From an uncultured virus (IMG/VR IMGVR_UViG_3300033752_000251) (lineage: Duplodnaviria; Heunggongvirae; Uroviricota; Caudoviricetes): a stretch of 64,000 nt of DNA. The notes beneath the pieces were generated by a model. The model was not told where the DNA came from. It saw only the letters and a list, made by a program, of their open reading frames with translations, and made no database searches. The translations under genes were made by a program, and so were the position numbers. Of this stretch, positions 1 to 64,000 are shown in pieces (the first letter of the stretch is position 1; every line of letters starts with the position of its first letter). The stretch lies in the IMG/VR virus record IMGVR_UViG_3300033752_000251; one strand, written 5' to 3'.

Positions 1-48
1 TATATATTATCATTATAGTCAATAAATAATAGCAACATTGGAGGGTGA

Positions 49-591
49 ATGGTAATGAATTTCGAAAAGCTTCTTAAAATCGAAAAGTATAAAGTGTATC
101 ACTGGGATGTTGGAAATAATCTCAGAGGCGTACATGAAGGAACCAAAACCGTGGTGGTTAAAAATATCCTTACCGGATCTATAAATGGACCAATGGCAAG
201 AGTCGAATCATTGGAAACCGGAGAGGTTTTTGTATGTTCCGTCAAACATCTTCAACCCGATCCGGAGTTTCTGAAGGAAAAATACATATCTCTACTTAAG
301 CGTTGGAAAATATTTGGTTTCAAACCACGTCAATTATATGAGATCCATGATGAATTCCTGCGGTTTCATAGAGAGAAGATATTGAAGTACGTTATCATTG
401 TCGATTCTAAAAGTCTTTTCTGGGTTACCGTTATAGATAGTTGTGGACATGTTTGGACGTGTAACAGATATTTCATCAAAGATCTCGATAGCGATAGAAG
501 GTTTTTCGGTCGTAGAGAAAAAATCCCCAGTGATCTAGCTAATTTTCTCTTTGATTCGGAAAAACCTGTTAACGAAGGTCTTATTTTCTAG
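49..591 (+). CDS. hypothetical phage protein
   Basis: 180-aa ORF with GGAGG SD and TATATATTAT motif at 1-10; hairpin plus T-run follows. Confidence 0.7.
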   Translation: MVMNFEKLLKIEKYKVYHWDVGNNLRGVHEGTKTVVVKNILTGSINGPMARVESLETGEVFVCSVKHLQPDPEFLKEKYISLLKRWKIFGFKPRQLYEIHDEFLRFHREKILKYVIIVDSKSLFWVTVIDSCGHVWTCNRYFIKDLDSDRRFFGRREKIPSDLANFLFDSEKPVNEGLIF

Positions 592-640
592 GTGGGGTGG
601 GACAAACCACCCCCCTAACTTTTTTTATCTTTTAATCGTT

Positions 641-650
641 TATATATTAT
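641..650 (+). promoter_or_regulatory. putative early promoter motif TATATATTAT (representative; also + 1, 5969, 9218, 40677, 49544, 54619, 58049, 58108, 59797, 63160; - 33349, 35891, 48886)
   Basis: same 10-mer recurs in intergenic DNA just upstream of genes in the matching orientation; resembles AR9/phiKZ early promoter consensus. Confidence 0.75.
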
Positions 651-726
651 TTCAAGGTCTAGAAATTAAATAATAAAACCTGCTTAACTGTACATTAAGA
701 GATGTGTCAGAGGGAGGAATGGTTAG

Positions 727-2142
727 ATGGGTAAAACTGTACAATTGAAGAAAATTAGTTGGGATGAACAATGTGAAATTAGTTTTATTACCGGAAACGG
801 TTTTGAAGTTACGGATTACGCATTCATAAAAAATAAAGAAGAAAAATCATTCAATGGTATTCAATCGCCTAGGTTTGCGACCGATTGGGAAGACGAAGAT
901 GCATTCTCGGAAAGATATAGCTGTAGATGTAAGGAACTTAAAGGTCGTGTATACGAAGGCGAGGTATGTAAAATTTGTGGACATAAAGTAATCTTTCGTG
1001 ACGTGAATATGAAAGTTACCGGTTGGATTAAACTCGGCGATTATGCTATTATTCAACCGTTGTTCTATAGAATGCTTAAAGTCGCCATTGGCGATAAAGC
1101 TTTCAGTGAAATCATTGAATACGACAAAGAAATCACCAGAGATGGTGAAATTATTAGCAAGAAAGGAAAAAGTCCATTTAAAGGTATTGGGTTGATCGAG
1201 TTTCGTGAAAGATTCGAAGAGATTATGGATTATTTCTACGAAAAGAAGAAGAATAAACAAACGGAACTTTTCGATGAGATTATGAGGGATAAGGACAAAG
1301 TTTTTGCATCTTGTATCCCGGTATACTCGTCGGTTCTTCGACCGGTCTCGTTTAGAGGTGAAAACTTCTTCTTTAGTAGCTTTGATAGAAAATATGAAAC
1401 GATCTTTGCATTAAGTAGACTTCTTCATGATGAGTCTCTCCTGACGACTCGTCAGAGGAAAAAGAAAGAAAAACTCGGAGAAGCTGTAACCTTGTCTGTA
1501 ATTCAAAAGAAAGTTAATGAACTTTGGCAACTTGTATTCAATCAAGTTAACCAAAAAGATGGGCATATCAGGTATCAGCTTCTTGGTGGTCGAATCAACT
1601 TTTCTGCAAGAAACGTTGTTATCCCCGATCCAACTTTGAGAGCAGATGAAATTCGTCTGGGGTATTTAACGTTCCTCGAATTGTACAAATATGAGATAAT
1701 TGCTCTTCTGGCCAAAATGGAGAGAATTACTCATAACGAAGCATATGAGGAATGGTATAAGGCAACAATAAACTTCGACCCTAAGATCTATGAAGTGATG
1801 ATGTACATCGTTAAGAAATGGAAACCGGCTATGATCATTAACCGGAATCCAACCATTAACTATGGATCGGTACTCTGTATGAAAGTTATTGACATTAAAC
1901 GTGCACACGAAGAGGATTATACCATGTCGATTCCGATTCAAGTTCTCACTGTCTTGAACGCGGACTTCGATGGTGACGTTCTCAATATTGTGTCACTGAA
2001 AACGAAAGAACTGAAAAAGGCGTTCAGGGCATTTAATCCGAGACTTAATATGTTCATTTCTAGGAACGACGGGTTGTTTAACAATGAATTCAATCTTCTT
2101 AAAGACCAATTGATTGGTCTTTACGAGTTCAATAATATTTGA
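727..2142 (+). CDS. DNA-directed RNA polymerase beta' subunit, N-terminal/catalytic split piece (probably non-virion RNAP)
   Basis: Zn finger CRC..CKIC, LLGGRINFSARNVV, NRNPT and catalytic NADFDGD. Confidence 0.93.
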   Translation: MGKTVQLKKISWDEQCEISFITGNGFEVTDYAFIKNKEEKSFNGIQSPRFATDWEDEDAFSERYSCRCKELKGRVYEGEVCKICGHKVIFRDVNMKVTGWIKLGDYAIIQPLFYRMLKVAIGDKAFSEIIEYDKEITRDGEIISKKGKSPFKGIGLIEFRERFEEIMDYFYEKKKNKQTELFDEIMRDKDKVFASCIPVYSSVLRPVSFRGENFFFSSFDRKYETIFALSRLLHDESLLTTRQRKKKEKLGEAVTLSVIQKKVNELWQLVFNQVNQKDGHIRYQLLGGRINFSARNVVIPDPTLRADEIRLGYLTFLELYKYEIIALLAKMERITHNEAYEEWYKATINFDPKIYEVMMYIVKKWKPAMIINRNPTINYGSVLCMKVIDIKRAHEEDYTMSIPIQVLTVLNADFDGDVLNIVSLKTKELKKAFRAFNPRLNMFISRNDGLFNNEFNLLKDQLIGLYEFNNI

Positions 2143-2173
2143 GGATAAGAGTTTTCTCTTATCCTCTTTTTTA
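2141..2173 (+). terminator. intrinsic terminator
   Basis: GAGGATAAGAG/CTCTTATCCTC stem followed by T-run. Confidence 0.8.
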
Positions 2174-2199
2174 TCCTATTATTTTGAAGGGAGAAAAAA

Positions 2200-2631
2200 A
2201 TGGACTTGACGGAAGCTCTTATAATAGCAGCAAATGCTCATAAAGGACAGGTTGATAAAGGTGGAGAGCAATATATTCTCCATCCAATTAGAGTTATGAC
2301 AAAATGTGATACTGATGAAGAAAGAATCGTTGCTCTTTTACATGATGTCGTTGAAGATACTAATATAACCATTGATAATCTCAGAGAATATGGTTTTTCT
2401 GAGGAAGTTATTAACGCAATTGATTGTCTCACGAGAAGACCTAACGAATCTTACGATGACTTTATTATGAGAGTGAAAACCAACGAATTAGCTACTAAAA
2501 TAAAAATTTTTGATATTGAAGACAATATGATTACTAAGCGTTTGAAAGAAATTACTGAAAAAGATCTGAAAAGATTAAATAAATATTCCATTGCTCTACA
2601 AATGTTGGTGGGCGAAAAAAGACCAGAATAA
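2200..2631 (+). CDS. HD-domain (p)ppGpp hydrolase-like protein (small alarmone hydrolase/Mesh1-like)
   Basis: AHKGQ..YILHP, ALLHDVVEDT and K.FDIEDN motifs of the HD_4 family. Confidence 0.85.
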   Translation: MDLTEALIIAANAHKGQVDKGGEQYILHPIRVMTKCDTDEERIVALLHDVVEDTNITIDNLREYGFSEEVINAIDCLTRRPNESYDDFIMRVKTNELATKIKIFDIEDNMITKRLKEITEKDLKRLNKYSIALQMLVGEKRPE

Positions 2632-2651
2632 ACATAGGAGGATATAGTACA

Positions 2652-4031
2652 ATGGCATCTGATTTCAGTTATTCAATGGAACAGTCGTTACTCAAGTTGG
2701 TGAACGAGGTACATCCTGAATATGAAGTTTGTCTTGAAAAAGGCGAATATCAAAGAATTGAATTTTATGTTCATCGAGAAGAAATAATGAAAGAAATTAT
2801 GAAAAAATTCAAATTTAAGGATATAGGTAACGTTTATAAATATGCCGATACGCTTCCACAGCCTAGCGAAGTTAACATTTTTGACATGTCGATCAATTTC
2901 GATAACTTTCATCGTATTGCAGTATCCAAAAAGATAAATTCAATTCTCTTCTATACAACTAAGAACTTTTCGATCTATTGTGTGTTTTTAGTAGATACAG
3001 ATTATCTTAGGAAATTTTCTAAAAATATCAAGAAACTTCTTAGGCAAGATTCAACCAAGAACTTATTTAAGGATATCGATTTCAAGTGTAGTGCTGGTGA
3101 GTATATCGAAATTACTGATAATGACGATGAGCCCATTAGACCAGTTGCTGCAATTAAGAAAAAAGTAGCGGATGAAAATCTTGTATTTGAGGAAAACTCC
3201 CCTCTTAGTGAAGTCATGAATGATATTGAGATCTTTTTCAGGGACGAAACTAAGAGAATTTATGAAAAAATGCAGATTCCATATAAGCGAGGAATCATCC
3301 TCTATGGCGACCCTGGTAATGGGAAGAGCGCAACTATTCGTGAAATCATTAGACGCTTGCCCAAAATCACTAAAATTGTTATTACTCGAGTTAGAAATCT
3401 TCCGAAGATTTTGTCTTCTTTAGTGAAAGCGTTAGATGGAAAGAAAGCAATCATTATCATCGAAGACTTTGATTCGTTTGTCAATGAACGTAATCGATCC
3501 GAATTACTGAATATTCTTGACGGTATTGAAGTTAAATCTGGCATATTCTTCATCGGAACTACTAATTACCCTGATAAAATTGACCCAGCATTTATGAATA
3601 GGTCCGGTCGTTTCGACCGTACTTATAAGATCGACAATCCGTCGGAATTAACCCGGAGATATTACTTTGAAAGCCGTAAAATCGGGGACATCCTCGCTGA
3701 ATACAAAACTTTCAAAAATGATAACATTCCAGACAGCGATGATGGTGTGGTTGAACTTTTCGTGAAATATAGCGAAGGTTTCCCTATGGCATCTCTGAAA
3801 GAGCTCATGACGACAGTCCGATATATTTTGGCCGGTAATCAAGAGTTGACTATAGAAGAGGCTCTTGAGAAAGCAAGGGAGATCTTAATCTCTAGTAGAG
3901 AAGCACATTTGAAAATGTTTAAGAATCGTTCCGACTCTGCAATGAGGTTTGTCAATAAATATCGTATGTCTTCTCCTGAAGAGACCCACTCCGGCGCGTA
4001 CGGTTACGATGATGACGACGACGATGAATAA
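2652..4031 (+). CDS. AAA+ ATPase
   Basis: Walker A GDPGNGKS, Walker B IIIIED, SRH TTN..DPAFMNRSGRFDR. Confidence 0.9.
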   Translation: MASDFSYSMEQSLLKLVNEVHPEYEVCLEKGEYQRIEFYVHREEIMKEIMKKFKFKDIGNVYKYADTLPQPSEVNIFDMSINFDNFHRIAVSKKINSILFYTTKNFSIYCVFLVDTDYLRKFSKNIKKLLRQDSTKNLFKDIDFKCSAGEYIEITDNDDEPIRPVAAIKKKVADENLVFEENSPLSEVMNDIEIFFRDETKRIYEKMQIPYKRGIILYGDPGNGKSATIREIIRRLPKITKIVITRVRNLPKILSSLVKALDGKKAIIIIEDFDSFVNERNRSELLNILDGIEVKSGIFFIGTTNYPDKIDPAFMNRSGRFDRTYKIDNPSELTRRYYFESRKIGDILAEYKTFKNDNIPDSDDGVVELFVKYSEGFPMASLKELMTTVRYILAGNQELTIEEALEKAREILISSREAHLKMFKNRSDSAMRFVNKYRMSSPEETHSGAYGYDDDDDDE

Positions 4032-4079
4032 AATGATGATGAGAAGTAGAGAAAACTCTACTTCTCATCATCATTTTTT
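4030..4079. terminator. long perfect hairpin terminator
   Basis: about 21-bp inverted repeat with AAAA loop and T-run. Confidence 0.8.
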
Positions 4080-4135
4080 CAATTAATTTTTACAGGTACA
4101 ATATGGTAAAAAATAAAAACTATGGGTGGTAAGAC

Positions 4136-4357
4136 ATGATGGAAGCTACTGAAGAGAAAATCCTTTCAATTAATACAGAGCCTGGCTACATCGTTATTGG
4201 AATTGGCAATATTAATTTGAAATTACCTGCAACCGGTACATTGGAAGATATGCATAATACGGCCAAATTATTTATCGAAGAACTGTTTTCTGTCAATGGT
4301 GTGAAGGAAGTTCTGGATAAATATGGTGTTATTATTGAAGAAAAAGTAATTAATTAA
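4136..4357 (+). CDS. hypothetical protein
   Basis: 73-aa ORF with SD-like GGTGG. Confidence 0.6.
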   Translation: MMEATEEKILSINTEPGYIVIGIGNINLKLPATGTLEDMHNTAKLFIEELFSVNGVKEVLDKYGVIIEEKVIN

Positions 4358-4381
4358 TTAATAAATAAGGAGCCGATTTAT

Positions 4382-5101
4382 ATGCAGCCACAATATGCCT
4401 CACTTAAATTCTTTCTTGACGGTTTTAAGCCAGCAATTATATTCAAGAATAATGAGAAAGAATTTGTTAACAGTTTAAGAGAGAAAGGCTTTCCTTTTAT
4501 CAAGTTGGATAGGGGATTCATGATCTTTTTTCAAACTCGTGATATGATGATCGAGTTTGAAAATAAGATGAGAGAAGGTCGAAAGAAAGGTAGAGCTTTC
4601 GATATGAATATGGCAATAGGAGAAGCCTTAGGGCTTCCTCCTAGTGCGGCAGAATTGTTTGCAAAGGGAGAGGGACAAAACTGGCTCGTTATAAACTTTT
4701 ATGGGTTAGTGTTTAATACCAGAGAGGAATTGGTTGAAGAAAATCTCAGGTGGTTGAAAAAGCGTTATAAAGTACCCAAAGATTATCCTGGCACGATTGA
4801 GGTTATTGATAAACGTGAGACGGTTTATACGCTTAGTCTTAAGGATATCAATAACTTCAAAATAATTCCCGGAACTAATTTGTTTGGTAATAAAATGGCC
4901 CCAATCTTTCAAGTTACAATTATGCCCAATCTCGTAATGACCACGGTGTACAACGGTGTTGATTCAGAAAAGGCACTTAAAGCATTTAATCGTCATAAGA
5001 AAGAAAAACCCCAGTTGGATGTTTGGGTAGCAGATAAATTACATTCTTCATTTAATCTTAACAGCATAAAAGAATTCAAAGATAAATTTAATAATAATTA
5101 A
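4382..5101 (+). CDS. hypothetical protein
   Basis: 239-aa ORF, AAGGAG SD. Confidence 0.75.
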   Translation: MQPQYASLKFFLDGFKPAIIFKNNEKEFVNSLREKGFPFIKLDRGFMIFFQTRDMMIEFENKMREGRKKGRAFDMNMAIGEALGLPPSAAELFAKGEGQNWLVINFYGLVFNTREELVEENLRWLKKRYKVPKDYPGTIEVIDKRETVYTLSLKDINNFKIIPGTNLFGNKMAPIFQVTIMPNLVMTTVYNGVDSEKALKAFNRHKKEKPQLDVWVADKLHSSFNLNSIKEFKDKFNNN

Positions 5102-5121
5102 CTATTTTTAATGAAGGGAAG

Positions 5122-5649
5122 ATGATAAACATGGCAAACATGTATAAAATCTATGCCCTTTACTCCAAGACGAGGAAAGTTTGCTATCTTCATGATCAGA
5201 GCCACAATGAGTTCTGGTCCCTGTATCTCAGATTCAAATATCCCAATGACAAGTGGTTTGTGATCGATACGGATTCGATTGTCTATATCGATCTGATGCA
5301 AAATAAAGAAGAAAGAGAACGCACAAAATTTATTAATCTTTACGATGACAAAGATTTTTATGCATTCAGGATCAAGAAGCAGATACTGGATGCACGTGAT
5401 ATGATGGCAAAAGAGTTCCTCAAAACAAAAATGGATGTTAAAGCAAACGATCTCTTCCTTGTCTTCAGATCTTCGCGTGGTGAGGCTGTTGTTTTATATA
5501 ATGGCCCGGATATCGATAGTGCTTTCGATATCTATGAAAGTAGAACCGGATGCGAAGGTGTTGAGTTTTGGAGAGATGGAAAGTTTATGGATACCCTGTA
5601 TACTAAAGATGACTATTATAGAAAATATCAAGCACAAAAAACTTCATAA
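5122..5649 (+). CDS. hypothetical protein
   Basis: 175-aa ORF; C-terminal YNG.D...W..K module resembles that of the previous gene. Confidence 0.7.
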   Translation: MINMANMYKIYALYSKTRKVCYLHDQSHNEFWSLYLRFKYPNDKWFVIDTDSIVYIDLMQNKEERERTKFINLYDDKDFYAFRIKKQILDARDMMAKEFLKTKMDVKANDLFLVFRSSRGEAVVLYNGPDIDSAFDIYESRTGCEGVEFWRDGKFMDTLYTKDDYYRKYQAQKTS

Positions 5650-5698
5650 ATAATAAAAAAATTATATAATTTTTTTATTATTTATGGAACTATTTAGT

Positions 5699-5937
5699 AA
5701 CCAGGACGGTCACCGGGTGTTTCGGCGGATGGCCGAGCGAAGCCCTCATGCGGTATTGCGGCACTTCCCGGAGCTGTCTGGGTTAGCGGGGATCGGTCGC
5801 TGCCCTGCGACCCGCTTTCCTGACGGCTATTTTTGCTGCGACCTCGTGCGCATAGACGGGCGCGATGGACGGTTTCCGGTGGCCGCCTGGTCGATTAAAA
5901 CTTTGATCACTAACGTTGAAGCGTTAGTGATTTTTTT
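5699..5937 (+). ncRNA. putative structured non-coding RNA (about 190-nt rod plus terminator)
   Basis: GC-rich island; 5' ACCAGG-A-CGGTCACCGG pairs with 3' CCGGTGGCCG-CCTGGT; nested helices with G-U pairs on + strand; AACT-N6-TA motif at 5688-5699; terminator 5906-5937. Confidence 0.75.
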
Positions 5938-6024
5938 AGTGTTTTTTTGTAAATTTAGTTTATAAAAATATATATTATAAACGTGAATATCAATAATAAA
6001 TAAATTCTTAGGAGGAAAATCTTC

Positions 6025-6585
6025 ATGGGAATTATTAAAATTGAAAAACCTATTTATTATAAAGATCGTTTTAAGGGAGCTTTTATACTCATTGAATATA
6101 ATGATGAGAATGGAATATTCGTTCTCGAAGAATTGCAAAGCCATCGCAGAGAAAATTTAGATTCTATCTTCTATGGTGGCATTCATGTTAACAAAACGTT
6201 CGATACAACTTCGACCCAACGAGAAGAAATTTTCAGATATTTGTATTCAATCGGTGTTAGGGCTATAGCTAGAGTCCCATTCAATCTCGCTATAGAACTA
6301 TTGTATTATAAAGCCGAAAAAGTCCAAAATCTTATCAGGCGGCTGAAAGAAATTGAAACAGATGATAATATCGTCTCCAAAGCCAATCTCATCGAAGATC
6401 CTGATGGTGAATTGAATGACTTATGCTGCGAAGCAATTTTCACTTATCAGGGATTGGCTCATCCTAAAGCTTTACAGACGCTGGAAGAGGCTGGATTTGA
6501 AGTGGTCATCATGAAAAAGGATCACTTTGGTATGCGTATTGGAGGCATTATGACAGAGAAAGGTATCGTTCAATTCTTTAAATAA
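6025..6585 (+). CDS. hypothetical protein
   Basis: AGGAGG SD, early motif at 5969. Confidence 0.75.
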   Translation: MGIIKIEKPIYYKDRFKGAFILIEYNDENGIFVLEELQSHRRENLDSIFYGGIHVNKTFDTTSTQREEIFRYLYSIGVRAIARVPFNLAIELLYYKAEKVQNLIRRLKEIETDDNIVSKANLIEDPDGELNDLCCEAIFTYQGLAHPKALQTLEEAGFEVVIMKKDHFGMRIGGIMTEKGIVQFFK

Positions 6586-6666
6586 GATAAACAAACCTTA
6601 CCTGATGGGTAAGGTTTGTTTTTTTCTTTTAACTCACAAAAACAATATTTAAAAGGAGTGATCGAA

Positions 6667-7893
6667 ATGGAGATAGCGGTAGCTCACATGTCACTTGCTC
6701 ATACATTCGGCAATATGACCGCTTTTATAACGGAATATATTAAAAAATTATTTCCTAAGAACTATTTCAATACGGTGAACATATCCTCGACAGCAGCGTT
6801 TAGATATTTCAATATTTTCGATAACACCAATAAAGAATTTATTAAGAGAAGAAAACCAATGCTTATTGTAAGACCTAGAATTGAATCTAATGATGATGCT
6901 TTTCTTGCAGGAACCCTCCTTACATCTAGAATAACCGATAATTATATTGACTTGGATTATGGAAACCTGCAACCATTCTTTGAAGATAAAGACAATAATA
7001 CTCATATTAAATTCTTAATGAATCGTATGAGAATGAATTTTGATTGTACAATTATAGTTGAACAGCAAATGGAACAAATTAATCAATATTTTTATTTGAA
7101 AAACGTGATAAGGCATGAGCATCCATTCTATATAAATACATTTCTCGAAAGTAACATCCATAGAAATTTGATCAAAGGTGTGGCATGTGTTGCCGGAATA
7201 GATAGAGATGATATTAAATCCATTTTGGACTATTTCAATAAATGCTCTTTATATCCTCTTACCTATAAGATGAAGAATTCTACAGGAAATGATGAGTTTT
7301 TCAGATATTATCCTGCTACAGTCGATGCTATGTTCACCGGTCTTTCTATGGATGATGGATCTAAGAGGGGATTTGTTGCCGACTCCTATGCAATTAATTT
7401 CACCGTTACCACTGAATTCAATACATCCGGTTTGTATTATTTCTTTACTGAAAGAAAGGATATTATTGAGCAAATTGAATTCGATATTGAGAACGACAAT
7501 AAGATCATTCCCATTTTCACTATAAATAATCTTTACAATCTAGTCGAACCTCCTGCGGGGTGGGAGCTCTATATTGCACCACTATTTAAGGTTTCGACAA
7601 ATAGAACTCCCGACACGTTGGATGTTTCACATTTAATCAATGATGGAATTAAGAATTGCATTAAATATTATCTTAAACAAGGTATTTCTATGGATTCACT
7701 TATAAAAGTTTTTGTTTTCAAAGATAATGATGTTCTTGATAATGAAACCGACTACAGTTTTGATTACGAAAATCTCATCCTTACTGTAAATAAGACTAAC
7801 ACAGTGTCTACCTATAGGATGTTGATGTATATTAATCTTTTCCTTATCAATGATTTAATTGCCAGGATTCACAAGATCGACGAAGAAAAATAA
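6667..7893 (+). CDS. hypothetical protein, possibly virion structural
   Basis: long ORF; likely start at ATG 6667 after AAGGAG. Confidence 0.65.
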   Translation: MEIAVAHMSLAHTFGNMTAFITEYIKKLFPKNYFNTVNISSTAAFRYFNIFDNTNKEFIKRRKPMLIVRPRIESNDDAFLAGTLLTSRITDNYIDLDYGNLQPFFEDKDNNTHIKFLMNRMRMNFDCTIIVEQQMEQINQYFYLKNVIRHEHPFYINTFLESNIHRNLIKGVACVAGIDRDDIKSILDYFNKCSLYPLTYKMKNSTGNDEFFRYYPATVDAMFTGLSMDDGSKRGFVADSYAINFTVTTEFNTSGLYYFFTERKDIIEQIEFDIENDNKIIPIFTINNLYNLVEPPAGWELYIAPLFKVSTNRTPDTLDVSHLINDGIKNCIKYYLKQGISMDSLIKVFVFKDNDVLDNETDYSFDYENLILTVNKTNTVSTYRMLMYINLFLINDLIARIHKIDEEK

Positions 7894-7992
7894 AAATATA
7901 CGTGCTAGCGCGTCCATAAGCTAGCACGTATATTTTTATTTTTTAAATTACAGAAAACTAATAGGGTATTTTCCGGAAGGAGATAGCGCTTC

Positions 7993-8547
7993 ATGAATAC
8001 TTTATCAGGAGACGAACAAAGGATAAATATACCTAACTACATAATATTTGGCTCAGATGAAATGGTCGTAGATTCTGGGTCATTTGATAAATTTATCATC
8101 GACAATGGTTTTAATGTACTTGGTAAATATAACTTGGGTGTATATTTGGGTCTTCCCGACGGGTGGACATATAGCAAAATCACTGATTATGAGGATTGTA
8201 TTTTAGATAATGAAGGTAGACCGAGATTACTCATTGAGCATAAAAGACGTCAGGTAAAGATTTTACCATACTATAGCTATAGAATCATAGTAGATTACAC
8301 TTATGATAAAGATAGAAAAACAGTGGAACCTACTAATATTATGATGAAAATCATTAGTATAAATTGTGATAACAATACTTGCTTAGAGTCTATTTCCCTT
8401 AATGATCTTATCAATTTTAAAGCATATTCGTATAATATTAATGCCAACAGAGGAGCAAATTTCATGAATTCCCTTAAGATACACGCGGAGGGTATAATGA
8501 ATGTAAAATATCCCAATTGGAAAAATCCATTAAAATATTGGAAATAA
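7993..8547 (+). CDS. hypothetical protein (paralog of next gene)
   Basis: LPDGW...D.EGRPR and terminal YPNWKNPLKYW. Confidence 0.7.
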   Translation: MNTLSGDEQRINIPNYIIFGSDEMVVDSGSFDKFIIDNGFNVLGKYNLGVYLGLPDGWTYSKITDYEDCILDNEGRPRLLIEHKRRQVKILPYYSYRIIVDYTYDKDRKTVEPTNIMMKIISINCDNNTCLESISLNDLINFKAYSYNINANRGANFMNSLKIHAEGIMNVKYPNWKNPLKYWK

Positions 8548-8627
8548 TAATTAGTTAGATATGTATGAGTGAATACATATCTATTTTTTTTTTATTTTTC
8601 CAAATGGAAATTGGAGGTATAAAAACT

Positions 8628-9194
8628 ATGAAAGAAGAAACTCTTAAAATATTGGGCAGTTATGAGATTGCTTTCAATAGAATGGAGAATAGGCATATAT
8701 TGAACTTTAAAACTGTAATTCCTAGTCAACCAGCAAATGAGAGATTTTTTACTATATTAATAATGAACGATTTTAAAGTGCTTTCCTTAAATAATAAGAC
8801 TGCCGAAGTGCTATTACCTGAAAGATGGATTCATGTTAAAACTGGTAAACATACTGAGGAATTGGTTGATGCTTTTGGAAGAATTAGGGCTGAAATCAAC
8901 ACAAAAGAAAACAGCATAAAATTTCTTAAAAGGTTTAATTATCAGTTGGAAATTATACGGAAAGATGGTGCTATCCCTAGAGTCATTATGCATTTTACTG
9001 ATGCTGGTAAAAAGTCAATTGAGACGTCTTTTGAGATTGATATAGCGAAAATTCTTCCATATGATGAAGTACAAACATTGGTATTTAATTGGGACACAAT
9101 GATGGATAAACTCTACGAAGGATTATGTATGGAGGCAGAAAGAATTTTAACCGAAGAATTTCCTGAGTGGAGAAATGAAATAGCATATTGGTAA
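8628..9194 (+). CDS. hypothetical protein (paralog of previous gene)
   Basis: LPERW...DAFGRIR and terminal FPEWRNEIAYW; GGAGGT SD before ATG 8628. Confidence 0.7.
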   Translation: MKEETLKILGSYEIAFNRMENRHILNFKTVIPSQPANERFFTILIMNDFKVLSLNNKTAEVLLPERWIHVKTGKHTEELVDAFGRIRAEINTKENSIKFLKRFNYQLEIIRKDGAIPRVIMHFTDAGKKSIETSFEIDIAKILPYDEVQTLVFNWDTMMDKLYEGLCMEAERILTEEFPEWRNEIAYW

Positions 9195-9266
9195 TAAATA
9201 ATAAAAGTAGGTTAAAATATATATTATTAGCGTAATAAGATTCGAACCTTGTGGAGGTAAAAAATA

Positions 9267-11396
9267 ATGACTAACAATCTTAGTGATCTCTTCGACGTTG
9301 AAAGAGATAGGATTAGGTCAAAGTTTAATAATCCAGGATTCTATATGAATCGTGAATTGAGTTGGATGGAGTTCAATAAAAGGGTTCTCCATCAAACTAT
9401 GAGAACTGAGGTTCCTCTTTTGGAGAGACTTAAGTTCTTGGGTATCACGGAATCGAACCTGGATGAGTTTATTATGGTTAGATTTTCATCTATCCTTAAT
9501 AAACTCAGATTGGGGTATACAGAAACGGATATTGCTGGTCTTCTCCCGGAGCAAGAATATGAACTCTTGCTCCGGGAAATTATTTCTTTCAAAGAAATCC
9601 AGCAAGAAAGCTTTGAAAAACTGAGAAAGAAACTGCGTAAAAACAATTTCACGATTTGTAAGTTCAAGCATCTCAGTGAAAAGGAAGTTGATTATGTAAG
9701 AAAGCTTTTCGAAAGAAACATTTATCCGTTGCTGACCCCGATCACCTTTGACTCAACCAAAGAATTTCCCCTTATTAAATCTAAGCAGCTATGCATAATA
9801 GCTTCTCTAGGGGACAAGAAAAATCCAAATCTGAATGTAATGTCCATCATCCCACTCCATGGTCTTGATCGTTTGTACAAGATTGAGACTGACGAGAGCG
9901 ATGAAGAACGATATATCTTGTTGGAGGATATTATCTTTAATTTTCTCCACAAGGTATTTATCAACAAGAGTATCATCTATAGGGGATGTATGAGAATCAT
10001 TCGTGAGGCGGATATTGAAATTGAGGGAAGACGGGATATTTATATTGTCGACCGAATGAGGGAAACTCTCATTAAACGGGAGTTTAGTAAACCCATCTTC
10101 ATGGATATCGACAGTGATGTTCCTAAGGAAACCCTCAAACTTCTGACCAAAATCTTCGACATTGACAAGAGGCAAGTGTTTAAATGTGAAAACATCGTAG
10201 ACATGTCGTTTCTCTTAAGTAAGCCGATAAGAAATGCGGCTTACGAGTACGACCCGTTCAACCCTCAGTATCCAGAAGATCTGATCGGCGAGCACGATAT
10301 GTTTACTGCTATCGACAACGGCGATCTCATTCTTCATCACCCTTACGAGTCGTTCACACCGGTTATCAAATTCCTCGAACATGCGGCCGAGGATAATGAT
10401 GTCTTGGCAATCAAATTGACTCTGTATAGAGTATCTTCTGCGGAGTCCCCGATTGTCGAGGCGTTGTGTAGGGCTGCTGAAAGAGGAAAGCAGGTAAGTG
10501 TTCTTCTCGAAATTAAAGCAAGGTTTGATGAGAATAGAAATATGTCGTTGATAGAAAAACTAAAAGTATCCGGCTGTAAATTGATCTATGGTATTGAGGA
10601 GTTGAAAACACATTGTAAATTTATATTGGTTGTGAGGAAAGGAAAGAAAAATCTCAAAACGTATTGCCATATCGGTACAGGAAATTACAACGACAAGACT
10701 GCGTCAATCTATACCGATATTTCCTACTTCACATCCAGCAGCAAAATAGCGGATGACCTGTTGACGATATTTAATGTCTTGTCAGGTTTCTCCGATCCCA
10801 GAGACGAAGTGAGCAAAATTTTCTATGCTCCGTACAATCTGAGATTGAGATTGTATCAGCTTATCGATCGAGAGATCGAGAATGCTCAAAAGGGTAGACA
10901 AGCTTTCATTACGTTGAAGCTTAACTCCCTTTCTGATCTGGGTATTATCAAGAAGCTGTATGAGGCCTCTGAGCAGGGTGTCAAGATATCCATTATCTGT
11001 AGAGGTATATGCTCGATGAAGAAAATCAATTCGAACATCAGCATCAAGAGTGTTGTTGGTAGATTTCTAGAGCATAGTAGAATTTACTTCTTCTACAATA
11101 ATGGAAAGTCAGATATTTTCATTTCAAGTGCTGATATGTTGACGCGGAATTTGGACAGACGGGTTGAACTTCTGGTTCCGATTACGGACGAAAATTCCAG
11201 AAATAAACTCTTGTCTATTTTGAAAATGTATTTCCGCGACACATTCAACACCTACATTCTCAATAAAGACAATCAGTACGAACTTTTGAAAAGTCCTGTT
11301 CCATTCAATGTCCAAGAGTATTTTATGGAGCAGGCTGTCAAGAGTTTCAAATTACGCAGTATGCCGATTATGTCTCTGAAGAGCAAGAGGAAATAA
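9267..11396 (+). CDS. ppk1: polyphosphate kinase 1
   Basis: NRELSWMEFNKRVL, SNLDEFIMVR, LHHPYESF, EIKARFDE, KTHCK, HIGTGNYN, GRFLEHSRI, SSADMLTRNLDRRVE. Confidence 0.95.
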   Translation: MTNNLSDLFDVERDRIRSKFNNPGFYMNRELSWMEFNKRVLHQTMRTEVPLLERLKFLGITESNLDEFIMVRFSSILNKLRLGYTETDIAGLLPEQEYELLLREIISFKEIQQESFEKLRKKLRKNNFTICKFKHLSEKEVDYVRKLFERNIYPLLTPITFDSTKEFPLIKSKQLCIIASLGDKKNPNLNVMSIIPLHGLDRLYKIETDESDEERYILLEDIIFNFLHKVFINKSIIYRGCMRIIREADIEIEGRRDIYIVDRMRETLIKREFSKPIFMDIDSDVPKETLKLLTKIFDIDKRQVFKCENIVDMSFLLSKPIRNAAYEYDPFNPQYPEDLIGEHDMFTAIDNGDLILHHPYESFTPVIKFLEHAAEDNDVLAIKLTLYRVSSAESPIVEALCRAAERGKQVSVLLEIKARFDENRNMSLIEKLKVSGCKLIYGIEELKTHCKFILVVRKGKKNLKTYCHIGTGNYNDKTASIYTDISYFTSSSKIADDLLTIFNVLSGFSDPRDEVSKIFYAPYNLRLRLYQLIDREIENAQKGRQAFITLKLNSLSDLGIIKKLYEASEQGVKISIICRGICSMKKINSNISIKSVVGRFLEHSRIYFFYNNGKSDIFISSADMLTRNLDRRVELLVPITDENSRNKLLSILKMYFRDTFNTYILNKDNQYELLKSPVPFNVQEYFMEQAVKSFKLRSMPIMSLKSKRK

Positions 11397-11472
11397 CACC
11401 TCTTGCTCTTTATTTTTTTGTGAAAAAAGCAGTAAAAACGCTGCAAGGATAGTTCCTTGCAGCGTTTGTTTA

Positions 11473-11604
11473 TTACTCCTCAGACTGTTCCTGCGGAGGA
11501 TTGATCTGGCTACGATAATTCTCTGGAATTTCGTTGTACTGAATTTTACCCTTTTCCAGCATCCACTTGTAAAGATTAAGCTTTCTTTGATCAATTCCGC
11601 TCAT
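11473..11604 (-). CDS. small XkdX/CD1375-like tail-associated protein (43 aa, not in ORF track)
   Basis: MSGIDQRKLNLYKWMLEKGKIQYNEIPENYRSQ...; GAGGTG SD; follows chaperone-like gene. Confidence 0.6.
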   Translation of the reverse strand: MSGIDQRKLNLYKWMLEKGKIQYNEIPENYRSQINPPQEQSEE

Positions 11605-11605
11605 A

Positions 11606-11905
11606 TTACAACACCTCGTTTTCTAATAATAAGCTTGTAGCATCGTCAAGAAGCTGGTTCAGACGTTGAATTTCGAGATCTTTTTCTTGTTCCGGAGTCA
11701 AAGGAGCATCAACAATCTCAAAGCTGAACTCCTTTGTCTGTGGATTAAAATACATCTCAGGTCGCTTCCCGATTTCAACCTCTGGCCATTCGGGTACTGA
11801 TGGAACCGAATACCAATTGTCGTTCGGTGGAGTGTTCGTTGTATAAGTTATCGACCTCACCCGGATTTTATCAGGGGCGATTTGTTCACCACTTACGATT
11901 GGCAT
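11606..11905 (-). CDS. putative tail fibre assembly chaperone (XkdW-like)
   Basis: PE.EIGKRPEMYFNPQTKEFSFE..D.PLTPEQ plus coiled-coil tail, typical of Firmicute phage fibre chaperones. Confidence 0.55.
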   Translation of the reverse strand: MPIVSGEQIAPDKIRVRSITYTTNTPPNDNWYSVPSVPEWPEVEIGKRPEMYFNPQTKEFSFEIVDAPLTPEQEKDLEIQRLNQLLDDATSLLLENEVL

Positions 11906-11982
11906 AAATGTATACCTCCCATTTAGATTTTAATAGATGTTTTTTTATAATTTATTTATTAAAATGTAGATGTAGTATTTTT

Positions 11983-14106
11983 TTACCACACAAGTTCGTA
12001 TTCGACATCTCTATATTTTATAATAATAGGATTTTGTGATGAAAAAGTTCCTCCTGCTTTTAATAGGGTAAAATAAGGAGAATCGCTATGTCCCACTGCT
12101 ATATATTGACCATCGGGAGAGAATGATACACCATAGCTAGTACCAGGTAATGTATAATTACTAGCTAGTTCTACATTATCTCCATTTCTTTTTAATAGAG
12201 TAAAACAAGGAGAACCCCAATGTCCTACAGCTATATATTGACCATCGGGAGAGAATGATACATCTTCGGCATTACCAGGTAATGTATAAGTACTAGCTAA
12301 TTCTACATTATCTCCATTTCTTTTTAATAGAGTAAAATAAGGAGAACCAAAATGTCCCACTGCTATATATTGACCATCGGGAGAGAATGATACACCATAG
12401 CTAGTACCAGGTAATGTATAAGTACTAGCTAATTCTACATTATCTCCATTTCTTTTTAGTAAAGTAAAATAAGGAAAACCATTATATCCTACAGCTATAT
12501 ATTGACCATCGGGAGAAAATGATACACCCAAGCCATTACTAGGTAATGTATAATTACTAGCTAGTTCTACATTATCTCCATTTCTTTTTAATAGAGTAAA
12601 ATAAGGAGAACCATGATGTCCTACAGCTATATATTGACCATCGGGAGAGAATGATACACCATAGCCACCGTCAGATAATGTATAAGTACTAGCTAATTCT
12701 ACATTATCTCCATTTCTTTTTAGTAAAGTAAAATAAGGAGAACCATAATGTGCTACAGCTATATATTTGCCATCGGGAGAGAATGATATACCTTCGGCAC
12801 CACCAGGTAATGTATAAGTACTAGCTAGTTCTACATTATCTCCATTTCTTTTTAGTAAAGTAAAATAAGGAGAACTATTATGTTCTACAGCTATATATTG
12901 ACCATCGGGAGAGAATGATACATCCAAGCTAGTAAAAGGTAATGTATAAGTACTAGCTAGTAATACTTTTTCATAATTATTCTTATAAACTAATTCTTTT
13001 ACATCTCTAAATATCTTATTACCTTTAACCTCTTCTAACTGACCATCAATTTCTTTAATAACATTTACTTTAGTTTTAATTTCGATGGCTTCTTGTACTC
13101 CATTTCTTTTTAATAGAGTAAAATAAGGAGGAGAATTAATATATCCTACAGCTATATATTGACCATCGGGAGAGAATGATACATCCATGGCGACACTAGG
13201 TAATGTATAAGTACTAGCTAGTTCTACATTATCTCCATTTCTTTTTAGTAAAGTAAAATAAGGAGAACCATAATGTGCTACAGCTATATATCGACCATCG
13301 GGAGAGAATGATACACCCAAGCCAGTACTAGGTAATGTATAAGTACTAGCTAGTTCTACATTATCTCCATTTCTTTTTAATAGAGTAAAATGAGGAGAAA
13401 CATAATGTGCTACAGCTATATATTGACCATCAGGAGAGAATGATGCATCAAAGCTATCACTAGGTAATGTATAAGTACTAGCTAGTTCTACATTATCTCC
13501 ATTTCTTTTTAGTAAAGTAAAACGAGGAGAACCAGCATGTGCTACAGCTATATATTGACCATCGGGAGAGAATGAGACAGAACGTCCAGTAGCGGATAAT
13601 GTATAAGTACTAGCTAGTTCTACATTATCTCCATTTCTTTTTAATAGAGTAAAATAAGGAGAACCATTATGTCCCACAGCTATATATTGACCATCGGGAG
13701 AGAATGCCGTACCATATCCAACATCAGGTAATGTATATTTAGTAGCTAGTTCTACATTATCTCCATTTCTTTTTAGTAAAGTAAAACCAGGAGAACCGCT
13801 ATGTCCTATAGCTATATATTGACCATCGGGAGAGAATGAGATAGAGCGTCCAGTATCGGATAATGTATAAGTACTAGCTAATTCTACATTATCTCCATTT
13901 CTTTTTAGTAAAGTAAAACGAGGAGAACCAACATGTCCTACAGCTATATATTGACCATCGGGAGAGAATGAAACACTATAGCCATAGTTAGGCAATTTAT
14001 ATGAACTAGCCGGCTCCACATTGTCATCTGTAGCAATAAATTTATTATTTAGAATATTTACTGAAACGCCTTGTCGTAGCAATTCGTGAAAATAAAGCTC
14101 TTCCAA
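11983..14106 (-). CDS. double 7-bladed WD40-like beta-propeller protein (14 x 44-aa repeats), putative receptor-binding protein
   Basis: 14 repeats of NVELASTYTLPxxxxxVSFSPDGQYIAVGHxxSPYFTLLKRNGD in two blocks of 7. Confidence 0.88.
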   Translation of the reverse strand: MEELYFHELLRQGVSVNILNNKFIATDDNVEPASSYKLPNYGYSVSFSPDGQYIAVGHVGSPRFTLLKRNGDNVELASTYTLSDTGRSISFSPDGQYIAIGHSGSPGFTLLKRNGDNVELATKYTLPDVGYGTAFSPDGQYIAVGHNGSPYFTLLKRNGDNVELASTYTLSATGRSVSFSPDGQYIAVAHAGSPRFTLLKRNGDNVELASTYTLPSDSFDASFSPDGQYIAVAHYVSPHFTLLKRNGDNVELASTYTLPSTGLGVSFSPDGRYIAVAHYGSPYFTLLKRNGDNVELASTYTLPSVAMDVSFSPDGQYIAVGYINSPPYFTLLKRNGVQEAIEIKTKVNVIKEIDGQLEEVKGNKIFRDVKELVYKNNYEKVLLASTYTLPFTSLDVSFSPDGQYIAVEHNSSPYFTLLKRNGDNVELASTYTLPGGAEGISFSPDGKYIAVAHYGSPYFTLLKRNGDNVELASTYTLSDGGYGVSFSPDGQYIAVGHHGSPYFTLLKRNGDNVELASNYTLPSNGLGVSFSPDGQYIAVGYNGFPYFTLLKRNGDNVELASTYTLPGTSYGVSFSPDGQYIAVGHFGSPYFTLLKRNGDNVELASTYTLPGNAEDVSFSPDGQYIAVGHWGSPCFTLLKRNGDNVELASNYTLPGTSYGVSFSPDGQYIAVGHSDSPYFTLLKAGGTFSSQNPIIIKYRDVEYELVW

Positions 14107-14123
14107 ATTACTTACCTCCTTTA

Positions 14124-14423
14124 TTAAGATTTTTCCCTAACTCTATATTTTCTCCCTCTACATTCGACAATAGTTGGGAAGGGGTTTGATTTAAATATAT
14201 CACTAGCCTTTAATAAGGTGAAAAGCGTGTCACGAACCGTGAATAAATTGACCAAAGGGGGAAATGACACATCATATACAATATATGATGAAATATATGA
14301 TCTTATAAGATTTAGTCCATCATCAGTATAATTGAATTTATTTTTTTTTAGTATTTTTGCTGAAGCATGTCTTTTTATTATTTCATGTAAATATAAATCT
14401 TTTATTTTAAATCCCCATATCAA
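14124..14423 (-). CDS. collapsed paralog of the propeller genes (N- and C-terminal caps with one degenerate blade); possible pseudogene
   Basis: LYLHEI..NKF..TDD...YDVSFPP...FTLLKA...IVECRGRKY matches the termini of both neighbours. Confidence 0.6.
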   Translation of the reverse strand: MIWGFKIKDLYLHEIIKRHASAKILKKNKFNYTDDGLNLIRSYISSYIVYDVSFPPLVNLFTVRDTLFTLLKASDIFKSNPFPTIVECRGRKYRVREKS

Positions 14424-16558
14424 TTAATTGTACGCATCTTATATCTTTTACCTCTATATTCAATAAAGATTGGAGGGGTTTTTGAAAAAGTTCCTCCTGC
14501 TTTTAGTAAAGTAAAATAAGGAGAACCATTATGTCCTACAGCTATATATTGACCATCAGGAGAGAATGATACACTATAGCCATCACCAGGTAATGTATAA
14601 GTACTAGCTAATTCTACATTATCTCCATTTCTTTTTAGTAAAGTAAAATAAGGAGAACCATTATGTGCTACAGCTATATATTGACCATCGGGAGAGAATG
14701 GGGCAGAGTATCCAATATTAGGTAATGTATAATTACTAGCTAATTCTACAGTATCCCCATTTCTTTTTAATAGAGTAAAATAAGGAGAACCATAATATCC
14801 TACAGCTATATATTGACCATCGGGAGAGAATGATACATTTTCGGTAGCACCAGGTAATGTATAAGTACTAGCTAGTTCTACAGTATCTCCATTTCTTTTT
14901 AATAGAGTAAAATAAGGAGAACCATAATGTCCTACAGCTATATATTGACCATCGGGAGAGAATGATACTCTCAAGCCAATATCAGGTAATGTATAATTAC
15001 TAGCTAGTTCTACATTATCTCCATTTCTTTTTAGTAAAGTAAAATGAGGAGAACCCCAATGTGCTACAGCTATATATTGACCATCGGGAGAGAATAATAC
15101 ACCATGGCCATAACTAGGTAATGTATAAGTACTAGCTAGTTCTACATTATCTCCATTTCTTTTTAATAGAGTAAAATAAGGAGAACCATAATATGCTACA
15201 GCTATATATTTACCATCAGGAGAGAATGATACACCTCCAGCATTACCAGTTAATGTATAATTACTAGCTAATTCTACATTATCTCCATTTCTTTTTAGTA
15301 AAGTAAAATAAGGAGAATCATAATGTCCTACAGCTATATATTGACCATCGGGAGAAAATGATACACCCGTGGCGATATTGGGTAATGTATAAGTATCAGC
15401 TAGTAGTACTTTTTCATAATTATTCTTATAAACTAATTCTTTTACATCTCTAAATATCTTATTACTTTTAACCTCTTTTAACTGACCATCAATTTCTTTA
15501 ATAACATTTACTTTAGTTTTAATTTCGATGGCTTCTTGTACTCCATTTCTTTTTAATAGAGTAAAATAAGGAGAACTAAAATGTCCTACAGCTATATATT
15601 GACCATCGGGAGAGAATGATACACCCGTGCCATTGCCAGGTAATGTATAAGTACTAGCTAATTCTACATTATCTCCATTTCTTTTTAGTAAAGTAAAATA
15701 AGGAGAACCATAATATCCTACAGCTATATATTGACCATCGGGAGAGAATGATACACCAAAGCCATAGTTAGATAGTGTATAAGTACTAGCTAATTCTACA
15801 TTATCTCCATTTCTTTTTAGTAAAGTAAAATAAGGAGAACCATTATGTGCTACAGCTATATATTGACCATCAGGAGAGAATGATACACCTAAGCCATCAC
15901 TAGGTAATGTATAAGTACTAGCTAGTTCTACAGTATCTCCATTTCTTTTTAATAGAGTAAAATAAGGAGAAGCATAATGCCCTACAGCTATATATTGACC
16001 ATCGGGAGAGAATGAGACAGAACGTCCAATACCAGGTAATATATAATTACTAGCTAATTCTACATTATCTCCATTTCTTTTTAGTAAAGTAAAACGAGGA
16101 GAAAGATCATATCCTACAGCTATATATTGACCATCAGGAGAGAATGATACAGAGTTTCCATTGCCAGGTAATGTATAAGTACTAGCTAATTCTACATTAT
16201 CTCCATTTCTTTTTAGTAAAGTAAAATTAGGAGAAGCAGTATGTGCTACAGCTATATATTGACCATCGGGAGAGAATGATACACCATAGCCAGTACTAGG
16301 TAATATATAATTACTAGCTAGTTTTACATTATCTCCATTTCTTTTTAATAGAGTAAAATAAGGAGAACCACTATGTCCTACAGCTATATATTGACCATCG
16401 GGAGAGAATGAGACAGAGCGTCCAGTATTAGGTAAATTATATGAACTAGCCAGCTCCACATTGTCATCTGTAGCAATAAATTCATTATTTAGCACCTCTA
16501 CAGAATCAATTTTTTTCCCAATTAACCCATGATAAATTAAATCGTTCACTTCTTTCAC
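14420..16558 (-). CDS. second double beta-propeller protein (14 x 44-aa repeats)
   Basis: same repeat unit and near-identical inter-propeller linker GVQEAIEIKTKVNVIKEIDGQL. Confidence 0.88.
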   Translation of the reverse strand: MKEVNDLIYHGLIGKKIDSVEVLNNEFIATDDNVELASSYNLPNTGRSVSFSPDGQYIAVGHSGSPYFTLLKRNGDNVKLASNYILPSTGYGVSFSPDGQYIAVAHTASPNFTLLKRNGDNVELASTYTLPGNGNSVSFSPDGQYIAVGYDLSPRFTLLKRNGDNVELASNYILPGIGRSVSFSPDGQYIAVGHYASPYFTLLKRNGDTVELASTYTLPSDGLGVSFSPDGQYIAVAHNGSPYFTLLKRNGDNVELASTYTLSNYGFGVSFSPDGQYIAVGYYGSPYFTLLKRNGDNVELASTYTLPGNGTGVSFSPDGQYIAVGHFSSPYFTLLKRNGVQEAIEIKTKVNVIKEIDGQLKEVKSNKIFRDVKELVYKNNYEKVLLADTYTLPNIATGVSFSPDGQYIAVGHYDSPYFTLLKRNGDNVELASNYTLTGNAGGVSFSPDGKYIAVAYYGSPYFTLLKRNGDNVELASTYTLPSYGHGVLFSPDGQYIAVAHWGSPHFTLLKRNGDNVELASNYTLPDIGLRVSFSPDGQYIAVGHYGSPYFTLLKRNGDTVELASTYTLPGATENVSFSPDGQYIAVGYYGSPYFTLLKRNGDTVELASNYTLPNIGYSAPFSPDGQYIAVAHNGSPYFTLLKRNGDNVELASTYTLPGDGYSVSFSPDGQYIAVGHNGSPYFTLLKAGGTFSKTPPIFIEYRGKRYKMRTIN

Positions 16559-16840
16559 CCCAATTTTTTATTAATCTATAATTTTACTCACAAACTCAAT
16601 TACAATTTGAGTTCCCGAGATTTGAGATCTCACAATTTTTTGGTTATGATGAAATAGAATTAATCATATGACATTTAAGGATATTTTTTATCTTATTATG
16701 TATCTGTTTTTGTCACGAAATTCTTATTTTTATTAATCTCTATTAACGATGGAAAAATAACTGTAATTAGGATGATATTTTTGAAGTGAATTTCAATGTA
16801 AAAAAATAAAGGATAAGGTTAAATACCTTATCCCTTATTT

Positions 16841-17590
16841 TTATTCTTCTCGCAGGAAATCTCCATCCTCATCATAAATTAAGGTTCTTGTGACTGTTTT
16901 TGTCACAGTCATACCGTCTTCTGCATAGAAGGTTATGGTTCTTGTTGTATAATTCGGAGACGACCCACCGCTAAGTTCGGTTTTTCGTGCTAATGTATTA
17001 TTTGGTCTGTAATATTCAACGATCGTGAAAATTCCATTCTCGTCTTTACCTGACCTAGAAGGAATTTCAATAATCTTCTGTTCCATCAACAGATCAGCAT
17101 ACTCTTTTGATCTGTTTTCAACTTCATCTGCAATAGCCTGGGCTTGAACAGCAATCGCCTGAGATGTTCTCTCAGGAGTCATATACTTATTACTTGCAGT
17201 TCCCTCTTCGGCTTCAGTTTTAGATGCAATGCCATAGTTCTCAACGTTTCCGAGACCTACATCTCCCTTTACGAGAGTCACTGCACCCGTCTTACCAGCA
17301 ACCGACTTCACAGGCGACAAAGCTGCAATTGCCTGGGAAGTTCTTTGTGGTGTCATGTACTTGTTACTTGCAGTTCCGGCTTCGGCTTCAGTTTTAGATG
17401 CAATACCATAGTTTTCAACATTACCAAGACCTACATCACTTTTATCAGTTCCATGTGGATTTTTAGCATCAATATGCTCTTGTACACTAAGACCGTTTGA
17501 ATCTATAATATTGGACGCTTTAGTAATTGGATGAAGCTCAACCCATCCGACACCAGGTACGTATTGTTTCTGTAGTATATTTTTTGCCAT
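16841..17590 (-). CDS. tail fibre-like protein with internal DVGLGNVENYGIASKTEAE duplication
   Basis: NPHGTDKSDVGLGNVEN and SVAGKTGAVTL fibre repeats. Confidence 0.75.
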   Translation of the reverse strand: MAKNILQKQYVPGVGWVELHPITKASNIIDSNGLSVQEHIDAKNPHGTDKSDVGLGNVENYGIASKTEAEAGTASNKYMTPQRTSQAIAALSPVKSVAGKTGAVTLVKGDVGLGNVENYGIASKTEAEEGTASNKYMTPERTSQAIAVQAQAIADEVENRSKEYADLLMEQKIIEIPSRSGKDENGIFTIVEYYRPNNTLARKTELSGGSSPNYTTRTITFYAEDGMTVTKTVTRTLIYDEDGDFLREE

Positions 17591-17807
17591 TTAAAATACC
17601 TCCGTTCTTTATATTTTGTTAATTCTCCTTATAAATACAGATAGAATAAATATTTATTACATTTTTGTTTTCCATTTAAATTTTGGTAAATATAGTTGTC
17701 TGTCTATATTATAATAGAAACTTGGCGGTCGGATGGACTTTTTAATCCATCCGACCCCAAAAAGTGTTTTTTCATTTAATTTATAGACTATTCACAAATA
17801 GATTAAA

Positions 17808-18485
17808 TTAAATTTCCTGATACCAGAAATCAGCATTTGTAGGTTCAGTACCAGAAACCACAATAGATGCAAGGTTAACAGGTTTACCATCTACTTCATT
17901 CCAATTAACATAACCCCAGGAAAGGCTTCCAGCAGTAGCCCCTGCTTTCAGCACTTTATTGTTGTTGCTGGTTCCAGTTGGAGGCACATGGAGATTACCA
18001 TCGCCAGTCGGATGTACGTACTTATTGGCGCCAGCTTCGATTCCATCGAGTTTTGCTTTATCAGCGGACGACATCAAGCCGTTATTGCTGGTAGTAGCTA
18101 CCGTTTTGTCTGCTTTTGCATTCCATGCAGCTTTTTCTGCATCAGTTACAAAACGGTGAGTCGAATCTTGAGTGATATCCGAAGCGACATGTTGATGCTC
18201 TTTAGGAGCAGCAAACGCATCAATTGCTTGCTTAACTCTCGCAGGGGTCATGTATTTATTATTTGCTGTTCCGGCTTCAGCATCAGCTTGAGAAGCGATA
18301 CCGTAGTTTTCAACATTATCAAGACCAACGTCACCTTTAACCAGTGTAACTGCACCGGTTTTACCTGCAACAGATTGTACAGGGGAAGTCGGAGTCAAAA
18401 GTCCGTTGCCATAAGTGACGGAATACCAGTTGTTATCCGCCGGAGTTGAACGAATCGTCCAGTTTATACCATCGGGAGAAGTCAT
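17808..18485 (-). CDS. orphaned C-terminal part of tail fibre fused to a short TSPDGINWT-repeat fragment
   Basis: shares the 75-bp repeat with 18886..21039; GLMSSADKAKLDGIEAGANKYVHP fibre motifs. Confidence 0.7.
   Translation of the reverse strand: MTSPDGINWTIRSTPADNNWYSVTYGNGLLTPTSPVQSVAGKTGAVTLVKGDVGLDNVENYGIASQADAEAGTANNKYMTPARVKQAIDAFAAPKEHQHVASDITQDSTHRFVTDAEKAAWNAKADKTVATTSNNGLMSSADKAKLDGIEAGANKYVHPTGDGNLHVPPTGTSNNNKVLKAGATAGSLSWGYVNWNEVDGKPVNLASIVVSGTEPTNADFWYQEI
18328..18402. repeat. 75-bp perfect direct repeat, copy 1
   Basis: identical to 20360-20434; encodes LLTPTSPVQSVAGKTGAVTLVKGDV on - strand. Confidence 0.92.
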
Positions 18486-20359
18486 GACGCGATTCCTACG
18501 CCGTACTCTCCAAGGCTCGTAAAGTCCATCGGAACTTTTCCACCCCTTCCAGCGACGGTAACGTAATCGTACTTTACGAGTACTTTAACACTATTATCGT
18601 ATAAAATTTCCCTTTTGTCACTACGAAGTCAACAAAAAGACCCCGCATTAAGCAGGGTCTAATTACACGTCTCTGCGCCTAATTAGGGTGTGTACGGCTC
18701 GCTCGTAATCTGCTCATATTCTTCTGCCGTCATAGCGTCTAATTGTACCACACTGTGCAGATTATGAGGCCCCGCCTATTCGGCGGAGCCTTACGCTTCA
18801 TAATCAAATCCGGTGATTTGTTTATATTGCTCGGCTTGGCCGCCGATGCGATCTGTATAATGAGTCCTCTCTCGTCATCACGATTTCACTCCCATGAAAC
18901 ATACCGTAAACCCGCTGTAAAGCTATTGGTGCTGATATTGGTAAACAACGCTTTAGGACTTGCTGTGGACGGGTTACCAATCTGTAGTTGAATACGGCCA
19001 GTGCTACTATTATAAATGGCGCTGATTTGTATTTCTGCATTAACGGTCGGGTCGACAATGTACAAACCATAGCCGAAGATTAGGTTTGTCGGATATCCGA
19101 TCGTGATGCTGTTAAACGGGTCTCCTTTATATTCAATGTTCCCGATTGTGAACGTAACGGGTATTTGGAACGACCCCAAAAAGTTTGTCTTGGGCGGCGT
19201 GTAATTCGCATAATAGATAATCGACGTAACATTGTTACCGGAGCCGGATCGGTTAAATGTCAGGGTTGTACTACCTACGGAAATCGGCGCATACGTACCG
19301 GTTATTCCGAACAGCGTAACCCCAGACTTGATATTGGCAGCATTAAAATTAGCGTCGTCCGTATAGACCCTTACAGTCCCGTCATGGTATCCTGCTTCCG
19401 GTGTCACATACAGACGCCCAGTTTGGCCTGTACGCGGTGCGCCATAATCATTTGTTTTGACTGGCATCGTGCCGGTTACCTTCGAGCCGTTAACATACGC
19501 CGTCCGGCCAGACAAGATTTGTGCGGCTGTTGCGGTTGCGTCGCTTGTGAATGTTCCAGATACGCCGCCGACCGTCGTACCAGCCTTGATATTGGCCGCC
19601 GTCAAGTTGGTGATATTGGCCGTGACTGTGCCGCTGCCATTGTGATAACCTGCCGGGATTGTGTACGACGCCCCCTGCGTGGTCAAGGTTTGACTGACGG
19701 CTCCATTGTTGATCATGCTGCCGGTTACCTTCGAGCCGTTAACATACGCCGTCCGGCCAGACAAGATTTGACCAGCCGTGGCTGTCGCGTCGCTAGTGAA
19801 CGTACCATCAACGCCGCCTACCGTCGCACCGGCTCGGATATTTCCTGCGGACAGATTCACGATGTCGGTCGTGACCGTGCCGGTGCCGTCGTGGTATCCC
19901 TCCGGGATCGTGTATTCTTCGCCTTGTGATGTCAGCGTTTGGGAAACCGATCCGTTATTGGGCATCGTGCCGGTGCGCTTTACTCCGCCCTGATAAAACG
20001 TCTTACCGGTCAAAACATCCCCAACAGCCGCGTTCGCGTCCTTGGAGATGTCCCGAATTTTGCTTGACAACTGCGCAAACGTGTCGCCTCCTGAAGCAGA
20101 CTGTCCCATGTCAGTGATGGCGGAAGCGATCTGATTTTTCCCATCACTGACAGATTGAAAAAGTTCATCCATTCCATCCCGGACGTTGGTAGAAGTGAAA
20201 TTCGGTGAACTAAGCGAAACTTCCGAAGCATCCGGCGCGGGTGCAAGTGCAGCAATCGCCTGCGCTGTTTTAAGCGGCGTCATGTACGCGGTATCGGACG
20301 TTCCGGCTTCTGCTTCTTCCTGTGTTGCTATTCCATAGTTTTGGACGTTTCCGAGTCCC
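18403..20359 (-). mobile_element. GC-rich captured prophage tail-fibre cassette
   Basis: sharp GC increase bounded by the direct repeat; contains fibre C-terminus, two XkdX-like remnants, terminators and a sigmaA-like promoter. Confidence 0.7.
18683..18835 (-). pseudogene. two tandem XkdX-like C-terminal remnants
   Basis: AEQYKQITGFDYEA* (ends 18791) and VVQLDAMTAEEYEQITSEPYTP* (ends 18683), each followed by a hairpin. Confidence 0.65.
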
Positions 20360-21039
20360 ACGTCACCTTTAACCAGTGTAACTGCACCGGTTTTACCTGC
20401 AACAGATTGTACAGGGGAAGTCGGAGTCAAAAGTTCTTGCCAGTTGCCAACTACGGATGCAGGTTCTGCTCTCAAAATGAATGTTTTGTTGATATCCGAT
20501 CGTACCGCGATATCACCAACTTCCGCAGTAAGACCCAGCATTTCTCCTTCGCTTCCGACAACGAAAGTATCCGAAATAGCAATTGCAGGAAGGACATTAA
20601 CATCAAGTTTACCATTGCTATCCAATACAGGCACATTACCAGCAGAAGTACCGATATCTCTGGAAGCTGCTGTACCTGCATCGGAAATCTTACTAAGAGC
20701 CAATGTAGGAATATCTGCAGATGTCAGAGCACCCCATGTTGCGGTTCCTGACGAACCGCCATATTTAAGTACCTGGTTAGGCGCACCGCCAGAAGGAATA
20801 TGTTTATTACCAGCACTAGTTGGATGAACGTATTTGTTGGCTCCTTCCTCAATGCCCGCAAGTTTATTCTTTTCTTCTGTAGTATAATCTTCAGTAGAAA
20901 GACCTTTACCTTCTTCTTTATCAACCTTTCCGGCAAGTTGCTCATCAAGACCTTCTACTAATTCCGCTTTTGTTTTTGGGTATAAATTATCCCATTCACT
21001 ACCATTCTTGTGACGAATCTGAATGTTTTTACTGCTCAT
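18886..21039 (-). CDS. tail fibre protein (mosaic: AT-rich N-terminus, GC-rich C-terminus)
   Basis: KVDKEEGKGLSTEDYT, GANKYVHP and repeated SDATATAxQILSGRTAYVNGSKVTG motifs. Confidence 0.85.
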   Translation of the reverse strand: MSSKNIQIRHKNGSEWDNLYPKTKAELVEGLDEQLAGKVDKEEGKGLSTEDYTTEEKNKLAGIEEGANKYVHPTSAGNKHIPSGGAPNQVLKYGGSSGTATWGALTSADIPTLALSKISDAGTAASRDIGTSAGNVPVLDSNGKLDVNVLPAIAISDTFVVGSEGEMLGLTAEVGDIAVRSDINKTFILRAEPASVVGNWQELLTPTSPVQSVAGKTGAVTLVKGDVGLGNVQNYGIATQEEAEAGTSDTAYMTPLKTAQAIAALAPAPDASEVSLSSPNFTSTNVRDGMDELFQSVSDGKNQIASAITDMGQSASGGDTFAQLSSKIRDISKDANAAVGDVLTGKTFYQGGVKRTGTMPNNGSVSQTLTSQGEEYTIPEGYHDGTGTVTTDIVNLSAGNIRAGATVGGVDGTFTSDATATAGQILSGRTAYVNGSKVTGSMINNGAVSQTLTTQGASYTIPAGYHNGSGTVTANITNLTAANIKAGTTVGGVSGTFTSDATATAAQILSGRTAYVNGSKVTGTMPVKTNDYGAPRTGQTGRLYVTPEAGYHDGTVRVYTDDANFNAANIKSGVTLFGITGTYAPISVGSTTLTFNRSGSGNNVTSIIYYANYTPPKTNFLGSFQIPVTFTIGNIEYKGDPFNSITIGYPTNLIFGYGLYIVDPTVNAEIQISAIYNSSTGRIQLQIGNPSTASPKALFTNISTNSFTAGLRYVSWE
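20360..20434. repeat. 75-bp perfect direct repeat, copy 2
   Basis: identical to 18328-18402. Confidence 0.92.
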
Positions 21040-21072
21040 TTCTCATCTTACCCCCTTTCTTTTACTGTTTTT

Positions 21073-21507
21073 CTATTCGCCGTCTCTGTTATTGGAATCA
21101 AACCAAAATTCGGTTGTTCCGTCGAGACTAACATTACCTATAATTATTATAATGTTGTCACCGAAATCTGGTGACTCCCCCATATTTTTAAACCAAATCA
21201 TATTCGGTTTTGGATTCGGAGGTTCTTCTTCAGATACTGGGATTACGCTAGTTGATGAAATATTGGTCATGTTTACAACTTGCCAATCATTAATATCAAA
21301 TGGACCAGTCGCCCCGGATTTTTTACAAGATAAAATCTCCTTCTTCCCAGTAGAAGGATTTACCCTAATAATTAAATCATCGGCATTATAAATTTTGGTT
21401 TCATCATACCAATCTATATCGGAATCTCCGAGAGTTATAGCGATAATTTTATCCAATGTTGTTAGGTTATTTTCGCTGAAGTTTTTTAATTTTCTTAAAG
21501 TTGCCAT
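21073..21507 (-). CDS. tail-associated hypothetical protein
   Basis: VSEEEPPNPKPNMIWFK motif typical of fibre/baseplate proteins. Confidence 0.65.
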   Translation of the reverse strand: MATLRKLKNFSENNLTTLDKIIAITLGDSDIDWYDETKIYNADDLIIRVNPSTGKKEILSCKKSGATGPFDINDWQVVNMTNISSTSVIPVSEEEPPNPKPNMIWFKNMGESPDFGDNIIIIIGNVSLDGTTEFWFDSNNRDGE

Positions 21508-21526
21508 ATAAAAATCACCCGCCTTT

Positions 21527-22147
21527 TTATTCTAAAATAATTAATATACTATGCAGTATATTTTCCAAAACCTTACCAACGTTAGAAGGATTTTCTTCAA
21601 TGTAAATACCATTTAGTGTTGCATTCATAGGCGTAGAATTAGGACTGTAATTCAATACATTAAAAATATTTGTCGATAGTTTATTTAGAGGTACAGTTTT
21701 AGTTACAGAATGAGTTTGATCATTTTCATCAACAAATTCGAATTCGAACCTGATGCTTGGAAGATCTCTTAAGATAAAAGCTTCCCCATTTACAAATTCC
21801 ATACAATCAATATCCATGGATATTAAAATTTTCGATACAGGTGAATCGCCTAAAGTAAGAGGGTTGTCAAGTATATTAGATTCATATTGTACAGTATTCG
21901 GTAGTTCTATGTGATCCAATTCCAACAGACAGAGATCACCATCGATACCAATAATACTATGACTGGATTCTAAAAAATCTATATGAGTTTTAAGACGTGA
22001 AATTTTATCATATGATATAATACGACCATCCGGTCTTTTAATCAGCATTTGACCTGTCGGTTTATGAACTAATAGTTCTTCAGGCAATGCTTCTGCCTTT
22101 CTGTCTCTACTAAGAGCAGAAACAGCAAACCTATTCATATCAGCCAT
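21527..22147 (-). CDS. putative virion structural protein
   Basis: AGGAGG SD before ATG 22147; AACA-N6-TA at 22183-22194 (-). Confidence 0.65.
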   Translation of the reverse strand: MADMNRFAVSALSRDRKAEALPEELLVHKPTGQMLIKRPDGRIISYDKISRLKTHIDFLESSHSIIGIDGDLCLLELDHIELPNTVQYESNILDNPLTLGDSPVSKILISMDIDCMEFVNGEAFILRDLPSIRFEFEFVDENDQTHSVTKTVPLNKLSTNIFNVLNYSPNSTPMNATLNGIYIEENPSNVGKVLENILHSILIILE

Positions 22148-22252
22148 GACTGTATCCTCCTTTACACAGACATCCAATAATTTATTATAATGTTTTCAAA
22201 AAAGAGAACCCCCCATACAAAAGACTTGTATAGGGGATCTCTTATTTCTTTA

Positions 22253-24901
22253 TTATAAATCCTCATCGGGGAAAACTTTAAGACCGGTAGCCATTGGATC
22301 ACTATCATCAGGATTTAAGACAGCGACGTTACCTTGAAAGATAGACGAATATCTGGTCTTATATATATCAGGAATCTGATATAAATCAGGATTAATTATT
22401 TTAATAGCTTTTATAAATTCTTCAAAGAACGCAGATCTTTCAATGGATATAATATCAACGATATCACTGATAATATCTTGCTCAATGTCATCGAGAAGAG
22501 GTTTACCTTCCATAAATGCATCTCGAAAATCTTCAATAGTTGTCCAAATAAAATTATCAAATCCGGGATTAGTACTTATATCGAAGGTAAAATATTCTGC
22601 ACCTCTGTTCTTTTGATAGATATAAAAATTCTTTACACTTTGTACATTTTTCACAAGAATAATCGTCGATGAAATAATCTCAATATTATCTTTAGTTAAT
22701 TTTCTGCCATTGACGTAGACATCAAACCATTTCAGATCAAACGGTTTATCAATGAGACCGCTCAGATCAATAAGTCCAGTATTGGGTATAGTGTTAGCAC
22801 TATAAACGACTTCATATTTATACGGTGTGTAGTCCACTACATATTCTTCCCCAATTTCTCTAGTAATACCAGGTAAAACGACGCTGGTTCCACCGTAAGT
22901 GAGAGATGGATAGAAATGAATATAGTTATTGGGAAGAAGACGCCCATTCTTAAACACTCTAATATTAGATTTATCGTTTTCTGCTGCAATTATAAGATTG
23001 AACGCTTCACCTTTATCTTCTTCATTATTAATTTTATAGTGTTTAATCTGGAAGAACTGCTTGACTCTTACAGTAATATTAACTCCTTCAAGGGATGGAT
23101 CTAATAGAGTCACATAAAATTTAGTTGGTATCTTTTTGAATGAATTTGTAGGTAATTCTATTTCAAAAACGTCTACATACGATATTTTAAATTTCGATTT
23201 ATCAATAAATTCTTGTGTTTCAGAATTAACAAAGAAGATATCGCTTGCATAAATTTGAATATTCTTATTGAGATCGACTTCTTTTTTCTCATCAACTTCA
23301 TCAAATACTATATCCTGATGAAGATCAAAGGTTTCAAATTTCTCAACTTCAATAAGACTTGTGTTGGTAATAAGAGTAATAGGAATATAATAGTATTCAT
23401 AAAAATCATCGACATAAACCTCATCAGGATAATAGTTATTACCATCAATAAAGAATCGATAATAAATTTCATCGATATTATAATATCTCCGAAGGACAAA
23501 AACATACCTAGGCTCATTAAATTCTTTCTTTTCATATTCATATTTAACTTCACTGTAGTTATTCGTCCTATATTTTTCAGCCAGATTTATATCCGAGCAA
23601 TCAATGTAGAACGAATTGGAAGTATTAACTTGCTTTATAAGATATGAGACCATTCTTGATGGATCTTTTCTAATCCATTCCTTAAGTTTATTTACTTTAT
23701 ACGTCAAATGATTAGGATGGTCTTCAGAATTGATAAAATCTTTAATACCATAGATCAATGACTCAGGATCATAATTTTTGATAATTTCCGGAACGTTAAG
23801 TGGGTAATCGTCCGCTGTCAGATTCATAGTTGCCCGGTAGAGAGCAATTTCATCTTTATATTTAGGATAACCTCCGGATACTGGAGTGTCATCGAAATAA
23901 AAAACATAGATAGTAAGATCTTCATCATCGTCATTATTTAAAATTTCATACACGTTGGGATAATACATCTTTGTTTCAATATCATGCGCGAATACTTTCT
24001 TTCCATCAGGCGTGTTTTTAAAGATAATCATATTTTCAACAGGTATCGGCATATCCATTACAGGTAATGAGAAGAATTTTTGGGTTCCCGGTAAATCAAT
24101 TTGATCAAGTAAATGCCTAAAACCAAAAATATTGAGATGCACATATCTATTCTGGAAGTCGTTGATATTTTCATCAGTAAATCTAAGCATATCTCCTGAT
24201 TTTACAGTATTTACTACTACACCCTCGAAGAGAAGATCATTATCATTGATGAAAGTCAGGTACGATTGTTCAGTACCTAAGCTGTTTTCAATATTGAATC
24301 TATTCAAGGCAAGATTATCTTTATATTTAAGCAAAACGTATCTATTAGTTGTATAGATACCGTAAGCACAGTTGGGGACAAAAAATACGGTAATGTTGGC
24401 ATCTTCAGCAAGAAGACTATCAAAAAGATCCTTAGGTATTCCATCTGTACCACTGGTGATGACATTGAAGACTAGATAGGTTTTATCTTCATCACAAAAA
24501 ATCTTTATATTATCATAGAATTTCCCGTTTATGAACACGAGAAACGTATAAGCAAATAAACTTGGGTTGGCTGCAGTATCATGGATACTAATTTCGCTGT
24601 TGTAGAATTGAGATTGTTTAAAAGCGTGTCTTTGTTTTTCGGTAATGAAATTTCTATTCAAGAAACCTACGTAAGAATTGAAACCGGTATCAGTTTTCTT
24701 TACCTTTGTCCTTACCAGATCGCTCATCTTAAGATCAAACCGATGCACATCAGCCAGATCTTTCTGTGCATCATAAAGATATTTAAATGCATTTATCTTC
24801 AGATCATGGAGAGCTTCTTCCATAGCTTTTACTTCAAAAGTGTCATATGTCATTGCATCTTTATATAATATTTCATCTGGACCAGTATATTGTCCGCTCA
24901 T
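22253..24901 (-). CDS. large putative virion (baseplate/tail) protein
   Basis: about 880 aa with repeated VF.NGR/K beta motifs; AGGAGG SD; AACT-N6-TA at 24929-24940 (-). Confidence 0.65.
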   Translation of the reverse strand: MSGQYTGPDEILYKDAMTYDTFEVKAMEEALHDLKINAFKYLYDAQKDLADVHRFDLKMSDLVRTKVKKTDTGFNSYVGFLNRNFITEKQRHAFKQSQFYNSEISIHDTAANPSLFAYTFLVFINGKFYDNIKIFCDEDKTYLVFNVITSGTDGIPKDLFDSLLAEDANITVFFVPNCAYGIYTTNRYVLLKYKDNLALNRFNIENSLGTEQSYLTFINDNDLLFEGVVVNTVKSGDMLRFTDENINDFQNRYVHLNIFGFRHLLDQIDLPGTQKFFSLPVMDMPIPVENMIIFKNTPDGKKVFAHDIETKMYYPNVYEILNNDDDEDLTIYVFYFDDTPVSGGYPKYKDEIALYRATMNLTADDYPLNVPEIIKNYDPESLIYGIKDFINSEDHPNHLTYKVNKLKEWIRKDPSRMVSYLIKQVNTSNSFYIDCSDINLAEKYRTNNYSEVKYEYEKKEFNEPRYVFVLRRYYNIDEIYYRFFIDGNNYYPDEVYVDDFYEYYYIPITLITNTSLIEVEKFETFDLHQDIVFDEVDEKKEVDLNKNIQIYASDIFFVNSETQEFIDKSKFKISYVDVFEIELPTNSFKKIPTKFYVTLLDPSLEGVNITVRVKQFFQIKHYKINNEEDKGEAFNLIIAAENDKSNIRVFKNGRLLPNNYIHFYPSLTYGGTSVVLPGITREIGEEYVVDYTPYKYEVVYSANTIPNTGLIDLSGLIDKPFDLKWFDVYVNGRKLTKDNIEIISSTIILVKNVQSVKNFYIYQKNRGAEYFTFDISTNPGFDNFIWTTIEDFRDAFMEGKPLLDDIEQDIISDIVDIISIERSAFFEEFIKAIKIINPDLYQIPDIYKTRYSSIFQGNVAVLNPDDSDPMATGLKVFPDEDL

Positions 24902-25003
24902 ATTTTCCGACCTCCTATAAAACATATTTACTATAAAGTTCTACTAAACAGAAGATTAGAAAAAAATAAAGGATATCACCTTATGGCGATATCCTTTATT
25001 TTA

Positions 25004-26029
25004 TTATTTTTTAGTATCAATAAGTCTCGAAACAACCACAGCAAGTTCTTCGCGTTTCACGGTATTGCCGAGACCGAAACGGCCGTCGGGATAACCCTCC
25101 ATGATACCAGCAGCACTTACAACGTCAATAGAAGTTTTTGCCCAGTGATTGTCGGGGACATCCGTGAATTTGGTGGGTTTACCCATGTTAATCACCTTAA
25201 CCTTTCTACTAGTGATCAAATTGCAGATGACAACTGCCAGTTGTTCACGGGTCACATCTTCACCAATACCGAAGCGCCCGTCAGTGAAACCATTAATAAT
25301 ACTTTCATCCGAAACCAGTTTGATAGCGTTTACTGCCCAATGACCTTTGGGGACGTCAATGAACTTGACACTCGGATCTTTTTCAAAAGGTTTCGTAGGT
25401 GCAGATGCAGGAGGTTTACTAAAAGGAATACCAAGATACTCACAAGCAGCACGAACTGCAGCTTCAGCACAGAGATCACGAAATTCCTCACTTTTAAGAT
25501 AAGCAAGATCTTCAAGGTTTGTCATAAATGCATGTTCAATAAGGATTGCAGGAATACCGTAGGAAGCGGGAACACGACACATGTGGAAGTTTGCCCACGA
25601 ATTAGGAGAACAAGCTACGGTATTTCTGTCGTTATTGGGAAGAAGTTTGTCAGCCCACTTATCCCAAATTTCAGCTAACTTTTTGGCTTTGGTATCAGCG
25701 TGCCAGTAGAAGACCCAGTGACCTTTAGCATTTGCGTTACCGCTGGCATCAGCGTGAATACTGAACAAGAGGTCAACTTTCTCAGATTTAGCTTTATTGG
25801 TGCGAGTCGTTAGATTATCTTTAGATTTACCAGCAAGAGCTTCATGTGTTAACACCGGTTCAATACCATTATATTTGCCAAGTTCGGCAGCTTTCTTAGC
25901 TACTGCAAGATTGAACCAATGTTCTTCAAATTTTTCACCATTGACAATAACGCCTTTTCCACCTTCCACCTCGAAGGTATCTTCAAGATGTCCGGCATCC
26001 CAAGCAACTTTTGCTTTATAATTTGCCAA
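25004..26029 (-). CDS. endolysin: N-acetylmuramoyl-L-alanine amidase (Amidase_3) with SLH domains
   Basis: DAGH, E..FNL, SIHAD, PAILIEHAFMTN; SLH repeats FIDVPKGHWA..INGFTDGRFG..VTREQLA. Confidence 0.92.
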   Translation of the reverse strand: MANYKAKVAWDAGHLEDTFEVEGGKGVIVNGEKFEEHWFNLAVAKKAAELGKYNGIEPVLTHEALAGKSKDNLTTRTNKAKSEKVDLLFSIHADASGNANAKGHWVFYWHADTKAKKLAEIWDKWADKLLPNNDRNTVACSPNSWANFHMCRVPASYGIPAILIEHAFMTNLEDLAYLKSEEFRDLCAEAAVRAACEYLGIPFSKPPASAPTKPFEKDPSVKFIDVPKGHWAVNAIKLVSDESIINGFTDGRFGIGEDVTREQLAVVICNLITSRKVKVINMGKPTKFTDVPDNHWAKTSIDVVSAAGIMEGYPDGRFGLGNTVKREELAVVVSRLIDTKK

Positions 26030-26129
26030 TTTTATCCCTCCCTCTTTTAGTATTATGTGTTAAAAAATTATTTATAAGATGGATGATCGCAATTAGAGCA
26101 GAGACCATCCATCTTATATTGTGTTATTC

Positions 26130-26432
26130 CTATCCAGAATTATTTTTTCTATTGGAAGAAGCTTTGTTAAGTTGTTTGAGAGCACTAGTGCCGCCAACTG
26201 CAACAAAACCAGCGACAAGACCTTTGATAGCAGCAATGGTATCCGCTCCTCCGATCAAAAACCCAATGATCGAAGAAATTACGAGTACGATGATCGGAAT
26301 AAATTCGTCCTTAATCTTGCTCATTTTTACCGCTTTACCGATGAGCAAAGCAATAGGGATCAGAGCAAGATCGGGATTCTCTGCGATCAGCGTAATGAGA
26401 TCGTTGTACTCATTTGTCAACATCCTTCTCAT
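26130..26432 (-). CDS. putative holin
   Basis: three hydrophobic segments, IKDEFIPIIVL motif, directly upstream of endolysin. Confidence 0.75.
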   Translation of the reverse strand: MRRMLTNEYNDLITLIAENPDLALIPIALLIGKAVKMSKIKDEFIPIIVLVISSIIGFLIGGADTIAAIKGLVAGFVAVGGTSALKQLNKASSNRKNNSG

Positions 26433-26826
26433 CCTCCTTTAATGTATTTACATTCCTCAATTTAGTGATGTAGATGTCAAATCTTTTTGTAATAAAGAAA
26501 AAGATCATAATAAGAAAAGTTATACTCATAACAATGTTCGATAAAATTAACAGTAACCAGATAAGAAATAATATATTGTCTGAAAAATTGTTTTCCTCGC
26601 TAATATTGATAAGAAAAGCAGATAGGGTAGATATACCCAAAGATATGAAATGAATTGCTAATGTGCCCATAAAGACACTAATAAAACCTTTTTTGTATTT
26701 CATTATTAGATGATCAATTAAAAACACTAATGCTGCAATTATTAGAGCAAACTCTATGGTGTAGATTAACAACATTAGGGGTAGAAATTCTTCAGGAATA
26801 AGTAGGAACATGTATTTCTCCCCCAT
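26410..26826 (-). CDS. membrane protein (3 TM) in lysis cassette
   Basis: three hydrophobic helices. Confidence 0.65.
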   Translation of the reverse strand: MGEKYMFLLIPEEFLPLMLLIYTIEFALIIAALVFLIDHLIMKYKKGFISVFMGTLAIHFISLGISTLSAFLINISEENNFSDNILFLIWLLLILSNIVMSITFLIMIFFFITKRFDIYITKLRNVNTLKEDEKDVDK

Positions 26827-26837
26827 TTAGAAGATGA

Positions 26838-27056
26838 CTATGCTCTCTTTTCGTAATTGAGCAATGTCGAAAAGTGGTTTCTATCAACCTCGTCTCTAAT
26901 TTCTTTACTCAATTCAGAATACTGCTTAATGATAATATCTGATTTATGACACATACTATCTACCTTTTGTTTCTCCCTAGCCAGTCCTGGTGAGAATTTA
27001 AGTAGAAGTCTAGTGAGAAAACTTTCATTTTGACCTCTCACTATATTTTCCATCAT
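26838..27056 (-). CDS. hypothetical protein
   Basis: 72-aa ORF overlapping the neighbouring gene, AAGGGG SD. Confidence 0.6.
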   Translation of the reverse strand: MMENIVRGQNESFLTRLLLKFSPGLAREKQKVDSMCHKSDIIIKQYSELSKEIRDEVDRNHFSTLLNYEKRA

Positions 27057-27324
27057 TGTTTGGGTCCCCCTTATGAGGCTTAAGTCCGCCCATAAATTCT
27101 AACAATTTAGACATGTACTGAGCACGTTCTTTTTCCATGGATTTTTGAAGTCTATCAGCTTCCTCTAGACTTCTCTTATGGATACTATAAGGAACAAGTT
27201 TTCCTCGTATAATTTGAGTTACAAAATAAAGGTTGATCACACCACTTACGATTGCAAAAATTAAGACAAAACCATACTTGTCGATGAGTTCAGCCCAGCC
27301 CCCGACAGTTGATGGATCGACCAT
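27025..27324 (-). CDS. single-TM holin/antiholin-like protein
   Basis: one TM segment, RGKLVP motif, coiled coil; probable start MVDPST after GGAGGG. Confidence 0.6.
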   Translation of the reverse strand: MVDPSTVGGWAELIDKYGFVLIFAIVSGVINLYFVTQIIRGKLVPYSIHKRSLEEADRLQKSMEKERAQYMSKLLEFMGGLKPHKGDPNNDGKYSERSK

Positions 27325-27625
27325 AACACTCGCGCTCCCCTCCGACATTTTTTTCTCTCTGTACATGTCCATAGGCTTCAATCATTATTACATGTACTTT
27401 AATTCCTGCACCTCCCGAGGGTAATCTGGGGGCTACATGGAATAATTATTTATTATAGGGGGACTAAATAATTATTTTTTCATTTTCAACCTCCCCTTTC
27501 TTATTAAAAAATAAAATGAAAAATATAGTTATACTTTTTTTTATTACGTAAATGTACAAAAAAGATGTGCATAAGGACGGGCTATAATGACTCTAAGCCC
27601 TTGTCCTTATGCACATTTCCTTTAT

Positions 27626-28576
27626 TTAGCGGACAAAGTCGATAAGATCGACATAAATTTTAGCACCATGTTTATCAACAATGTCTTCAAGCACATATTG
27701 ATTATTGAGGTATGCACCATTTATTACGGAATTAACTGTGTATACAAAGTACGGGAAGAGTTCGAGAGCAAATAAAGCAGATCCGTCGTACATCGTGATG
27801 AATGCCTCAAGATAACCTCTAACTGTAAGGTCCTTGAGACCAAGATTCAGATTAGGATCAGTAAGACCTTTAATAAAAGTCCCCAGATCCTCATAGTTTT
27901 TGTCATCAAAAGCAGAGTTAACTTCTCTCAGTTGGAAAACATTACCGTTTGGTACACTTTTGAGAGCATAGTTAAGAGTAATATCATTGTCTTCCAATCC
28001 AAGAACGTTAAGCATATAGAATTTAGAAGCAAGGAACTGGACTTTGTGTAACCTACTTTTGTCTGCATTGAGTGCATATTTCTTATTAAGGACCCTAGCA
28101 AACATGTTAGAATAAATCAAGGCACCATTGGTGATGATAATGTTACGTTTAGAAATTTCCCTATGTCTTTGATGGTAGGTAATGGCTAACAGAGCGGCCT
28201 CCATAATAGTATAAAGCTTTTTCGGATCAATATTTACAACCATCGTATCCGGGTTAAGTCTTCCGTAGAGGTCAACGAGGACAAAGGCCACAATTTTACC
28301 ACTTTGATCTTTAGTTAAGAAAAACGGAAGACATGTCGGGACTCTGGTTTTTGTTGGAGAGTAGATAAGACGAATAGTACCATCTTCAACCGCTTCTAAA
28401 ACCTTAAGTTTCAGAGGATACTTGAAGTTTTTATTGATAATGATAAATGCTTCTTCAAGATTAATTTTTGTAAGAGGAATACCGTTTTGAATAATATTTA
28501 AGACTGCCAAACTAAGGGCATCACCGGAATTGAGATTCCTGTATACAAAGGTTGATTCGGCAGATTTTGTCGCCAT
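27626..28576 (-). CDS. hypothetical protein, probably late/virion
   Basis: 316-aa ORF; AACA-N6-TA at 28607-28618 (-). Confidence 0.7.
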   Translation of the reverse strand: MATKSAESTFVYRNLNSGDALSLAVLNIIQNGIPLTKINLEEAFIIINKNFKYPLKLKVLEAVEDGTIRLIYSPTKTRVPTCLPFFLTKDQSGKIVAFVLVDLYGRLNPDTMVVNIDPKKLYTIMEAALLAITYHQRHREISKRNIIITNGALIYSNMFARVLNKKYALNADKSRLHKVQFLASKFYMLNVLGLEDNDITLNYALKSVPNGNVFQLREVNSAFDDKNYEDLGTFIKGLTDPNLNLGLKDLTVRGYLEAFITMYDGSALFALELFPYFVYTVNSVINGAYLNNQYVLEDIVDKHGAKIYVDLIDFVR

Positions 28577-28752
28577 CCTTTTAAGCCACCTTTCTCAGAT
28601 TAATATTAATAGATTGTTAAAGAAGACCGTAGTTATTAATTCTCCCACATGGGTTATAAGATTTTGATATTAAAATTTCTACTAATAAATTTTATTCTCA
28701 ACTTTATTGTAAGGTTACTTTATGGAGTCGACATAGAGAGTCGGTGGAGAAA

Positions 28753-29212
28753 ATGGATAGATTGAATATAATATTTTTGGATATAGACGGGGTGATAAAT
28801 GATGCTATCGCCCAACAAGAGAGGATATATTACATTCGAACAACATGCTATGAAATATTTGAAAGAAATAGTACATGAAGCTGATGCTAGGATAGTTATT
28901 TCGTCCAATTGGCGCCATTTTGAATGGGCAATAGAGGCAATTAAAGAAGAATTGGGAAAATATGGACTTGTTGATAAATTTATAGGCTGTACGCCTATTT
29001 TAGTTCAAGAAATGGATAAAACTATTCGACCTATTGAAATACGCCAATGGTTGGATCAGAATAAAAACATTGTAAAGAATTTTGTCATAATAGACGATAA
29101 CCAATATATGGGTGAGTTTACATATACAAATCTTGCTTGGTGCGATCATACTAAAAAAATTAACGAAGACGTTAAGAAGAAGTCGTTGAGAATATTGAAT
29201 GTTATACTATAA
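28753..29212 (+). pseudogene. HAD-family phosphatase (HAD_SAK_2-like) split by a +1 frameshift
   Basis: MDRLNIIFLDIDGVIN from ATG 28753 stops at 28876; IVISSNWR and FVIIDD lie in the +1 frame. Confidence 0.75.
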
Positions 29213-29381
29213 TTGAGGTGTCAAAAATGGTAAAGAATCCATTCATCAATGAAAGATGTTTAAAAAATAACCCATATGTTAAGAGCTATGGTTGTTACTA
29301 CTGTAAAAAGACAAATCCGAACCCGTATACTACAGATAATAATAAGGATAAAAGTAGATCAGTTTGAAGAGGATGAGTAGA

Positions 29382-30041
29382 ATGAAATATAGTAAAGATC
29401 ATACCATCTATGTTAATCAAGATGGTATAGAGGTTCCAAGTGTGACAACTATTTTGAAGATATTAAATAAACCTTTTCTAACTAAATGGGCCAATATTAT
29501 GGGCTTTAGGGGTATAAATGTAGATAATGTACTCGAAGAAACATCACGAATTGGTACATTAGTTCATGGTATAGTCAGAGCTTTTGTAATGAAATACTAT
29601 TACATATGGATTGGTGATTATTCAGATAAGCAAACAGTAATTAGGTATTTTGATTCATTTCTTTCATGGTATAAGAAAAATAAAGTAGAACCTATTTTTA
29701 CTGAGCAAATTTTAGTTTCGGATAGATTTGGTGGCACTTGTGATTTCTATGGACTTATAAATGATAAATATACGATTTTGGATTATAAAACCTCTAAGAG
29801 ATTTTATGCAACCATGTTCTTACAACTAGCAGCTTATTGTATGATACTTGAATCACAAGGTAAACAAGTTGATCAGGTTGCTATTTTGCTTTTGAAAAAT
29901 AAAGGAGAAGCAGAGCCTAAATTTATACAAAGAACTGAACTAGAACCATATATAGAAGCGTTTAAAAAACTTTTGGACTTATTTCATACATGGTATGATC
30001 TTAATATTAGAGATGGATGGGGGAATATCCTTGAAGGTTGA
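29382..30041 (+). CDS. PD-(D/E)XK exonuclease
   Basis: VPSVTTIL, GTLVH, FGGTCDF, ILDYKTS, QLAAY. Confidence 0.85.
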   Translation: MKYSKDHTIYVNQDGIEVPSVTTILKILNKPFLTKWANIMGFRGINVDNVLEETSRIGTLVHGIVRAFVMKYYYIWIGDYSDKQTVIRYFDSFLSWYKKNKVEPIFTEQILVSDRFGGTCDFYGLINDKYTILDYKTSKRFYATMFLQLAAYCMILESQGKQVDQVAILLLKNKGEAEPKFIQRTELEPYIEAFKKLLDLFHTWYDLNIRDGWGNILEG

Positions 30042-31212
30042 AATAAAAAATCCTGCATATGTTGGGATAGCTGTAGGAGATTTACATTGTGGAGCTTTTG
30101 AAGCTGACATTTGGTTTCATGAAATTGAAAAATCTCTTCTAGAACCGGCTGAAAATATGCCGGTTCTTGATTTTATTATCCTTTGTGGGGATACTCTTAA
30201 TAATAAAATATCTTTTAACTCAAGTCACGCTAAATATTTGGCATTATTTCTCAATAGATTAGTAAAAATTTGCTCGAAAAAGAATTCTAAACTGAGAATC
30301 GTTAAAGGTACAGAATCTCATGATAACAATCAACTGGAAATAATCGAGGCATTACTTACAAATGCCGATTGTGATGTAAAAATTATCCAAAATGTAGAAT
30401 CTGAGTGGTTATTTGAAGATTATCATGTGTTGTATATACCAGAAGAATATATCGAAGATAAAAATGAATACTATAAAGATTATTTTTCTAAGCAATATGA
30501 TAGTATTTTCGGTCATGGACTCATTCAAGAAGCATTACATATGGCAGCAACACAAGAAAGTGAAATGACTATGCCTAAAGCACCGGTCTTCAAAGTCGAT
30601 GAGCTTATCGAAATTTGTAAAGGTCCGATCTTTTTCGGTCATATCCATAAAAAAATAGTGATCAAAAATAGATTTTTCTACACTAATTCTTTTTCAAGAT
30701 GGGCATTTGGAGAAGAAGAGGATAAAGGATATTATTTATTTTGCTATTCGCCAATCACATCTGAATTTAAAACCGAATTTATTGTAAATAAAACCGCTAG
30801 AAAATTTGAAACTATGGAAGTTGATTGCAACCCAGATAATTCAATTGAAGATCAGATAGATTATCTTGTTAAACTAGTAGACAATTTGGCAGATAACAGG
30901 GATTATTTACGTTTAGAAGTTAATATACCTGAAAATCATCCAAATCCTTCATTGTTAACATCAATGCTTAACAGTGTATTCAGCAAGTATAAGAAGTTTA
31001 AATTGAAAATTAACAACAACGGCAAAGTAGTTAAGAATAAAGAGATGGAAAGAAAAATTAATATACTTCTGGAAAGATATGGGTTCATATTTGATAAGAA
31101 AATACCCGTAGAAGAAAAGATTTCGCGTTATATTAAAGAGAAATATCAGAAAAACATTTCGATAGAGAAAATGAGAGAATACCTGTTTGATAGGTATTTA
31201 TCTGGGGAGTGA
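30031..31212 (+). CDS. Mre11/SbcD-like metallophosphoesterase nuclease
   Basis: GDLH, CGD, GTESHD, FGH, GHIH; start uncertain. Confidence 0.85.
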   Translation: MKVEIKNPAYVGIAVGDLHCGAFEADIWFHEIEKSLLEPAENMPVLDFIILCGDTLNNKISFNSSHAKYLALFLNRLVKICSKKNSKLRIVKGTESHDNNQLEIIEALLTNADCDVKIIQNVESEWLFEDYHVLYIPEEYIEDKNEYYKDYFSKQYDSIFGHGLIQEALHMAATQESEMTMPKAPVFKVDELIEICKGPIFFGHIHKKIVIKNRFFYTNSFSRWAFGEEEDKGYYLFCYSPITSEFKTEFIVNKTARKFETMEVDCNPDNSIEDQIDYLVKLVDNLADNRDYLRLEVNIPENHPNPSLLTSMLNSVFSKYKKFKLKINNNGKVVKNKEMERKINILLERYGFIFDKKIPVEEKISRYIKEKYQKNISIEKMREYLFDRYLSGE

Positions 31213-32894
31213 TAATATTGGCTTGGGGTTATAATAAAAAACAGAAAGTTTATGAGGATAAAAAAATATTCCTTAAGTTTGACATATCTATGCTTAACAT
31301 GTTTATCGGTTACATATTTACTCCAAAAAGACAAGTGACTAAAAAAGCCTTAAGTAATATGAAAAAGCTATTTGATGTATTGGATGAAAGAGCTTATGAA
31401 GGTAATGAAAAGATGGAAGCTAGAATTCATTTTATCAAACGTGCTCTTCATGCAAAACTTATTGAGGGAATGGAGAACGAAAATATCATTATCAACTATT
31501 GCCGAAGCGATAGCGATTCCCAGAATAAAGAAATCGATGAAATTATTAACAATCTTGACCATTATCGAAAGATTAATTACAACGAAATTCAATTTATCAA
31601 TAAAGCGATTCAAGAACGTCTTAAATACTTTTTCATTTTCCATTATAAGGATGAACTTTATGAACTTATCGAGAGAATTGATTCGGGAGATTATGATTCG
31701 TTTAAGGAAATTAATGAAGAGCTTTTATCTTTGGTAAGAGATCTCCTGGCGGAGACTCGAAAGACTCAGGTCTTGGATGATGTCGATACGTTAAATCTGG
31801 CTGATGAAAACTTTGATTTAACGCTCGAAGATATTGCTATCAGGTTGATTGATCCTTCGAGAATTTTGAAAAGCGGTATCAAAAAATTGAATGCTATACT
31901 TGGTGGGGGATACTTCTCCAAACGTCTTTATATGTATCTCGGTCTCCCAGCAGGTTTTAAATCTGGTATCCTTCTGAAGACAGCGAGGGATATTAAGAAA
32001 TATAATAAAGATGTTCCTTCGAAAAAAGCAGGTAAACGTAAGACAGTACTTATGTTGACTATGGAAAACTCTCTTGAAGAGTCTGTGGAACGTTTATTCA
32101 ATATGAGTGTATCTTCGGAAAATATTAGGAATTATACGGCTAAAGAAATCGTTAAGTTGATGAAAACTAAAGGTGAGCTTCGTATTGATGACGAAGATGA
32201 TATTAACATCATAATCAAATATTATCCGAATAGATCGATTAGTACAGCAGATCTTTATACGATTATTGAAGATATCGAAGATGAGGGAGGAGAAGTAATC
32301 GCTCTCGTTCTTGATTATATTAAGCGTATCCGTCCAGCGGAGCGCGGTAAGGATGAAAAAGAAGAACTCAAAAATATTACGAACGAACTCAAGAATCTGG
32401 CAACAGATAAAGACATTCCGGTTATTACAGCTCACCAACTGAACCGGGAAGCCGCAACTACAATTGACTCGGCTATGACCGCGAATAAAGAGGACCTCGC
32501 TAGGTTTGTCGGTCGATCTAATGTCGGTAGTGCCTGGGAAGTTATCGAGAATAGCGACTGGTGTTGTATTATCAACGTTGAAAAGAAACGTGGAACTGAT
32601 CAATTCTATCTTACATTTAAGCGGGTTAAACTTCGTTATAAAGATCCGAATCCAAATGAACTTGGTTATTTCAACCATCCGTTCGAAATCGGAAATAGAG
32701 TTAGACTTATTGATGATATTCATCTTGAAACATCGTTGTCTGAAGAAAGTCTTGCTTCTGACTTTGAAGGAATTGTTGATCTCGTTGCTAAGAAAGGTAA
32801 AAGAAATGCAACTGAAAGAGAAGTTGTCGATGACTCTGATGATTTTGACAGTGTATTTGATTTCAGCACAGCTATCAATAAGAAGGCATCATAG
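31209..32894 (+). CDS. DnaB-like replicative helicase
   Basis: GLPAGFKS Walker A, TMEN, LVLDYIKRI, PVITAHQLNR. Confidence 0.88.
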   Translation: MIILAWGYNKKQKVYEDKKIFLKFDISMLNMFIGYIFTPKRQVTKKALSNMKKLFDVLDERAYEGNEKMEARIHFIKRALHAKLIEGMENENIIINYCRSDSDSQNKEIDEIINNLDHYRKINYNEIQFINKAIQERLKYFFIFHYKDELYELIERIDSGDYDSFKEINEELLSLVRDLLAETRKTQVLDDVDTLNLADENFDLTLEDIAIRLIDPSRILKSGIKKLNAILGGGYFSKRLYMYLGLPAGFKSGILLKTARDIKKYNKDVPSKKAGKRKTVLMLTMENSLEESVERLFNMSVSSENIRNYTAKEIVKLMKTKGELRIDDEDDINIIIKYYPNRSISTADLYTIIEDIEDEGGEVIALVLDYIKRIRPAERGKDEKEELKNITNELKNLATDKDIPVITAHQLNREAATTIDSAMTANKEDLARFVGRSNVGSAWEVIENSDWCCIINVEKKRGTDQFYLTFKRVKLRYKDPNPNELGYFNHPFEIGNRVRLIDDIHLETSLSEESLASDFEGIVDLVAKKGKRNATEREVVDDSDDFDSVFDFSTAINKKAS

Positions 32895-32901
32895 GTTCTA
32901 A

Positions 32902-32953
32902 TAAAAAAAATAAACGGCTATGGTATAAATCCATAGCCGTTTATTTTTTATTT
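32902..32953. terminator. bidirectional terminator
   Basis: AAAAAAATAAACGGCTATGG/CCATAGCCGTTTATTTTTT between convergent genes. Confidence 0.8.
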
Positions 32954-33321
32954 CACCATACGAAGTATTTTTCTTGTTCTTCGATTTCCCTTTTTACATA
33001 AATGCCGAGATTGGGTACTGTAATCCCGCGATAGTCTTTTACTGTAACAATAGTCCCGCTCTTATCTGCGCTCCTTCTCATATAGATTACATATTTTCCG
33101 AGTTCGATATGATTGTCTTTAATGATGAAGGAAGGACCTTGTAAATATGATGCTATTTCATGAATGATATTTCCCATGCTTTTTACTGCATTTGTGAGAA
33201 ATAAATTAATTGCTTCGAAGCTATCTTTTGCCGCAATTGACATCTTTTGGGGTATTTGTGAGACACATCTAGATGCAATATAAGAAGGAACATGCAATAC
33301 TTCAATTTTGAATGTTTTCAT
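32953..33321 (-). CDS. hypothetical early protein
   Basis: AGGGGTG SD, early motif at 33349 (-). Confidence 0.7.
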   Translation of the reverse strand: MKTFKIEVLHVPSYIASRCVSQIPQKMSIAAKDSFEAINLFLTNAVKSMGNIIHEIASYLQGPSFIIKDNHIELGKYVIYMRRSADKSGTIVTVKDYRGITVPNLGIYVKREIEEQEKYFVW

Positions 33322-33419
33322 AGACGTTTCTCACCCCTTTCCAGATCTATAATATATAAATCTGGTGAGTGAGATTACTAAGAAAAAAAAAATAAAGGAA
33401 GAGGAATTGACCTCTTCCT

Positions 33420-33854
33420 TTATTTCCTATATACCAACAAATTATTTTCTTTAATTTCTTTATCCTCAAGAATTAGAATCTCATTCAATACAGAGAATAT
33501 ATTATTCGTGAGGATCTTTATATTCCTTCTCGTGAATTGGGTAGCACTAAGCATATTATTAACCTTTAAGATAAGAGACCAGAGTTCGGTCGTACCATAA
33601 AGATCAAAAGAGAGATACTTGGGTTGAAATTTATATTTTATTAATTCGGCATCTGTCATTTGATAGTCAACTGTATTTGCTTTTATAACGTCATAATATT
33701 TATCGATTATAGACATCGTATTGATGATAAGTTTATTTTGTTCAGATTGTATGAGGGTTTTGAAATGGAGTTTAGCATGAGAAATATCAAGACTCTTACT
33801 GTAATCTATAAGGCCTTGCATTGACCCGTAATCCGGTATACCTAAAGGTGGCAT
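33420..33854 (-). CDS. baseplate wedge protein (T4 gp53/LysM-like)
   Basis: QPKYLSFDLYGTTELWSLILKVNN motif. Confidence 0.7.
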   Translation of the reverse strand: MPPLGIPDYGSMQGLIDYSKSLDISHAKLHFKTLIQSEQNKLIINTMSIIDKYYDVIKANTVDYQMTDAELIKYKFQPKYLSFDLYGTTELWSLILKVNNMLSATQFTRRNIKILTNNIFSVLNEILILEDKEIKENNLLVYRK

Positions 33855-33871
33855 AATACCATTCTCCTTTA

Positions 33872-34240
33872 TTAAATATTATCTGTAACGTACATAGTCT
33901 GAATATTACTATTTAACACATTTACCAAAAAGGACGCCCCTCTTTTAATGGATGTGTTATGAGGATAATTATCTACCTTATAAAGAAAATCTGCCTTTCT
34001 GTATTTTGGAATTCTAATATAATTTCTAGCAGAAACGGATGAGGGTGTTTCTGGTTTAACTTCATTGATGAAAATATTGTTGTTTATAACAACGGTATTT
34101 TCTCTCTTGGCCGAGCCATTTGTTAACGGAAGAAGCTTCGGCATCCAGAGAGGAAATGAATCCGCTGTATAGGATGTATCTTCAACCAAGTATGCATATT
34201 CGAATGATTCAAGTTTAAGATCTTCCAACGTTTCAATCAT
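33872..34240 (-). CDS. hypothetical protein, possibly baseplate-related
   Basis: 122-aa ORF co-oriented with the gp53-like gene. Confidence 0.6.
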   Translation of the reverse strand: MIETLEDLKLESFEYAYLVEDTSYTADSFPLWMPKLLPLTNGSAKRENTVVINNNIFINEVKPETPSSVSARNYIRIPKYRKADFLYKVDNYPHNTSIKRGASFLVNVLNSNIQTMYVTDNI

Positions 34241-34350
34241 AAAATTACCACCTACCTCTATATTCGCAGTATTAAATTAATGTAGCATGTTAAAAAAGGA
34301 AATACATTCTTATAAATTATTTTTTCGAGAAAGGGGGAGTACTTGTCCCC

Positions 34351-35598
34351 GTGGATTATGCTGATTTGAATGAACAACAAAAAGAATTGCTCAATGACTG
34401 TACTAAATGGTGGTTAACGCAATACAAGCAGACATATGAGATATCTGGACCAGCTGGTTCAGGTAAAACAAGTATCATTGAACTAATGATTGAAAGAATA
34501 GGTCTTGAACCCCATGAGGTTTTATATATGGCCTATGTCGGGAAAGCGGCGATGATGTTAACTCTCCGTGGTAATATAGCCAAAACCATACATGCATCCC
34601 TTTATGACATAGTCTATAAAACTCTTTATGATGAAGACGGAAATGAAGTTATTAAGAACAATAGAGTCGTTAAATATAAGGGGTTTGAGAGAAAAAAATT
34701 TCTTCCTCCTTATATTAAACTTTTGGTTGTCGATGAAGGTTCTATGATAAATGAGCAGATTAAGAATGACATACTTAGTTTTGGTTTACCTGTGATTGTT
34801 TTAGGGGATCTCAATCAGTTACCGCCAGTATTCGGTAAGCCTGCATTTCTTATTAAGCCAGATTTCATTCTCACTGAGGTCATGCGTCAGGCTAAGAATG
34901 ATCCCATTGTTATTCTTAGTCAGATGGCTATAAAGGGAGAAGAAATACCTATTGGTAAATATGGCGATAGGTGTTTTGTCATTCCTAAGGAAATGATAAC
35001 AGACCAAATGCTTTCAAAGGCAGACATTATAATCTGTGGGAAAAATTCTACTCGTCAACGAATGACAGAGTATTATAGACAAAACATCATTGGAGTCAAA
35101 CAGAAAGACACTCTTGTTTTGGGAGAAAAGCTTATTTGCAGACAAAATAATTGGAATCTATCTATTGATAATGGAATTTGTTTAATTAATGGGTTGATTG
35201 GATATGTCGACGATATGGACCTAGAAAGTTATAATAGAAGATCTATTAAGATAGATTTTCGACCCGAGTTTAAAACTGAAGAAATATTTGAACAGGTAGA
35301 AATAGATTATCGATATCTTTTCACAGACATGGCAGAAGCCGCTAAGAATGAAAATATCATGTCTAAATTCAATAACTATAATAAATTTCAGTTTGGTTAT
35401 GTAATTACCGCACACTTGGCTCAAGGTTCCCAGTACGATAACGTTTTCGTATATGACGAACGTATTGGTGACCAAGAGTACTATAATAAGTGGCTTTATA
35501 CATCCATTACTCGTGCAGTTAAGGGTCTGATTTTGGCTAAGCAGCCAGTTTTCAGATCACCCACAAAAAAATCAAATGTATTTGATAAAGTCGCATAG
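34351..35598 (+). CDS. SF1B helicase (RecD/Dda-like)
   Basis: GPAGSGKT, VVDEGSM, GDLNQLPPV, LTEVMRQ, TAHLAQGSQY, LYTSITRA. Confidence 0.92.
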   Translation: MDYADLNEQQKELLNDCTKWWLTQYKQTYEISGPAGSGKTSIIELMIERIGLEPHEVLYMAYVGKAAMMLTLRGNIAKTIHASLYDIVYKTLYDEDGNEVIKNNRVVKYKGFERKKFLPPYIKLLVVDEGSMINEQIKNDILSFGLPVIVLGDLNQLPPVFGKPAFLIKPDFILTEVMRQAKNDPIVILSQMAIKGEEIPIGKYGDRCFVIPKEMITDQMLSKADIIICGKNSTRQRMTEYYRQNIIGVKQKDTLVLGEKLICRQNNWNLSIDNGICLINGLIGYVDDMDLESYNRRSIKIDFRPEFKTEEIFEQVEIDYRYLFTDMAEAAKNENIMSKFNNYNKFQFGYVITAHLAQGSQYDNVFVYDERIGDQEYYNKWLYTSITRAVKGLILAKQPVFRSPTKKSNVFDKVA

Positions 35599-35672
35599 AA
35601 AAAAATAGGGCCTTGTCGTTATCGACAAGGCCTGGGACAAAATCGACCATGAGTGGTCGCCGGAGGGCAATT

Positions 35673-35849
35673 TTAATATTTTTTGAAGATGCGGCGGATA
35701 CCATCTTTGATATTCACCGCGAAATGGTACGGGTTGGGGTGAATCGGAATGATTTTGTTCGTTGTGCTGCGAACTTTCCTTGCTGCACTCTCAGTGTGCA
35801 TATGGAGCCGTGCCCGTGTTTCGTAGATTTTTTCTTCCATTTTACCCAT
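35673..35849 (-). CDS. small early protein (58 aa, not in ORF track)
   Basis: MGKMEEKIYETRARLHMH...RRIFKKY; AAGGAG SD, early motif at 35891 (-), terminator follows. Confidence 0.6.
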   Translation of the reverse strand: MGKMEEKIYETRARLHMHTESAARKVRSTTNKIIPIHPNPYHFAVNIKDGIRRIFKKY

Positions 35850-35922
35850 TTAAAACACTCCTTTTAGATTATTTATTACACTTCACTTAAATAATATATA
35901 AACGTAGGAAGGAGTAATACTA

Positions 35923-36087
35923 ATGCTACCAAAAGTACCTTTTGCACTTGAAAAAATAGGGGAAGCGCTACCTAAAGCTAAACCTAAACCTTATAAAACA
36001 AGAGAGCAAAAAATAGCTGAAATAAAAAAGAAATTTAACCTACATCATGGTAAAGGTAAGCGTAAAAAGAAGAGGAGGAAAAAGTAA
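35923..36087 (+). CDS. small very basic protein (54 aa, not in ORF track)
   Basis: MLPKVPFALEK...KGKRKKKRRKK; AAGGAG SD; stop overlaps next ATG. Confidence 0.6.
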   Translation: MLPKVPFALEKIGEALPKAKPKPYKTREQKIAEIKKKFNLHHGKGKRKKKRRKK

Positions 36088-36368
36088 TGGAAGAAGATAT
36101 TTTTCTTGCAACTGTGGCATATTTTGGGGAAGAAAATATTCTTGGTTTCGTGTTTGACAACTCTGCACGCCATCTTTTTACTAAAAATAATAGATTTTCA
36201 CTTGCCAAAAATTATATACCAAGTATTCAGCATCTCGTCTTTGAAGTTGAAGATCCTAAAGGAACTAAGGTTAGGGTGGCTAAACATATTGGTCATATCC
36301 AAACAATAGTTATTGTAAAAAGTGAAAGTGACTGGGATACCGTTAATAGCCGTTTCATTGGTTTTTAA
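36087..36368 (+). CDS. hypothetical protein
   Basis: GAGGAGG SD, terminator follows. Confidence 0.7.
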   Translation: MEEDIFLATVAYFGEENILGFVFDNSARHLFTKNNRFSLAKNYIPSIQHLVFEVEDPKGTKVRVAKHIGHIQTIVIVKSESDWDTVNSRFIGF

Positions 36369-36633
36369 TAAAAGATCCTACGGAATATTCCGTAGGATCT
36401 TTTAACCGAAAAAAATTAATAAATATTTCGAATCTATATTATAAGGCCAGAAAGAAAATAAATAATATTCTGTAAAGGAGAGATTAATATCGATTAATTT
36501 CACCTAGCGGATCGTAGAAAAATTGCAGTATTTTATTATTTGCGAAACTAATTATTAAGGTCTCAAGAGTAAGTTTAATTAAAACTTACTTTGGAGAAAA
36601 CAAAAAAATAACCAAATTAAGGAGGAATACTAG

Positions 36634-37146
36634 ATGGGTAAGAAAAACAAAGAATTCGACAAAGAAAGAAACGATCTTTACGAACTGCGTCGTCAACTCC
36701 GTGAGAAAGAAAAGCGCATTGTATCTCGTTGCAGCCACCGCAAGAAAAGCGGCAAGCTTGCTCTTCGTGTTCTGTCTGATGGTCGCTTTGAGTGCAAACG
36801 TTGCGGCGAAACCTTTTCCATGGAACAAATTCCGGGCCGCGACATCAGCAACGCTCTGCGCGTCGTTCACGACATGATCAACCAAATTCGCTGCCTTACG
36901 GACCCGGACAGAGAGCGCGACGTGCGCATCAGCGAAGCTCTTGGTATTCTGAATTTCGATATCAAGGAAGCTGCTGAACTGTATGAACGGATCGTCCGGA
37001 AGAACAGCGAAGATCATGGAGACCGGGATGATCGTTTCGAAGGCCGTGAAGAACGCGAGCGCGAGCCGTTCGGCGGTTTCGGTGCACTTTCGTTCAGCTA
37101 CGAAGGTGGCAAGAAAGAAAAGAAGAAGCATAGCTACTACCTTTAA
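36634..37146 (+). CDS. Zn-ribbon protein with high-expression codon bias
   Basis: CSH...CKRC; AAGGAGG SD. Confidence 0.75.
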   Translation: MGKKNKEFDKERNDLYELRRQLREKEKRIVSRCSHRKKSGKLALRVLSDGRFECKRCGETFSMEQIPGRDISNALRVVHDMINQIRCLTDPDRERDVRISEALGILNFDIKEAAELYERIVRKNSEDHGDRDDRFEGREEREREPFGGFGALSFSYEGGKKEKKKHSYYL

Positions 37147-37276
37147 CTAACGTCCAGCATTGATCATTCTGTAGGGGATGTGAGTAAGTACTCGCGTCCC
37201 CTACTTTATTTCCCTCGAAATATATTAAATTAATCATCGATTTTTATTGTCATCATAAAACGGAGGGTGATTCCTA

Positions 37277-37561
37277 ATGACCGAAGCTGAAATCTTTGTT
37301 CAAGAGCCGGGAACTGTTGAAAACGAAACCGCTCTCATTGAGGCTGAAGGTGCCGATGACAACAACGCGAAGAAAGGTTTGCGGGTCGGCGACTATTGGT
37401 TCCATCGCATCAAAGGAACCCTCGATGTAAACGTCATCAGTCATAAGACTGGCATAATCGTTTACAAATTCAGACTCGGTGCTAAGCTGGACGCGAAGGA
37501 AATCATCGGTTGTTATCAGGACGTCGTTAGACGCCTTGAATCCGAACTGATCGTAAATTAA
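37277..37561 (+). CDS. hypothetical protein
   Basis: GGAGGG SD. Confidence 0.7.
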   Translation: MTEAEIFVQEPGTVENETALIEAEGADDNNAKKGLRVGDYWFHRIKGTLDVNVISHKTGIIVYKFRLGAKLDAKEIIGCYQDVVRRLESELIVN

Positions 37562-37722
37562 TATCTGAAAGTGTGTATATGAGGAATGGTCTCAAACTCC
37601 CTCAATGGGGGGTTTGCAGACCATTCTATCGTATACACACTTTTACTTTTGAAAATGAAAAAATTATTTTTTCTATGTATCTGTATTCCGCGACGTAGAT
37701 TTTATATTTTTAAAAATGGCTA

Positions 37723-37734
37723 AACATATAGATA
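37723..37734 (+). promoter_or_regulatory. putative late/middle promoter motif AACW-N6-TA/G (representative; also + 686, 5688, 36546, 43548, 46071, 49001, 52063, 53093, 56997, 62327; - 22183, 24929, 28607)
   Basis: recurs just upstream of ribosome-binding sites; matches AR9 late consensus AACA-N6-TA/G. Confidence 0.7.
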
Positions 37735-37755
37735 GAAAAAGGAGGTAGGCTAGTC

Positions 37756-40188
37756 ATGGCAGTTAATATCACAGAAGAAAAACTTTTTGAAGATGATAAT
37801 ATTGTGCACCTAGAGAATGACATTGAAAAAGTTCAAGAAGCATCTCATATGTATATCGGATATTCTGGAGCTAGGGGAGCCTTCCATCTGTCAAAGGAAG
37901 GCATTAATAACGCGATTGACGAATGTATCAATCCGAATTCCCCTGGTAATGAAATCTCGATCTTTCTTGATGAAAGTGAGAATGAAATTATCGTTTCGGA
38001 TAACGGTAGGGGTATTCCGTTCGATAAACTTAAGATAGTATGTACTACTCTTCAGTCTAGTGGTAAGTTTAAACGTGAAGGAGTAGGGACTACCGCTGGG
38101 CAGAACGGGGTGGGTATCACTGTCGAAAATGCTTTGTCTGAATCATTTGAGATTATTTCTTATCGTTATGGTAAGAGAGCAAGTATAAAATTCCGTGAAG
38201 GTAAGCTTGTTCAAGACGTAAAGATCGAAGATGATGCGAGCGTAAAACACGGAACTACTGTTAAATTTATTCCGAGCAAAAGATTTCTGGGTGAAAATTG
38301 TAAAATTGATCCCAATGACGTTATTGCTTGGTTGGAAGACATTATTTGTTTAACTCCTAGTCATATTAGCATTAACTTCAGTGTGTCTCGCAAGGGTAAA
38401 GAATCAGTAATGACAAGGAAGTTTAGAAATAAAGATGGTCTCTATACGATGTGTAAGAAGTTTGCGGAGAAGCCAATTTTAGATCCGATCCATATTTTAA
38501 GGGATATGAAGCTGACTGAGATAGTTCAAGTCCGGGATGAAAAAACTGGAGAATACAAACCGGAGAATATCCAGCGGTTCATCGGATTAGAATTTGCTCT
38601 CACGTATGAATCTTCACATGTAGCAGAGATGAAAGTTAAGTCGTTCTGTAACTTTGTAACGACTACTGACCATGGCGAGCACGTTAATGGTGTTCGTGCT
38701 GGTATTATTAATTACTTTGGAAAACAAGCGCGTGAGGCTCTTTCGGAGAAAGAAGCTAAGAAAATTGAGATCACGCCGAACGATATTGTCAATGGTCTGG
38801 TTCTCTGTGTGTATCTTGCAACTGACATGACACCGGAGTTTGGCGGTCAGACAAAAGAGAAACTCAACAACCAAGCTTTCTTCAGACCGTTGCGTGAAAT
38901 GACTTATCGTGGTCTCGACGAGTATTTCAAACGCAATCCGAGAGAGCTGAAAAAGATCGTTGATTATATAAAAGCTAATGCAAAAGCTCGTTATGAATCT
39001 ACAAAAGTGAGAAACTCGGCAATTCGAGGAGAGTCTAACAATCTCTCTGAACATGGAATCAATCTTTTCTGTCCGGCTAATAACAAGGGTAAAAACGATT
39101 ACCGCGAATTGTTCATCGTAGAAGGGGAGTCCGCATTCGGTCCGGCAAAACAAGGTCGATATTCGGCAGACTTCCAAGCAGTATTCGGGGTTCGCGGTTA
39201 TGGTAAAAACGTATTTGGGGTTAGTCCTGATGTGGTCCTGCAGAATAATGAGCTGCGTGATCTGGTGACGATCCTTAGATGTAATATCGGACCAAGATTC
39301 GATTTAAGTAAGTTGCATTACAAGAAAATTATTATCATGACAGATAGCGACGCAGACGGTTTCTTTATTTTCTCGCTTTTGTGTGCGTTCTTCGTATACC
39401 ATCTGCCTAAGGTGGTTGAAGAAGGTTATCTGTATAAAGCCGTTGCGCCGTTGTATGAAACAAATGACAAGAAAAAGAAATATGTAATGAACAAACGTCA
39501 GTATATTGAACTCTTCGAGGAAAGAATCGGTGACAACATCGTTCTTATTGATCCTAAGACGAACGTTGTCATGAAAGAAGAGAAATTCAAAGATTTCCTG
39601 ATGAACAATCGGGATTATCTTGAAGAACTCCAACGTGCTTCGAAGCACTACGGTATCCATCCGCAAATTATGGAATTTGTGGCGGTACACGGGGAAGATG
39701 TCAATTTCAAAACTCTTTTGAAGAAGAGATTTCCGGAAATCACTATCGAGGATAATATACTCGAAGGTATTCATGAAGGCCGCTATCAAATTCTGAACCT
39801 TGACAAACTTCTTTTCAAGAAGATTCAAACGTTAAAAGATTTGATCTTCGATGTAAATAAGGGTAAAATCTACTACCGTTTGCATGAGAAGACTAAGAAC
39901 GGTTATATCGACCGTGGTGTTATGACCATCGGGGATATCATGGTTCATTGTCAGAAATTTAGACCGGCAATCACAAAGCGGTTTAAGGGACTTGGTGAAC
40001 TCAACCATGATCAATTGGGCATGACCACTATGGACCCGAATAATCGGATGCTGATTCAACTAACCATCAATGATCTGAAAGAGGAACTCCGTAAGATGGA
40101 GATTTTGCACGGTGGTGCAAAGTCGAGAGATGACCGTGTAGAATTCCTGTCCAACTACAAACTCAATCGAGAGGATCTCGATAATTAA
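37756..40188 (+). CDS. gyrB: type IIA topoisomerase B subunit (GyrB/ParE-like)
   Basis: MYIG, NAIDE, DNGRGIP, GQNGVG, IVEGESA, MTDSDADG, RFKGLGE. Confidence 0.92.
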   Translation: MAVNITEEKLFEDDNIVHLENDIEKVQEASHMYIGYSGARGAFHLSKEGINNAIDECINPNSPGNEISIFLDESENEIIVSDNGRGIPFDKLKIVCTTLQSSGKFKREGVGTTAGQNGVGITVENALSESFEIISYRYGKRASIKFREGKLVQDVKIEDDASVKHGTTVKFIPSKRFLGENCKIDPNDVIAWLEDIICLTPSHISINFSVSRKGKESVMTRKFRNKDGLYTMCKKFAEKPILDPIHILRDMKLTEIVQVRDEKTGEYKPENIQRFIGLEFALTYESSHVAEMKVKSFCNFVTTTDHGEHVNGVRAGIINYFGKQAREALSEKEAKKIEITPNDIVNGLVLCVYLATDMTPEFGGQTKEKLNNQAFFRPLREMTYRGLDEYFKRNPRELKKIVDYIKANAKARYESTKVRNSAIRGESNNLSEHGINLFCPANNKGKNDYRELFIVEGESAFGPAKQGRYSADFQAVFGVRGYGKNVFGVSPDVVLQNNELRDLVTILRCNIGPRFDLSKLHYKKIIIMTDSDADGFFIFSLLCAFFVYHLPKVVEEGYLYKAVAPLYETNDKKKKYVMNKRQYIELFEERIGDNIVLIDPKTNVVMKEEKFKDFLMNNRDYLEELQRASKHYGIHPQIMEFVAVHGEDVNFKTLLKKRFPEITIEDNILEGIHEGRYQILNLDKLLFKKIQTLKDLIFDVNKGKIYYRLHEKTKNGYIDRGVMTIGDIMVHCQKFRPAITKRFKGLGELNHDQLGMTTMDPNNRMLIQLTINDLKEELRKMEILHGGAKSRDDRVEFLSNYKLNREDLDN

Positions 40189-40206
40189 TGGGAGAGGGGT
40201 CTTTAT

Positions 40207-40450
40207 ATGGCAAAGGTAAGAATTTTGCGAAATGGAAGACTTCCTAAATCGGAAAACAAGCTGGACATGGATAAGACTTCATGTCCAGCTTGCTCGGCTC
40301 CTTCAATATGGATATGATTATTTCGTGCGCAAAGGATTTTTAAAGCGTAAACTTGTTAAAATAAGCAGATACACGTGCTCTGATTGTGGATGTGAGTACG
40401 AAGTTGAAGAATTATTCGTACGTTTTAAAAAGAGGAAAGGATGGTTTTGA
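40207..40450 (+). pseudogene. small Zn-ribbon gene split by a +1 frameshift
   Basis: CPAC in the frame of ATG 40207 (stop 40315); CSDC in the +1 frame. Confidence 0.6.
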
Positions 40451-40668
40451 TCATGGAAAAAGAAAAAGGATTCCAGCTCGATTCCTTTGATCGTAGTAAT
40501 GTTGAATTTGGAGTAGATCTTGCAAATCCCAATCTTGTTGGTATTTATGAATGTCAAGGCTGTTCTGAGCTTTATACGACTGAGCCAGGCGAACATATGG
40601 CGGCTCCAATTTGTCCAAAATCCACATGTCAAGAAACAGATATGATTTTTATTGGGGAGCACACCTAA
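40441..40668 (+). CDS. small Zn-ribbon protein
   Basis: CQGC...CPKSTC. Confidence 0.65.
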   Translation: MVLIMEKEKGFQLDSFDRSNVEFGVDLANPNLVGIYECQGCSELYTTEPGEHMAAPICPKSTCQETDMIFIGEHT

Positions 40669-40723
40669 TTTGCATTTATATATTATTTATACAAGAGAAA
40701 TGATGGAAAAGGAGTAATTAAGC

Positions 40724-43126
40724 ATGAAGAAACAAAAAGTTATCCCTGAGGATAGAAATATAGAGGTCCGAAATATCAGTGATCTCTGCATGGATGTAAT
40801 GCAAATCTACGGAGCAAACGTAAAATTCATGCGTTACATCCCTGGTGTAGTTGATGGACTTAAACCGGGGGAACGCCGTATCATGTATGCAATGTATTTG
40901 CGAAAACTGTTCCCATATGAAAACCATAAAAAATCTAATACTGCTGTAGGTGAAGCAATCCAATATCACCCGCACGGTGATAGTCCGATCTATGATACGA
41001 TTGTAAGGCTGGCTCAACCTTGGAACAACAATCAGGTATTGATTGACGGTCAAGGTAACTTCGGTACACCGATGGGCGACTCTGCAGCCGCTAGCCGGTA
41101 TACAGAGGTTAGAATGAGTCAATATGCATATAAATGTTTCTTTGAAGAATTTGATTTGCGTTATAGTGATACGAAGCTTAATTATCTTGGAGACGAAGAA
41201 GAACCGGAGTTTCTCCATAGTCGGTATCCGAATGTGCTCATCAATAACACCTTCGGTATTGGTTATGGTGTGGCAACAGGTCTCCCAACATATAACACCA
41301 AAGAAGTTCTCGAACTGACAATCAAATTGCTGGAAGATCCCAATTATGAAAATGTCACACTTATTCCAGACAGTCCGACGTATGCCCATATTGTCGATGA
41401 AGGACAGTTTAAAGAGCTGTCGGAAACTGGAGTAGGTCAATTTAAGATGCGCGGGGAAATTGAGGTTGACGAAGAAAATAACATAATTATCATCAAATCG
41501 GTCCCGCTTCAAGTATCCCCCAATAAAGTCAAGGAAGCCATTATTACACTTCAAGAAGAAGGAAAGATTAGCGGTATTCTTGACTTTAAAGAATCTTCGG
41601 CGAAAGAAACCAAAAATCCATCTGGGTTTGAGATGCGTATCGTGCTGAAGAAAGAAGTAGATCCTTATACGATCGTGGATACTCTGTATACGAATAACAG
41701 AGTTCGTATGCAGATCACAATCCCAGTTAATTTCAGACTGATCGATGACTATCAAGATAAGAAATTTAATGTAAGATCTGTAATACTCACTTGGCTTGAT
41801 TATAGACGGGATTTTAAACGTCGTGTGTTCAATCATATGTATATCAAAGCCAAGGAACGTCAGCACATTTTGGATACGTTACTGATGATCTTTACAGGAA
41901 AAAATGCAGAGAAAGCACTGTCGGTTATCAAAAGTGCTGAGTCGAAGGCTGAAATTCGTGAATATTTGATGGATGAATTCAAAATCAGCTCCCTGCAAGC
42001 TGAGCAAATTGCGGAAATGAAACTTTCTGCATTTACCAAGGATTCCATCAAAAGATATATGGCCGAAAAAGAAGATATCGACAGGAAAGTTGAAGAATAT
42101 AGAAAGATCATCAAGTCGAATAAAATGATTGATAAAATCATCAAAGCCGAACTTGAAGAAGGAATTCGTCTTTTTGGTGGTGAACGGAAAAGTAAAATCA
42201 TTACCATTGATGGGACTAGGAAAATTCGTGACACCAGACACATCGTCGTTGTCACTAAAGATAACATGATTAAGAAACTCCCTCATGACGTGACAACGAT
42301 TGGTCATATCAATCAAGGGGATTATCCGACAGAGATTTTGACGGATGTTAGTAATCTTACAGACATCCTCTTCTTCGATAGTCGGGGAATGATCTCTAAG
42401 CTTTCTCTCCATGCTATTCCTAATACCGAACTCAGCTCTGGAGGAGAAAGTATCAGTAAGTATTGCAATTTGACCGGTAGGATTACATCGATTATTAGGA
42501 AGCCTACTATGGAGTCTATTGATGCGTTCAAGGCACCAATTTATCTTCTGATGGTAACAAAGAATGGTATCATCAAGAAAACTCTCTTGAAGAGTTACAT
42601 GAACATCAAAAATGACTTGATGGCCATGATCGTTAAAGAGGGAGACGAACTTCAATCTGTAAAGATGCTTATCGGAACTAAGGACATTCTCGTATATACC
42701 AACAAAGGTTTCGGTATCAGATTCTCGTCTGATGCCGTTAAAGAGACGAATAGGATGTCCATCGGTGTGAAGGCGATTGATCTTACCGAGGACGAATTCG
42801 TTATTGGTATGGATATCGTCAACGAGAAAGATACAAGCATCTTTGTTCTGACTAATAAGGGTACAGGAAAACGATCCACACTCGAAACGTTCCCTACGAT
42901 GGAACGTGCAGGTAAATCCCTCAGGATCATCTCACTCGAAGATGGTGAAGAGGCCATTATCATGAGAACGGTTAAAGGTAAAGAAAAGTTCAAAGTATTT
43001 CTGAAAAACAGCATCGAAGAAATCGATGTTGAAAAAGTACCTGAACTCCCTCGACTTTCCAAAGGAAGAAAATTGGTTCCTGTTGCAAAGGGTAATGTTA
43101 TCATTGACATTAAGGAAGTAAAATAA
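40724..43126 (+). CDS. gyrA: type IIA topoisomerase A subunit (GyrA/ParC-like)
   Basis: DGLKPGERRIMYAM, YHPHGDSPIY, GQGNFG, AAASRYTE, C-terminal beta-pinwheel repeats. Confidence 0.92.
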   Translation: MKKQKVIPEDRNIEVRNISDLCMDVMQIYGANVKFMRYIPGVVDGLKPGERRIMYAMYLRKLFPYENHKKSNTAVGEAIQYHPHGDSPIYDTIVRLAQPWNNNQVLIDGQGNFGTPMGDSAAASRYTEVRMSQYAYKCFFEEFDLRYSDTKLNYLGDEEEPEFLHSRYPNVLINNTFGIGYGVATGLPTYNTKEVLELTIKLLEDPNYENVTLIPDSPTYAHIVDEGQFKELSETGVGQFKMRGEIEVDEENNIIIIKSVPLQVSPNKVKEAIITLQEEGKISGILDFKESSAKETKNPSGFEMRIVLKKEVDPYTIVDTLYTNNRVRMQITIPVNFRLIDDYQDKKFNVRSVILTWLDYRRDFKRRVFNHMYIKAKERQHILDTLLMIFTGKNAEKALSVIKSAESKAEIREYLMDEFKISSLQAEQIAEMKLSAFTKDSIKRYMAEKEDIDRKVEEYRKIIKSNKMIDKIIKAELEEGIRLFGGERKSKIITIDGTRKIRDTRHIVVVTKDNMIKKLPHDVTTIGHINQGDYPTEILTDVSNLTDILFFDSRGMISKLSLHAIPNTELSSGGESISKYCNLTGRITSIIRKPTMESIDAFKAPIYLLMVTKNGIIKKTLLKSYMNIKNDLMAMIVKEGDELQSVKMLIGTKDILVYTNKGFGIRFSSDAVKETNRMSIGVKAIDLTEDEFVIGMDIVNEKDTSIFVLTNKGTGKRSTLETFPTMERAGKSLRIISLEDGEEAIIMRTVKGKEKFKVFLKNSIEEIDVEKVPELPRLSKGRKLVPVAKGNVIIDIKEVK

Positions 43127-43189
43127 GAAAGATGGCTCTCTTGTGTTGATACCAAGAGAGCCATCTTAAATAATTGGAGGTAAGAATAA

Positions 43190-43471
43190 ATGCTGCAAAT
43201 TCATAAAGTTATGGCAACAATTAGCCTTTCATCGTTACAGGGTCTGGCTAAAATCGACACTCTTAAAAAGAGAGACTATCGCGTCTTGTTATTTTTGATG
43301 TCCCATCTGGACAGTCTTCGTCCAAAGAAAGTTGACAAAAAACAAATCGCCAGAGAGCTTCTTATGGACAAGAAAGAAGTTTCTAAGGCATTAGATAATC
43401 TTGTTGATGCAGGAATTCTCTTCTATGGTGATAGTGAACATGTGGAAAAAGGTTACATGTTCAAATTGTGA
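43190..43471 (+). CDS. winged helix-turn-helix protein (RepL/MarR-like)
   Basis: KQIARELLMDKKEVSKALDNLVDAGIL. Confidence 0.75.
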   Translation: MLQIHKVMATISLSSLQGLAKIDTLKKRDYRVLLFLMSHLDSLRPKKVDKKQIARELLMDKKEVSKALDNLVDAGILFYGDSEHVEKGYMFKL

Positions 43472-43593
43472 CTTAGGTATGGGAGTAATAATTACTCCCA
43501 TACCTTTATTTTTTTGATTTCATTTATTGGAAATAAGAACCAACATAAACAGATTAATAACAAATGCGTTTGAGGGGAAGGAGGTGATATGGG

Positions 43594-44004
43594 TTGGTAA
43601 ACGAAACGGCTAAAAAAATAGGAAGGAACATCAAGGTTATCGACAATGAAGACAAGCTCAGAAATTTTGCAAATGCTTATCAGGAGTGGAAAGACAAAGG
43701 ATATTATCCTGTTGAGATTGCTGAAATTATTTCTGCAGCTTTGGACATCGGTAAAACCACCTACTATAAATACCTTAGGCTTGCTCGCCAAAAAGGATTT
43801 ATCACTGACACTTATGAAGAAAACATGCAGATTTCTATCGAAATGAGACGTAGATGGTTACTTCTTCATGGTGGTAAAATCAAAGGTATCAAATTCTTCT
43901 ATCCCTCGCGTACTAAGAAAGGAAATGCTGAAAGTGGGACAGCAGAAGAAACCAAGGAATCATGTTCCTGGTTTAAAAGCATATATAAACGTATTTTCAA
44001 GTAA
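43594..44004 (+). CDS. helix-turn-helix protein
   Basis: EIISAALDIGKTTYYKYLR. Confidence 0.65.
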   Translation: MVNETAKKIGRNIKVIDNEDKLRNFANAYQEWKDKGYYPVEIAEIISAALDIGKTTYYKYLRLARQKGFITDTYEENMQISIEMRRRWLLLHGGKIKGIKFFYPSRTKKGNAESGTAEETKESCSWFKSIYKRIFK

Positions 44005-44053
44005 TCAAAAAAATATGCACATGGGTGTTCATAAAATACCCATGTGCATATTT

Positions 44054-44653
44054 TTAATGCTTTTTATAGATAACGAGAATTTGTTGACCCGCCCAGCAGT
44101 TAGGACATTCATCAATAACTTTTTCAAAGATCTTATTGAACCCATAGAATTTGGGATAGAAAGATTTTTCGGTGAAAGAGAACATATGCTCATCATATTC
44201 TTTGATTTTTTCATTATATGGAACAAGGAAAATAGCATACTTGTTAGTATAGGAAAGGATTTGTTTCATCCACGGATACGGATCTTTAAAGTGTTCGAGA
44301 CAGTTACTGCTATAAATCACGTCATATCTCTTCCTGTGGGTATCTAAACTGCCAGCAATAAATTCAAACTGTGGGAACAATTCTTTCGATTTTTCAATCG
44401 CAACGTCCGAAAAATCTAATCCCGCTACAGACGCCTTCTTAAATCTTTCTGCAAATTCTTTAACTCCTACACCGATTCCGCAACCCCAATCAAGTACTGT
44501 TACCCGCCGACTATCAAGATAGTCGATTACACTATCGGGAAGATGATTAATCATGAGTTGGATAAATGCCCTTGTTTGAATGAGTCCTCCTCGTTTCTCC
44601 CAATCGTTCTCGAAACGATAATCCCAGTATTCCTTAGAGTTAATAGCGCTCAT
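44054..44653 (-). CDS. class I SAM-dependent methyltransferase
   Basis: VLDWGCGIG, GLDFS..AI, YDVIYSSNCLEH; start MSAINS after GGAGG. Confidence 0.88.
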   Translation of the reverse strand: MSAINSKEYWDYRFENDWEKRGGLIQTRAFIQLMINHLPDSVIDYLDSRRVTVLDWGCGIGVGVKEFAERFKKASVAGLDFSDVAIEKSKELFPQFEFIAGSLDTHRKRYDVIYSSNCLEHFKDPYPWMKQILSYTNKYAIFLVPYNEKIKEYDEHMFSFTEKSFYPKFYGFNKIFEKVIDECPNCWAGQQILVIYKKH

Positions 44654-44766
44654 TTTATTTTTTCCTCCCTTAACAGACCATTTTGTATGATCCTTGATTA
44701 TTAAAAATGTTCCCAGAATCAATAAGTATAAGGGATGCCATATTTACAGCATCCCTTATGATGTTT

Positions 44767-45996
44767 TTAGTTGTATTTAGTTCTATCCAAACTATAAATA
44801 AGTTCACGAATATCCAATTTACCTCTAAAAATTGCTTCAACGAATTTTCTATAGAGCCAAGTAAAAATACGATTCCTATTTTGATTCTGTTCGATATTAA
44901 GGTAATAGTTATTATAGAAATCTTCATATTCTTTTATTTGTTGTTCCAGCTCTTTTCTAAGAGCCGGACTAAGATCGGTTCTTTTCATATCCCGCTTCAA
45001 TCTATCTAAGCCAGAGCGAATACGATTTTGTGTGCTTGGATATGGTCCAAGAAGTCCGAAAATAATTTCAAATTGAAGATCGATAAGATCATAAAACCAT
45101 GCAATAGGTGCATAATTATAAATTTTATTACCTAAGGATTTTTCCATTCGTTCCATTTTATTCAGTGCGGACGCCAGTTCTTTACCATAACCATGATCTA
45201 CCGCAAAACTATCCGCATGTTTTTCAACATTGTATCTTGATAAAATTTCCAATGTTAAAAAACTCTTTATAATTCTCGGTAAATTTGTAACTGCCGAGAA
45301 AAGGGATTTTCCGAAGATTGAAGTTATTTGGAATAGAATTCTCTCAGCGTTTGTTATTAAAAGGTACAACGGTCTAATATGTTTGGAAGCAAAATTATTA
45401 ACAAAATCAGAGAAATTAATGTAAAATTTATTTAAATTAATAGCATCCATGATACCTGATGCGATCATTTTACCAATGCTGACCCCAGTCATACTAAGAA
45501 CATGGAAAATACTATTGTAGAAATTATGACCAATTTCGTGTAAAATAATAGCTAAAATTTCTTTTTCATTTAGATTCGCTATGGTAACAATACCTGTATG
45601 TAAAATCACACCAACAAATAGATTTTCATTACTTTTTCTATTCGTTTTTTCATCGGTTTTATAGTTGCTATCGAAAACCATGTAGGTCTTACATACTGTA
45701 AACGCATTGGGCACAGTTGCCTCTGTCCAAGTTATCTTAACCTCTTTTACGTTGAAAAAATGCTTGAGAGCCCTTTCTATGGCTCTATTGTGATCAGAAT
45801 TATTTATTTCAGATATATCTAGGCTGGTTTTATATTCATTTGAATTATTTTTAATAATTTTAATAATTTTACGAAGTTCATCTTCCACGAGCTTAAATTC
45901 TTTAAAGTTCCTACCTACAAACTTTTCGAGTAAGATACAATCGTCGGTTGACGAATATGAAAATAAATAGGCGGAGCCACCACCAAGAATAGACAT
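44767..45996 (-). CDS. zinc metallopeptidase (M48-like)
   Basis: AIILHEIGH, EKHADSFA..GYGKELASALNKM, YPSTQNRI. Confidence 0.8.
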   Translation of the reverse strand: MSILGGGSAYLFSYSSTDDCILLEKFVGRNFKEFKLVEDELRKIIKIIKNNSNEYKTSLDISEINNSDHNRAIERALKHFFNVKEVKITWTEATVPNAFTVCKTYMVFDSNYKTDEKTNRKSNENLFVGVILHTGIVTIANLNEKEILAIILHEIGHNFYNSIFHVLSMTGVSIGKMIASGIMDAINLNKFYINFSDFVNNFASKHIRPLYLLITNAERILFQITSIFGKSLFSAVTNLPRIIKSFLTLEILSRYNVEKHADSFAVDHGYGKELASALNKMERMEKSLGNKIYNYAPIAWFYDLIDLQFEIIFGLLGPYPSTQNRIRSGLDRLKRDMKRTDLSPALRKELEQQIKEYEDFYNNYYLNIEQNQNRNRIFTWLYRKFVEAIFRGKLDIRELIYSLDRTKYN

Positions 45997-46112
45997 AAGG
46001 GAGTCCTCCCTGCTTTTATTTTTTTAGAATAATGTACAACCCATAAAACCGACTATCTAATCAAATCCAAAACAGTTATTTAATAGAATGATTGAGGAGA
46101 GTGTTGATAAAT

Positions 46113-47282
46113 ATGGCTACCGCGACAAAATCCTCTAATAGTGTGCTCGTCGACGAGCTTTATCCATTGGTTGAAAAAGCTCTGAGCAATCCTACCAATG
46201 TAAATAAGATTAAACGAGCGGTAACTGATTATTTAGATAGAAACATGGATAGACTTACCACACCGGGACCAGTTTATAGAACGATTTTTTCCGATTCGGA
46301 CATGAATAAACTCTATGAGGCTATAGAAGTAGATCCTGCGGAAATTAAACGAATTGTACAGGGATCTCCCACTATCAAGAGCCAATGGAAAATTATGAAT
46401 AACATATTTAACCCAACTATTGCTATGATCATTCGTTATTTTACAATCAAAAAGAATCAGGAAATGGTCAATGCAACGTTGGTCTATCTTACTTTATCCA
46501 TGTATCCTTCGTTGCATTTTAAGTATTTTAAACATGAGCCAAATGAGCAGATAATGAATTACACCATCAATAACCTTTCGAATAAATTTAAGATTAAGCA
46601 AACCGGCACAGTATATCATGCCCTTGTTGATACCACGCAGGTTTGCTATAGGACAAATACCGATAAACTTATTAGAGGTACAGATAAAGATATCGTCGAT
46701 TTCATTATGGATGAAAAGACCAGACTTAACAGTCTTCTGAAAAAAATCGCAAATGAATTTTATAGAAATAGTGAGCTAGGAAAGTATATGAACTTAGATA
46801 GTGATAACCTAGAAGAAGAAAACTATCATGAGGCAGATAGCAATACTTTTGCTGTGGAAAGATTAACGAATAACGTGGTTCTGAAACTTGTGGTGGAAGG
46901 ACCAAATATGAGGCTTGTTACAGTTGCGGCAAATTTGTGTAAAGTAAGCGTTTCTGAGCTCAGAAACTATGTTAATACGATGGTTGTCAGCGAGAACAGA
47001 GAGGATATTCGAGCAATTGTCGAAAGTATTCTCTTTTTGTATATTTTCGATTCACAAAACACAATTCAAGAAGTCAATAGTAACAAATTCCTTATGTATT
47101 GTATGGAGACATATAAGAAATCTAATACCACCGATAAAAATATTATTAGGATAAAGAAAATATTGGATAAATGGCTTGAGAATCTTGGCACCTATAAAAA
47201 GACCCAGCGATTTGCAACTATTAACAGTTTTAGGCGGGCTCTTTTCCTGTTTTTCGTTCTTAGTATTCAAACCACATATTAA
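46113..47282 (+). CDS. helical hypothetical protein, probably late
   Basis: about 390 aa; AACA-N6-TA at 46071. Confidence 0.7.
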   Translation: MATATKSSNSVLVDELYPLVEKALSNPTNVNKIKRAVTDYLDRNMDRLTTPGPVYRTIFSDSDMNKLYEAIEVDPAEIKRIVQGSPTIKSQWKIMNNIFNPTIAMIIRYFTIKKNQEMVNATLVYLTLSMYPSLHFKYFKHEPNEQIMNYTINNLSNKFKIKQTGTVYHALVDTTQVCYRTNTDKLIRGTDKDIVDFIMDEKTRLNSLLKKIANEFYRNSELGKYMNLDSDNLEEENYHEADSNTFAVERLTNNVVLKLVVEGPNMRLVTVAANLCKVSVSELRNYVNTMVVSENREDIRAIVESILFLYIFDSQNTIQEVNSNKFLMYCMETYKKSNTTDKNIIRIKKILDKWLENLGTYKKTQRFATINSFRRALFLFFVLSIQTTY

Positions 47283-47472
47283 TACAAAAAAAGAAAGGCC
47301 GTTAAATGCAACGGTGCCTTCGAGAATGTTGTGTGGAGTTGAATTTTATATATGTACTACACGACAAAACAACCACCAAATAGACGAACACTCTTCAAAC
47401 AACTGACAAATAGAACAAACGACTTACAACGTGTATACTCCATTTTTGTAATAATTTAAGGCTGCTTAGGGC

Positions 47473-47703
47473 TTAGATCAAAAAGGCTTTAGTGATTTTT
47501 TCCCTAAGAACCTTTTCATCAACCAACGCTTCTTCAAACTCACCGGTCTGCTCATTGACGATCTGAGCTTTCAGGCTAAGAATGGCGTTGGTGTCCGGTG
47601 CAACCGAAATGAGAATATACAGGGGTGTTTTGTCAATTGTTAGCACACCTTGAAGTATTTTCAACCCATTGACAATATTGACTACCATAAACTCCATCGA
47701 CAC
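47473..47703 (-). CDS. hypothetical protein
   Basis: AAGGAG SD. Confidence 0.6.
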   Translation of the reverse strand: MSMEFMVVNIVNGLKILQGVLTIDKTPLYILISVAPDTNAILSLKAQIVNEQTGEFEEALVDEKVLREKITKAFLI

Positions 47704-47807
47704 GCTCTCCTTTATCCAGATAGTTGAAAATTATTTGGAGTATACATTGTTATGATATATAATTATCAATAGTAAAAATACTAATTACAAGATCGGAGTG
47801 ATTTTAA

Positions 47808-48530
47808 TTGGCTATTACAAAAGAGAAAAGAAGAGAAATGGAAGAATTGATATATAGAGTTTTTGATGCTCTTGATCCAACTAAAACAAATAGTGCTAAG
47901 TATAGAGCTATGTTTGAGCCTATGAGCGATGACCAATTCGATAAATTCTTTTCGGAATTCTTCAAAGATGAAAATCAATATTTAGTATTGGACGTTGTTG
48001 ACTACGAAAGAAATCTTACGATTGAAAATGTTGAAAAAGCCGCAAAAATTCTGGGTGTTCCATTATTCGAACATGTTGCTATGCCCCATGTCGATATGAA
48101 TAAAGAAAATCCTGTTGTCACTCAATATCCCGTACCTGTAGGTTATGTTCACCTGAAACGGGCACAGCAGATGGTAGTTAAAAAGAATACGACATCAACA
48201 GAAATTTCTGCACGTTCTGCTCTCACTGGGCAAGTTGTGGGACGAGATAAAAATGCACGCGATTCTGATGCTGAGAACTTCGGTCTTGTAACCCTCAATG
48301 CAGTTAATACCCTGAGAGAATTTATGGGGCCGAGAGCTGACGATATGGTTATGAAGAGTGAAATGTATGCAGCTATTGCTCAAAAAGAATTTGTATCATT
48401 GGAAGAATTGACAAATAAACTTGAAAATAAAGTTACACTTAATACTCTTGATGTATATCTTATTGGTATGGGTCTTAAATCTGACCTCGTAACTCAAGGT
48501 CTGGTTCTTAAGAAAACAATGAACAAATAA
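47808..48530 (+). CDS. RNA polymerase beta subunit C-terminal split piece (second RNAP, probably virion)
   Basis: VPVGYVHLKRAQQMVVKKN..ARSALTGQVVG resembles RpoB TVGYMYMLKL.H.V..K..AR....VTQQP.G. Confidence 0.75.
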   Translation: MAITKEKRREMEELIYRVFDALDPTKTNSAKYRAMFEPMSDDQFDKFFSEFFKDENQYLVLDVVDYERNLTIENVEKAAKILGVPLFEHVAMPHVDMNKENPVVTQYPVPVGYVHLKRAQQMVVKKNTTSTEISARSALTGQVVGRDKNARDSDAENFGLVTLNAVNTLREFMGPRADDMVMKSEMYAAIAQKEFVSLEELTNKLENKVTLNTLDVYLIGMGLKSDLVTQGLVLKKTMNK

Positions 48531-48578
48531 AAAAATAAGGGGATGACGTCTCTAAGTCATCCCGTTATTTTTTATCAC

Positions 48579-48881
48579 TTATTTAAGAAAATAGACTTTT
48601 TTCGTAGTAGTAGACCATTCACTACTCGTTTCGTTGATAGATTTACTTATTGGCTCGAACTCGATTTCCTGGACGAAACCACTGTTTACAGTAATTTCAG
48701 ATCCATCAACATATTCGATTTTAACCGGAATTTCTTCGACGATTGCTCGATCCAAAAGATTTTTTTCTTCATCATCAACAAAAGCAAATCTAACCTTGCT
48801 ATTCCCATAATGACCATAATGGATAATAGCCCGCCATGTTTTCTGATACAATGAAAATCTCTCCCCTCTATTACGTATCAA
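48579..48881 (-). CDS. hypothetical early protein
   Basis: early motif at 48886 (-); true start may be TTG at 48851. Confidence 0.6.
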   Translation of the reverse strand: MIRNRGERFSLYQKTWRAIIHYGHYGNSKVRFAFVDDEEKNLLDRAIVEEIPVKIEYVDGSEITVNSGFVQEIEFEPISKSINETSSEWSTTTKKVYFLK

Positions 48882-49038
48882 ATTTATAATATATAAATCG
48901 AGTAAGAAGGTTAACTATTCTAATAAATCAGTAATGTAACTTTAAATTTATAATCTGATCTAGTGTCAAAAATCATCGGGTCTATTATTTATTTTCACGG
49001 AACATAGAAATAATAAAAAAAGGAGGGGTGCCTCTAAA

Positions 49039-49209
49039 ATGGCAGACAAAGGTCAGGAATTTGAAATTGTTACCGAAGTAGGTGTCTTCGGTGATTTGAA
49101 TATCGAAGATCCTACAAGAAAAAAAGTAAATAAAAAGAATGAGGATATTGATGAATTGATCATGGAATCAACTCAAAGCAATCTTAAAAATCTTTCTGGA
49201 CGAAAATAG
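49039..49209 (+). CDS. small protein (56 aa, not in ORF track)
   Basis: MADKGQEFEIVTEVGVFGDL...; AGGAGG SD and AACA-N6-TA at 49001. Confidence 0.6.
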   Translation: MADKGQEFEIVTEVGVFGDLNIEDPTRKKVNKKNEDIDELIMESTQSNLKNLSGRK

Positions 49210-49281
49210 GACGCCTAAGGAGGTACAGTGAGGTATAAACTCACTGTACTTCATTTTTTTATTCTAAAAGGAGTGGGAGAT

Positions 49282-49500
49282 ATGACGTATATAAAGGAGC
49301 GGTTGTTTACAGGCTCCATACTCACTGGTCTGCTGCTTTTTATAAATCATATGATGGATTCGTTTAAAATAAGAACCAATAATCTTGTCGATATTATATT
49401 TCTGGCCTTCACATATCTTATAATTTTCATAACAGTTGGATTTACTGCAGACATCGCTCGTTTTTTATTTAGAAGATGGTTTTTATATAAAAAGAACTAG
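49282..49500 (+). CDS. small membrane protein (2 TM)
   Basis: two hydrophobic segments; start after AAGGAG. Confidence 0.6.
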   Translation: MTYIKERLFTGSILTGLLLFINHMMDSFKIRTNNLVDIIFLAFTYLIIFITVGFTADIARFLFRRWFLYKKN

Positions 49501-49600
49501 TTAATTCTAGCGATCTCTGAAAAAATATAAACCCCAAAACAAATATATATTATCATCAAGTCTAAAATAATAATATTCTATGGTAAGGAGAGATCAACGA

Positions 49601-50722
49601 ATGCAAAAAGTTGGAATTATCGGTGTTGGAAACGCAGGTGGGCAAACTGCGGACCAAGGAAAAAAAGATTTTGGTATTGATGGAGTGGCTCTCAATACCT
49701 CAAATGACGACATTTCAACAATCAAGAACATCGATGTGATCTGCATCGGCGACGAGAAAGGTGCCGGTAAAGATCGGACGATCGCAAAGCAATTTCTTCG
49801 TGACAACATGAAGAAGTTGCTCAGTATGGATGTCATGCTCCGAGTCATTGAGGAGAACAATGTCATCTTCATTCCCGGATCGACCGGTGGCGGAAGTGGG
49901 TCGGCCATTGGACCGGTACTTACTCACATTCTCAGTGGGTATTTTCCGAATAAAAAGTTCATCCCGGTCGGAATTCTCCCACCACTGAAAGAGTCGGTTG
50001 CTGCACAACAAAATACGATCGAATACATGAAAGAAATCAAGCAAATCAATCCGACTTTCATGCTGTATGACAACGAGAAGCGGGCGCATAAGACCCGTAG
50101 CGAAATGTTCCATGAAGTGAACCGGGAAATCGTTGAGGACATTGCAATTATCCGTGGTGATTACCAATATACCACGCCATACACGAGCATCGACGAAAGA
50201 GACTCGTGGAAGATTCTCAATACTCCCGGTCGACTCGTTGTAGCCAAGGTATCTGGGTTCCGCGAAAAGGATATCGATGATAAATCTATCGAAGATCGCC
50301 TCATCGATTCCTTGAAAGTGAGCGCTCATGCCGAACTTGACAGAGATATGATCATTCGCAAGTTTGGATTGATCACCAATCTGAGTGAGAAAATCCACAA
50401 AGCGTTTGATCCGACTATGCCCAAGTTCAAATCGATTCTTGGCGAGCCGGTTGAAGAGTTTGAGCATATTTACATCAATGGCGTTAACGACGACGTGAAT
50501 CGCGTTATCGCCATTATGTCGGGTCTCTCTATTCCAGATGATCGGATTGAGAAGATCGCTCAGCGCATTGCTGAAGTAGAAGCTCAACTCACCCGCACCA
50601 AGGAAACTTCTCTTCTCGATGACGTTAAAACTGATCTCATCAAGAGTCTTCGTCAAACTGAAACCATCTCCAAACGAATCAGCGAAGACAACCTCGATGA
50701 TGAGTTCAGTAAATTTATGTAA
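49601..50722 (+). CDS. tubulin/FtsZ-family GTPase (TubZ/PhuZ-like)
   Basis: IIGVGNAGGQ, GAGKDR, GGGSGS signature, SIDERD T7 loop, coiled-coil tail. Confidence 0.92.
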   Translation: MQKVGIIGVGNAGGQTADQGKKDFGIDGVALNTSNDDISTIKNIDVICIGDEKGAGKDRTIAKQFLRDNMKKLLSMDVMLRVIEENNVIFIPGSTGGGSGSAIGPVLTHILSGYFPNKKFIPVGILPPLKESVAAQQNTIEYMKEIKQINPTFMLYDNEKRAHKTRSEMFHEVNREIVEDIAIIRGDYQYTTPYTSIDERDSWKILNTPGRLVVAKVSGFREKDIDDKSIEDRLIDSLKVSAHAELDRDMIIRKFGLITNLSEKIHKAFDPTMPKFKSILGEPVEEFEHIYINGVNDDVNRVIAIMSGLSIPDDRIEKIAQRIAEVEAQLTRTKETSLLDDVKTDLIKSLRQTETISKRISEDNLDDEFSKFM

Positions 50723-50785
50723 ATTTATAATTGAATAAACAAAATAAGTATAAGCCAAAAAAATTAAATGGGAGGCAAACAAAAG

Positions 50786-51670
50786 ATGGCGATCAAAGAA
50801 TTCCTCAAAACGTGGAAACCGAAGAAGGTCAAAGAATGGGACAAGGAGCAACGCATGGCCGTCCTCAGGGGCTACCTGGACGACATCGTTAGCTTCTACA
50901 TCGAGGAAGGTCATCGGAAGAAGAATGCGGAAGTGATTTCCGAACTCTTCGACCGCATGGCATCTCCGAAGTTTGTCAAGACCCTTCAGAAGCTCCTGAA
51001 GGATAAAGAAAACCCGCCGCGGGTCGACCTTGCTCTTGCGATGGTCATCAATACTCTCGTGGAATGGCGTTATGACAATCTCGACGCAAAAGTTGTCGAT
51101 GCCTACCGCGATATTATCGACAAGCTCCTGAAGAAGCGTGTCAAGAAGGTCGCCGAAAAGACCGGCCTGAGCGAAGATCTCATCAAGGAACTGCTCGTTG
51201 TTGTAACGCATCCGCAAGTCGTTGTGGACGACCGTTATATCGGGGTTCATGTACGCAACGTTCTTCGCAAGCTCTATGCGATTGCGAAGGAAAACGATAT
51301 CGGTCTGGACAGCGCAAAGAGTATCCGGAAGCTGTTTAAGCAGCTCTTCGGTGAAGATGCTCTCAACTACGTTGCAATCGCAATTCTCCTTGAGCGCAAA
51401 GACACGCACCGGAACTTCAATGAGCGTCAGCTCAATGTATGGAATCGGATGACCGAGTTCGCACTTGACACGCTTGAAGAGTGCAAGAAGGGTGAAATCG
51501 AAGATCTTCTGATTGATCGGTATGTCAATATCCGTATCAAGGAAGACAGCAAAGGTAACGATGGGGCCCGTCGCATTCAATTCTCCTCGATCTCGGAAGA
51601 GAACTATCCGAAGATCCGGAAGGTTACGAACAAACTTTCGGAGAAAGAAAAGTACGCCAAGTATCTTTGA
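50786..51670 (+). CDS. helical protein co-transcribed with the tubulin gene
   Basis: about 294 aa with the same codon bias; GGAGG SD; strong terminator 51678-51717. Confidence 0.8.
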   Translation: MAIKEFLKTWKPKKVKEWDKEQRMAVLRGYLDDIVSFYIEEGHRKKNAEVISELFDRMASPKFVKTLQKLLKDKENPPRVDLALAMVINTLVEWRYDNLDAKVVDAYRDIIDKLLKKRVKKVAEKTGLSEDLIKELLVVVTHPQVVVDDRYIGVHVRNVLRKLYAIAKENDIGLDSAKSIRKLFKQLFGEDALNYVAIAILLERKDTHRNFNERQLNVWNRMTEFALDTLEECKKGEIEDLLIDRYVNIRIKEDSKGNDGARRIQFSSISEENYPKIRKVTNKLSEKEKYAKYL

Positions 51671-51750
51671 TTACCAGAAACGCGGAGTGTGTTGATCACA
51701 CTCCGCGTTTATTTTTCTTCTCGAAAAAATAATAAAATAGCATAAGGAGA

Positions 51751-52017
51751 ATGCATATGGAGAAAGAGACCAGAACTTATACTATTACTGGAACCAAAGA
51801 TCAGCTTGATATACTGGAAAGAGTGTTTGGTCGAATCGAACTCCTTGGCGTCGCTGGGTCATCAAGGAACATAAATATATACGTTGACGGCGATGGTTCC
51901 GTTAGAATGAAGTTTCGGAGAGACGACCGAAAGCTTGATGCAAGCGACGTTAAAAAAGAAAATGGTGGTTTTATGATCACCGATCAATATGGGAATGTAA
52001 AAGTTGATCTGGGATAA
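51751..52017 (+). CDS. hypothetical protein
   Basis: AAGGAG SD. Confidence 0.7.
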   Translation: MHMEKETRTYTITGTKDQLDILERVFGRIELLGVAGSSRNINIYVDGDGSVRMKFRRDDRKLDASDVKKENGGFMITDQYGNVKVDLG

Positions 52018-52102
52018 ATTTCCGGATCACTTTTTTTCCAAATATTTCTTTATTAAATTATTAACAATTCATTAGATTCCAATCACAATGGAGGTAGAAC
52101 AA

Positions 52103-53020
52103 ATGTTCAGCATCTACAATGAAACAAAAAATCAGTGGACCATCGAAAAAATCAACGATTCTGGAAATGTTGTCCGTTTCATGAAGCGCAAAGATGCGCC
52201 GGAAAGTCGATTCAACAACAAACGTAAAAAGATCACGCGACAAGTAATTTCGATTCTTGCTTATCACTCGATCTTTGAAGATTATGACCAAGTTGTTGAA
52301 ATCGTTAAAGGTGAAGTGAACAACGACAAGGGTGTGGTTTGTTCCATCCCGACTCGTAACACCAATATCACCTTCAATCGCAAAGCGTTCCGGCCGTTCG
52401 TTAGCGAGAGCGCTGAGAATGTCAAGGACATTCTACTCGCATCGGTTCGTCTGCGTGGCCGGAAGATTGTCTCCATGGACAATCATAACACTTTCCTTCT
52501 GGAAAGTTTTGTCTATAGCGGTGAATTTTCGTTCATCGTTTCGTTCAACAACCCGTCTTCGAAGTTCACCTTTACGCTTCTGGAAGAAGAAACCCGCGAG
52601 CTTACTACATATGAATTCTCCAGCAGCGAAGAAGGAATCGTACTGAACATCACTGGTGGCGAGAAGCTTCCGGATGACGAATCGTATGATTTCATCGCAG
52701 TTAAACGTTTCCGCCCGGCTCGTGTTACTCATCTGGTTCTTACCCTGCCGGGTGATCGTGCTAAGCTCGATGAGCTTATCGATCCGAGTAAGCATACGAT
52801 CGTTGAAGTTACGCCGGAAACGGTCAGAGAAGTTGTTGAAGACGTCAAGTCGCAATTCTTCTCTGCTGTTACGCTCTTCGTGAACTCGTCGTCGTACAAG
52901 TACGATGACGCTATCGAAGCATTTGAAGACGTTTACGGTCAAGAAGTCAATTTCCTGCACGAATTCAAACTCGTTTACGGACTCTTCTCTGATCGTCGAA
53001 TCCTCAAAGTTAAGTACTAA
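52103..53020 (+). CDS. hypothetical protein with high-expression codon bias
   Basis: GGAGGT SD, AACA-N6-TA at 52063, terminator follows. Confidence 0.75.
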   Translation: MFSIYNETKNQWTIEKINDSGNVVRFMKRKDAPESRFNNKRKKITRQVISILAYHSIFEDYDQVVEIVKGEVNNDKGVVCSIPTRNTNITFNRKAFRPFVSESAENVKDILLASVRLRGRKIVSMDNHNTFLLESFVYSGEFSFIVSFNNPSSKFTFTLLEEETRELTTYEFSSSEEGIVLNITGGEKLPDDESYDFIAVKRFRPARVTHLVLTLPGDRAKLDELIDPSKHTIVEVTPETVREVVEDVKSQFFSAVTLFVNSSSYKYDDAIEAFEDVYGQEVNFLHEFKLVYGLFSDRRILKVKY

Positions 53021-53129
53021 TAACGTAATGGTAAGACCAGATGCTCTTCTGCATCTGGTCTTACCTATTTTTTTTCTTTTTATTATATGAGGAACTTTAT
53101 ATTAAACTATATAACGAATAGGAGGAAGT

Positions 53130-53336
53130 ATGGTATGTATGGTCACCGAAGAATTGATTTGTCCTACTTGTGGTATCGCAAAATGAGATAAAGCGACCCC
53201 CATTCATGAATCTACTTTTAAAGTTATCAAATGTGATGATTGTGGTCAAATTTTGTTGAAATATAAAAAGAAGTTTAAGCCTGTTCGTCTTGTTAAAATT
53301 CCTAAAATTGTAGGAAGGATGTTTAAATATGTCTAA
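53130..53336 (+). pseudogene. Zn-ribbon gene with in-frame TGA at 53184
   Basis: MVCMVTEELICPTCGIAK*DKATPIHESTFKVIKCDDCGQILLKY... continues in frame and overlaps the recA-like start. Confidence 0.65.
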
Positions 53337-54600
53337 TAGACTTTTGGCCCGTCTCAGGGAAAATGACAAACGTGGTCTCTTCAGAAAAACACAAACTTCT
53401 ATTAGTTATAGAACAGGATTCTCAACCTTTGATTATCGTAATGGATATATGATCCAGGTAAAAGACAACAACGACAGCCTGGTAGAAGAATATCCTTCTG
53501 TTGGTATTCTTGGAGGTTCCTTTGTAACCATTATTGGAAAACCCGGTACAGCTAAATCCACATTTGCTATTCAGGCGGCAGCTAATATTGTGCGTCCTTT
53601 TCCGAATGGTTTCGTCCAGCATTATGATCTCGAACGAGCTACTACATATACTCGTGTTAGGAACGTTACCGGTTTTTCGACTGTTGAACTCGAAGAAAAA
53701 TACGTTCTTAAACAAGAGGAAAGCTATATTGAGGATATCCTCGATGCTATTCTTGCTATCTGCAAAGTTAAAGAAGAAGAACGTGAAAATATGATGTATG
53801 ACACAAAATTAAAAGATGAATTCGGTAATCCCATCATGGCTTTTGTGCCTACGGTTGTCATTATTGACTCCATTCCTGTCATGGCATCCAAGGAAGAAGA
53901 AATGGAAGGTATGGCGGGTATGACGTATGCCAACCGTGTAGCAAGAGCACTTTCACAATTTTACAACCGACTAATCCCTGTCATTAAGAGCTATAATATC
54001 ATCGTCATTGCAATTAACCATCTCAAAACTAAAATCAATATCAATCCGATGCAACGTACACAACCCCAGCTCAATTATCTTGGTATGGATGAATCTATTC
54101 CAGGTGGTTTCGCTCCACTTTATTATGCTAACACTCTCGTGAAATTCACATCTAAAGTTGGGGATAAACGTACGATGGATAAAGATGGTTTTAACGGTTT
54201 TGATGTTAGAGTAGACTTTCTCAAATCCAGAACCAATATGGCTGGGCAATATTGTGATTTGGTTTACAATCAAATGTGTGGTTTTGACCATATTTATTCG
54301 CAATATGCATTTGCTCAAGCCAATGAACTTATCGGCGGCAAGAATCCTAAAAAGTATGTCATTGGCTATGAAGACATTAAATTTGACGACAGAAAACTTC
54401 GTGAGAGTTTTATGGCTGACGAAAAACTCAGATTCGCACTATACAATTCAACTATCCCGTTACTTGAAAAGCAACTCTCTAGAGTCGATCCCGATGAAAC
54501 CTCTAAGGTTGTCGACCTTACGGAAACTCTTATCCGCTTGAGTAAATCTCAAGAGGGTGAAGCATACGATGAAGTTAGTGAATTAGGAGCGGTGGTGTAA
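53329..54600 (+). CDS. RecA/UvsX-like recombinase
   Basis: GKPGTAKS, DLE, VVIIDSIP, IAINHL, PGG motifs. Confidence 0.9.
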   Translation: MSNRLLARLRENDKRGLFRKTQTSISYRTGFSTFDYRNGYMIQVKDNNDSLVEEYPSVGILGGSFVTIIGKPGTAKSTFAIQAAANIVRPFPNGFVQHYDLERATTYTRVRNVTGFSTVELEEKYVLKQEESYIEDILDAILAICKVKEEERENMMYDTKLKDEFGNPIMAFVPTVVIIDSIPVMASKEEEMEGMAGMTYANRVARALSQFYNRLIPVIKSYNIIVIAINHLKTKININPMQRTQPQLNYLGMDESIPGGFAPLYYANTLVKFTSKVGDKRTMDKDGFNGFDVRVDFLKSRTNMAGQYCDLVYNQMCGFDHIYSQYAFAQANELIGGKNPKKYVIGYEDIKFDDRKLRESFMADEKLRFALYNSTIPLLEKQLSRVDPDETSKVVDLTETLIRLSKSQEGEAYDEVSELGAVV

Positions 54601-54656
54601 ACCATCGCTTCTTTATTTTATATATTATAAATAGGTATAGAAAGAAAAAAGAAGGG

Positions 54657-56933
54657 ATGGTTGGAATGGCTCAAGGTAGAAGAGAGGCACCCTCAGAAAC
54701 TTTAAGTCTTAGAGAGGCATTGGCTGAGAAAGAAAAAGAATTCAGTTTTAAAGACGATATATTCGGAGCAACATTGCTTACCAATCCTGGATATATCAGT
54801 TCGGCCAGAAATATTATGTTTACAAGCCATCTTCGTCAGGCTGTGAATCTCGTTAATCCGGATTTCCCGTTTGTGTTCACCAACTATGAAAATATTGTTG
54901 GTAAGAATTCTACTGGCTATTATAAAGCCAAATCCGATTTGGAAATCATCGATAAGGTTTCCAAGTATGAAGATGGTGTCAATGATGATCATATTTACTT
55001 CTTGTTTGTCTATGACAAAGAGAAGGATATGTACGACATCATTGAAAAACGTGTTGTTGAAGATTTGACCGAGAAATTCGGCTATTCATATAACACCGAT
55101 GTTATCGATTCGAAAAAAGTTGGCGACGTTGTCAAAAAGGGAGAAGTTCTCTATAAGACAACGTCGTATGATGACAATATGAACTATTGTTATGGTAAGA
55201 ACGTAAAATTCGTTTATCTGTTGGACAACTATACCATTGAAGATGCTGTTAAGGTATCTCAATCTCTGGCGAATGAAATGTTGTCCAAAGAGATTGAAAC
55301 CGTAAAGGTTTCGGTAAACGATAATGACATACTTCCGAACATTTATGGCGACTCCGAAACATATAAGTGCTTTCCGGATATCAATGAGTTTGTCGTCGAT
55401 AGGATCGTTTGTGCAAAAAGAAGAATTCACAATTCTCAATTGCTTTACGATTTGAAAAAATCCAATCTCAGAAAGATCAATTATTCTTCCGATACTCTTT
55501 ATTTCTGCGAGGGGCGAGTAGTAGATATAAATATCTATTGCAATAAACCTCTCGATAAGATTGAGAGAAATAGCTTCAATTCTCAATTTATCAAATACTT
55601 GGAGCTTCAGGAGAACTTCTATCGAAAGATCTATCTCCGTTGTAAGAAAATCATTGAATCAGGTTCTAACTATTCATCAGACATTAACTATTATTACAAA
55701 CGAGCAAAGAACTATCTTGACGAAAATTATAAGTGGAGAGAAGAAGATAATTCCGTATTCAGTAACATGATCATTGAATTCACGATTGAGAGAAATATCT
55801 CTCTCAGTGCTGGTCAAAAAATTACTGGACGACATGGTAATAAAGGTGTTGTATCGGTAATTGTACCAGATGAAGAAATGCCATTCCTCGAAACTGGAGA
55901 ACGGATCGATGTCATTTTCAATAGCCTTGGGGTTATTAACCGGTTGAATTCCATGCAGCTTTATGAACAGTCGATAACGTTTATTTGTAACCGGGTTCGG
56001 GAAAAACTGGCTACATTGAGTTCTTTGGATGAAAAAGAAGATCTTCTCGTGAGAATTGTCCAGCATTTCAATGAACGGCAAGCTGAGAAACTTTCCAAAT
56101 ATATTAAATCTCTCAACAAAAAGTCCAGGGAAACGTTCTTTGATAATATTATCAAAGAGGGAATTTATATCCATGTCCCTCCATTATGGGAAACTGAGCC
56201 GTTGTTTGATAGACTTAGGAAGATTTATAAAGAGTTCGATTGGATAAAACCCTATAACGTGTATGTCAATAAATTTGGTCGAACCATAAAAATTCTTAAG
56301 CCACTGATTGTAGGCGACATGTATATTCTCAAACTGAAACAAACTTCGAAAAAGGGCCTTAGTGTACGGTCTACTGGAGGTTTATCAAGAAAAGGTCTTC
56401 CTGAGAAAACGAATAAAGCTAAAACTCACCAAGAGCTTTATAGTAAAACACCTATCAGAATTGGCGACCAAGAAAATATAAACAGTGCCATCGGTGTAGA
56501 TACAAATATTATTGCAAAACTTCATCTCTTCTACAGATCATCTGTACTTGGTCGTAGGGATCTTGGTGAAGAACTTATGACCAATCTCAAAGAGATGAAG
56601 AAATTCAACGATCGAAATGATTTCATAAACAGGAACGTTGAGATCTTGAACGCATATCTTCTCTTTTTAGGATTGAAAATTGAATTCGAAGAAGATAAGT
56701 ATGTTGTCAAGATCGATACTGACCTGATCAAGGATTACGAATACGATGGTAGACTGTTCATTTGCACAGAAAGAGAATTCAATGACATTAAGCTAGAAAT
56801 TGATGTCCGAAAGAAATTTCAAGGCGACATCATTCTCGTCGGTACACCTGAAGAAGTTGAAGAAAAGATTCAGCGGGAAATCGAGCTGGCAAAGAGACGT
56901 GAAAAAATGTTGGTAGTTGAAATTGATGTTTAA
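54657..56933 (+). CDS. RNA polymerase beta subunit, C-terminal half (probably non-virion RNAP)
   Basis: SHLRQAV, YTIEDAV, GQKITGRHGNKGVVS, MPF..GE.IDVIFN.LGVINRLN, VGDMYILKL. Confidence 0.93.
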   Translation: MVGMAQGRREAPSETLSLREALAEKEKEFSFKDDIFGATLLTNPGYISSARNIMFTSHLRQAVNLVNPDFPFVFTNYENIVGKNSTGYYKAKSDLEIIDKVSKYEDGVNDDHIYFLFVYDKEKDMYDIIEKRVVEDLTEKFGYSYNTDVIDSKKVGDVVKKGEVLYKTTSYDDNMNYCYGKNVKFVYLLDNYTIEDAVKVSQSLANEMLSKEIETVKVSVNDNDILPNIYGDSETYKCFPDINEFVVDRIVCAKRRIHNSQLLYDLKKSNLRKINYSSDTLYFCEGRVVDINIYCNKPLDKIERNSFNSQFIKYLELQENFYRKIYLRCKKIIESGSNYSSDINYYYKRAKNYLDENYKWREEDNSVFSNMIIEFTIERNISLSAGQKITGRHGNKGVVSVIVPDEEMPFLETGERIDVIFNSLGVINRLNSMQLYEQSITFICNRVREKLATLSSLDEKEDLLVRIVQHFNERQAEKLSKYIKSLNKKSRETFFDNIIKEGIYIHVPPLWETEPLFDRLRKIYKEFDWIKPYNVYVNKFGRTIKILKPLIVGDMYILKLKQTSKKGLSVRSTGGLSRKGLPEKTNKAKTHQELYSKTPIRIGDQENINSAIGVDTNIIAKLHLFYRSSVLGRRDLGEELMTNLKEMKKFNDRNDFINRNVEILNAYLLFLGLKIEFEEDKYVVKIDTDLIKDYEYDGRLFICTEREFNDIKLEIDVRKKFQGDIILVGTPEEVEEKIQREIELAKRREKMLVVEIDV

Positions 56934-57040
56934 AGAGGGTATAAAATACCCTCTTTTATTTTTTTTGTCTATTGACTAATTTTTAGTAACATAGAGAACA
57001 TTTTTTTAATTAGAAATACCTTCAATAAGGAGTGTACGGA

Positions 57041-57991
57041 ATGAAAATTTTATTCCTTAACTCTGCGCCAATTATCAAATATGGTTTGAAGATTGGCTTT
57101 GAGAAAAACGGTTGGGAAACTGAAATGTTATTATTCCCTGAAGAAGCTACTATCGAAGGATTTAAGAAAAAATTGGATGAATTTAAACCTGATTACGTTC
57201 TCATGGAGGGCGGAATCAACGCCGATAGATGGGTATTTCCTGTAGTTGAAGAGTTTGGTTTGAAAATGATTTATTGGGGTATTGAAGATCCTGTATGGAT
57301 CGATACTCTTTCTCAAGACTGGGGTAAGAGATCTGTACTTGTTGCAACTCCTTGTATTGAGGCAATCCCAAAATATGAGCAAAATGGGATTAAAGCAATT
57401 TGTGTACCTTTTGCTATTGATCCCAGTGTTCATAACAACAAGGGTAGCAATCCTAAGTATAAAGATCTCGACGCTATTTTCATTGGCAATAACTATAATT
57501 ATTACGATACGAGATATGAAGCTTATCAAATTATTATTCAACCGTTTATTAATCTTGGACGAAACATTGAGATTTACGGAGGGCCTGAATGGGTCAATCC
57601 TCAATTTAGGTATCATGTACCTAATGAGGTTTATAAAGGATACATGCCTATGGAAGAAACCCTCCACGCATACTCGAATGTCAAGTTTGTTCTCGGAGTG
57701 CATTCCGTAGTAGATTCTACGACTATGCAATCAATGAGAACATTTGAAGTTCTGGGATGCGGTGGATTTTTCCTTACATCCAGAACTAAAGCCATAGAAT
57801 CCATGTTTGTCAACCATAAGCATCTTGTTGCTTCGTCTAGTGTGGAAGAAACATATGAACTCATTAATTACTATCTCTACAATGAAGATAAGCGGAAAAA
57901 GATTGCTTTGGAAGGACAAAAATTGGTTTATGAAAAACATACATATGAACAAAGAGCTAGAGATATTATCAGAGCATTGAATGAAATTTAA
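57041..57991 (+). CDS. CgeB-like glycosyltransferase (GT-B)
   Basis: YWGIEDP, PFAIDP, FIGN, SMRTFEVLGCGG, HTYEQRA. Confidence 0.82.
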   Translation: MKILFLNSAPIIKYGLKIGFEKNGWETEMLLFPEEATIEGFKKKLDEFKPDYVLMEGGINADRWVFPVVEEFGLKMIYWGIEDPVWIDTLSQDWGKRSVLVATPCIEAIPKYEQNGIKAICVPFAIDPSVHNNKGSNPKYKDLDAIFIGNNYNYYDTRYEAYQIIIQPFINLGRNIEIYGGPEWVNPQFRYHVPNEVYKGYMPMEETLHAYSNVKFVLGVHSVVDSTTMQSMRTFEVLGCGGFFLTSRTKAIESMFVNHKHLVASSSVEETYELINYYLYNEDKRKKIALEGQKLVYEKHTYEQRARDIIRALNEI

Positions 57992-58142
57992 ACGATAAAT
58001 ACCTAGTGTTTAACACTAGGTATTTATCGTTTTTTTAATGCGTTTATCTATATATTATAAAAGTGAGTGGGATAGGAAGCAGGAATAAGACCCACTCAGT
58101 TTTTGTTTATATATTATTCCTGTGTCGTAGGAGGAATAAGTC

Positions 58143-58937
58143 GTGAAGAATACTTTTGTCATAGCTTTTTCTACGCGCAAAGGTGGAGTACTTAAAACGT
58201 CGTTGACGGTAAATGTTGCAGGAGTTCTTTCCCGAAAATATAAAGTCCTCATCGTTGATACTGATGCGCAAGGTGATTGCTTACTCTCGTTCGGAAAAAA
58301 TCCTGACAATGTTAAAAACACGTTGTTTGAAGTTTTGACTGGGAAAATACCCGCAGAGAAAGCCGTAATTAAACTGACGAAAAACATTGACATTATTCCG
58401 GCAAATGATCGTTTGGAAAGTTTGGACTTCAAGGTTATAGGGAATTTCGTAGAATTCCCCAAACCGTTTGATCTAATGCGTGAGTCATTATCCAGTATTG
58501 CCAAGAACTATGATTTCGTTCTTGTGGATTCCCCAGCACATTTCGGATTGATGCAGGGAAACATTATCAAATTTGTCGACAAGTTGTTCATACCATTTCA
58601 ACCAGAGACGTATTCTATGCGTTCGCTGGTTAAGATTTTGTCTGCTATTTCGGAATTCAAGCAGGACCATGGTGCCAAAGCGGAAGTTGGTGGAGTTATT
58701 GCTACCATAGTTGACACCAAGACTGTTCTTCACAGTGATATTCTTGCAAAATGTAGACAGTTCTGCCAAGGAGCCGGAATAACTCTGTTTGAAACGGTTA
58801 TCCCTAAATCTATACGGTTCGCTTCATCTGTAGCGTATGGTGGATTACCCTCTACGTTACATGATCCGGACCATCCAACTTCAAGAAAATACTTTGATTT
58901 ATATCAAGAAATTTGGGAGGTTTTAAAATATGGCTAA
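58143..58937 (+). CDS. parA: ParA/Soj-family ATPase
   Basis: deviant Walker A KGGVLKTS, VDTDAQG, YDFVLVDSP, TVIPKSIRF. Confidence 0.9.
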   Translation: MKNTFVIAFSTRKGGVLKTSLTVNVAGVLSRKYKVLIVDTDAQGDCLLSFGKNPDNVKNTLFEVLTGKIPAEKAVIKLTKNIDIIPANDRLESLDFKVIGNFVEFPKPFDLMRESLSSIAKNYDFVLVDSPAHFGLMQGNIIKFVDKLFIPFQPETYSMRSLVKILSAISEFKQDHGAKAEVGGVIATIVDTKTVLHSDILAKCRQFCQGAGITLFETVIPKSIRFASSVAYGGLPSTLHDPDHPTSRKYFDLYQEIWEVLKYG

Positions 58938-59748
58938 AAAAGATACTTTCCCCAAGGCGACCAACAAATCGACCAAAAAGACGGGAAAGGACGGTCCGAC
59001 GTTCGACACTGTGGCGAACGGGTCGACCTATGTTGTCACTGAAGGAGCGACATCCTCGCCCGATGAAAGTGACGGGGTCTTGCGCGTCGACATCAAGACA
59101 ATGGTTGCACAGGAGGAGCTTGCTGAAGATGTCGCAAAACTGAATAGGCTGAGTTTTCCGGTAACCTATGAGGACCCCAGTCAGGACTGGGTCAATAATC
59201 TCCTCAATATTGAGGAGATTCCGATCGACGACACGAATGCGCGCAGGTACTTCTATGAAAAGGCACAATCGTTCATGCATAAAGCAGTAGAACAGATTGT
59301 TGCCAACAACAAGGATACTGCAAATTTCACTCAAGAGGATTGGCGACAGCTCATCAGTTCACTGATCTGGACGGCCATCTCGGAGGATGAACAGATCGCG
59401 CCGCACATGAATGACAAGCTTCGTGAACTGCTGAAAAATGTGGTCCACAAGTTTGTCAGCGAGGACAAATATGTTCTTGAAATCATGGATATGGTTGCGG
59501 CCATCCGTCTTGAGTCTGAGAAAGCCGACAAAAATAAGGCTCAAGAAGCGGCAGCTCAAGGGGAGAAAACCAGGGGGACCGATGACGATAAGGTCTTCAT
59601 GGTATCCCAAGGTAAGGTCGTTTCAATCAGCGACAATGATTCTTCCAATCCCGTTCAAGATGATAACGCCAAACCGGGAGTTTTCGCGTTTCCGAGTTTC
59701 GGTGATGTTATTTCGGGATTCGGAAATAAGCTCAGCCAAATTCGGTGA
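58930..59748 (+). CDS. acidic hypothetical protein overlapping the end of parA
   Basis: 8-nt overlap, GGAGG SD, terminator follows. Confidence 0.75.
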   Translation: MAKKDTFPKATNKSTKKTGKDGPTFDTVANGSTYVVTEGATSSPDESDGVLRVDIKTMVAQEELAEDVAKLNRLSFPVTYEDPSQDWVNNLLNIEEIPIDDTNARRYFYEKAQSFMHKAVEQIVANNKDTANFTQEDWRQLISSLIWTAISEDEQIAPHMNDKLRELLKNVVHKFVSEDKYVLEIMDMVAAIRLESEKADKNKAQEAAAQGEKTRGTDDDKVFMVSQGKVVSISDNDSSNPVQDDNAKPGVFAFPSFGDVISGFGNKLSQIR

Positions 59749-59875
59749 GTTTAAAACAGGCTGGGGGATAAATGTTCCCAGCCTGTTTTTTTTGTTTATA
59801 TATTATTAATTTGTGAAGTAGAATATGATGTGTAAGAAAACAGACAATTAACGGATAAAGATAGGAGGAATATGT

Positions 59876-61984
59876 GTGATGATTGACAAAATCAACATAA
59901 AATCTGAACTTGTTGCTTATCTTAATAATCTCAGAACTGTAGGAGATTTCGATATAGTTGTAGACAGATTGAAAAATTTGACTAAAATTAGGAGCTTGGT
60001 AAATTATTATAGTAATGCAGTTGAAAATTATGACGAAGACGATAAAGAGATAATAGAGCTGATTATTAATATCCTCCAGGAAATTTATAACAATGGCAAT
60101 ATTGAATCGCCGGTTCCTGATGAGGAGTATGACATATTATATGAAGTCCATAGAAGCATTAACGGTAATGAAATCGTTGGTGCATCTGTGGGTGTTAAAG
60201 ATATACCGACAGGATTTCACAAATATCCTGATCTGAGAGGAACTTTAGATAAAATTCATTTTATCAAGAATAGTGATAAACCTAAAAACAAGAAGGAAGT
60301 AAGGAAATCTCTTGAGGAATGGATCAAATCGTGTGAGAATCGTCTTGGGAGAAGTCTCAGAGAAAATGAGCTGGAGGTTTTGATAACCCCTAAATGGGAT
60401 GGTATTTCTATCGTATTTGAAACGGATGTAACTCATACTGTGGAGAGAGCTTTGAGTCGAGGAGATACAGATTCAAATGAGGCTGTTGACCTGACTAAGA
60501 TGTTTAAAGGTACAAGCTTTGATTTCATTGAAGAGTTTAAATATTATGAGATTGGTATCAAGACCGAAACAGTCATGAGCCGAGATAATTATGAGAAGTT
60601 CTGTAAAGATTTCGGCCATGTTAATAATCCGAGAATTGCGGTAAGTTCAATTTTCAGAACGAAAGATCTTGATAGAAAGTATCTCCCGTATATTACAATC
60701 ATCCCGTTGCAAGTTCAAAATTATGAAACCAAAGAAATAAAAATACCTAAATCAACTTTGGATGACTATCCTTCAGCAACGGCCAATTTGCGTGATTTGG
60801 ACGACATCAAAGAGAAAATTGAAAATATACGAGATGAAGTAGAGAAAAGATTCGGTATTGATATAGATGGGGTTGTCATTCGTCTCACCAATCCCATGGT
60901 TCAAGAATCCCTTGGTAGGGAAGACGGTAAGATAAATAAATTTGAAGTGGCTTACAAGTTCCCGCCGGAACAGAAGAAAACGGTATTGAAAAATGTCGAA
61001 TTCTCTGTCGGTGTATTTGGAACTGTGACACCTGTAGCAATTGTGGAACCGGTAAAACTCAATGGCAATACAATTGATAGTCCGTCCCTCGGTTCTATCG
61101 ACATTTTCGAAAGTCTTGATCTTAGAGAAGGTGACGAGGTTATTATTAAATATAATATCGTCCCATATCTGGAGAAAGATGAAACGTGTCGTAAGGGGTC
61201 AGGTAAGAAATTTACAACCCCAACGCACTGTGTATATTGTAATCAACCGTTGGTTAGGGACCCGGTTCTTCGTTGTGTAAATCTTGATTGTGATTGTAGG
61301 AAAATTGGAAAGATTGTGAACTATGTAGAAAAAATGAAGATTCCCGAAATTTCAGTGGGAACCATAACTACCCTCTACAAATATAAATTCCTCAATAGCA
61401 TTGAGGATTTGTATAAGCTTGAAAATCACGAATACATCATATCTCAACTTCCTGGATTTGGTGAAAAGTCAGTACGAAAGATGATTAAAGGAATCAATTC
61501 CAGGAAGAAAGTTTATGATTATGAATTGCTCGGCTCAATTGGTATCCCTGGCATCGGTAGGAGAATTTTTAAAAATATTTTGAATATATATTATCTTACC
61601 GAACTGCTAGACATAGCTACTAAAAACAACTATGAAAAATTGCTGAAGATCGGAGGGATACAGAAAAAGACAGCGGAAAAAGTCATTCAGGGTATTAGGA
61701 TCAATATAGATTTGATCAGATTTCTATGTTCCGTTCTTGAAGTAAAACGGGAAGAAGCAAAGGATTATAAAATGATCGTTTGCTTTACGAAAGTAAGAGA
61801 CAAAGATTTTGAAAATTATCTCAAATCTAAGGATATTGGAGTGACGGAAACTTTTAACAAAAATATCGATTTGTTGATAACTGCACCAAATGTATTAAGT
61901 TCAAAAATTGAAAAAGCTAGGAAACACAATATACCGGTAATCACAATCGATGAAGCATATAAAAAATTTGATTATAAAAGGTGA
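59876..61984 (+). CDS. ligA: NAD-dependent DNA ligase
   Basis: DEEYD, KWDG, SRGD, NPR, IDGVVI, VAYKFPPE, Zn finger, HhH repeats, BRCT. Confidence 0.93.
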   Translation: MMIDKINIKSELVAYLNNLRTVGDFDIVVDRLKNLTKIRSLVNYYSNAVENYDEDDKEIIELIINILQEIYNNGNIESPVPDEEYDILYEVHRSINGNEIVGASVGVKDIPTGFHKYPDLRGTLDKIHFIKNSDKPKNKKEVRKSLEEWIKSCENRLGRSLRENELEVLITPKWDGISIVFETDVTHTVERALSRGDTDSNEAVDLTKMFKGTSFDFIEEFKYYEIGIKTETVMSRDNYEKFCKDFGHVNNPRIAVSSIFRTKDLDRKYLPYITIIPLQVQNYETKEIKIPKSTLDDYPSATANLRDLDDIKEKIENIRDEVEKRFGIDIDGVVIRLTNPMVQESLGREDGKINKFEVAYKFPPEQKKTVLKNVEFSVGVFGTVTPVAIVEPVKLNGNTIDSPSLGSIDIFESLDLREGDEVIIKYNIVPYLEKDETCRKGSGKKFTTPTHCVYCNQPLVRDPVLRCVNLDCDCRKIGKIVNYVEKMKIPEISVGTITTLYKYKFLNSIEDLYKLENHEYIISQLPGFGEKSVRKMIKGINSRKKVYDYELLGSIGIPGIGRRIFKNILNIYYLTELLDIATKNNYEKLLKIGGIQKKTAEKVIQGIRINIDLIRFLCSVLEVKREEAKDYKMIVCFTKVRDKDFENYLKSKDIGVTETFNKNIDLLITAPNVLSSKIEKARKHNIPVITIDEAYKKFDYKR

Positions 61985-61989
61985 TTAAC

Positions 61990-62272
61990 ATGAGACGTAA
62001 GAAAATCGGCCTTCTTTCGGGAGAATATGATCTTCTGAAAGTTATCAGGGCAAAATTAATTGGGAGAAGAGAAGTTTTATGTCCCATAAGGTGTTCTTCC
62101 AAGTGTTGTGTATGAATTCTTCAAAAATATAATAAATCAAAAAACCGGCAAAGATGTCGGAAAAATTGTAATTGAATTAAGGGAAGATGGAAAAAAAATG
62201 ACAATCTCTGATGTCGTTTCATCTCTCCCCGAAGACGTGCAAATTGGAAATATAATGGAACTTGCTGAGTAA
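61990..62272 (+). pseudogene. small gene possibly split by a +1 frameshift (or two coupled mini-ORFs)
   Basis: frame 0 stops at 62113; +1 frame open 62090-62272. Confidence 0.4.
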
Positions 62273-62365
62273 AATCAATAACTAACCTTTGGTTGGTTTA
62301 GGTTGGTAAATTATTATCAACCTACTAACATATTAATGAATCTAAATTTCAGGAGGTAAAAAATC

Positions 62366-62722
62366 ATGGGAAACAAAACTAGCTTTACTCCGGTGGAAAT
62401 TGGTGAAAACGAAAAGGAAATCATGAAGATTGCTGAACGTGCTCAAAAGCTTCTGCTTGAGCAACACGGCGTTGATATTACCCATGCTGTAGGGATTCCG
62501 ACGATTGCCCGCGCGTTCCTGCTCTGCGCCATCAACTTCGTCAACGAACGGAAAGCTCCGGACACCGATTACATCCTCAATCTGATGGGACTGCTTGATA
62601 TCGGTGTAAGCCATCGGAGCGGCTCTGAAGACGCAGAAAAAGAAGGCAATTATGTCCCGATTGCTACTCCGGGACCGGAATTCAAACTCATCGTCAAAGA
62701 CGACAACGAAACCGAAGAATAA
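62366..62722 (+). CDS. HU/IHF-like DNA-binding protein
   Basis: LMGLLDIGV..R...NYVPIATPGPEFKLIVK resembles the HU C-terminal strand/helix. Confidence 0.6.
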   Translation: MGNKTSFTPVEIGENEKEIMKIAERAQKLLLEQHGVDITHAVGIPTIARAFLLCAINFVNERKAPDTDYILNLMGLLDIGVSHRSGSEDAEKEGNYVPIATPGPEFKLIVKDDNETEE

Positions 62723-62846
62723 TTCGGCCGCAAGTCCGATGGTGGTCATTAAGATCACCATCGGACCTTCATTTTAATCAAAAAGATTTCTTTTTGATTA
62801 AAATGAATAAATTTTTTGTTTAAAAGAATATGGGAGGGGATTTACA

Positions 62847-63119
62847 ATGAATAATAATCAAATGGATGTATTTTTGATTCTTGCTGAAACTAATGACTAT
62901 TCTAGGCTGGAATATGTCGGGCTTAGAGTGGGTATAAATGAAGATGATGCCATTAAGGAATTCGTTGACAAGGATAGACTCACGGCTATTCCCATAAGGG
63001 AAGTGGCTGGATATATAGTGAAACTTTTCGAAAAAGATGATCCACGGCTCAAAAATCTGTTAACGGCAAATTATACATCAGAGAAGCAGACAAACAATGA
63101 AGAAAATGTAGGGGTTTAA
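62847..63119 (+). CDS. hypothetical protein
   Basis: GGAGGGG SD. Confidence 0.65.
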   Translation: MNNNQMDVFLILAETNDYSRLEYVGLRVGINEDDAIKEFVDKDRLTAIPIREVAGYIVKLFEKDDPRLKNLLTANYTSEKQTNNEENVGV

Positions 63120-63230
63120 AAAATAAATGATTTTTTGGAAAAGAGAGGAGGTGATAAATTATATATTATTTATTAGCTTACATTACAATAGATGATATGG
63201 GAAAACTGATGTTGGGAGGTCAAAGTTGGG

Positions 63231-64000
63231 ATGAGAGATTTCATAGCGAATTATGAAAACGAAAATGAAAAACGAATTAACTACGGTCTCATTACCCGCG
63301 AATACGATGAGGACCTCATTAAACTAATTGTAAACGCATGTAAATCATTGGAGGTCCTTGAATATATTAAATTTCTCGGTTATACATTCATTGAGGATGA
63401 GAAAGAGATTGATCTCAATGAATATATGACTACCCGTAAAAAATCCAGAAAGAAATCCGATACGCGCTACATGTACATGCAAGATAGCAGATACATGGAG
63501 CTTCGTCTCAAGTTCAAGCTGGAATGTAAGGGTGAGGAAGCGATCGTAACTAAGAAGCTTCTTATCCCAGTAGCTGACGAAAATGGCTACTATACAATCA
63601 AAGGTAAGAAATATCTTTTGCTCTATCAATTGGTAGATTCTTCTACCTATACAACTCGCCAGAATTTGACACTTAAATCTCTGGTTCCAGTAGTTCTTAA
63701 ACGTGTTAAAGGGGAGTTTGAGGATACCGACGGTAATTTTTATACTGCCCCCACATATTTGCTTATCTTTAGGAAAGAGATAGACCTTTTACTGATTTAT
63801 TTTGCGAAAATGGGTGTTACCAAAACCCTTAAATTCTTCAGCGTTGATAAAGTGGTTAGATTCGTTGAAGAAGAAGGGGATAAAGAGAATAACATCTATT
63901 TCAAGATAAAAAATAAACTATTTTTGGAAGTAAACCGTTATTTCTTTCTAAAGTATCAATATGTGCAATCAATAGTGTCCATGATTCTGCGATTTGTTAC
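63231..64000 (+). CDS. RNA polymerase beta subunit N-terminal piece (runs off window; not in ORF track)
   Basis: open frame MRDFIANYENEN...LLIPVADENGYYTIKGKKYLLLYQLV resembles RpoB IP.MT..G.FIING.ERV.VSQL; early motif at 63160. Confidence 0.8.
   Translation, partial: MRDFIANYENENEKRINYGLITREYDEDLIKLIVNACKSLEVLEYIKFLGYTFIEDEKEIDLNEYMTTRKKSRKKSDTRYMYMQDSRYMELRLKFKLECKGEEAIVTKKLLIPVADENGYYTIKGKKYLLLYQLVDSSTYTTRQNLTLKSLVPVVLKRVKGEFEDTDGNFYTAPTYLLIFRKEIDLLLIYFAKMGVTKTLKFFSVDKVVRFVEEEGDKENNIYFKIKNKLFLEVNRYFFLKYQYVQSIVSMILRFV

Follow-up and report, generated by a model that had tools for sequence, protein, structure and literature searches.

A very abundant orphan noncoding RNA encoded by an uncultured AR9/PBS1-like jumbo phage

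Adenovirus VA RNA I and the EBERs of the herpesviruses are GC-rich, rod-like RNAs of 160-190 nt, organized in a terminal stem, a central domain and an apical stem. They are transcribed from their own RNA polymerase III promoters, reach an extreme copy number and serve as decoys for proteins such as PKR, La and others; a VA model is included in Rfam. Among the phages, the pRNA of the phi29 family is an abundant, phage-encoded RNA of 120-174 nt with paired ends, a three-way junction and little sequence conservation, which belongs to small protein-primed podoviruses. The species 1 and 2 RNAs of phage T4, together with the GOLLD and ROOL RNAs, are other phage-borne structured RNAs without known role. 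To our knowledge, few phage-encoded stable RNAs besides the tRNAs are understood. With respect to the jumbo phages, a 2026 review mentions only that ncRNAs of phiKZ are expressed and possibly play a regulatory role (PMC13282480).

The DNA considered here, a stretch of 64,000 nt from an uncultured virus (IMG/VR IMGVR_UViG_3300033752_000251) that will be called the window, belongs to an AT-rich, AR9/PBS1-like jumbo phage of 212 kb, the hosts of which are probably Paenibacillus-like bacteria. A contig comprising 162 kb of the same phage (G001) begins at window position 13931, the window and G001 together covering about 176 kb. The RNA polymerase genes of the phage specify split beta and beta' subunits, and AR9-type promoters are in use. 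The window contains the gene of a real, lineage-specific and very abundant orphan ncRNA. In the interpretation that we hold to be rather probable, this gene is an autonomous unit on the + strand (5699/5700-5891) whose product, a stable and highly structured ncRNA, measures about 192 nt, and it is carried as an accessory cassette by a single AR9/PBS1-like jumbo phage.

The resemblance of this RNA to VA RNA I and the EBERs is one of kind only; the latter belong to eukaryotic viruses, and neither with them nor with any of the phage RNAs mentioned above is it linked by an Rfam match. Unlike pRNA, it resides on a 212-kb AR9-like jumbo phage and, being missing from the relatives of that phage, it cannot be a packaging part of the pRNA type. 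Like the T4 species 1 and 2 RNAs and GOLLD/ROOL, it is a structured phage RNA, and the same class of promoter precedes tRNA genes in a relative; however, it does not lie beside tRNA genes, the three tRNAs of the phage being located elsewhere, and it is far smaller than GOLLD and ROOL.

The GC-rich island and its predicted fold

The region 5700-5891 consists of 65.6% GC, compared with 32% and 26% in its flanks. By segments of 100 nt, the GC content amounts to 62-66% across 5700-5899 and to 15-37% alongside, and the highest 120-nt value of the whole 64-kb window (0.68, for a 99.9th percentile of 0.64 and a mean of 0.367) falls in the island. The GC scan thus agrees with a previous reading made from the sequence only, which had pointed to a GC-rich island of about 190 nt (5700-5891) in AT-rich DNA. 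The ncRNA feature as a whole (5699-5891, + strand) is delineated by its fold and by RNA contigs from four of four runs, and the RNA model R1, which scores 255 bits against itself, finds a single copy within the window. Upstream of the RNA, a 175-aa gene ends with its stop codon at 5649 and, downstream, the next gene extends from 6025 to 6585. The latter has, by motif match, a perfect AR9-type early promoter of its own, AAATATATATTAT-(6N)-G, at 5966-5985 (+ strand), which sets the RNA apart, as a unit of its own, from the operons on both sides.

The predicted fold of the + strand reaches -98.0 kcal/mol (z -2.94, one of 200 shuffles being equally good), versus -77.9 kcal/mol (z -1.68, 12 of 200 shuffles) for the - strand. 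A rod model built from 61 pairs, namely 42 G-C, 13 A-U and 6 G-U, has an energy of -95.0 on the + strand versus -86.5 on the - strand, in accordance with the claim of the sequence-only reading that the G-U pairs favour the + strand. Similarly, all the nested helices listed in that reading, as well as its TCGGC/GCCGA side hairpin, occur in the computed folds. Because only two distinct sequences of the RNA are known, which are 98% alike, the structure rests on thermodynamics.

The predicted closing helix associates a 5' strand (5700-5717, + strand) containing a bulged A5706 with a 3' strand (5875-5891, + strand), close to whose end, at 5889/5890, the contigs from three runs stop. A side hairpin, UCGGC-GGAUG-GCCGA (5722-5736, + strand), sits where the closing helix meets the long arm, in what is either a junction or a bubble, and its loop (5727-5731) is predicted as unpaired with p>0.7 at both 37 C and 60 C. 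In the rod model, which corresponds to the MFE at 60 C, the long irregular apical arm (5742-5861, + strand) comprises the helices GCCC/GGGC, AUGCG/CGCAU, UUGCGGCA/UGCUGCGA and AGCUGUC/GACGGCU, and ends in a hairpin loop UGCCCU at 5801-5806. The internal loop located between the closing helix and this arm comprises 24 nt of the 5' strand, in which the hairpin is counted, plus 13 nt of the 3' strand. The rod shape suggested previously is therefore retained as the MFE at 60 C (-60.8), but not at 37 C, where it lies 1.6-3 kcal/mol above a branched alternative. In the 37 C MFE, much of the internal loop is closed into a multi-branch junction, and a local hairpin (5842-5868) competes with the basal part of the apical arm.

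Promoter, terminator and transcripts

The late promoter of AR9, used by the non-virion RNA polymerase, is given in the published description as AACA-(6N)-TA/G, the last base being the transcription start site (PMC5312081). Upstream of the RNA, the site AACT-(6N)-TA at 5688-5699 differs by one base from this consensus. It forms part of a composite phage promoter motif of 27 bases, TTTTATTATWT-N3-RAACT-N6-TA (5673-5699, + strand), the last A of which (A5699) is the predicted +1. In this phage, AACA-N6-TA is enriched in intergenic DNA (13 of 41 sites versus 11% expected), and AACT-N6-TA is not (7 of 59 sites versus 11% expected). The composite motif occurs in three exact copies in the window, at 5673, 36531 and 53078, with no further exact copy in the 162 kb of G001; allowing for up to three mismatches, the window contains six matches versus a shuffle mean of 1.87, and none of 100 shuffles reaches six. 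An AACT-N6-TA promoter with its +1 at 5699 had already been proposed from the sequence: the site is there, the short motif taken alone shows no enrichment, and the 27-base composite exceeds chance. By analogy with AR9, transcription would start at A5699 off the composite motif, the polymerase which reads it being probably a phage RNA polymerase.

The other two exact copies of the motif in this phage stand before protein genes. In the relative G004, a near-identical motif is found 9 and 13 nt upstream of two tRNA-Ser genes and, in the relative G006, a copy with two mismatches lies about 150-160 nt upstream of the orthologue of a 170-aa gene. A sigma-70-like TTCATA-16-TATAAT element at 5643-5670 (+ strand) represents a possible promoter of the host type, the evidence for which is weak (4 sites per 800 nt versus 2.8 expected). 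On the other side of the RNA, the intrinsic terminator called in the sequence-only reading was recovered at 5905-5939 (+ strand), as a 12-pair stem (5905-5932) followed by a T run. The primary transcript would end at this terminator and would then be trimmed to the blunt closing helix.

The RNA was found as a discrete piece in all four metatranscriptomes considered (X15-X18, out of six RNA runs, X19 and X20 being left out); the discrete transcript, whose absence had been named beforehand as the result that would speak against an RNA gene, is thus present in each of them. The RNA contigs span 5707-5890 in X16, 5709-5889 in X18 and 5659-5890 in X17, their common stop at 5889/5890 giving but a weak hint of the 3' end; the uncovered parts, i.e., the terminator (5906-5929) and, in X16 and X18, the flanks, are not counted as absence. 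In X15, the contigs located inside the RNA have depths of 13,208-25,000, with bin sums up to 137,851, and the contigs of the flanking genes have depths of 38.6 (1533 nt) and 47 (547 nt). In this one run, the depth of the RNA contigs is accordingly 300-3000 times that of the flanking genes, with the proviso that contig depth is a poor measure of expression, that RNA libraries may contain DNA and that contigs cannot show true ends. Two loose contig ends of X15 bear two different adapter tails, one per end, which we take to be Illumina adapter tails; their placement, combined with the usual stranded protocol, puts the first mate on the - strand, so that the transcript would be of the + strand.

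The contig of X17 begins 40 nt upstream of the predicted +1, which indicates that read-through from the upstream gene, or DNA, also reaches the RNA. In this respect, the RNA could belong to the upstream operon as a 3'-UTR or cis element, either as a stabilising structure or as a processed 3' fragment. No terminator separates the RNA from the end of the 175-aa gene (stop codon at 5649), the X17 contig bridges the interval from 5659 to 5890, and the upstream contig of X15 extends to 5675. Such an attachment to the upstream operon is nevertheless unlikely: the RNA follows a conserved promoter motif of its own, which ends exactly at the foot of the helix, its depth in X15 exceeds that of the upstream gene by the factor given above, and the contigs of X16 and X18 cover the RNA only.

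Heavy fixed ends at 5713 and 5866, which continue into adapter letters in X15, raise the additional idea that the RNA might function after processing, as a core of about 150-165 nt, possibly circular, cut from the closing helix and ligated. No head-to-tail joint occurs in the four metatranscriptomes, and both fixed ends are also compatible with library artefacts created by a very stable helix, namely a stop of the reverse transcriptase a few nt inside it and the last unpaired stretch on which priming is feasible. The palindrome CCGG is present at both 5713-5716 and 5876-5879, in such a way that the joint of a 5713-5875 circle would sit in a 4-nt microhomology at the helix foot, as is typical of template switching. 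Neither a ribozyme nor an intron or ligase context came to light, and a ligated core of this type seems quite improbable.

Variants, relatives and homologue searches

The window and its twin phage L035 differ by three changes in the 195 nt of the RNA region, for 99.1% identity over 3466 nt, which means that conservation is no higher in the RNA region than in the DNA on either side. The variant A5712G converts an A-U pair of the closing helix into G-U, a deletion at 5830 falls in an unpaired run of U, and C5892T lies outside the closing helix; the variants observed thus preserve the modelled fold. The same 1-nt deletion, which is also found in the RNA contigs of X17 and X18 and as a minor form in X15, shortens to 56 aa the ORF of 93 aa that overlaps the RNA (5684-5965, + strand). 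Conservation of this ORF, the other observation considered beforehand as adverse to an RNA gene, is consequently not what the twin and the RNA contigs display. An open frame of that length does exist, but a Shine-Dalgarno sequence is missing and none of the frames matches a PHROG or Pfam family, so that the ORF was rejected as a gene and a locus devoted to a 93-aa protein is hardly credible.

In L037, a relative with 67% identity, no island occurs at the same site. Two genes stand there 11 nt apart, the first being orthologous to the gene upstream of the RNA (31% identity, E 6e-28) and the second unrelated. The upstream gene of L037 thus manages without the RNA, which also argues against a cis element of the upstream operon. 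Among more distant relatives, 27 IMG/VR loci and 10 further metagenome loci exhibit neither an island nor a BLAST match. With the R1 model, whose searches had no positive control, the RNA was absent from five related jumbo phage genomes and from AR9, and no homologue appeared in 22 further loci. The promoter, the RNA and the terminator therefore make up a lineage-specific accessory cassette, encountered in one lineage only.

No known family matches the RNA according to the Infernal/Rfam check recommended by the sequence-only reading: Rfam 15, with its ribozymes, riboswitches, SRP, RNase P, Y RNA, pRNA, omega/HEARO and other families, gave no match at gathering over the whole 64-kb window, and the best + strand score inside the RNA is that of Hrs13, with 13.6 bits for a cut-off of 52. 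The lack of any tRNA motif, noticed previously, was borne out by ARAGORN and Rfam, which found no tRNA or tmRNA gene in the window. A tRNA remnant, to which the D-arm-like side hairpin could have belonged, was rejected on the same grounds, the D-arm-like 17-mer occurring in 33 other viral contigs, none of them as a tRNA. A hammerhead three-way junction was also rejected by eye, the junction strands being unlike the hammerhead core and Rfam remaining silent.

BLAST against 50,697 phage records and against plasmids gave no homologue of the RNA, and five exact-pattern scans of IMG/VR (17 to 36 nt) returned the phage itself and 33+2+2 chance matches, each of at most 15 bits or unscored by the model. 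A 29-mer of the RNA has no match in 185,579 species genomes. The best score of the R1 model in 136 Paenibacillaceae genomes, again without positive control, was 20.8 bits, and the stretch common to the two best matches presumably resembles a conserved gene. In 401 Bacilli genomes, BLAST matches of 17-42 nt (E<=0.1) were found in 44, three of the six inspected sharing one coding-like context, and 401 Bacillota genomes gave none at E<=1e-4. As far as sequence searches go, the RNA has no homologue in Rfam, IMG/VR, 938 Bacillota genomes, plasmids or AR9. In addition, none of the titles and abstract openings listed by full-text searching describes a phage-encoded 6S-like RNA or the present RNA.

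The island might also be a feature of the DNA, i.e., a horizontally acquired GC-rich remnant or a palindromic mobile insertion, transcribed incidentally. Its lineage-specific occurrence, a GC content far above that of the phage, its 17-nt imperfect inverted ends and the lack of homologues would fit such an origin. However, it exists in one copy in the window and is missing from the remaining 162 kb of the phage, no donor was found among the 185,579 species genomes, the 401 Bacilli, the 401 Bacillota, the plasmids and the phages, and both its strand-asymmetric pairing and its very high RNA level are unexpected of inert DNA. We consider an inert insertion as improbable. More specifically, a MITE-like or repeated palindromic element was rejected, owing to the single copy and to the five IMG/VR scans, which gave only the phage itself and chance matches.

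Possible roles of the RNA

Like the 6S RNAs of the Bacillus type (6S-1/6S-2), the present RNA measures about 190 nt, has paired ends and a long irregular hairpin, and is abundant and apparently stable. Unlike them, it is encoded by a phage and occurs in a single lineage, contains 66% GC versus 48-50% in the 6S RNAs of three Paenibacillaceae genomes, and possesses a junction that bears a side hairpin and may be closed at 37 C. The likeness to 6S RNA put forward earlier is limited to the length, the pairing of the ends and the overall form, and it found no echo in RF00013 or in sequence comparison. Over 201 nt as over 601 nt, RF00013 gave no match at E<=10, and it gave none at gathering (46.4 bits) in the whole window, while it detected the 6S RNA, as a positive control, in three of three Paenibacillaceae genomes with 74-95 bits. 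Moreover, no sequence likeness links the RNA to three Paenibacillaceae 6S RNAs (z 0.97, 1.11 and -0.13). Judged by these comparisons, the RNA stands outside the 6S RNA family (RF00013).

The RNA could nonetheless behave as a 6S-type decoy of the host sigma-A RNA polymerase, the closing helix imitating downstream DNA, the junction and side hairpin imitating the open bubble and the long arm imitating upstream DNA. The phage, whose own polymerases are sigma-independent, would silence the transcription of the host by this means. The length of about 190 nt, the ends paired in a helix and the great abundance agree with this role, as do the rod of the 60 C MFE, with its internal loop (24 versus 13 nt) before the arm, and the split beta/beta' subunits and AR9-type promoters of the phage. 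Against it, RF00013 remains silent, although it recognizes the 6S RNAs of the likely host family, the sequences are unlike, the 37 C fold prefers a multi-branch junction over an open bubble, and the RNA is absent from five of five related jumbo phage genomes and from AR9. A mimic of this kind appears doubtful.

Other candidate partners and targets were also considered. Antisense or sponge targets exceeding 11 nt are absent from the window. The five CsrA-type GGA motifs counted by eye are about what the composition would give on a rough estimate, and the UGUU of the junction, which might have imitated the template-strand promoter element of AR9, is a chance-level 4-mer of unfit spacing. As a protein partner, the 186-aa product of the downstream gene was discarded, this gene being an ORFan with its own early promoter for which an atlas look-up gave nothing, and so was that of the 170-aa gene which shares the promoter motif, since it is kept in five of five relatives devoid of the RNA.

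Under the stand-alone gene that we prefer, the mature RNA would be a trans-acting molecule that captures and retains a protein, as an abundant viral decoy comparable to 6S RNA or adenovirus VA RNA, a role that would be plausible in a phage equipped with RNA polymerases of its own. Within this interpretation, the host RNA polymerase holoenzyme is a tentative target, a host defence or RNA-processing protein is an equally tentative one, and the larger share of the expectation goes to something else. In a bolder and still speculative version, a jumbo phage with sigma-independent polymerases would possess a dedicated, massively expressed decoy, either a counterpart of VA RNA or a non-homologous mimic of 6S RNA, which would sequester the sigma-A holoenzyme, a defence sensor or nuclease, or an RNase; this decoy, perhaps processed at the foot of the helix and possibly circular, would represent a new RNA family.

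The composite motif, which precedes tRNA genes in a relative and, in the present phage, a conserved gene rich in GC, would be a marker of units with strong expression among these uncultured phages. The locus offers a clean case, in which a single-copy cassette combines an extreme RNA level in the environment with the lack of any known family and with a presence or absence that differs among close relatives. Should it turn out to hold a host protein, the RNA would reveal a new phage route to take over or disarm the cell.

The GC-rich island and its fold

Between 5699/5700 and 5891 on the + strand lies a real, single-copy gene for a very abundant structured non-coding RNA of ~192 nt, equipped with a phage promoter motif and a terminator. 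The GC-rich island from which the sequence-only reading had started is genuine, with 62-66% GC per 100-nt window over 5700-5899 versus 15-37% in the neighbouring windows, and the top 120-nt GC value of the 64-kb window falls within it. The RNA is known from two sequences, 98% alike, and its structure is predicted from folding energy: the + strand folds at -98.0 kcal/mol (z -2.94; 1 of 200 shuffles equally good) and the - strand at -77.9 kcal/mol (z -1.68; 12 of 200). The proposed rod, an elongated fold closed by a helix pairing 5700-5717 with 5875-5891, is the minimum free energy structure at 60 C, whereas at 37 C a branched structure, in which the central loop is partly closed, is more stable by 1.6-3 kcal/mol. 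The rod comprises 61 pairs, including 6 G-U pairs, and the + strand is better by 8.5 kcal/mol, as expected from the earlier remark that G-U pairs favour this strand. The palindrome CCGG occurs at 5713-5716 and 5876-5879, two stretches that pair at the base of the closing helix. A head-to-tail joint of the 163 nt from 5713 to 5875, if one were met, would fall within this 4-nt microhomology, and template switching by reverse transcriptase would give identical reads.

A 93-aa ORF (5684-5965, +) overlaps the RNA, and its conservation had been set against that of the base pairing; the outcome favours the RNA. The 99% twin phage, L035, shows three differences in the RNA: A5712G, by which an A-U pair of the closing helix becomes G-U; the deletion of one base from an unpaired U run at 5830; and C5892T just beyond the helix. 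The deletion shortens the ORF to 56 aa, recurs in the RNA contigs of the public metatranscriptome runs X17 and X18 and is a minor form in run X15. Devoid of a ribosome-binding site, broken in the twin and without any family match (zero in PHROG and Pfam searches of all frames over the RNA), the ORF is ruled out as a gene. The RNA is no more conserved than its flanks, which are 99.1% identical over 3466 nt.

Promoter, terminator and related promoter sites

The word AACT-N6-TA, claimed as the promoter of the RNA, is present at 5688-5699, but it is not enriched in this phage (7 of 59 occurrences intergenic, the chance level), and the weight is carried by a longer composite motif, TTTTATTATWT-N3-RAACT-N6-TA. 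Exact copies of the latter occur at 5673-5699, 36531-36557 and 53078-53104, and six matches are found with up to three mismatches, a number attained by 0 of 100 shuffles. Across 162 kb of the phage, which leave out the initial 14 kb of the window, the copies at 36531-36557 and 53078-53104 are the only ones. The AR9 form AACA-N6-TA is enriched in the intergenic DNA of the phage (13 of 41, versus 11% expected). The +1 predicted from the composite motif (A5699) coincides with the foot of the closing helix, and a sigma-70-like site stands 30 nt upstream of it.

Related jumbo phages contain similar sites. In G004, three near-identical sites, each with two mismatches to the composite pattern and an AACA core, precede the tRNA-Ser(tga) and tRNA-Ser(gct) genes, by 13 and 9 nt respectively, and an ORF-free stretch of 450 nt. 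In G006, a two-mismatch copy occurs ~150-160 nt ahead of the orthologue of a 170-aa gene. Among the three remaining relatives searched, two-mismatch matches are no commoner than with a reversed-pattern control. On these comparisons, the composite motif probably represents a conserved class of phage promoter, and a strong one.

The claimed intrinsic terminator was recovered as a 12-pair stem with a T run at 5905-5939 (+), directly followed by the perfect AR9-type early promoter of the next gene (5966-5985). Because the terminator and then this early promoter follow it, the RNA forms its own unit between two operons. According to PMC5312081, the AR9 early consensus reads AAATATATATTAT-(6N)-G and the late consensus AACA-(6N)-TA/G. 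The early-promoter core TATATATTAT occurs letter for letter in 15 copies in the window, including those at 641, 5969, 9218 and 40677, and is unchanged from AR9 although the proteins in common are only ~23% identical.

Behind the copy at 36531-36557 stands the 170-aa gene (36634-37146, +), of 60% GC within a 37% GC phage, which has no Pfam family and is kept in all five related jumbo phages; its product is likely a core protein at very high expression. Behind the copy at 53078-53104 and a strong ribosome-binding site stands a small four-cysteine zinc-ribbon ORF (CPTC ... CDDC; 53130-53336, +), interrupted by one in-frame TGA (53184-53186) that could correspond to read-through, recoding or a broken gene. 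In the 247-kb phage G004, the ~450 nt without an ORF >50 aa that follow the motif (L127 1527-1975, +; G004:C1 about 204780-205230) fold better than shuffles (z -2.29), lack any Rfam match, are unrelated in sequence to the RNA and constitute a candidate large phage ncRNA. The tRNA-Thr, tRNA-Met and tRNA-Leu cluster of the phage itself (G001:C1:108961-109224, L129, -), ~3.5 kb past the window end, lies directly behind an ORF, without the composite motif.

Transcripts in public metatranscriptomes

The stretch occurs, whole or partial, in 20 public runs, six of which are RNA libraries; the RNA is present in all four RNA runs examined, as contigs, and a search of these four for a head-to-tail joint of the RNA gave none. 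Single contigs cover it in X16 (184 nt, 5707-5890), X18 (180 nt, 5709-5889, depth 1210) and X17 (230 nt, 5659-5890). Run X15 yields many short contigs within 5713-5866 at depths of 13,208 and 25,000, with bin sums up to 137,851, and flanking-gene contigs of 1533 nt and 547 nt at depths of 38.6 and 47, figures to be read with the reserve that the depth of contigs reflects expression poorly and that RNA libraries may contain DNA. The X17 contig extends 40 nt upstream and bridges the predicted +1, so that read-through or DNA reaches the RNA too.

In three runs, each from a different study (judged by year and habitat, two campaigns), contigs end at 5889/5890, 1-2 bases before the helix end, and the DNA runs beyond; contigs cannot reveal true ends, and this stop is a weak hint to the 3' end of the RNA, suggesting a terminator-made end trimmed back to the closing helix. 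Two loose ends in X15, at 5713 and 5866, continue in foreign sequence that we take to be two different Illumina adapter tails. With one adapter kind per end, one orientation therefore dominates in this run and, if the library was made by the usual stranded method, the RNA would be of the + strand. The fixed ends at 5713 and 5866 may be true processing sites; they also fit a library effect of the very stable closing helix, in which reverse transcriptase would halt after entering it by a few bases, the other end marking the last primable unpaired stretch.

The carrier phage and the kinship of the RNA

The window comes from a jumbo phage with AT-rich DNA (36.7% GC) and matches an IMG/VR contig of 212 kb without a difference (100% across 6036 nt). 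It encodes split RNA-polymerase beta' and beta fragments (727-2142, 54657-56933), a tubulin (49580-50722), gyrase A, gyrase B, a DnaB-like helicase, NAD ligase and polyphosphate kinase, the latter a polyphosphate kinase 1 of full length in which the four PPK domains are all present (9267-11396, +). Two paralogous ~710-aa proteins with WD40/PD40-type beta-propeller repeats (11983-14106 and 14420-16558, -) contain the internal DNA repeat GAACTAGCTAGTAA three times. An amidase with S-layer-homology domains has its best named relative in Paenibacillus silviterrae (51%), a hint to the host and nothing beyond. The 425-aa conserved protein adjoining the RNA locus has its sole cultured relatives, at 21-24% identity (20 records), in AR9, PBS1, Staphylococcus jumbo phages and phiR1-37.

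This neighbour has 241 relatives, and the DNA was compared for 27 IMG/VR and 13 metagenome loci. The 27 IMG/VR loci, at 31-53% identity, show zero GC islands and zero BLAST matches; among the 13 metagenome loci, some with little upstream DNA, the island is confined to this phage and to its 99% twin. In the 67% relative L037, the upstream 175-aa gene has an orthologue (31% identity, E 6e-28), and 11 nt behind it begins an unrelated gene, followed by a thioredoxin-like gene and the 425-aa orthologue. The thioredoxin-like gene (3613-3930, CGPC motif by eye) occupies the slot of the RNA cassette and of the 186-aa ORFan behind it. By this arrangement, cassette and ORFan are lineage-specific insertions in a variable accessory slot. 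The covariance model of the RNA (self score 255 bits) gave zero matches in five related jumbo phage genomes (four complete) and AR9, and nothing in 136 Paenibacillaceae genomes, where the best score is 20.8 bits and the top two matches share an apparent conserved gene. BLAST returned only 17-42 nt matches in 401 Bacilli genomes, those inspected falling at the side hairpin in apparently coding sequence, and no matches in 401 Bacillota genomes, plasmids and phage records; exact-pattern scans gave the phage itself and chance matches. Across all collections searched the RNA is thus an orphan.

The suggestion of a new family agrees with Rfam 15, which gave 0 matches at gathering over the whole window and, at E<=10, noise only, both on 601 nt and on the RNA by itself (201 nt, one match of 13.6 bits). 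The kinship with 6S RNA did not hold: the Rfam 6S model is silent on the RNA, whereas it scores 74-95 bits in three of three genomes of the likely host family, whose 6S RNAs, of 48-50% GC, share no sequence with the phage RNA. Membership of the 6S family is accordingly ruled out. With 6S the RNA nevertheless has in common its size, its paired ends and its abundance, together with a helix-loop-arm layout when folded at 60 C. Adenovirus VA RNA is a viral decoy RNA, and the phage RNA resembles such RNAs in general pattern; both likenesses are resemblances in kind and say nothing on mechanism.

As judged from sequence, the RNA is limited to one jumbo-phage lineage and stands outside all known families. 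By analogy, it would most likely act in trans as a protein decoy, host RNA polymerase being one candidate target among several, and it bears in this respect on the RNA biology of phages.

Follow-up and report, generated by a model that had tools for sequence, protein, structure and literature searches.

A stretch of 64,000 nt from an uncultured giant (jumbo) phage, here called the window, contains two tail-module genes that each encode 2 × 7 near-identical blades of 44 aa (132 bp). The locus raises the question of how blades that are otherwise nearly invariant come to be hypervariable at a few codons, and what the variable residues might bind.

Organization of the locus

The features are collected in Table 1. 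The earlier description of two paralogues, each with 2 × 7 blades of 132 bp, is borne out by Tandem Repeats Finder and the translations. P0001 begins with a 26-aa N-terminal peptide and continues as propeller A (blades 1–7), after which a linker of ∼42 aa leads into propeller B (blades 8–14) and a C-terminal tail of ∼25 aa. In both proteins the 14 blades are anchored by SPDG at a spacing of 44 aa, with a single step of 86–87 aa at the 42-aa linker, and the terminal peptides outside the propellers measure ∼25–30 aa. Gene 1 starts with TTG, with the Shine–Dalgarno sequence AAGGAGGT located 7 nt upstream. For gene 2 the second GTG, at 16549, is the probable true start; the resulting 709 aa agree with the orthologue in G002, the jumbo phage of a third assembly.

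Table 1. Coordinates of the propeller genes and neighbouring features in the window
Feature	Position	Strand	Basis or remark
Conserved small gene P0004 (99 aa)	11606..11905	-	After the propeller genes in 3/3 phages
Block common to the window and G002	11663..14505	.	∼2.84 kb, 4 mismatches, holds gene 1
Gene 1 (P0001, 707 aa)	11983..14106	-	Translation, Pfam, blade alignment
132-bp tandem array of gene 1	12058..13984	-	Tandem Repeats Finder, period 132, 14.6 copies
Small ORF P0003 (99 aa)	14124..14423	-	Between gene 1 and gene 2; BLASTP to P0002
Gene 2 (P0002, 712 aa as called)	14420..16558	-	Architecture as gene 1
132-bp tandem array of gene 2	14501..16415	-	Tandem Repeats Finder, period 132, 14.6 copies
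Hairpin then T-run	16811..16833	.	Minus-strand T-run; separates gene 2 from the 249-aa fibre gene
Three tail-fibre-like genes, upstream	16841..21039	-	PHROGs: tail protein, tail fiber, virion structural protein
Tail-fibre-like gene, 249 aa	16841-17590	-	PHROGs
Tail-fibre-like gene, 225 aa	17808-18485	-	PHROGs
Tail-fibre-like gene, 717 aa	18886-21039	-	PHROGs

The small ORF P0003 comprises the N-terminal peptide, one decayed blade lacking SPDG and the C-terminal tail, the parts of a collapsed paralogue. It matches P0002 by BLASTP at the N-terminus and blade 1 (E = 5e-5) and at blade 14 and the C-terminus (E = 6e-8). Since no Shine–Dalgarno sequence is visible upstream, P0003 is probably a remnant of repeat collapse. 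It is unchanged in G002 (0/300 nt differ). Blade number is 14 in each of the three full genes, 7 in the 1023-aa and 1685-aa proteins of G002 and in a 388-aa protein of contig L005, and 1 in P0003; no allelic series is seen.

Short-read assembly could have collapsed such arrays or made chimeras of them, so that the number and order of the blades and some of their diversity would not be real. Illumina assemblies could not rebuild the HIC WD40 arrays of Podospora, and short-read metagenome assemblies may give a wrong blade order, according to the passages on these repeats in PMC12222747. A second assembly of our locus (G001) ends within the array, and Logan contigs from three of four runs (X3, X8 and X11) contain joints that link non-adjacent blades. 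Against this, the overlapping assemblies agree. G001 matches the window at 4128/4128 nt across gene 2, P0003 and the first part of gene 1, L003 (the window's own full record) differs at 0/18136 nt, and gene 1 of G002 matches at 2123/2124 nt. No reading frame is interrupted, three genes have exactly 7 + 7 blades each, the model gives closed propellers, and unique loops every 57–75 nt anchor short reads. We regard an artefact as very improbable.

Fold of the proteins and position of the variable loops

The predicted fold is a WD40/WRAP-type double propeller. In the AF2 model (mean pLDDT 84) residues 33–339 and 379–689 form two closed toroids of seven blades each, with most 10-residue blocks above 90. 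The best match in the PDB is 2YMU, a ‘highly repetitive propeller’ (Foldseek E = 2e-35, 34% identity; phmmer E = 3.1e-85). P0001 and P0002 score 101.5 and 112 bits respectively against Pfam PF00400 WD40 (cut-off 27), and 133 and 141 bits against PF07676 PD40 (cut-off 20.9). The blade consensus, NVELASTYTLPGTGYGVSFSPDGQYIAVGHYGSPYFTLLKRNGD, lacks WD at the end of strand C and lacks the GH dipeptide; these WD40 signatures are not obligatory for the superfamily.

Over the 28 blades 14 of the 44 columns are invariant. Entropy is maximal at columns 12–16 (following TYTLP), at columns 31–32 (following AVGH) and also at column 35. The clustering after TYTLP and AV(G/A)H that the earlier note had reported is thus confirmed, with column 35 as an addition. 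All of the loops it quoted are present, including GNAED, SNGLG, FTSLD and DIGLR, with GTSYG occurring twice (gene 1 blades 12 and 14) and xTGRS/GIGRS in both genes. Loop 1 has a mean pairwise nucleotide distance of 0.44 and loop 2 one of 0.22, compared with 0.07–0.11 in the scaffold. Tyr makes up 25% of the most variable columns, Asn 14%, and Gly and Ser 10% each. In four independent highly repetitive relatives (P0005, P0012, P0014 and P0019) it is again these columns that vary.

The modelled strands place columns 12–16 at the D–A turn and columns 31–35 at the B–C turn. From the secondary structure of the model and the topology of the beta-meander the variable codons therefore correspond to two loops on one face of the propeller.

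Selection on the loop codons

Among the 28 blades pN and pS are 0.47 and 0.27 for the hypervariable codons, and 0.062 and 0.15 for the scaffold codons. Position-matched blades of gene 2 from two phages differ at 124 of 336 hypervariable nt vs 89 of 1512 scaffold nt, giving dN 0.588 and dS 0.277 in the former and dN 0.041 and dS 0.128 in the latter. Synonymous divergence within the hypervariable codons is thus also raised (0.27–0.28). By Nei–Gojobori counting, which is crude for codons with multiple hits, dN/dS is 2.1–2.2 in the loops and 0.32–0.39 in the scaffold. The dN/dS comparison of the 28 units that had been proposed accordingly finds dN well above dS at the loop codons, and the substitution counts indicate that these evolve by diversifying selection.

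Relaxed selection might also be considered, the loops being an unconstrained by-product of a very recent amplification of blades. Highly repetitive propellers arise continuously in all lineages, a few viral ones among them, according to PMC9218822, and the single-blade remnant P0003 shows that arrays decay. This cannot account for the rates, since loop dN (∼0.59–0.73) exceeds the background synonymous divergence of the scaffold (∼0.11–0.17) four- to six-fold. Neutrality is also opposed by the variation of the same columns in independent lineages with different scaffolds, by the bias of the loops towards Tyr, Asn, Ser and Gly and, as regards a single recent burst, by intermediate-frequency polymorphisms common to blades. 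We consider a neutral origin quite improbable.

Exchange between blades and between phages

Scaffold polymorphisms are reshuffled among the blades. All four gametes are present in 63/78 pairs of common scaffold polymorphisms with r2 ∼0, although recurrent mutation at selected sites (e.g. T/N at column 7) could explain part of this result. Such linkage equilibrium points to short-tract exchange between blades. The Mantel r between blade segments is ∼0, a value that burst amplification could likewise yield. Identical loop-1 pairs number 8, vs 2.3 expected (P = 0.0056). Both paralogues retain positional markers (the blade 1 codons, KVLLA in blade 8 and Lys at column 24 of blade 9), and hence shuffling of whole blades is not the main mode. 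The blade exchange proposed in the earlier note therefore stands as far as the scaffold polymorphisms are concerned, but not as the movement of entire blades.

Exchange also extends between phages. The block shared with G002 has its left breakpoint inside the scaffold of gene 2 blade 14, and is flanked by 19.4 kb and 11.5 kb with almost no nucleotide similarity. Judged from these alignments the propeller module has been transferred between phages. The first loop of gene 2 differs between the window and G002 in 14/14 blades. Gene 1 is unchanged but for 1 nt, and rapid turnover is not visible on that time scale.

Sharp confinement of variation to a few codons is what programmed hypermutation or site-specific shuffling within a lineage, by a DGR-like retroelement, an invertase or a shufflon, would produce. 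Phage receptor-binding genes are classic DGR targets, for example Mtd of Bordetella phage BPP-1. RVT_1 has no match in G001, G002 or G003 (the latter two 100% complete), while positive controls matched; nor is there a Pfam match to a reverse transcriptase, resolvase or integrase in the 64-kb window at the thresholds applied. Sorted by consensus base, the non-consensus letters number 62 at G, 59 at T, 55 at A and 8 at C, and are thus not adenine-specific. A DGR was rejected on this lack of adenine restriction and on the absence of a reverse transcriptase from the three records and the 64-kb window. All the repeats are direct, no candidate template repeat was found outside the arrays, and gene 1 is nearly identical in two phages. 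We judge a programmed mechanism extremely unlikely. Two phages differ by 1 nt in gene 1 and two assemblies share an identical array, and the diversity is therefore evolutionary and not made within a lineage; the ‘antibody-like repertoire’ formerly envisaged to result from blade exchange was an overstatement.

Genomic neighbourhood and relatives

The upstream genes are tail-fibre-like by PHROGs (best E values 2e-32 to 6e-48), in accord with the neighbours first suggested. The propeller proteins themselves have their best family match to PHROG 19311, annotated as unknown function, while a match to PHROG 24741 ‘virion structural protein’ spans only about one blade. The only named phage with a match to P0004 is D6E, where the match falls in unannotated sequence that separates the tail fibre from the holin. 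In G002 the locus comes after a fibre with YadA-head repeats and giant LamG/propeller proteins, the same propeller being fused there to LamG (1685-aa protein) and to cadherin-like repeats (1023-aa protein). These three observations (the upstream tail PHROGs, the G002 locus and the D6E homologue of P0004) place the genes in a tail-fibre module. The XkdW/XkdX-like pair that had been proposed nearby has not survived. P0004 and an 80-aa ORF have no Pfam match (E up to 0.01) or relevant NCBIfam match (E up to 1), the 80-aa ORF is itself unlikely to be a gene, and the leads in this comparison, YomQ_N (0.91, 164 shared features) and a tail-fibre-assembly N-domain (TM 0.43–0.53), lie below the thresholds of the tool.

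The proteins could alternatively act within the cell and outside the virion, as free propellers resembling WD40 sensors. Such decoys or sponges might, for instance, engage host proteins or immune components, or the propellers might be scaffolds on which phage assemblies form; the variable face would then follow variable host proteins rather than surface receptors. The closest cellular relatives, like the nearest solved structure, are WRAP-type intracellular WD40 sensor domains of cyanobacterial STAND/NLR-like proteins, and the propeller proteins have no signal peptide or recognised fibre-attachment domain. The terminator-like hairpin sets them apart from the upstream fibre genes, so that they may form a transcription unit of their own. 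Such a role is opposed by the position of the locus at the end of the string of tail-fibre genes and that of the P0004 homologue in D6E. It is further opposed by the fusion of the same propeller in cis to domains typical of fibres and adhesins: relatives in the databases join it to beta-helix, fn3, He_PIG, LamG and discoidin domains, in addition to the LamG and cadherin-like fusions of G002. Distant homologues in isolated phages also lie in tail modules, after the tape measure in CGphi29 and after a collagen-like protein in POR1. We consider an intracellular role unlikely.

Discussion

We favour, with a probability of roughly 0.6, the interpretation that these are tail-associated host-binding proteins, shaped by concerted evolution and diversifying selection, that recognise variable host-surface structures. 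The two paralogous proteins of the tail-fibre module are each a tandem pair of seven-bladed propellers whose 44-aa blades would have been homogenised recently. Frequent recombination over short tracts, within and between the paralogues and from phage to phage, would keep the scaffold near-identical, synonymous sites included, while the residues of the D–A loop (columns 12–16) and the B–C loop (columns 31–32 and 35) would diverge rapidly under diversifying selection. With the variable loops all on one face, each propeller would display a composite binding face made of seven different loop sets rich in Tyr, Asn, Ser and Gly. The protein would attach to the fibre apparatus by its short conserved terminal peptides (N and C), and would serve the tail as an accessory adhesin or a receptor-binding module. 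We infer the location in the virion, the ligand and the identity of the variable face with the binding face, and receptor binding by the propellers is putative in the same sense. The diversity itself is evolutionary, and not the output of a programmed repertoire generator.

Fungal HNWD NLR proteins of Podospora (het-e, het-d and nwd) have WD40 blades that are >80% identical, evolve in concert and carry a few hypervariable codons under diversifying selection. These codons map to the interaction face of a domain modelled as two seven-bladed propellers, as set out in the parts of PMC12222747 that concern them. The phage blades are likewise highly identical with few hypervariable codons under diversifying selection, and the comparison first drawn with HNWD holds for the repeat behaviour described there. 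In contrast to the fungal proteins, those of the phage lack an NACHT/NB-ARC NTPase and effector domain (neither P0001 nor P0002 matches such a Pfam family at E up to 0.01). Their genes belong to the tail-fibre module of a phage, and their 44-aa unit has no WD/GH dipeptides. The fungal alleles are length-polymorphic, and the repeat number of the three full phage genes is 14.

WRAP of Nostoc punctiforme (2YMU), the closest in both solved structure and sequence, shares the FSPDGQxIA...RNG blade motif and has 14 near-identical blades in two propellers. According to PMC9218822, it provides the sensor of a cellular STAND ATPase, a protein implicated in innate immunity. Unlike 2YMU and the designed WRAP-T propellers, the phage domain is accompanied only by short terminal peptides, and its blades diverge far more from one another in two loops. 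As in the DGR-diversified Mtd of BPP-1, a phage tail protein varies at a few codons (ligand-contacting in Mtd) of a constant scaffold. The diversity differs from that of DGR targets in being spread in parallel over 28 blades, by ordinary mutation, recombination and selection rather than mutagenic retrohoming.

The receptor-binding protein platforms of Staphylococcus phages are five-bladed. Like these and the fibres of eCIS, the proteins described here would use propellers as the binding heads of contractile-tail fibres. The portion of the eCIS fibre catalogue that treats such domains records both lactonase-type and beta-propeller lectin domains among those of the fibres (PMC12923769), and does not describe them as highly repetitive arrays with hypervariable loops; the propellers of Staphylococcus phages are not known to be such arrays either.

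A more speculative extension, which we hold to be doubtful, is that the blades are interchangeable specificity cassettes whose loops are pooled combinatorially across the phage community. A scaffold that is invariant down to its synonymous sites would act as portable homology, and loop segments would move among the 4 to 6 propellers per genome and among unrelated co-infecting jumbo phages. If true, the cassette pool would be a counterpart, based on recombination, to DGRs as well as to the hosts' HIC-repeat immune sensors, and the cassettes might track the variable S-layer or cell-wall glycopolymers of a host with SLH domains.

Architecture of the propeller genes

The locus is based upon a single repeated unit. 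Tandem Repeats Finder returns a period of 132 bp with 14.6 copies in gene 1 and again in gene 2, and each encoded protein (P0001 and P0002, respectively) contains 14 blades, anchored by the motif SPDG, at a spacing of exactly 44 residues. The sole exception to this spacing is a step of 86-87 residues between blades 7 and 8, arising from a 42-residue linker. Starting at the N terminus, each protein comprises a peptide of ~26-32 aa, seven blades, the linker, seven more blades and a C-terminal tail of ~25 aa. The features are collected in the table.

Gene 1 begins at a TTG that has a strong Shine-Dalgarno sequence, AAGGAGGT, ahead of it. The GTG called as the start of gene 2 (16549-16558, minus strand) lies 9 nt farther upstream than a second GTG; the latter (16549) is probably the true start, because it has a GGGGTGA motif upstream and gives a protein beginning MNDL..., in agreement with the MNEL... 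of the orthologue in a different jumbo phage, G002. The small ORF between the genes (P0003) aligns with P0002 in two places, namely the N-terminus with blade 1 (E = 5e-5) and blade 14 with the C-terminus (E = 6e-8). It can therefore be read as a paralogue collapsed to an N-terminal peptide, one decayed blade and a C-terminal tail, probably a fossil of repeat collapse. No Shine-Dalgarno ribosome-binding site is visible before it, and that it functions as a single-blade protein is less likely. A promoter scan of the locus is uninformative, since the repeat yields dozens of identical consensus matches.

Positions of the features discussed, in window coordinates except where another contig is named
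Feature	Position	Strand	Remarks
Split multisubunit RNA polymerase, gyrase, DnaB, ligase and ParA genes	727-2142; 54657-56933; 37756-43126	+	
Polyphosphate kinase 1	9267-11396	+	Full-length; convergent with the tail-fibre string
80-aa ORF	11352-11594	-	Overlaps the 3' end of the polyphosphate kinase gene and its terminators; implausible sequence; not conserved in G002
Two strong terminator hairpins	11377-11467		Near the polyphosphate kinase gene
P0004, small gene	11606-11905	-	
Gene 1 (P0001, 707 aa)	11983-14106	-	Paralogue of gene 2
P0003, 99-aa ORF	14124-14423	-	Between gene 1 and gene 2
Gene 2 (P0002, 712 aa as called)	14420-16558	-	Paralogue of gene 1
Endolysin	25004-26029	-	Amidase_3 and SLH domains
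G002 giant propeller proteins, L019 (G002:C1)	10126-15183; 2027-6967	-	
G002 giant propeller protein, L006	5874-8945	+	

The variable loops are placed on one face of the propeller

Pfam assigns both P0001 and P0002 to propellers of the WD40/PD40/Lactonase type, above cut-offs. Modelled by AlphaFold2 from an alignment of 10 sequences, P0002 (mean pLDDT 84) folds as two propellers of seven blades each (residues 33-339 and 379-689), in which most blocks exceed 90; confidence is low at both termini (1-30 and 690-712) and in the linker (340-378). The best-matching solved structure, PDB 2YMU ('a highly repetitive propeller structure'), is matched by Foldseek at E = 2e-35 with 34% identity and by phmmer at E = 3.1e-85; designed WRAP-T propellers come next. 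Structure matches in BFVD include propeller proteins from many uncultured and jumbo phages.

Sequence variation is concentrated in part of the blade. Within the 28 blades 14 of the 44 columns are invariant, columns 7, 29 and 30 are dimorphic, and the entropy is concentrated at columns 12-16 (loop 1) and at 31-32 and 35 (loop 2). Every one of the loop variants quoted in the earlier note is present. The modelled strands of the blade are D (columns 2-9), A (14-19), B (25-30) and C (35-42), which puts the two variable stretches at the D-A and B-C turns. A meander of four antiparallel strands necessarily has its successive turns on the two faces in alternation. The model places the variable D-A and B-C turns on one face, and the invariant SPDG (A-B) and NGD (C-D) turns on the opposite one. 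WD40 proteins usually bind their ligands at the D-A/B-C, or 'top', face. The most variable columns are occupied by Tyr (25%), Asn (14%), Gly (10%) and Ser (10%), a composition that resembles that of binding-site loops.

The loops diverge faster than the scaffold

The DNA of the blade scaffold is near-identical, synonymous positions included. Its three segments have a mean pairwise nucleotide distance of 0.07-0.11, compared with 0.44 for loop 1 and 0.22 for loop 2. By Nei-Gojobori counting over all blade pairs the hypervariable codons have pN = 0.47 and pS = 0.27 (dN/dS = 2.2), and the scaffold codons pN = 0.062 and pS = 0.15 (dN/dS = 0.39). Position-matched gene 2 blades of two phages behave in the same way, with dN = 0.588 and dS = 0.277 (ratio 2.1) for hypervariable codons and dN = 0.041 and dS = 0.128 (ratio 0.32) for the scaffold. 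The comparison of rates for which the earlier note had called thus gives 2.1-2.2 in the loops against 0.32-0.39 in the scaffold, values that come from counts, crude for multi-hit codons, and not from a recombination-aware model. Loop dN exceeds the synonymous divergence of the flanking scaffold 4-6-fold, and relaxed constraint alone is therefore insufficient to account for the loop variation.

A diversity-generating retroelement was also considered and rejected. A profile search for the reverse transcriptase domain RVT_1, positive in control genomes, found none in G001 (a second assembly of the same phage), G002 or G003 (both of the latter rated 100% complete), and there is none among the ORFs of the 64-kb window. 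Variation at the loop sites is spread about equally over consensus G (62 letters), T (59) and A (55).

Comparison with other phages

The window's own record (L003) differs from it at 0 of 18136 nt, and G001 is identical over 4128 nt. G002, of 207 kb, carries the same three-ORF arrangement in otherwise dissimilar surroundings. Its 19.4-kb upstream flank has just two matches to the window (~100-150 nt, 67-71% identity), and the other flank (11.5 kb) has one match at 66% identity beyond the 93% tail of the shared block itself. Between these, window positions 14505-11663 differ from G002 (L004) by four mismatches over ~2.84 kb; gene 1 differs at 1/2124 nt and P0003 at 0/300. The left breakpoint of the block falls within the scaffold of gene 2 blade 14. 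This block is a recent module transfer between distinct phages. Upstream of the breakpoint loop 1 of gene 2 is identical at the same position in 0 of 14 blades, and there are 124 differences in 336 loop nt vs 89 in 1512 scaffold nt. G003 (L005) is a jumbo phage at a greater distance. Following a LamG fibre protein it encodes a double propeller of 710 aa, a single propeller of 388 aa and a relative of P0004, and its blades show more divergence. No near-identical DNA was recovered when 11 kb were compared by megablast with 50,697 phage records.

Probable exchange between blades

Linkage was analysed at 13 common scaffold polymorphisms in 53 blades that are in register, drawn from five genes in two phages. 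All four gametes are present in 63 of the 78 site pairs with r2 ~0, including synonymous sites tens of nucleotides apart, and the only tightly linked pair is the adjacent nt 112/115 (r2 = 0.86). This pair lies in the Leu-Leu codons 38-39, a synonymous dimorphism in which TTA CTA is about as common as CTA TTA and the other two combinations occur 2 and 0 times in the 53 blades. Mantel correlations between five blade segments are close to zero (r = -0.16 to 0.09 for all 10 segment pairs), a result that cannot separate a star-like burst from recombination, for which reason the four-gamete analysis was added. Identical loop-1 peptides recur 8 times, compared with 2.3 in column shuffles (P = 0.0056), some of them at different blade positions in different genes. 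In gene 2 of G002 blades 1 and 2 are identical, and blades 11 and 12 have four rare scaffold markers in common with different loop-1 sequences.

Together these patterns indicate frequent short-tract exchange between blades, by gene conversion or unequal crossing-over, which would homogenize the scaffold while the loops remain different. The blade shuffling proposed in the earlier note stands as regards such exchange, but is too strong a term, because whole-blade order is largely kept between the paralogues. Positional markers are retained: blade 1 has unusual codons, blade 8 has KVLLA, blade 9 has Lys at column 24 and blade 14 has KAGGT. Mosaic conversion together with point substitution fits better.

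All the sequences of the locus are metagenome assemblies. PMC12222747 describes such WD40 arrays as difficult to rebuild from short reads. That assemblers struggle here is evident from G001, whose contig C1 ends at 162761 inside the repeat array of gene 1; the agreement of three assemblies reduces the concern, but does not remove it. The 22 run data sets are Logan contigs and not raw reads, in which variation within the population is not reliably shown, and four were compared with the locus. Run X1 matches 44 of 45 pieces at >=99% identity and may be the source sample, so is not independent. Runs X3, X8 and X11 contain variants at 90-99% identity, with changed letters at the loop codons of gene 1 blade 5 (13450-13455), and six joints between non-adjacent blades. 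The joints have sides of just 21-40 nt, and paralogues or other phages may be the source of the contigs, so that these data give no more than a weak hint of other blade arrangements.

Genomic setting and probable function

Upstream, three genes (249, 225 and 717 aa) match PHROG families whose annotations are tail fibre, tail protein or virion structural protein. P0004, downstream, is kept in all three phages, and the one match it has among named phages falls in phage D6E, in a stretch without annotation that separates the tail-fibre gene from the holin gene. The leads for P0004 in the Atlas, YomQ_N and a tail-fibre-assembly N-domain, are both below threshold. The earlier note had placed an XkdW/XkdX-like pair here, an identity now rejected; neither Pfam nor NCBIfam gives an XkdW or XkdX signature for P0004 or otherwise supports the pair. 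The 80-aa ORF, which may be what was counted as XkdX, is probably not a gene and looks non-coding, given its overlap and sequence (see the table).

The polyphosphate kinase contains four PPK domains (E = 1e-66 to 1e-29). Elsewhere the window encodes pieces of a split multisubunit RNA polymerase (Rpb1 domain 2 and Rpb2 domain 6), gyrase B and A, DnaB, an NAD-dependent ligase and ParA, and its gene set is that of a phiKZ/PBS1-style jumbo phage. The domain composition of the endolysin implies a Firmicute-like host bearing SLH-anchoring cell-wall polymers or an S-layer.

The same blade motif occurs in larger proteins. In a large protein search it is fused to beta-helix (P0005), fn3 (P0007), He_PIG (P0012), LamG (P0014 and P0017) and discoidin (P0040) domains; the next matches are generic cyanobacterial WD40 NLR-like proteins at ~30% identity. 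The four most repetitive relatives (P0005, P0012, P0014 and P0019) have a blade identity of 0.69-0.77, with variable columns again at ~11-16 and 29-32, each on its own scaffold consensus. Three further giant proteins of G002 bear propellers. One of 1685 aa has an N-terminal domain followed by a highly repetitive seven-bladed propeller near the start, and LamG; one of 1023 aa has cadherin-like repeats with a highly repetitive propeller at the end; and one of 1646 aa, with an old, diverged propeller, adjoins a YadA-head-repeat fibre, the gene for which seems to span contig ends. Isolated phages encode distant homologues (25-35% identity). The one in Salicola phage CGphi29 lies two genes beyond the tape measure, that of Pseudomonas phage POR1 follows a collagen-like protein, and that of Xanthomonas phage XacN1 is part of a giant ORF.

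From the position of the genes, the domains fused to the propeller and the one-sidedness of the hypervariable surface, the most likely role of the propeller proteins is binding of the host surface at the tail. The main rival is an intracellular role, because the closest cellular relatives are the WD40 domains of immune sensors.

DISCUSSION

WD40 arrays that are highly repetitive and have hypervariable residues on their face are known from NLR-type immune proteins of fungi and bacteria, where they serve as sensor domains. The phage genes have the same pattern of repeats with a hypervariable face, here in the tail-fibre module of a virus. In the fungal HNWD NLRs the WD40 repeats are highly conserved, a few of their codons are under diversifying selection, and unequal crossing-over and recombination maintain the repeats (PMC12222747). 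Recently amplified propellers exist in all kingdoms, including a few viral ones (PMC9218822), and eCIS fibres contain propeller lectins (PMC12923769). We found no account of such arrays in phage tail modules in the full-text literature, a scope outside which most subscription journals lie, so absence is not proven.

The viral form described here takes the shape of double propellers that stand alone within a tail-fibre module, are joined elsewhere to domains of fibres and adhesins, and have been exchanged between jumbo phages that are unrelated. The blades, of 44 aa with eight variable positions, would be a naturally modular scaffold usable for studying or engineering binding specificity. The presence of this evolutionary device on the side of the virus would constitute a third route of receptor diversification in phages beside diversity-generating retroelements and whole-domain fibre mosaicism.

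Follow-up and report, generated by a model that had tools for sequence, protein, structure and literature searches.

A probable capture scar in a tail-fibre gene of an AR9-like jumbo phage

A fibre gene of an AR9-like jumbo phage, contained in a window of 64,000 nucleotides (the whole stretch of DNA analyzed), is split by GC-rich DNA lying between two copies of an exact 75-bp repeat. This arrangement raises the question of whether the repeats operate a switch between two fibre ends, as an earlier note on this DNA proposed, or record a past recombination. We favor, at a probability of roughly 0.7, the reading that a single capture event left this scar and that alleles were exchanged afterwards. 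As such the locus is a clear example of a known route of fibre evolution and not a demonstrated on/off switch. The bacterial host of the phage is probably Paenibacillus-like.

Structure and integrity of the locus

The two repeat copies are identical over 75 nt, not extendable on either side, and spaced 2032 nt from start to start (Table 1). The DNA between them (1957 bp) has a GC content of 0.507, compared to 0.367 window-wide. Both copies encode the same peptide, one in the 717-aa ORF and the other in the 225-aa ORF, and deletion between them, computed from the coordinates, leaves 1200 nt with a single terminal stop, encoding 399 aa. Recomputation confirmed the exact repeat, the GC-rich 1957 bp and the in-frame 399-aa product described previously. 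The flanking repeats are long, perfect and direct rather than inverted, and an invertase switch was rejected on that ground. The fibre repeat unit occurs in four copies, and the remaining five of the six possible pairs agree at just 26–47 of 75 positions. Since these pairs match so poorly, and the next 84 nt beyond copies A and B agree at only 55 positions, the 75-nt identity is not due to chance. Other long exact repeats in the window (96, 95, and 76 nt) are internal tandem repeats of two β-propeller genes.

Table 1. Features of the fibre locus and related genes (positions in the window)
Feature	Position	Strand	Remarks
75-bp repeat, copy A	20360..20434		Inside chimeric 717-aa gene; mismatch at 20426 in some strains
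75-bp repeat, copy B	18328..18402		Exact repeat of copy A
Chimeric 717-aa fibre gene	18886..21039	-	Native aa 1–227, captured aa 228–717
Native N-terminal part of fibre	20435..21039	-	GC3 0.27, phage-like codons; family N-terminal motif, E 4.5e-12
Repeat unit and spacer, homeologous fibre type	20158..20359	-	Absent from L083
Distal shaft and tip of small-myophage tail fibre, with downstream non-coding DNA	18771..20157	-	96.4% to L083
Two exact 52-bp repeats, 249 bp apart	19470-19521, 19719-19770		
Exchanged tip tract	18915..19422	-	32 differences to L081, 32 to L083; 22 between L081 and L083
Weak XkdX-like remnant (18791-18868) and 28-bp hairpin	18764..18868	-	E 0.029, below cut-off
XkdX remnant without start	18683..18775	-	PF09693, E 1.4e-6, above cut-off
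Terminator-like hairpin (18660-18638) and sigma-70-like promoter match (18621-18593)	18593..18660	-	Consensus matches only
Cut-off first codons of small hydrophobic gene	18488..18529	-	Read by hand
Fragment of unrelated repeat protein	18403..18494	-	39–43% to L188 repeats; no Pfam match
Displaced native C-terminus	17808..18327	-	Within 225-aa ORF (17808-18485); intact frame, phage-like codons
Downstream 249-aa fibre gene	16841..17590	-	Two further copies of fibre repeat unit
Upstream 144-aa gene, probable adaptor	21073..21507	-	30/78 identical to N-terminus of sister's 363-aa protein
UvsX/RecA-like recombinase gene	53329..54600	+	Candidate catalyst

The 399-aa fusion has counterparts among relatives of about 400 aa. 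P0009 (413 aa) is collinear with fibre aa 1–201 and with the displaced end over its full 172 aa; P0004 is likewise collinear with both parts, and then runs into a homolog of the 249-aa gene. The displaced C-terminus ends in the conserved terminal motif of this family (E 5e-11). Judged by these relatives, the 399-aa form is the ancestral gene. Searches with the fibre N-terminus gave the window's own contig as the only close relative among both viral contigs (best 80 of 378 matches) and metagenome contigs (best 80 of 340), a search with a 216-aa neighboring protein matched that contig alone, as did an exact search for 20 nt of the insert's non-coding part, and a phage collection yielded only short 70–88% matches and weak protein matches.

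A metagenomic assembly could have fused two phages at the repeat, and indeed unitigs break at the 75-mer, so that no single piece spans the stretch. However, one further assembly (L282) carries window positions 17700–21100 exactly and another (L081) is 99.2% identical across the locus, with the same structure in both. Unitigs from run X1 span the insert and enter the repeat at both insert ends. Chimeric proteins occur on 16 and 19 contigs, the latter for the junction-spanning 225-aa protein (the samples need not be independent), insert depth tracks phage depth from ~12 to ~160 across runs, and strain-specific SNPs lie within the insert. Misassembly was rejected on the L282, L081 and X1 evidence, and we regard an artefact as extremely improbable.

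Origin of the insert and of the repeat

Across 1388 bp the insert shares 96.4% identity with the end of the fibre gene in L083, a small myophage resembling Paenibacillus prophages. Elsewhere in L083 nothing matches the window, and its fibre gene sits where fibre genes usually do, behind baseplate J and Mu gp48-like genes. A Paenibacillus prophage (L274) is 90% identical over 203 bp to the same segment. The proposal that the insert is foreign and recent is borne out by the L083 match. GC3 is 0.55 in the insert and 0.27 and 0.31 in the flanks; codon usage separates from the phage neither aa 228–294 nor the tip (aa 541–717; log-ratio 2.0, 177 codons).

A 28-bp hairpin, found beside the weaker XkdX-like remnant, also lies directly upstream of an ORF start in L256. 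The promoter match points at the 225-aa ORF (19 promoter-like sites, vs. 11.4 ± 3.6 by chance), and the cut-off hydrophobic gene may be holin-like. Run X7 contains 18488–18785 in a context that diverges on both sides (two loose ends, taken to be one contig). The fragment of the unrelated repeat protein joins copy B at a short shared word. Its ATG (18485) shares the reading frame of the displaced C-terminus, which may still be made as a 225-aa protein. Among the loci compared no one donor was found for the entire insert, 20158–20359 and 18403–18770 being unmatched; for this reason we infer where the crossovers fell, and likewise the short word common to both sides of the second junction. The insert may have been built in several steps.

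Rather than an att site, the 75-bp repeat resembles a piece of phage sequence that was doubled when two crossovers fell out of register. The duplicated peptide is absent from the donor-type fibres P0136 and L274, and the codons of the 75-mer lean to phage usage (log-ratio −4.7, only 26 codons); the longest inverted pair within the 75-mer is 6 nt. On the donor-type fibres compared and this codon usage, att-site integration was rejected. The same evidence goes against the Campbell-type event put forward in the earlier note, and against a reading in which a preformed circle with one copy of the 75-mer would have integrated by a single crossover and stayed. An insert between perfect direct repeats does have single-crossover geometry, and a circle formed earlier from donor and phage pieces would give an identical sequence, but two prior junctions would be required to build it. 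No integrase was found in the insert or in the window proteins scanned (50, of which 49 were drawn from 71 ORFs of at least 130 aa), and neither integrase nor resolvase was detected in the nearest record used for these searches (G001, 163 kb, 67% complete; PF00589, no match). We consider such an integration quite unlikely.

Under the capture reading, an AR9-like jumbo phage with the 399-aa gene, as indicated by its relatives, would have received ~1.96 kb of fibre-end and tail–lysis junction DNA from the small-myophage and prophage pool, a source matched over 1388 bp. One crossover, in the conserved fibre repeat, would have placed the foreign shaft and tip in frame behind the native part; the fusion lies at the shared repeat unit, and 55 of 84 nt are alike past this junction, no donor of 20158–20359 being found among the loci compared. 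The other crossover, at few shared bases, would have involved another copy of the genome and fallen 75 bp upstream of the first point, and it is this displacement that would have duplicated the 75 bp.

Tail-fibre mosaicism (lambda stf, T4 gp37, P2, P1) likewise moves a distal segment between unrelated phages and fuses it in frame, and here too the fusion is apparently at a conserved repeat, the distal part being near-identical to an unrelated phage (L083) and the proximal part native. In contrast to a clean fibre replacement, this is an insertion with duplication in which the old end is retained. PMC8136500 reports transfers in ~8% of temperate–virulent pairs; most of these concern virulent phages with large genomes, and virion assembly genes are among those moved. 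PMC3945230 describes E. coli phages without recent temperate–virulent mosaics and attributes an ancient stf case to invertases; the transfer here is, by contrast, recent (96%), and no invertase was found in the window proteins scanned or in G001 (67% complete). That an AR9-like phage with a large genome has drawn, at 96% identity, on fibres of small prophage-like myophages is a direction of transfer described as rare for E. coli phages (PMC3945230) but documented more broadly elsewhere (PMC8136500). According to PMC3945230, relaxed homologous recombination with (defective) prophages has been shown for lambda, with phage-encoded (Rad52-like) recombinases preponderant and two homologous flanks. 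Crossover between diverged sequences and prophage DNA as donor are common to both, whereas the candidate here is UvsX-like and one junction has only few shared bases. A few term searches found no account of this case in the literature, which does not prove its absence from print. The record is unusually complete, holding the ancestral gene, a near-identical donor-type fibre, the scar, a later tip exchange and a repeat-number variant; a sister lineage with a different fibre module is also readable.

Excision and fibre switches

If the repeats drove a switch, UvsX would excise and re-insert a 2032-bp circle, keeping two fibre states and toggling host range. At 75 bp, the repeat exceeds the RecA/RecBC minimum of 23–27 bp and falls inside the RecA/RecF range of 44–90 bp, as quoted in bioRxiv 10.1101/2024.09.17.613263. 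An intact displaced end recurs without change on 19 contigs, and the 52-bp repeats at the same locus have already yielded an in-frame 249-bp deletion in run X10. The suggestion that a phage RecA/UvsX could act without a dedicated recombinase stands in part, given the UvsX/RecA-like gene in the window, the lack of integrase and resolvase matches in G001 (67% complete), and the X10 deletion; the gene is a candidate catalyst.

Read depth is consistent with the insert being the rule. Insert to left-flank ratios are 1.27 (X1), 0.83 (X7), and 1.03 (X10), using three of four runs (X15, with low-depth fragments at the locus, was excluded); in X10 the right flank stands at 19.3, the insert at 12.4 and the left flank at 12. 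The X7 value would favor a switch, but GC bias could explain it equally as well as an insert-less minority, and in X1 and X10 the insert is not below the left flank. Depth thus allows a minority excised form in one of three usable runs. All three assemblies with this fibre-gene type (L001, L282, L081) contain the insert, which is the standing state of the lineage; none shows the excised form, though unitigs break at the 75-mer and contigs cannot show the junction. Among the best 120 of 2221 protein matches there was neither the 399-aa protein nor any protein of 394–1255 aa with the fibre N-terminus beyond the 717-aa cluster, and an identical 226-aa N-terminal match would head that list. One repeat copy is mutated in some strains (position 20426 in run X7), and T205I, in the upstream copy, is found in two of five protein alleles. 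Furthermore, the displaced end comprises shaft repeats and a short end motif, with no tip-like domain; because it resembles a shaft segment, a switch between two tips is unsupported. The two-state host-range switch of the earlier note consequently finds no backing in the assemblies, the protein search or the displaced end, and we think it unlikely. On the capture reading, excision to the 399-aa gene would be mechanically possible, but a rare, nearly one-way reversion that loses the captured tip.

The invertase switches of Mu (G/Gin) and P1 (C/Cin) supply a single fibre N-terminus with either of two C-termini encoded at the same locus, an arrangement also present here. In contrast to Gin/Cin, the repeats are direct, inversion cannot reverse the arrangement, and the second end is unlike a receptor tip; no resolvase-family gene was found (no serine invertase among the 50 scanned window proteins, and no PF00239 match in G001, 67% complete). 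The nearest model for the switch idea is the Salmonella wzy locus (bioRxiv 10.1101/2024.09.17.613263), where 113-bp direct repeats flank the segment, RecA-type excision is proposed as a possibility, and variants with the deletion were seen and became enriched when phage were the selecting agent. Both loci hold a 2–2.5 kb segment between long perfect direct repeats. However, wzy is bacterial; in the phage the repeats sit within a coding sequence, and neither the assemblies nor the protein search yielded a deleted form. Duplications in T4 gene 37, which widen host range (as cited in PMC7002106), similarly lie inside a fibre gene. There the duplicated domain alters host range, whereas in the present gene only a 25-codon scar is duplicated and the altered part is foreign.

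A maintained contingency system lacking a recombinase is a further, doubtful possibility. The insert would act as a landing pad sampling host-prophage tips, the captured promoter and start would keep the displaced connector expressed, and through the 75-bp repeats some genomes, a minority, would return to the ancestral fibre architecture until siblings infecting the same cell converted them again. Were excision and re-conversion shown to alternate in this way, the locus would be a phage equivalent of phase variation in hosts, working without a recombinase of its own.

Exchange of the captured tip and neighboring genes

The captured end is a putative receptor and host-range tip, as suggested by the fibre position of its L083 homolog. 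The 717-aa protein matches a PHROG minor tail protein, and its cluster comprises five alleles, all five at 717 aa. Among 150 matches listed of 816, the tip was matched at full length by one cluster only, the rest being shaft repeats; a PDB sequence search returned no match to solved structures, the best Atlas score (0.85) is a lead only, and the AlphaFold model (pLDDT 31, from two sequences) is unusable.

Two strains differ at 32 positions in the 508-bp tip versus 4 in the surrounding 4841 bp (Fisher p 3e-29), with no differences in 735 bp of adjoining shaft. The L081 tip equals L083 at 21 of the 32 positions, and its allele also occurs in runs X7 and X10. Among five proteins, both T205 and I205 are found with either tip allele, which makes four combinations. 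Read from these alleles, strains vary because the captured tip has been exchanged, in a direction and from a donor that we infer. Captured homology on both sides of the tip lets ordinary homologous recombination replace it, and the divergence pattern shows at least one such replacement. A diversity-generating retroelement or point hypermutation would fit changes that cluster in the C-terminal tip and are mostly non-synonymous (19 codons, vs. 6 synonymous). These counts are near the neutral expectation and do not show selection. The changes are not adenine-specific and include the 6 synonymous codons, 21 of 32 match L083, and no reverse transcriptase was found in G001 (67% complete). The retroelement was rejected because of the lack of adenine specificity and of a reverse transcriptase in that incomplete record, and this origin is very improbable.

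The protein encoded upstream of the fibre gene is probably an adaptor; in a sister strain (L196) its homolog is fused to the terminal fibre gene. Docking of the displaced C-terminal motif onto the N-terminus of the 249-aa protein is a lead, and stays one because the sequence-only profile test is weak (adaptor 2.3 bits, sister's fused protein −1.2, with one background hit at 5.8). The 249-aa gene also has an allele of 307 aa, which contains an extra inserted hybrid repeat, of the same unit type as in 20158–20359 and of the kind that crossovers between fibre repeats would leave.

Repeat and insert at the fibre locus

Recomputation confirmed the exact 75-bp direct repeat, the GC-rich 1957-bp interval and the in-frame 399-aa deletion product described in an earlier note. 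The two 75-mers are identical at all 75 bases in an exact-repeat comparison of the window, GC between them is 0.507 (0.367 for the window), and computed deletion between them gives a 399-aa frame without a stop. The fibre repeat unit has four copies, and the five pairings other than A with B are alike at 26-47 of 75 positions; over the 84 nt that follow, A and B agree at only 55, so the identity is not explained by protein conservation. The longest dyad in the 75-mer is 6 nt, and one copy is already mutated in some strains. Misassembly at the repeat was rejected, as two further assemblies carry the same structure (L282, identical; L081, 99.2% identical). Proteins of the 717-aa cluster occur on 16 contigs; for the 225-aa junction protein the count is 19, from samples not necessarily independent.

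The largest part of the insert (Table) shows 96.4% identity to L083, a phage segment of 49% GC, where it matches the end of the fibre gene and the DNA beyond it; this upholds the proposal of a foreign, recent insert. L083 encodes baseplate J, Mu gp48-like, fibre, XhlA-like (below the Pfam cut-off), amidase and holin proteins, and the rest of it has no match in the window. The remainder of the insert is debris of a tail-lysis junction; sequence searches found no donor for 20158-20359 or 18403-18770.

Table. Features in the window and in the insert
Feature	Position	Strand	Remark
Probable adaptor gene, 144 aa	21073-21507	-	
Chimeric fibre gene, 717 aa	18886-21039	-	
75-mer copy A	20360-20434		in 717-aa gene
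L083-matching part	20157-18771		
Divergent tip tract	18915-19422		window versus L081
75-mer copy B	18328-18402		in 225-aa ORF
225-aa ORF	17808-18485	-	
Displaced end	17808-18327	-	
249-aa gene	16841-17590	-	
Motif pairs at fibre-gene boundaries (C-terminal, then N-terminal in the following gene)	17808-17870; 17500-17590; 21073-21240		
XkdX remnant	insert, outside L083-matching part		E 1.4e-6
Second XkdX remnant	insert		weaker
Terminator-like and promoter-like sites	insert		consensus matches only
Truncated start of small hydrophobic gene	insert		hand reading of loose unitig ends
Unrelated repeat-protein fragment	insert		supplies in-frame ATG to displaced end
Polyphosphate kinase gene	9267-11396		four Pfam domains
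Two tandem beta-propeller genes	11983-16558		~710 aa each

Ancestral gene and probable route of capture

Sequence comparison shows the 399-aa form to be the ancestral gene. Relatives of ~400 aa are collinear with both halves of the split gene, matching the predicted fusion: in P0009 (413 aa), aa 1-201 align at 46% and the entire displaced end at 35%, while P0004 matches the same two stretches at 66% and 32%, then extends into sequence homologous to the 249-aa gene downstream. Profiles made only from relatives detect both family motifs: the N-terminal one in the 717-aa protein (E 4.5e-12), the C-terminal one at the terminus of the displaced piece (E 5e-11).

Shaft repeats and a motif of ~20 residues make up the displaced end, without a tip-sized domain, and in the sister strain L196 (upstream identity 96.6%) one 363-aa gene, an adaptor homologue fused to a 249-aa homologue, stands in for the whole module. 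Both observations suggest a role for the 399-aa protein as an intermediate segment, not as a second receptor tip. The longer type occurs in 7 of 10 members of the L196-type 363-aa cluster. The motif pairs at gene boundaries (Table) seem to be fused in P0004, as also, less clearly, in the L196 363-aa protein; a split docking domain linking fibre segments in a chain is possible, although the sequence test is weak. In L196:2858-4591, compared with window 17525-21930, the adaptor, fibre and 249-aa N-terminal module are swapped for a diverged 205-aa gene (47% identical) and the fused gene. Breaks at 17389 in sequencing runs X7 and X15 fit the presence of an L196-like strain.

The simplest account would be an out-of-register double crossover. 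One exchange within the homeologous repeat would have joined the foreign fibre in frame; the other, 75 bp upstream where a few bases are shared, would have duplicated the intervening 75 bp. A 307-aa allele of the neighbouring 249-aa gene (P0286) gained a third, hybrid insert-type repeat, of the type expected from such a crossover, and agrees with a loose end at 17360 in X7. The Campbell-type integration proposed earlier fits poorly: the 75-mer is absent from donor-type fibres, its codon usage leans to phage (log-ratio -4.7, from only 26 codons), and no integrase or resolvase was found in the 163-kb nearest record (67% complete). Nor was a reverse transcriptase found in that record. A preformed circle is a less likely alternative source of the insertion.

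The locus works like tail-fibre mosaicism and prophage-to-phage recombination as described in PMC3945230 and PMC8136500. Its repeats are direct, unlike the inverted sites of invertase switches, and its tip changes are not adenine-specific as in DGRs; the feature that it is seen to share with wzy-type reversible excision is repeat geometry. A limited literature search found no published description of it. The capture locus is a real case of an already known kind of fibre evolution.

Tip exchange and possible excision

Between the window and L081, 32 of 508 bp differ in the tip tract versus 4 of 4841 bp in its surroundings (Fisher p 3e-29) and 0 of 735 in the adjacent shaft. Relative to L083, the tract has 32 differences in the window and 22 in L081, and the shaft 6; L081 states are identical to L083 at 21 of the 32 positions. 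Such a divergent tract within near-identical surroundings and shaft argues that, after a single capture, the tip was replaced at least once, probably by an allele of the donor pool. Tip allele and T/I205 are found in all four combinations among five proteins, which points to reassortment between strains. Non-synonymous and synonymous codons number 19:6, a ratio that does not show selection. A sequence search of the PDB with the tip gave no hits. At 19400-19720, five substitutions of the P0001 allele lie close together within the third shaft repeat (aa 443-506), possibly a further conversion tract.

Excision of the insert is plausible, given that 75 bp falls inside the RecA minima quoted in bioRxiv 10.1101/2024.09.17.613263 and that an in-frame deletion of 249 bp, bounded by 52-bp repeats, is present in X10 at flank depth. 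Both points also favour a maintained switch, which we nevertheless consider improbable: the insert is present in 3/3 assemblies of this fibre-gene type, excision would remove the captured tip, whose return would require a sibling genome or circle, and one repeat copy is mutated in some strains. The two-state host-range switch of the earlier note is not supported, the excised form being found neither in these assemblies nor in a protein search (394-1255 aa), in which every identical N-terminus among the best 120 of 2221 matches belonged to the 717-aa cluster, and the displaced end having no tip-sized domain. The excision junction is not directly visible in contigs. Insert to left-flank depth is 1.27 in X1, 0.83 in X7 and 1.03 in X10 (X15 excluded for low cover); the X7 value could reflect either GC bias or a minority of genomes that lack the insert. 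Over 20405-22189 in X10, depth reaches 19.3 in the right flank against 12.4 in the insert and 12 in the left flank, hinting at another strain with the N-terminus but neither insert nor old end.

Phage context and likely host

The window encodes split RNA polymerase subunits (one with best match to Bacillus phages AR9 and PBS1, 37%), a PhuZ-like tubulin, a UvsX-like recombinase and an endolysin bearing SLH domains. The donor fibre has a prophage relative in a Paenibacillus genome (L274), which makes a Paenibacillus-like host likely. The L081 contig sits in a Flavihumibacter MAG, probably through a binning error, because it alone among that MAG's contigs matches the searched region. The phage also encodes a full polyphosphate kinase. 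The beta-propeller genes consist of 132-bp repeats and have a GC3 near 0.10; their many exact repeats of 60-96 nt suggest that conversion between repeats is still continuing.
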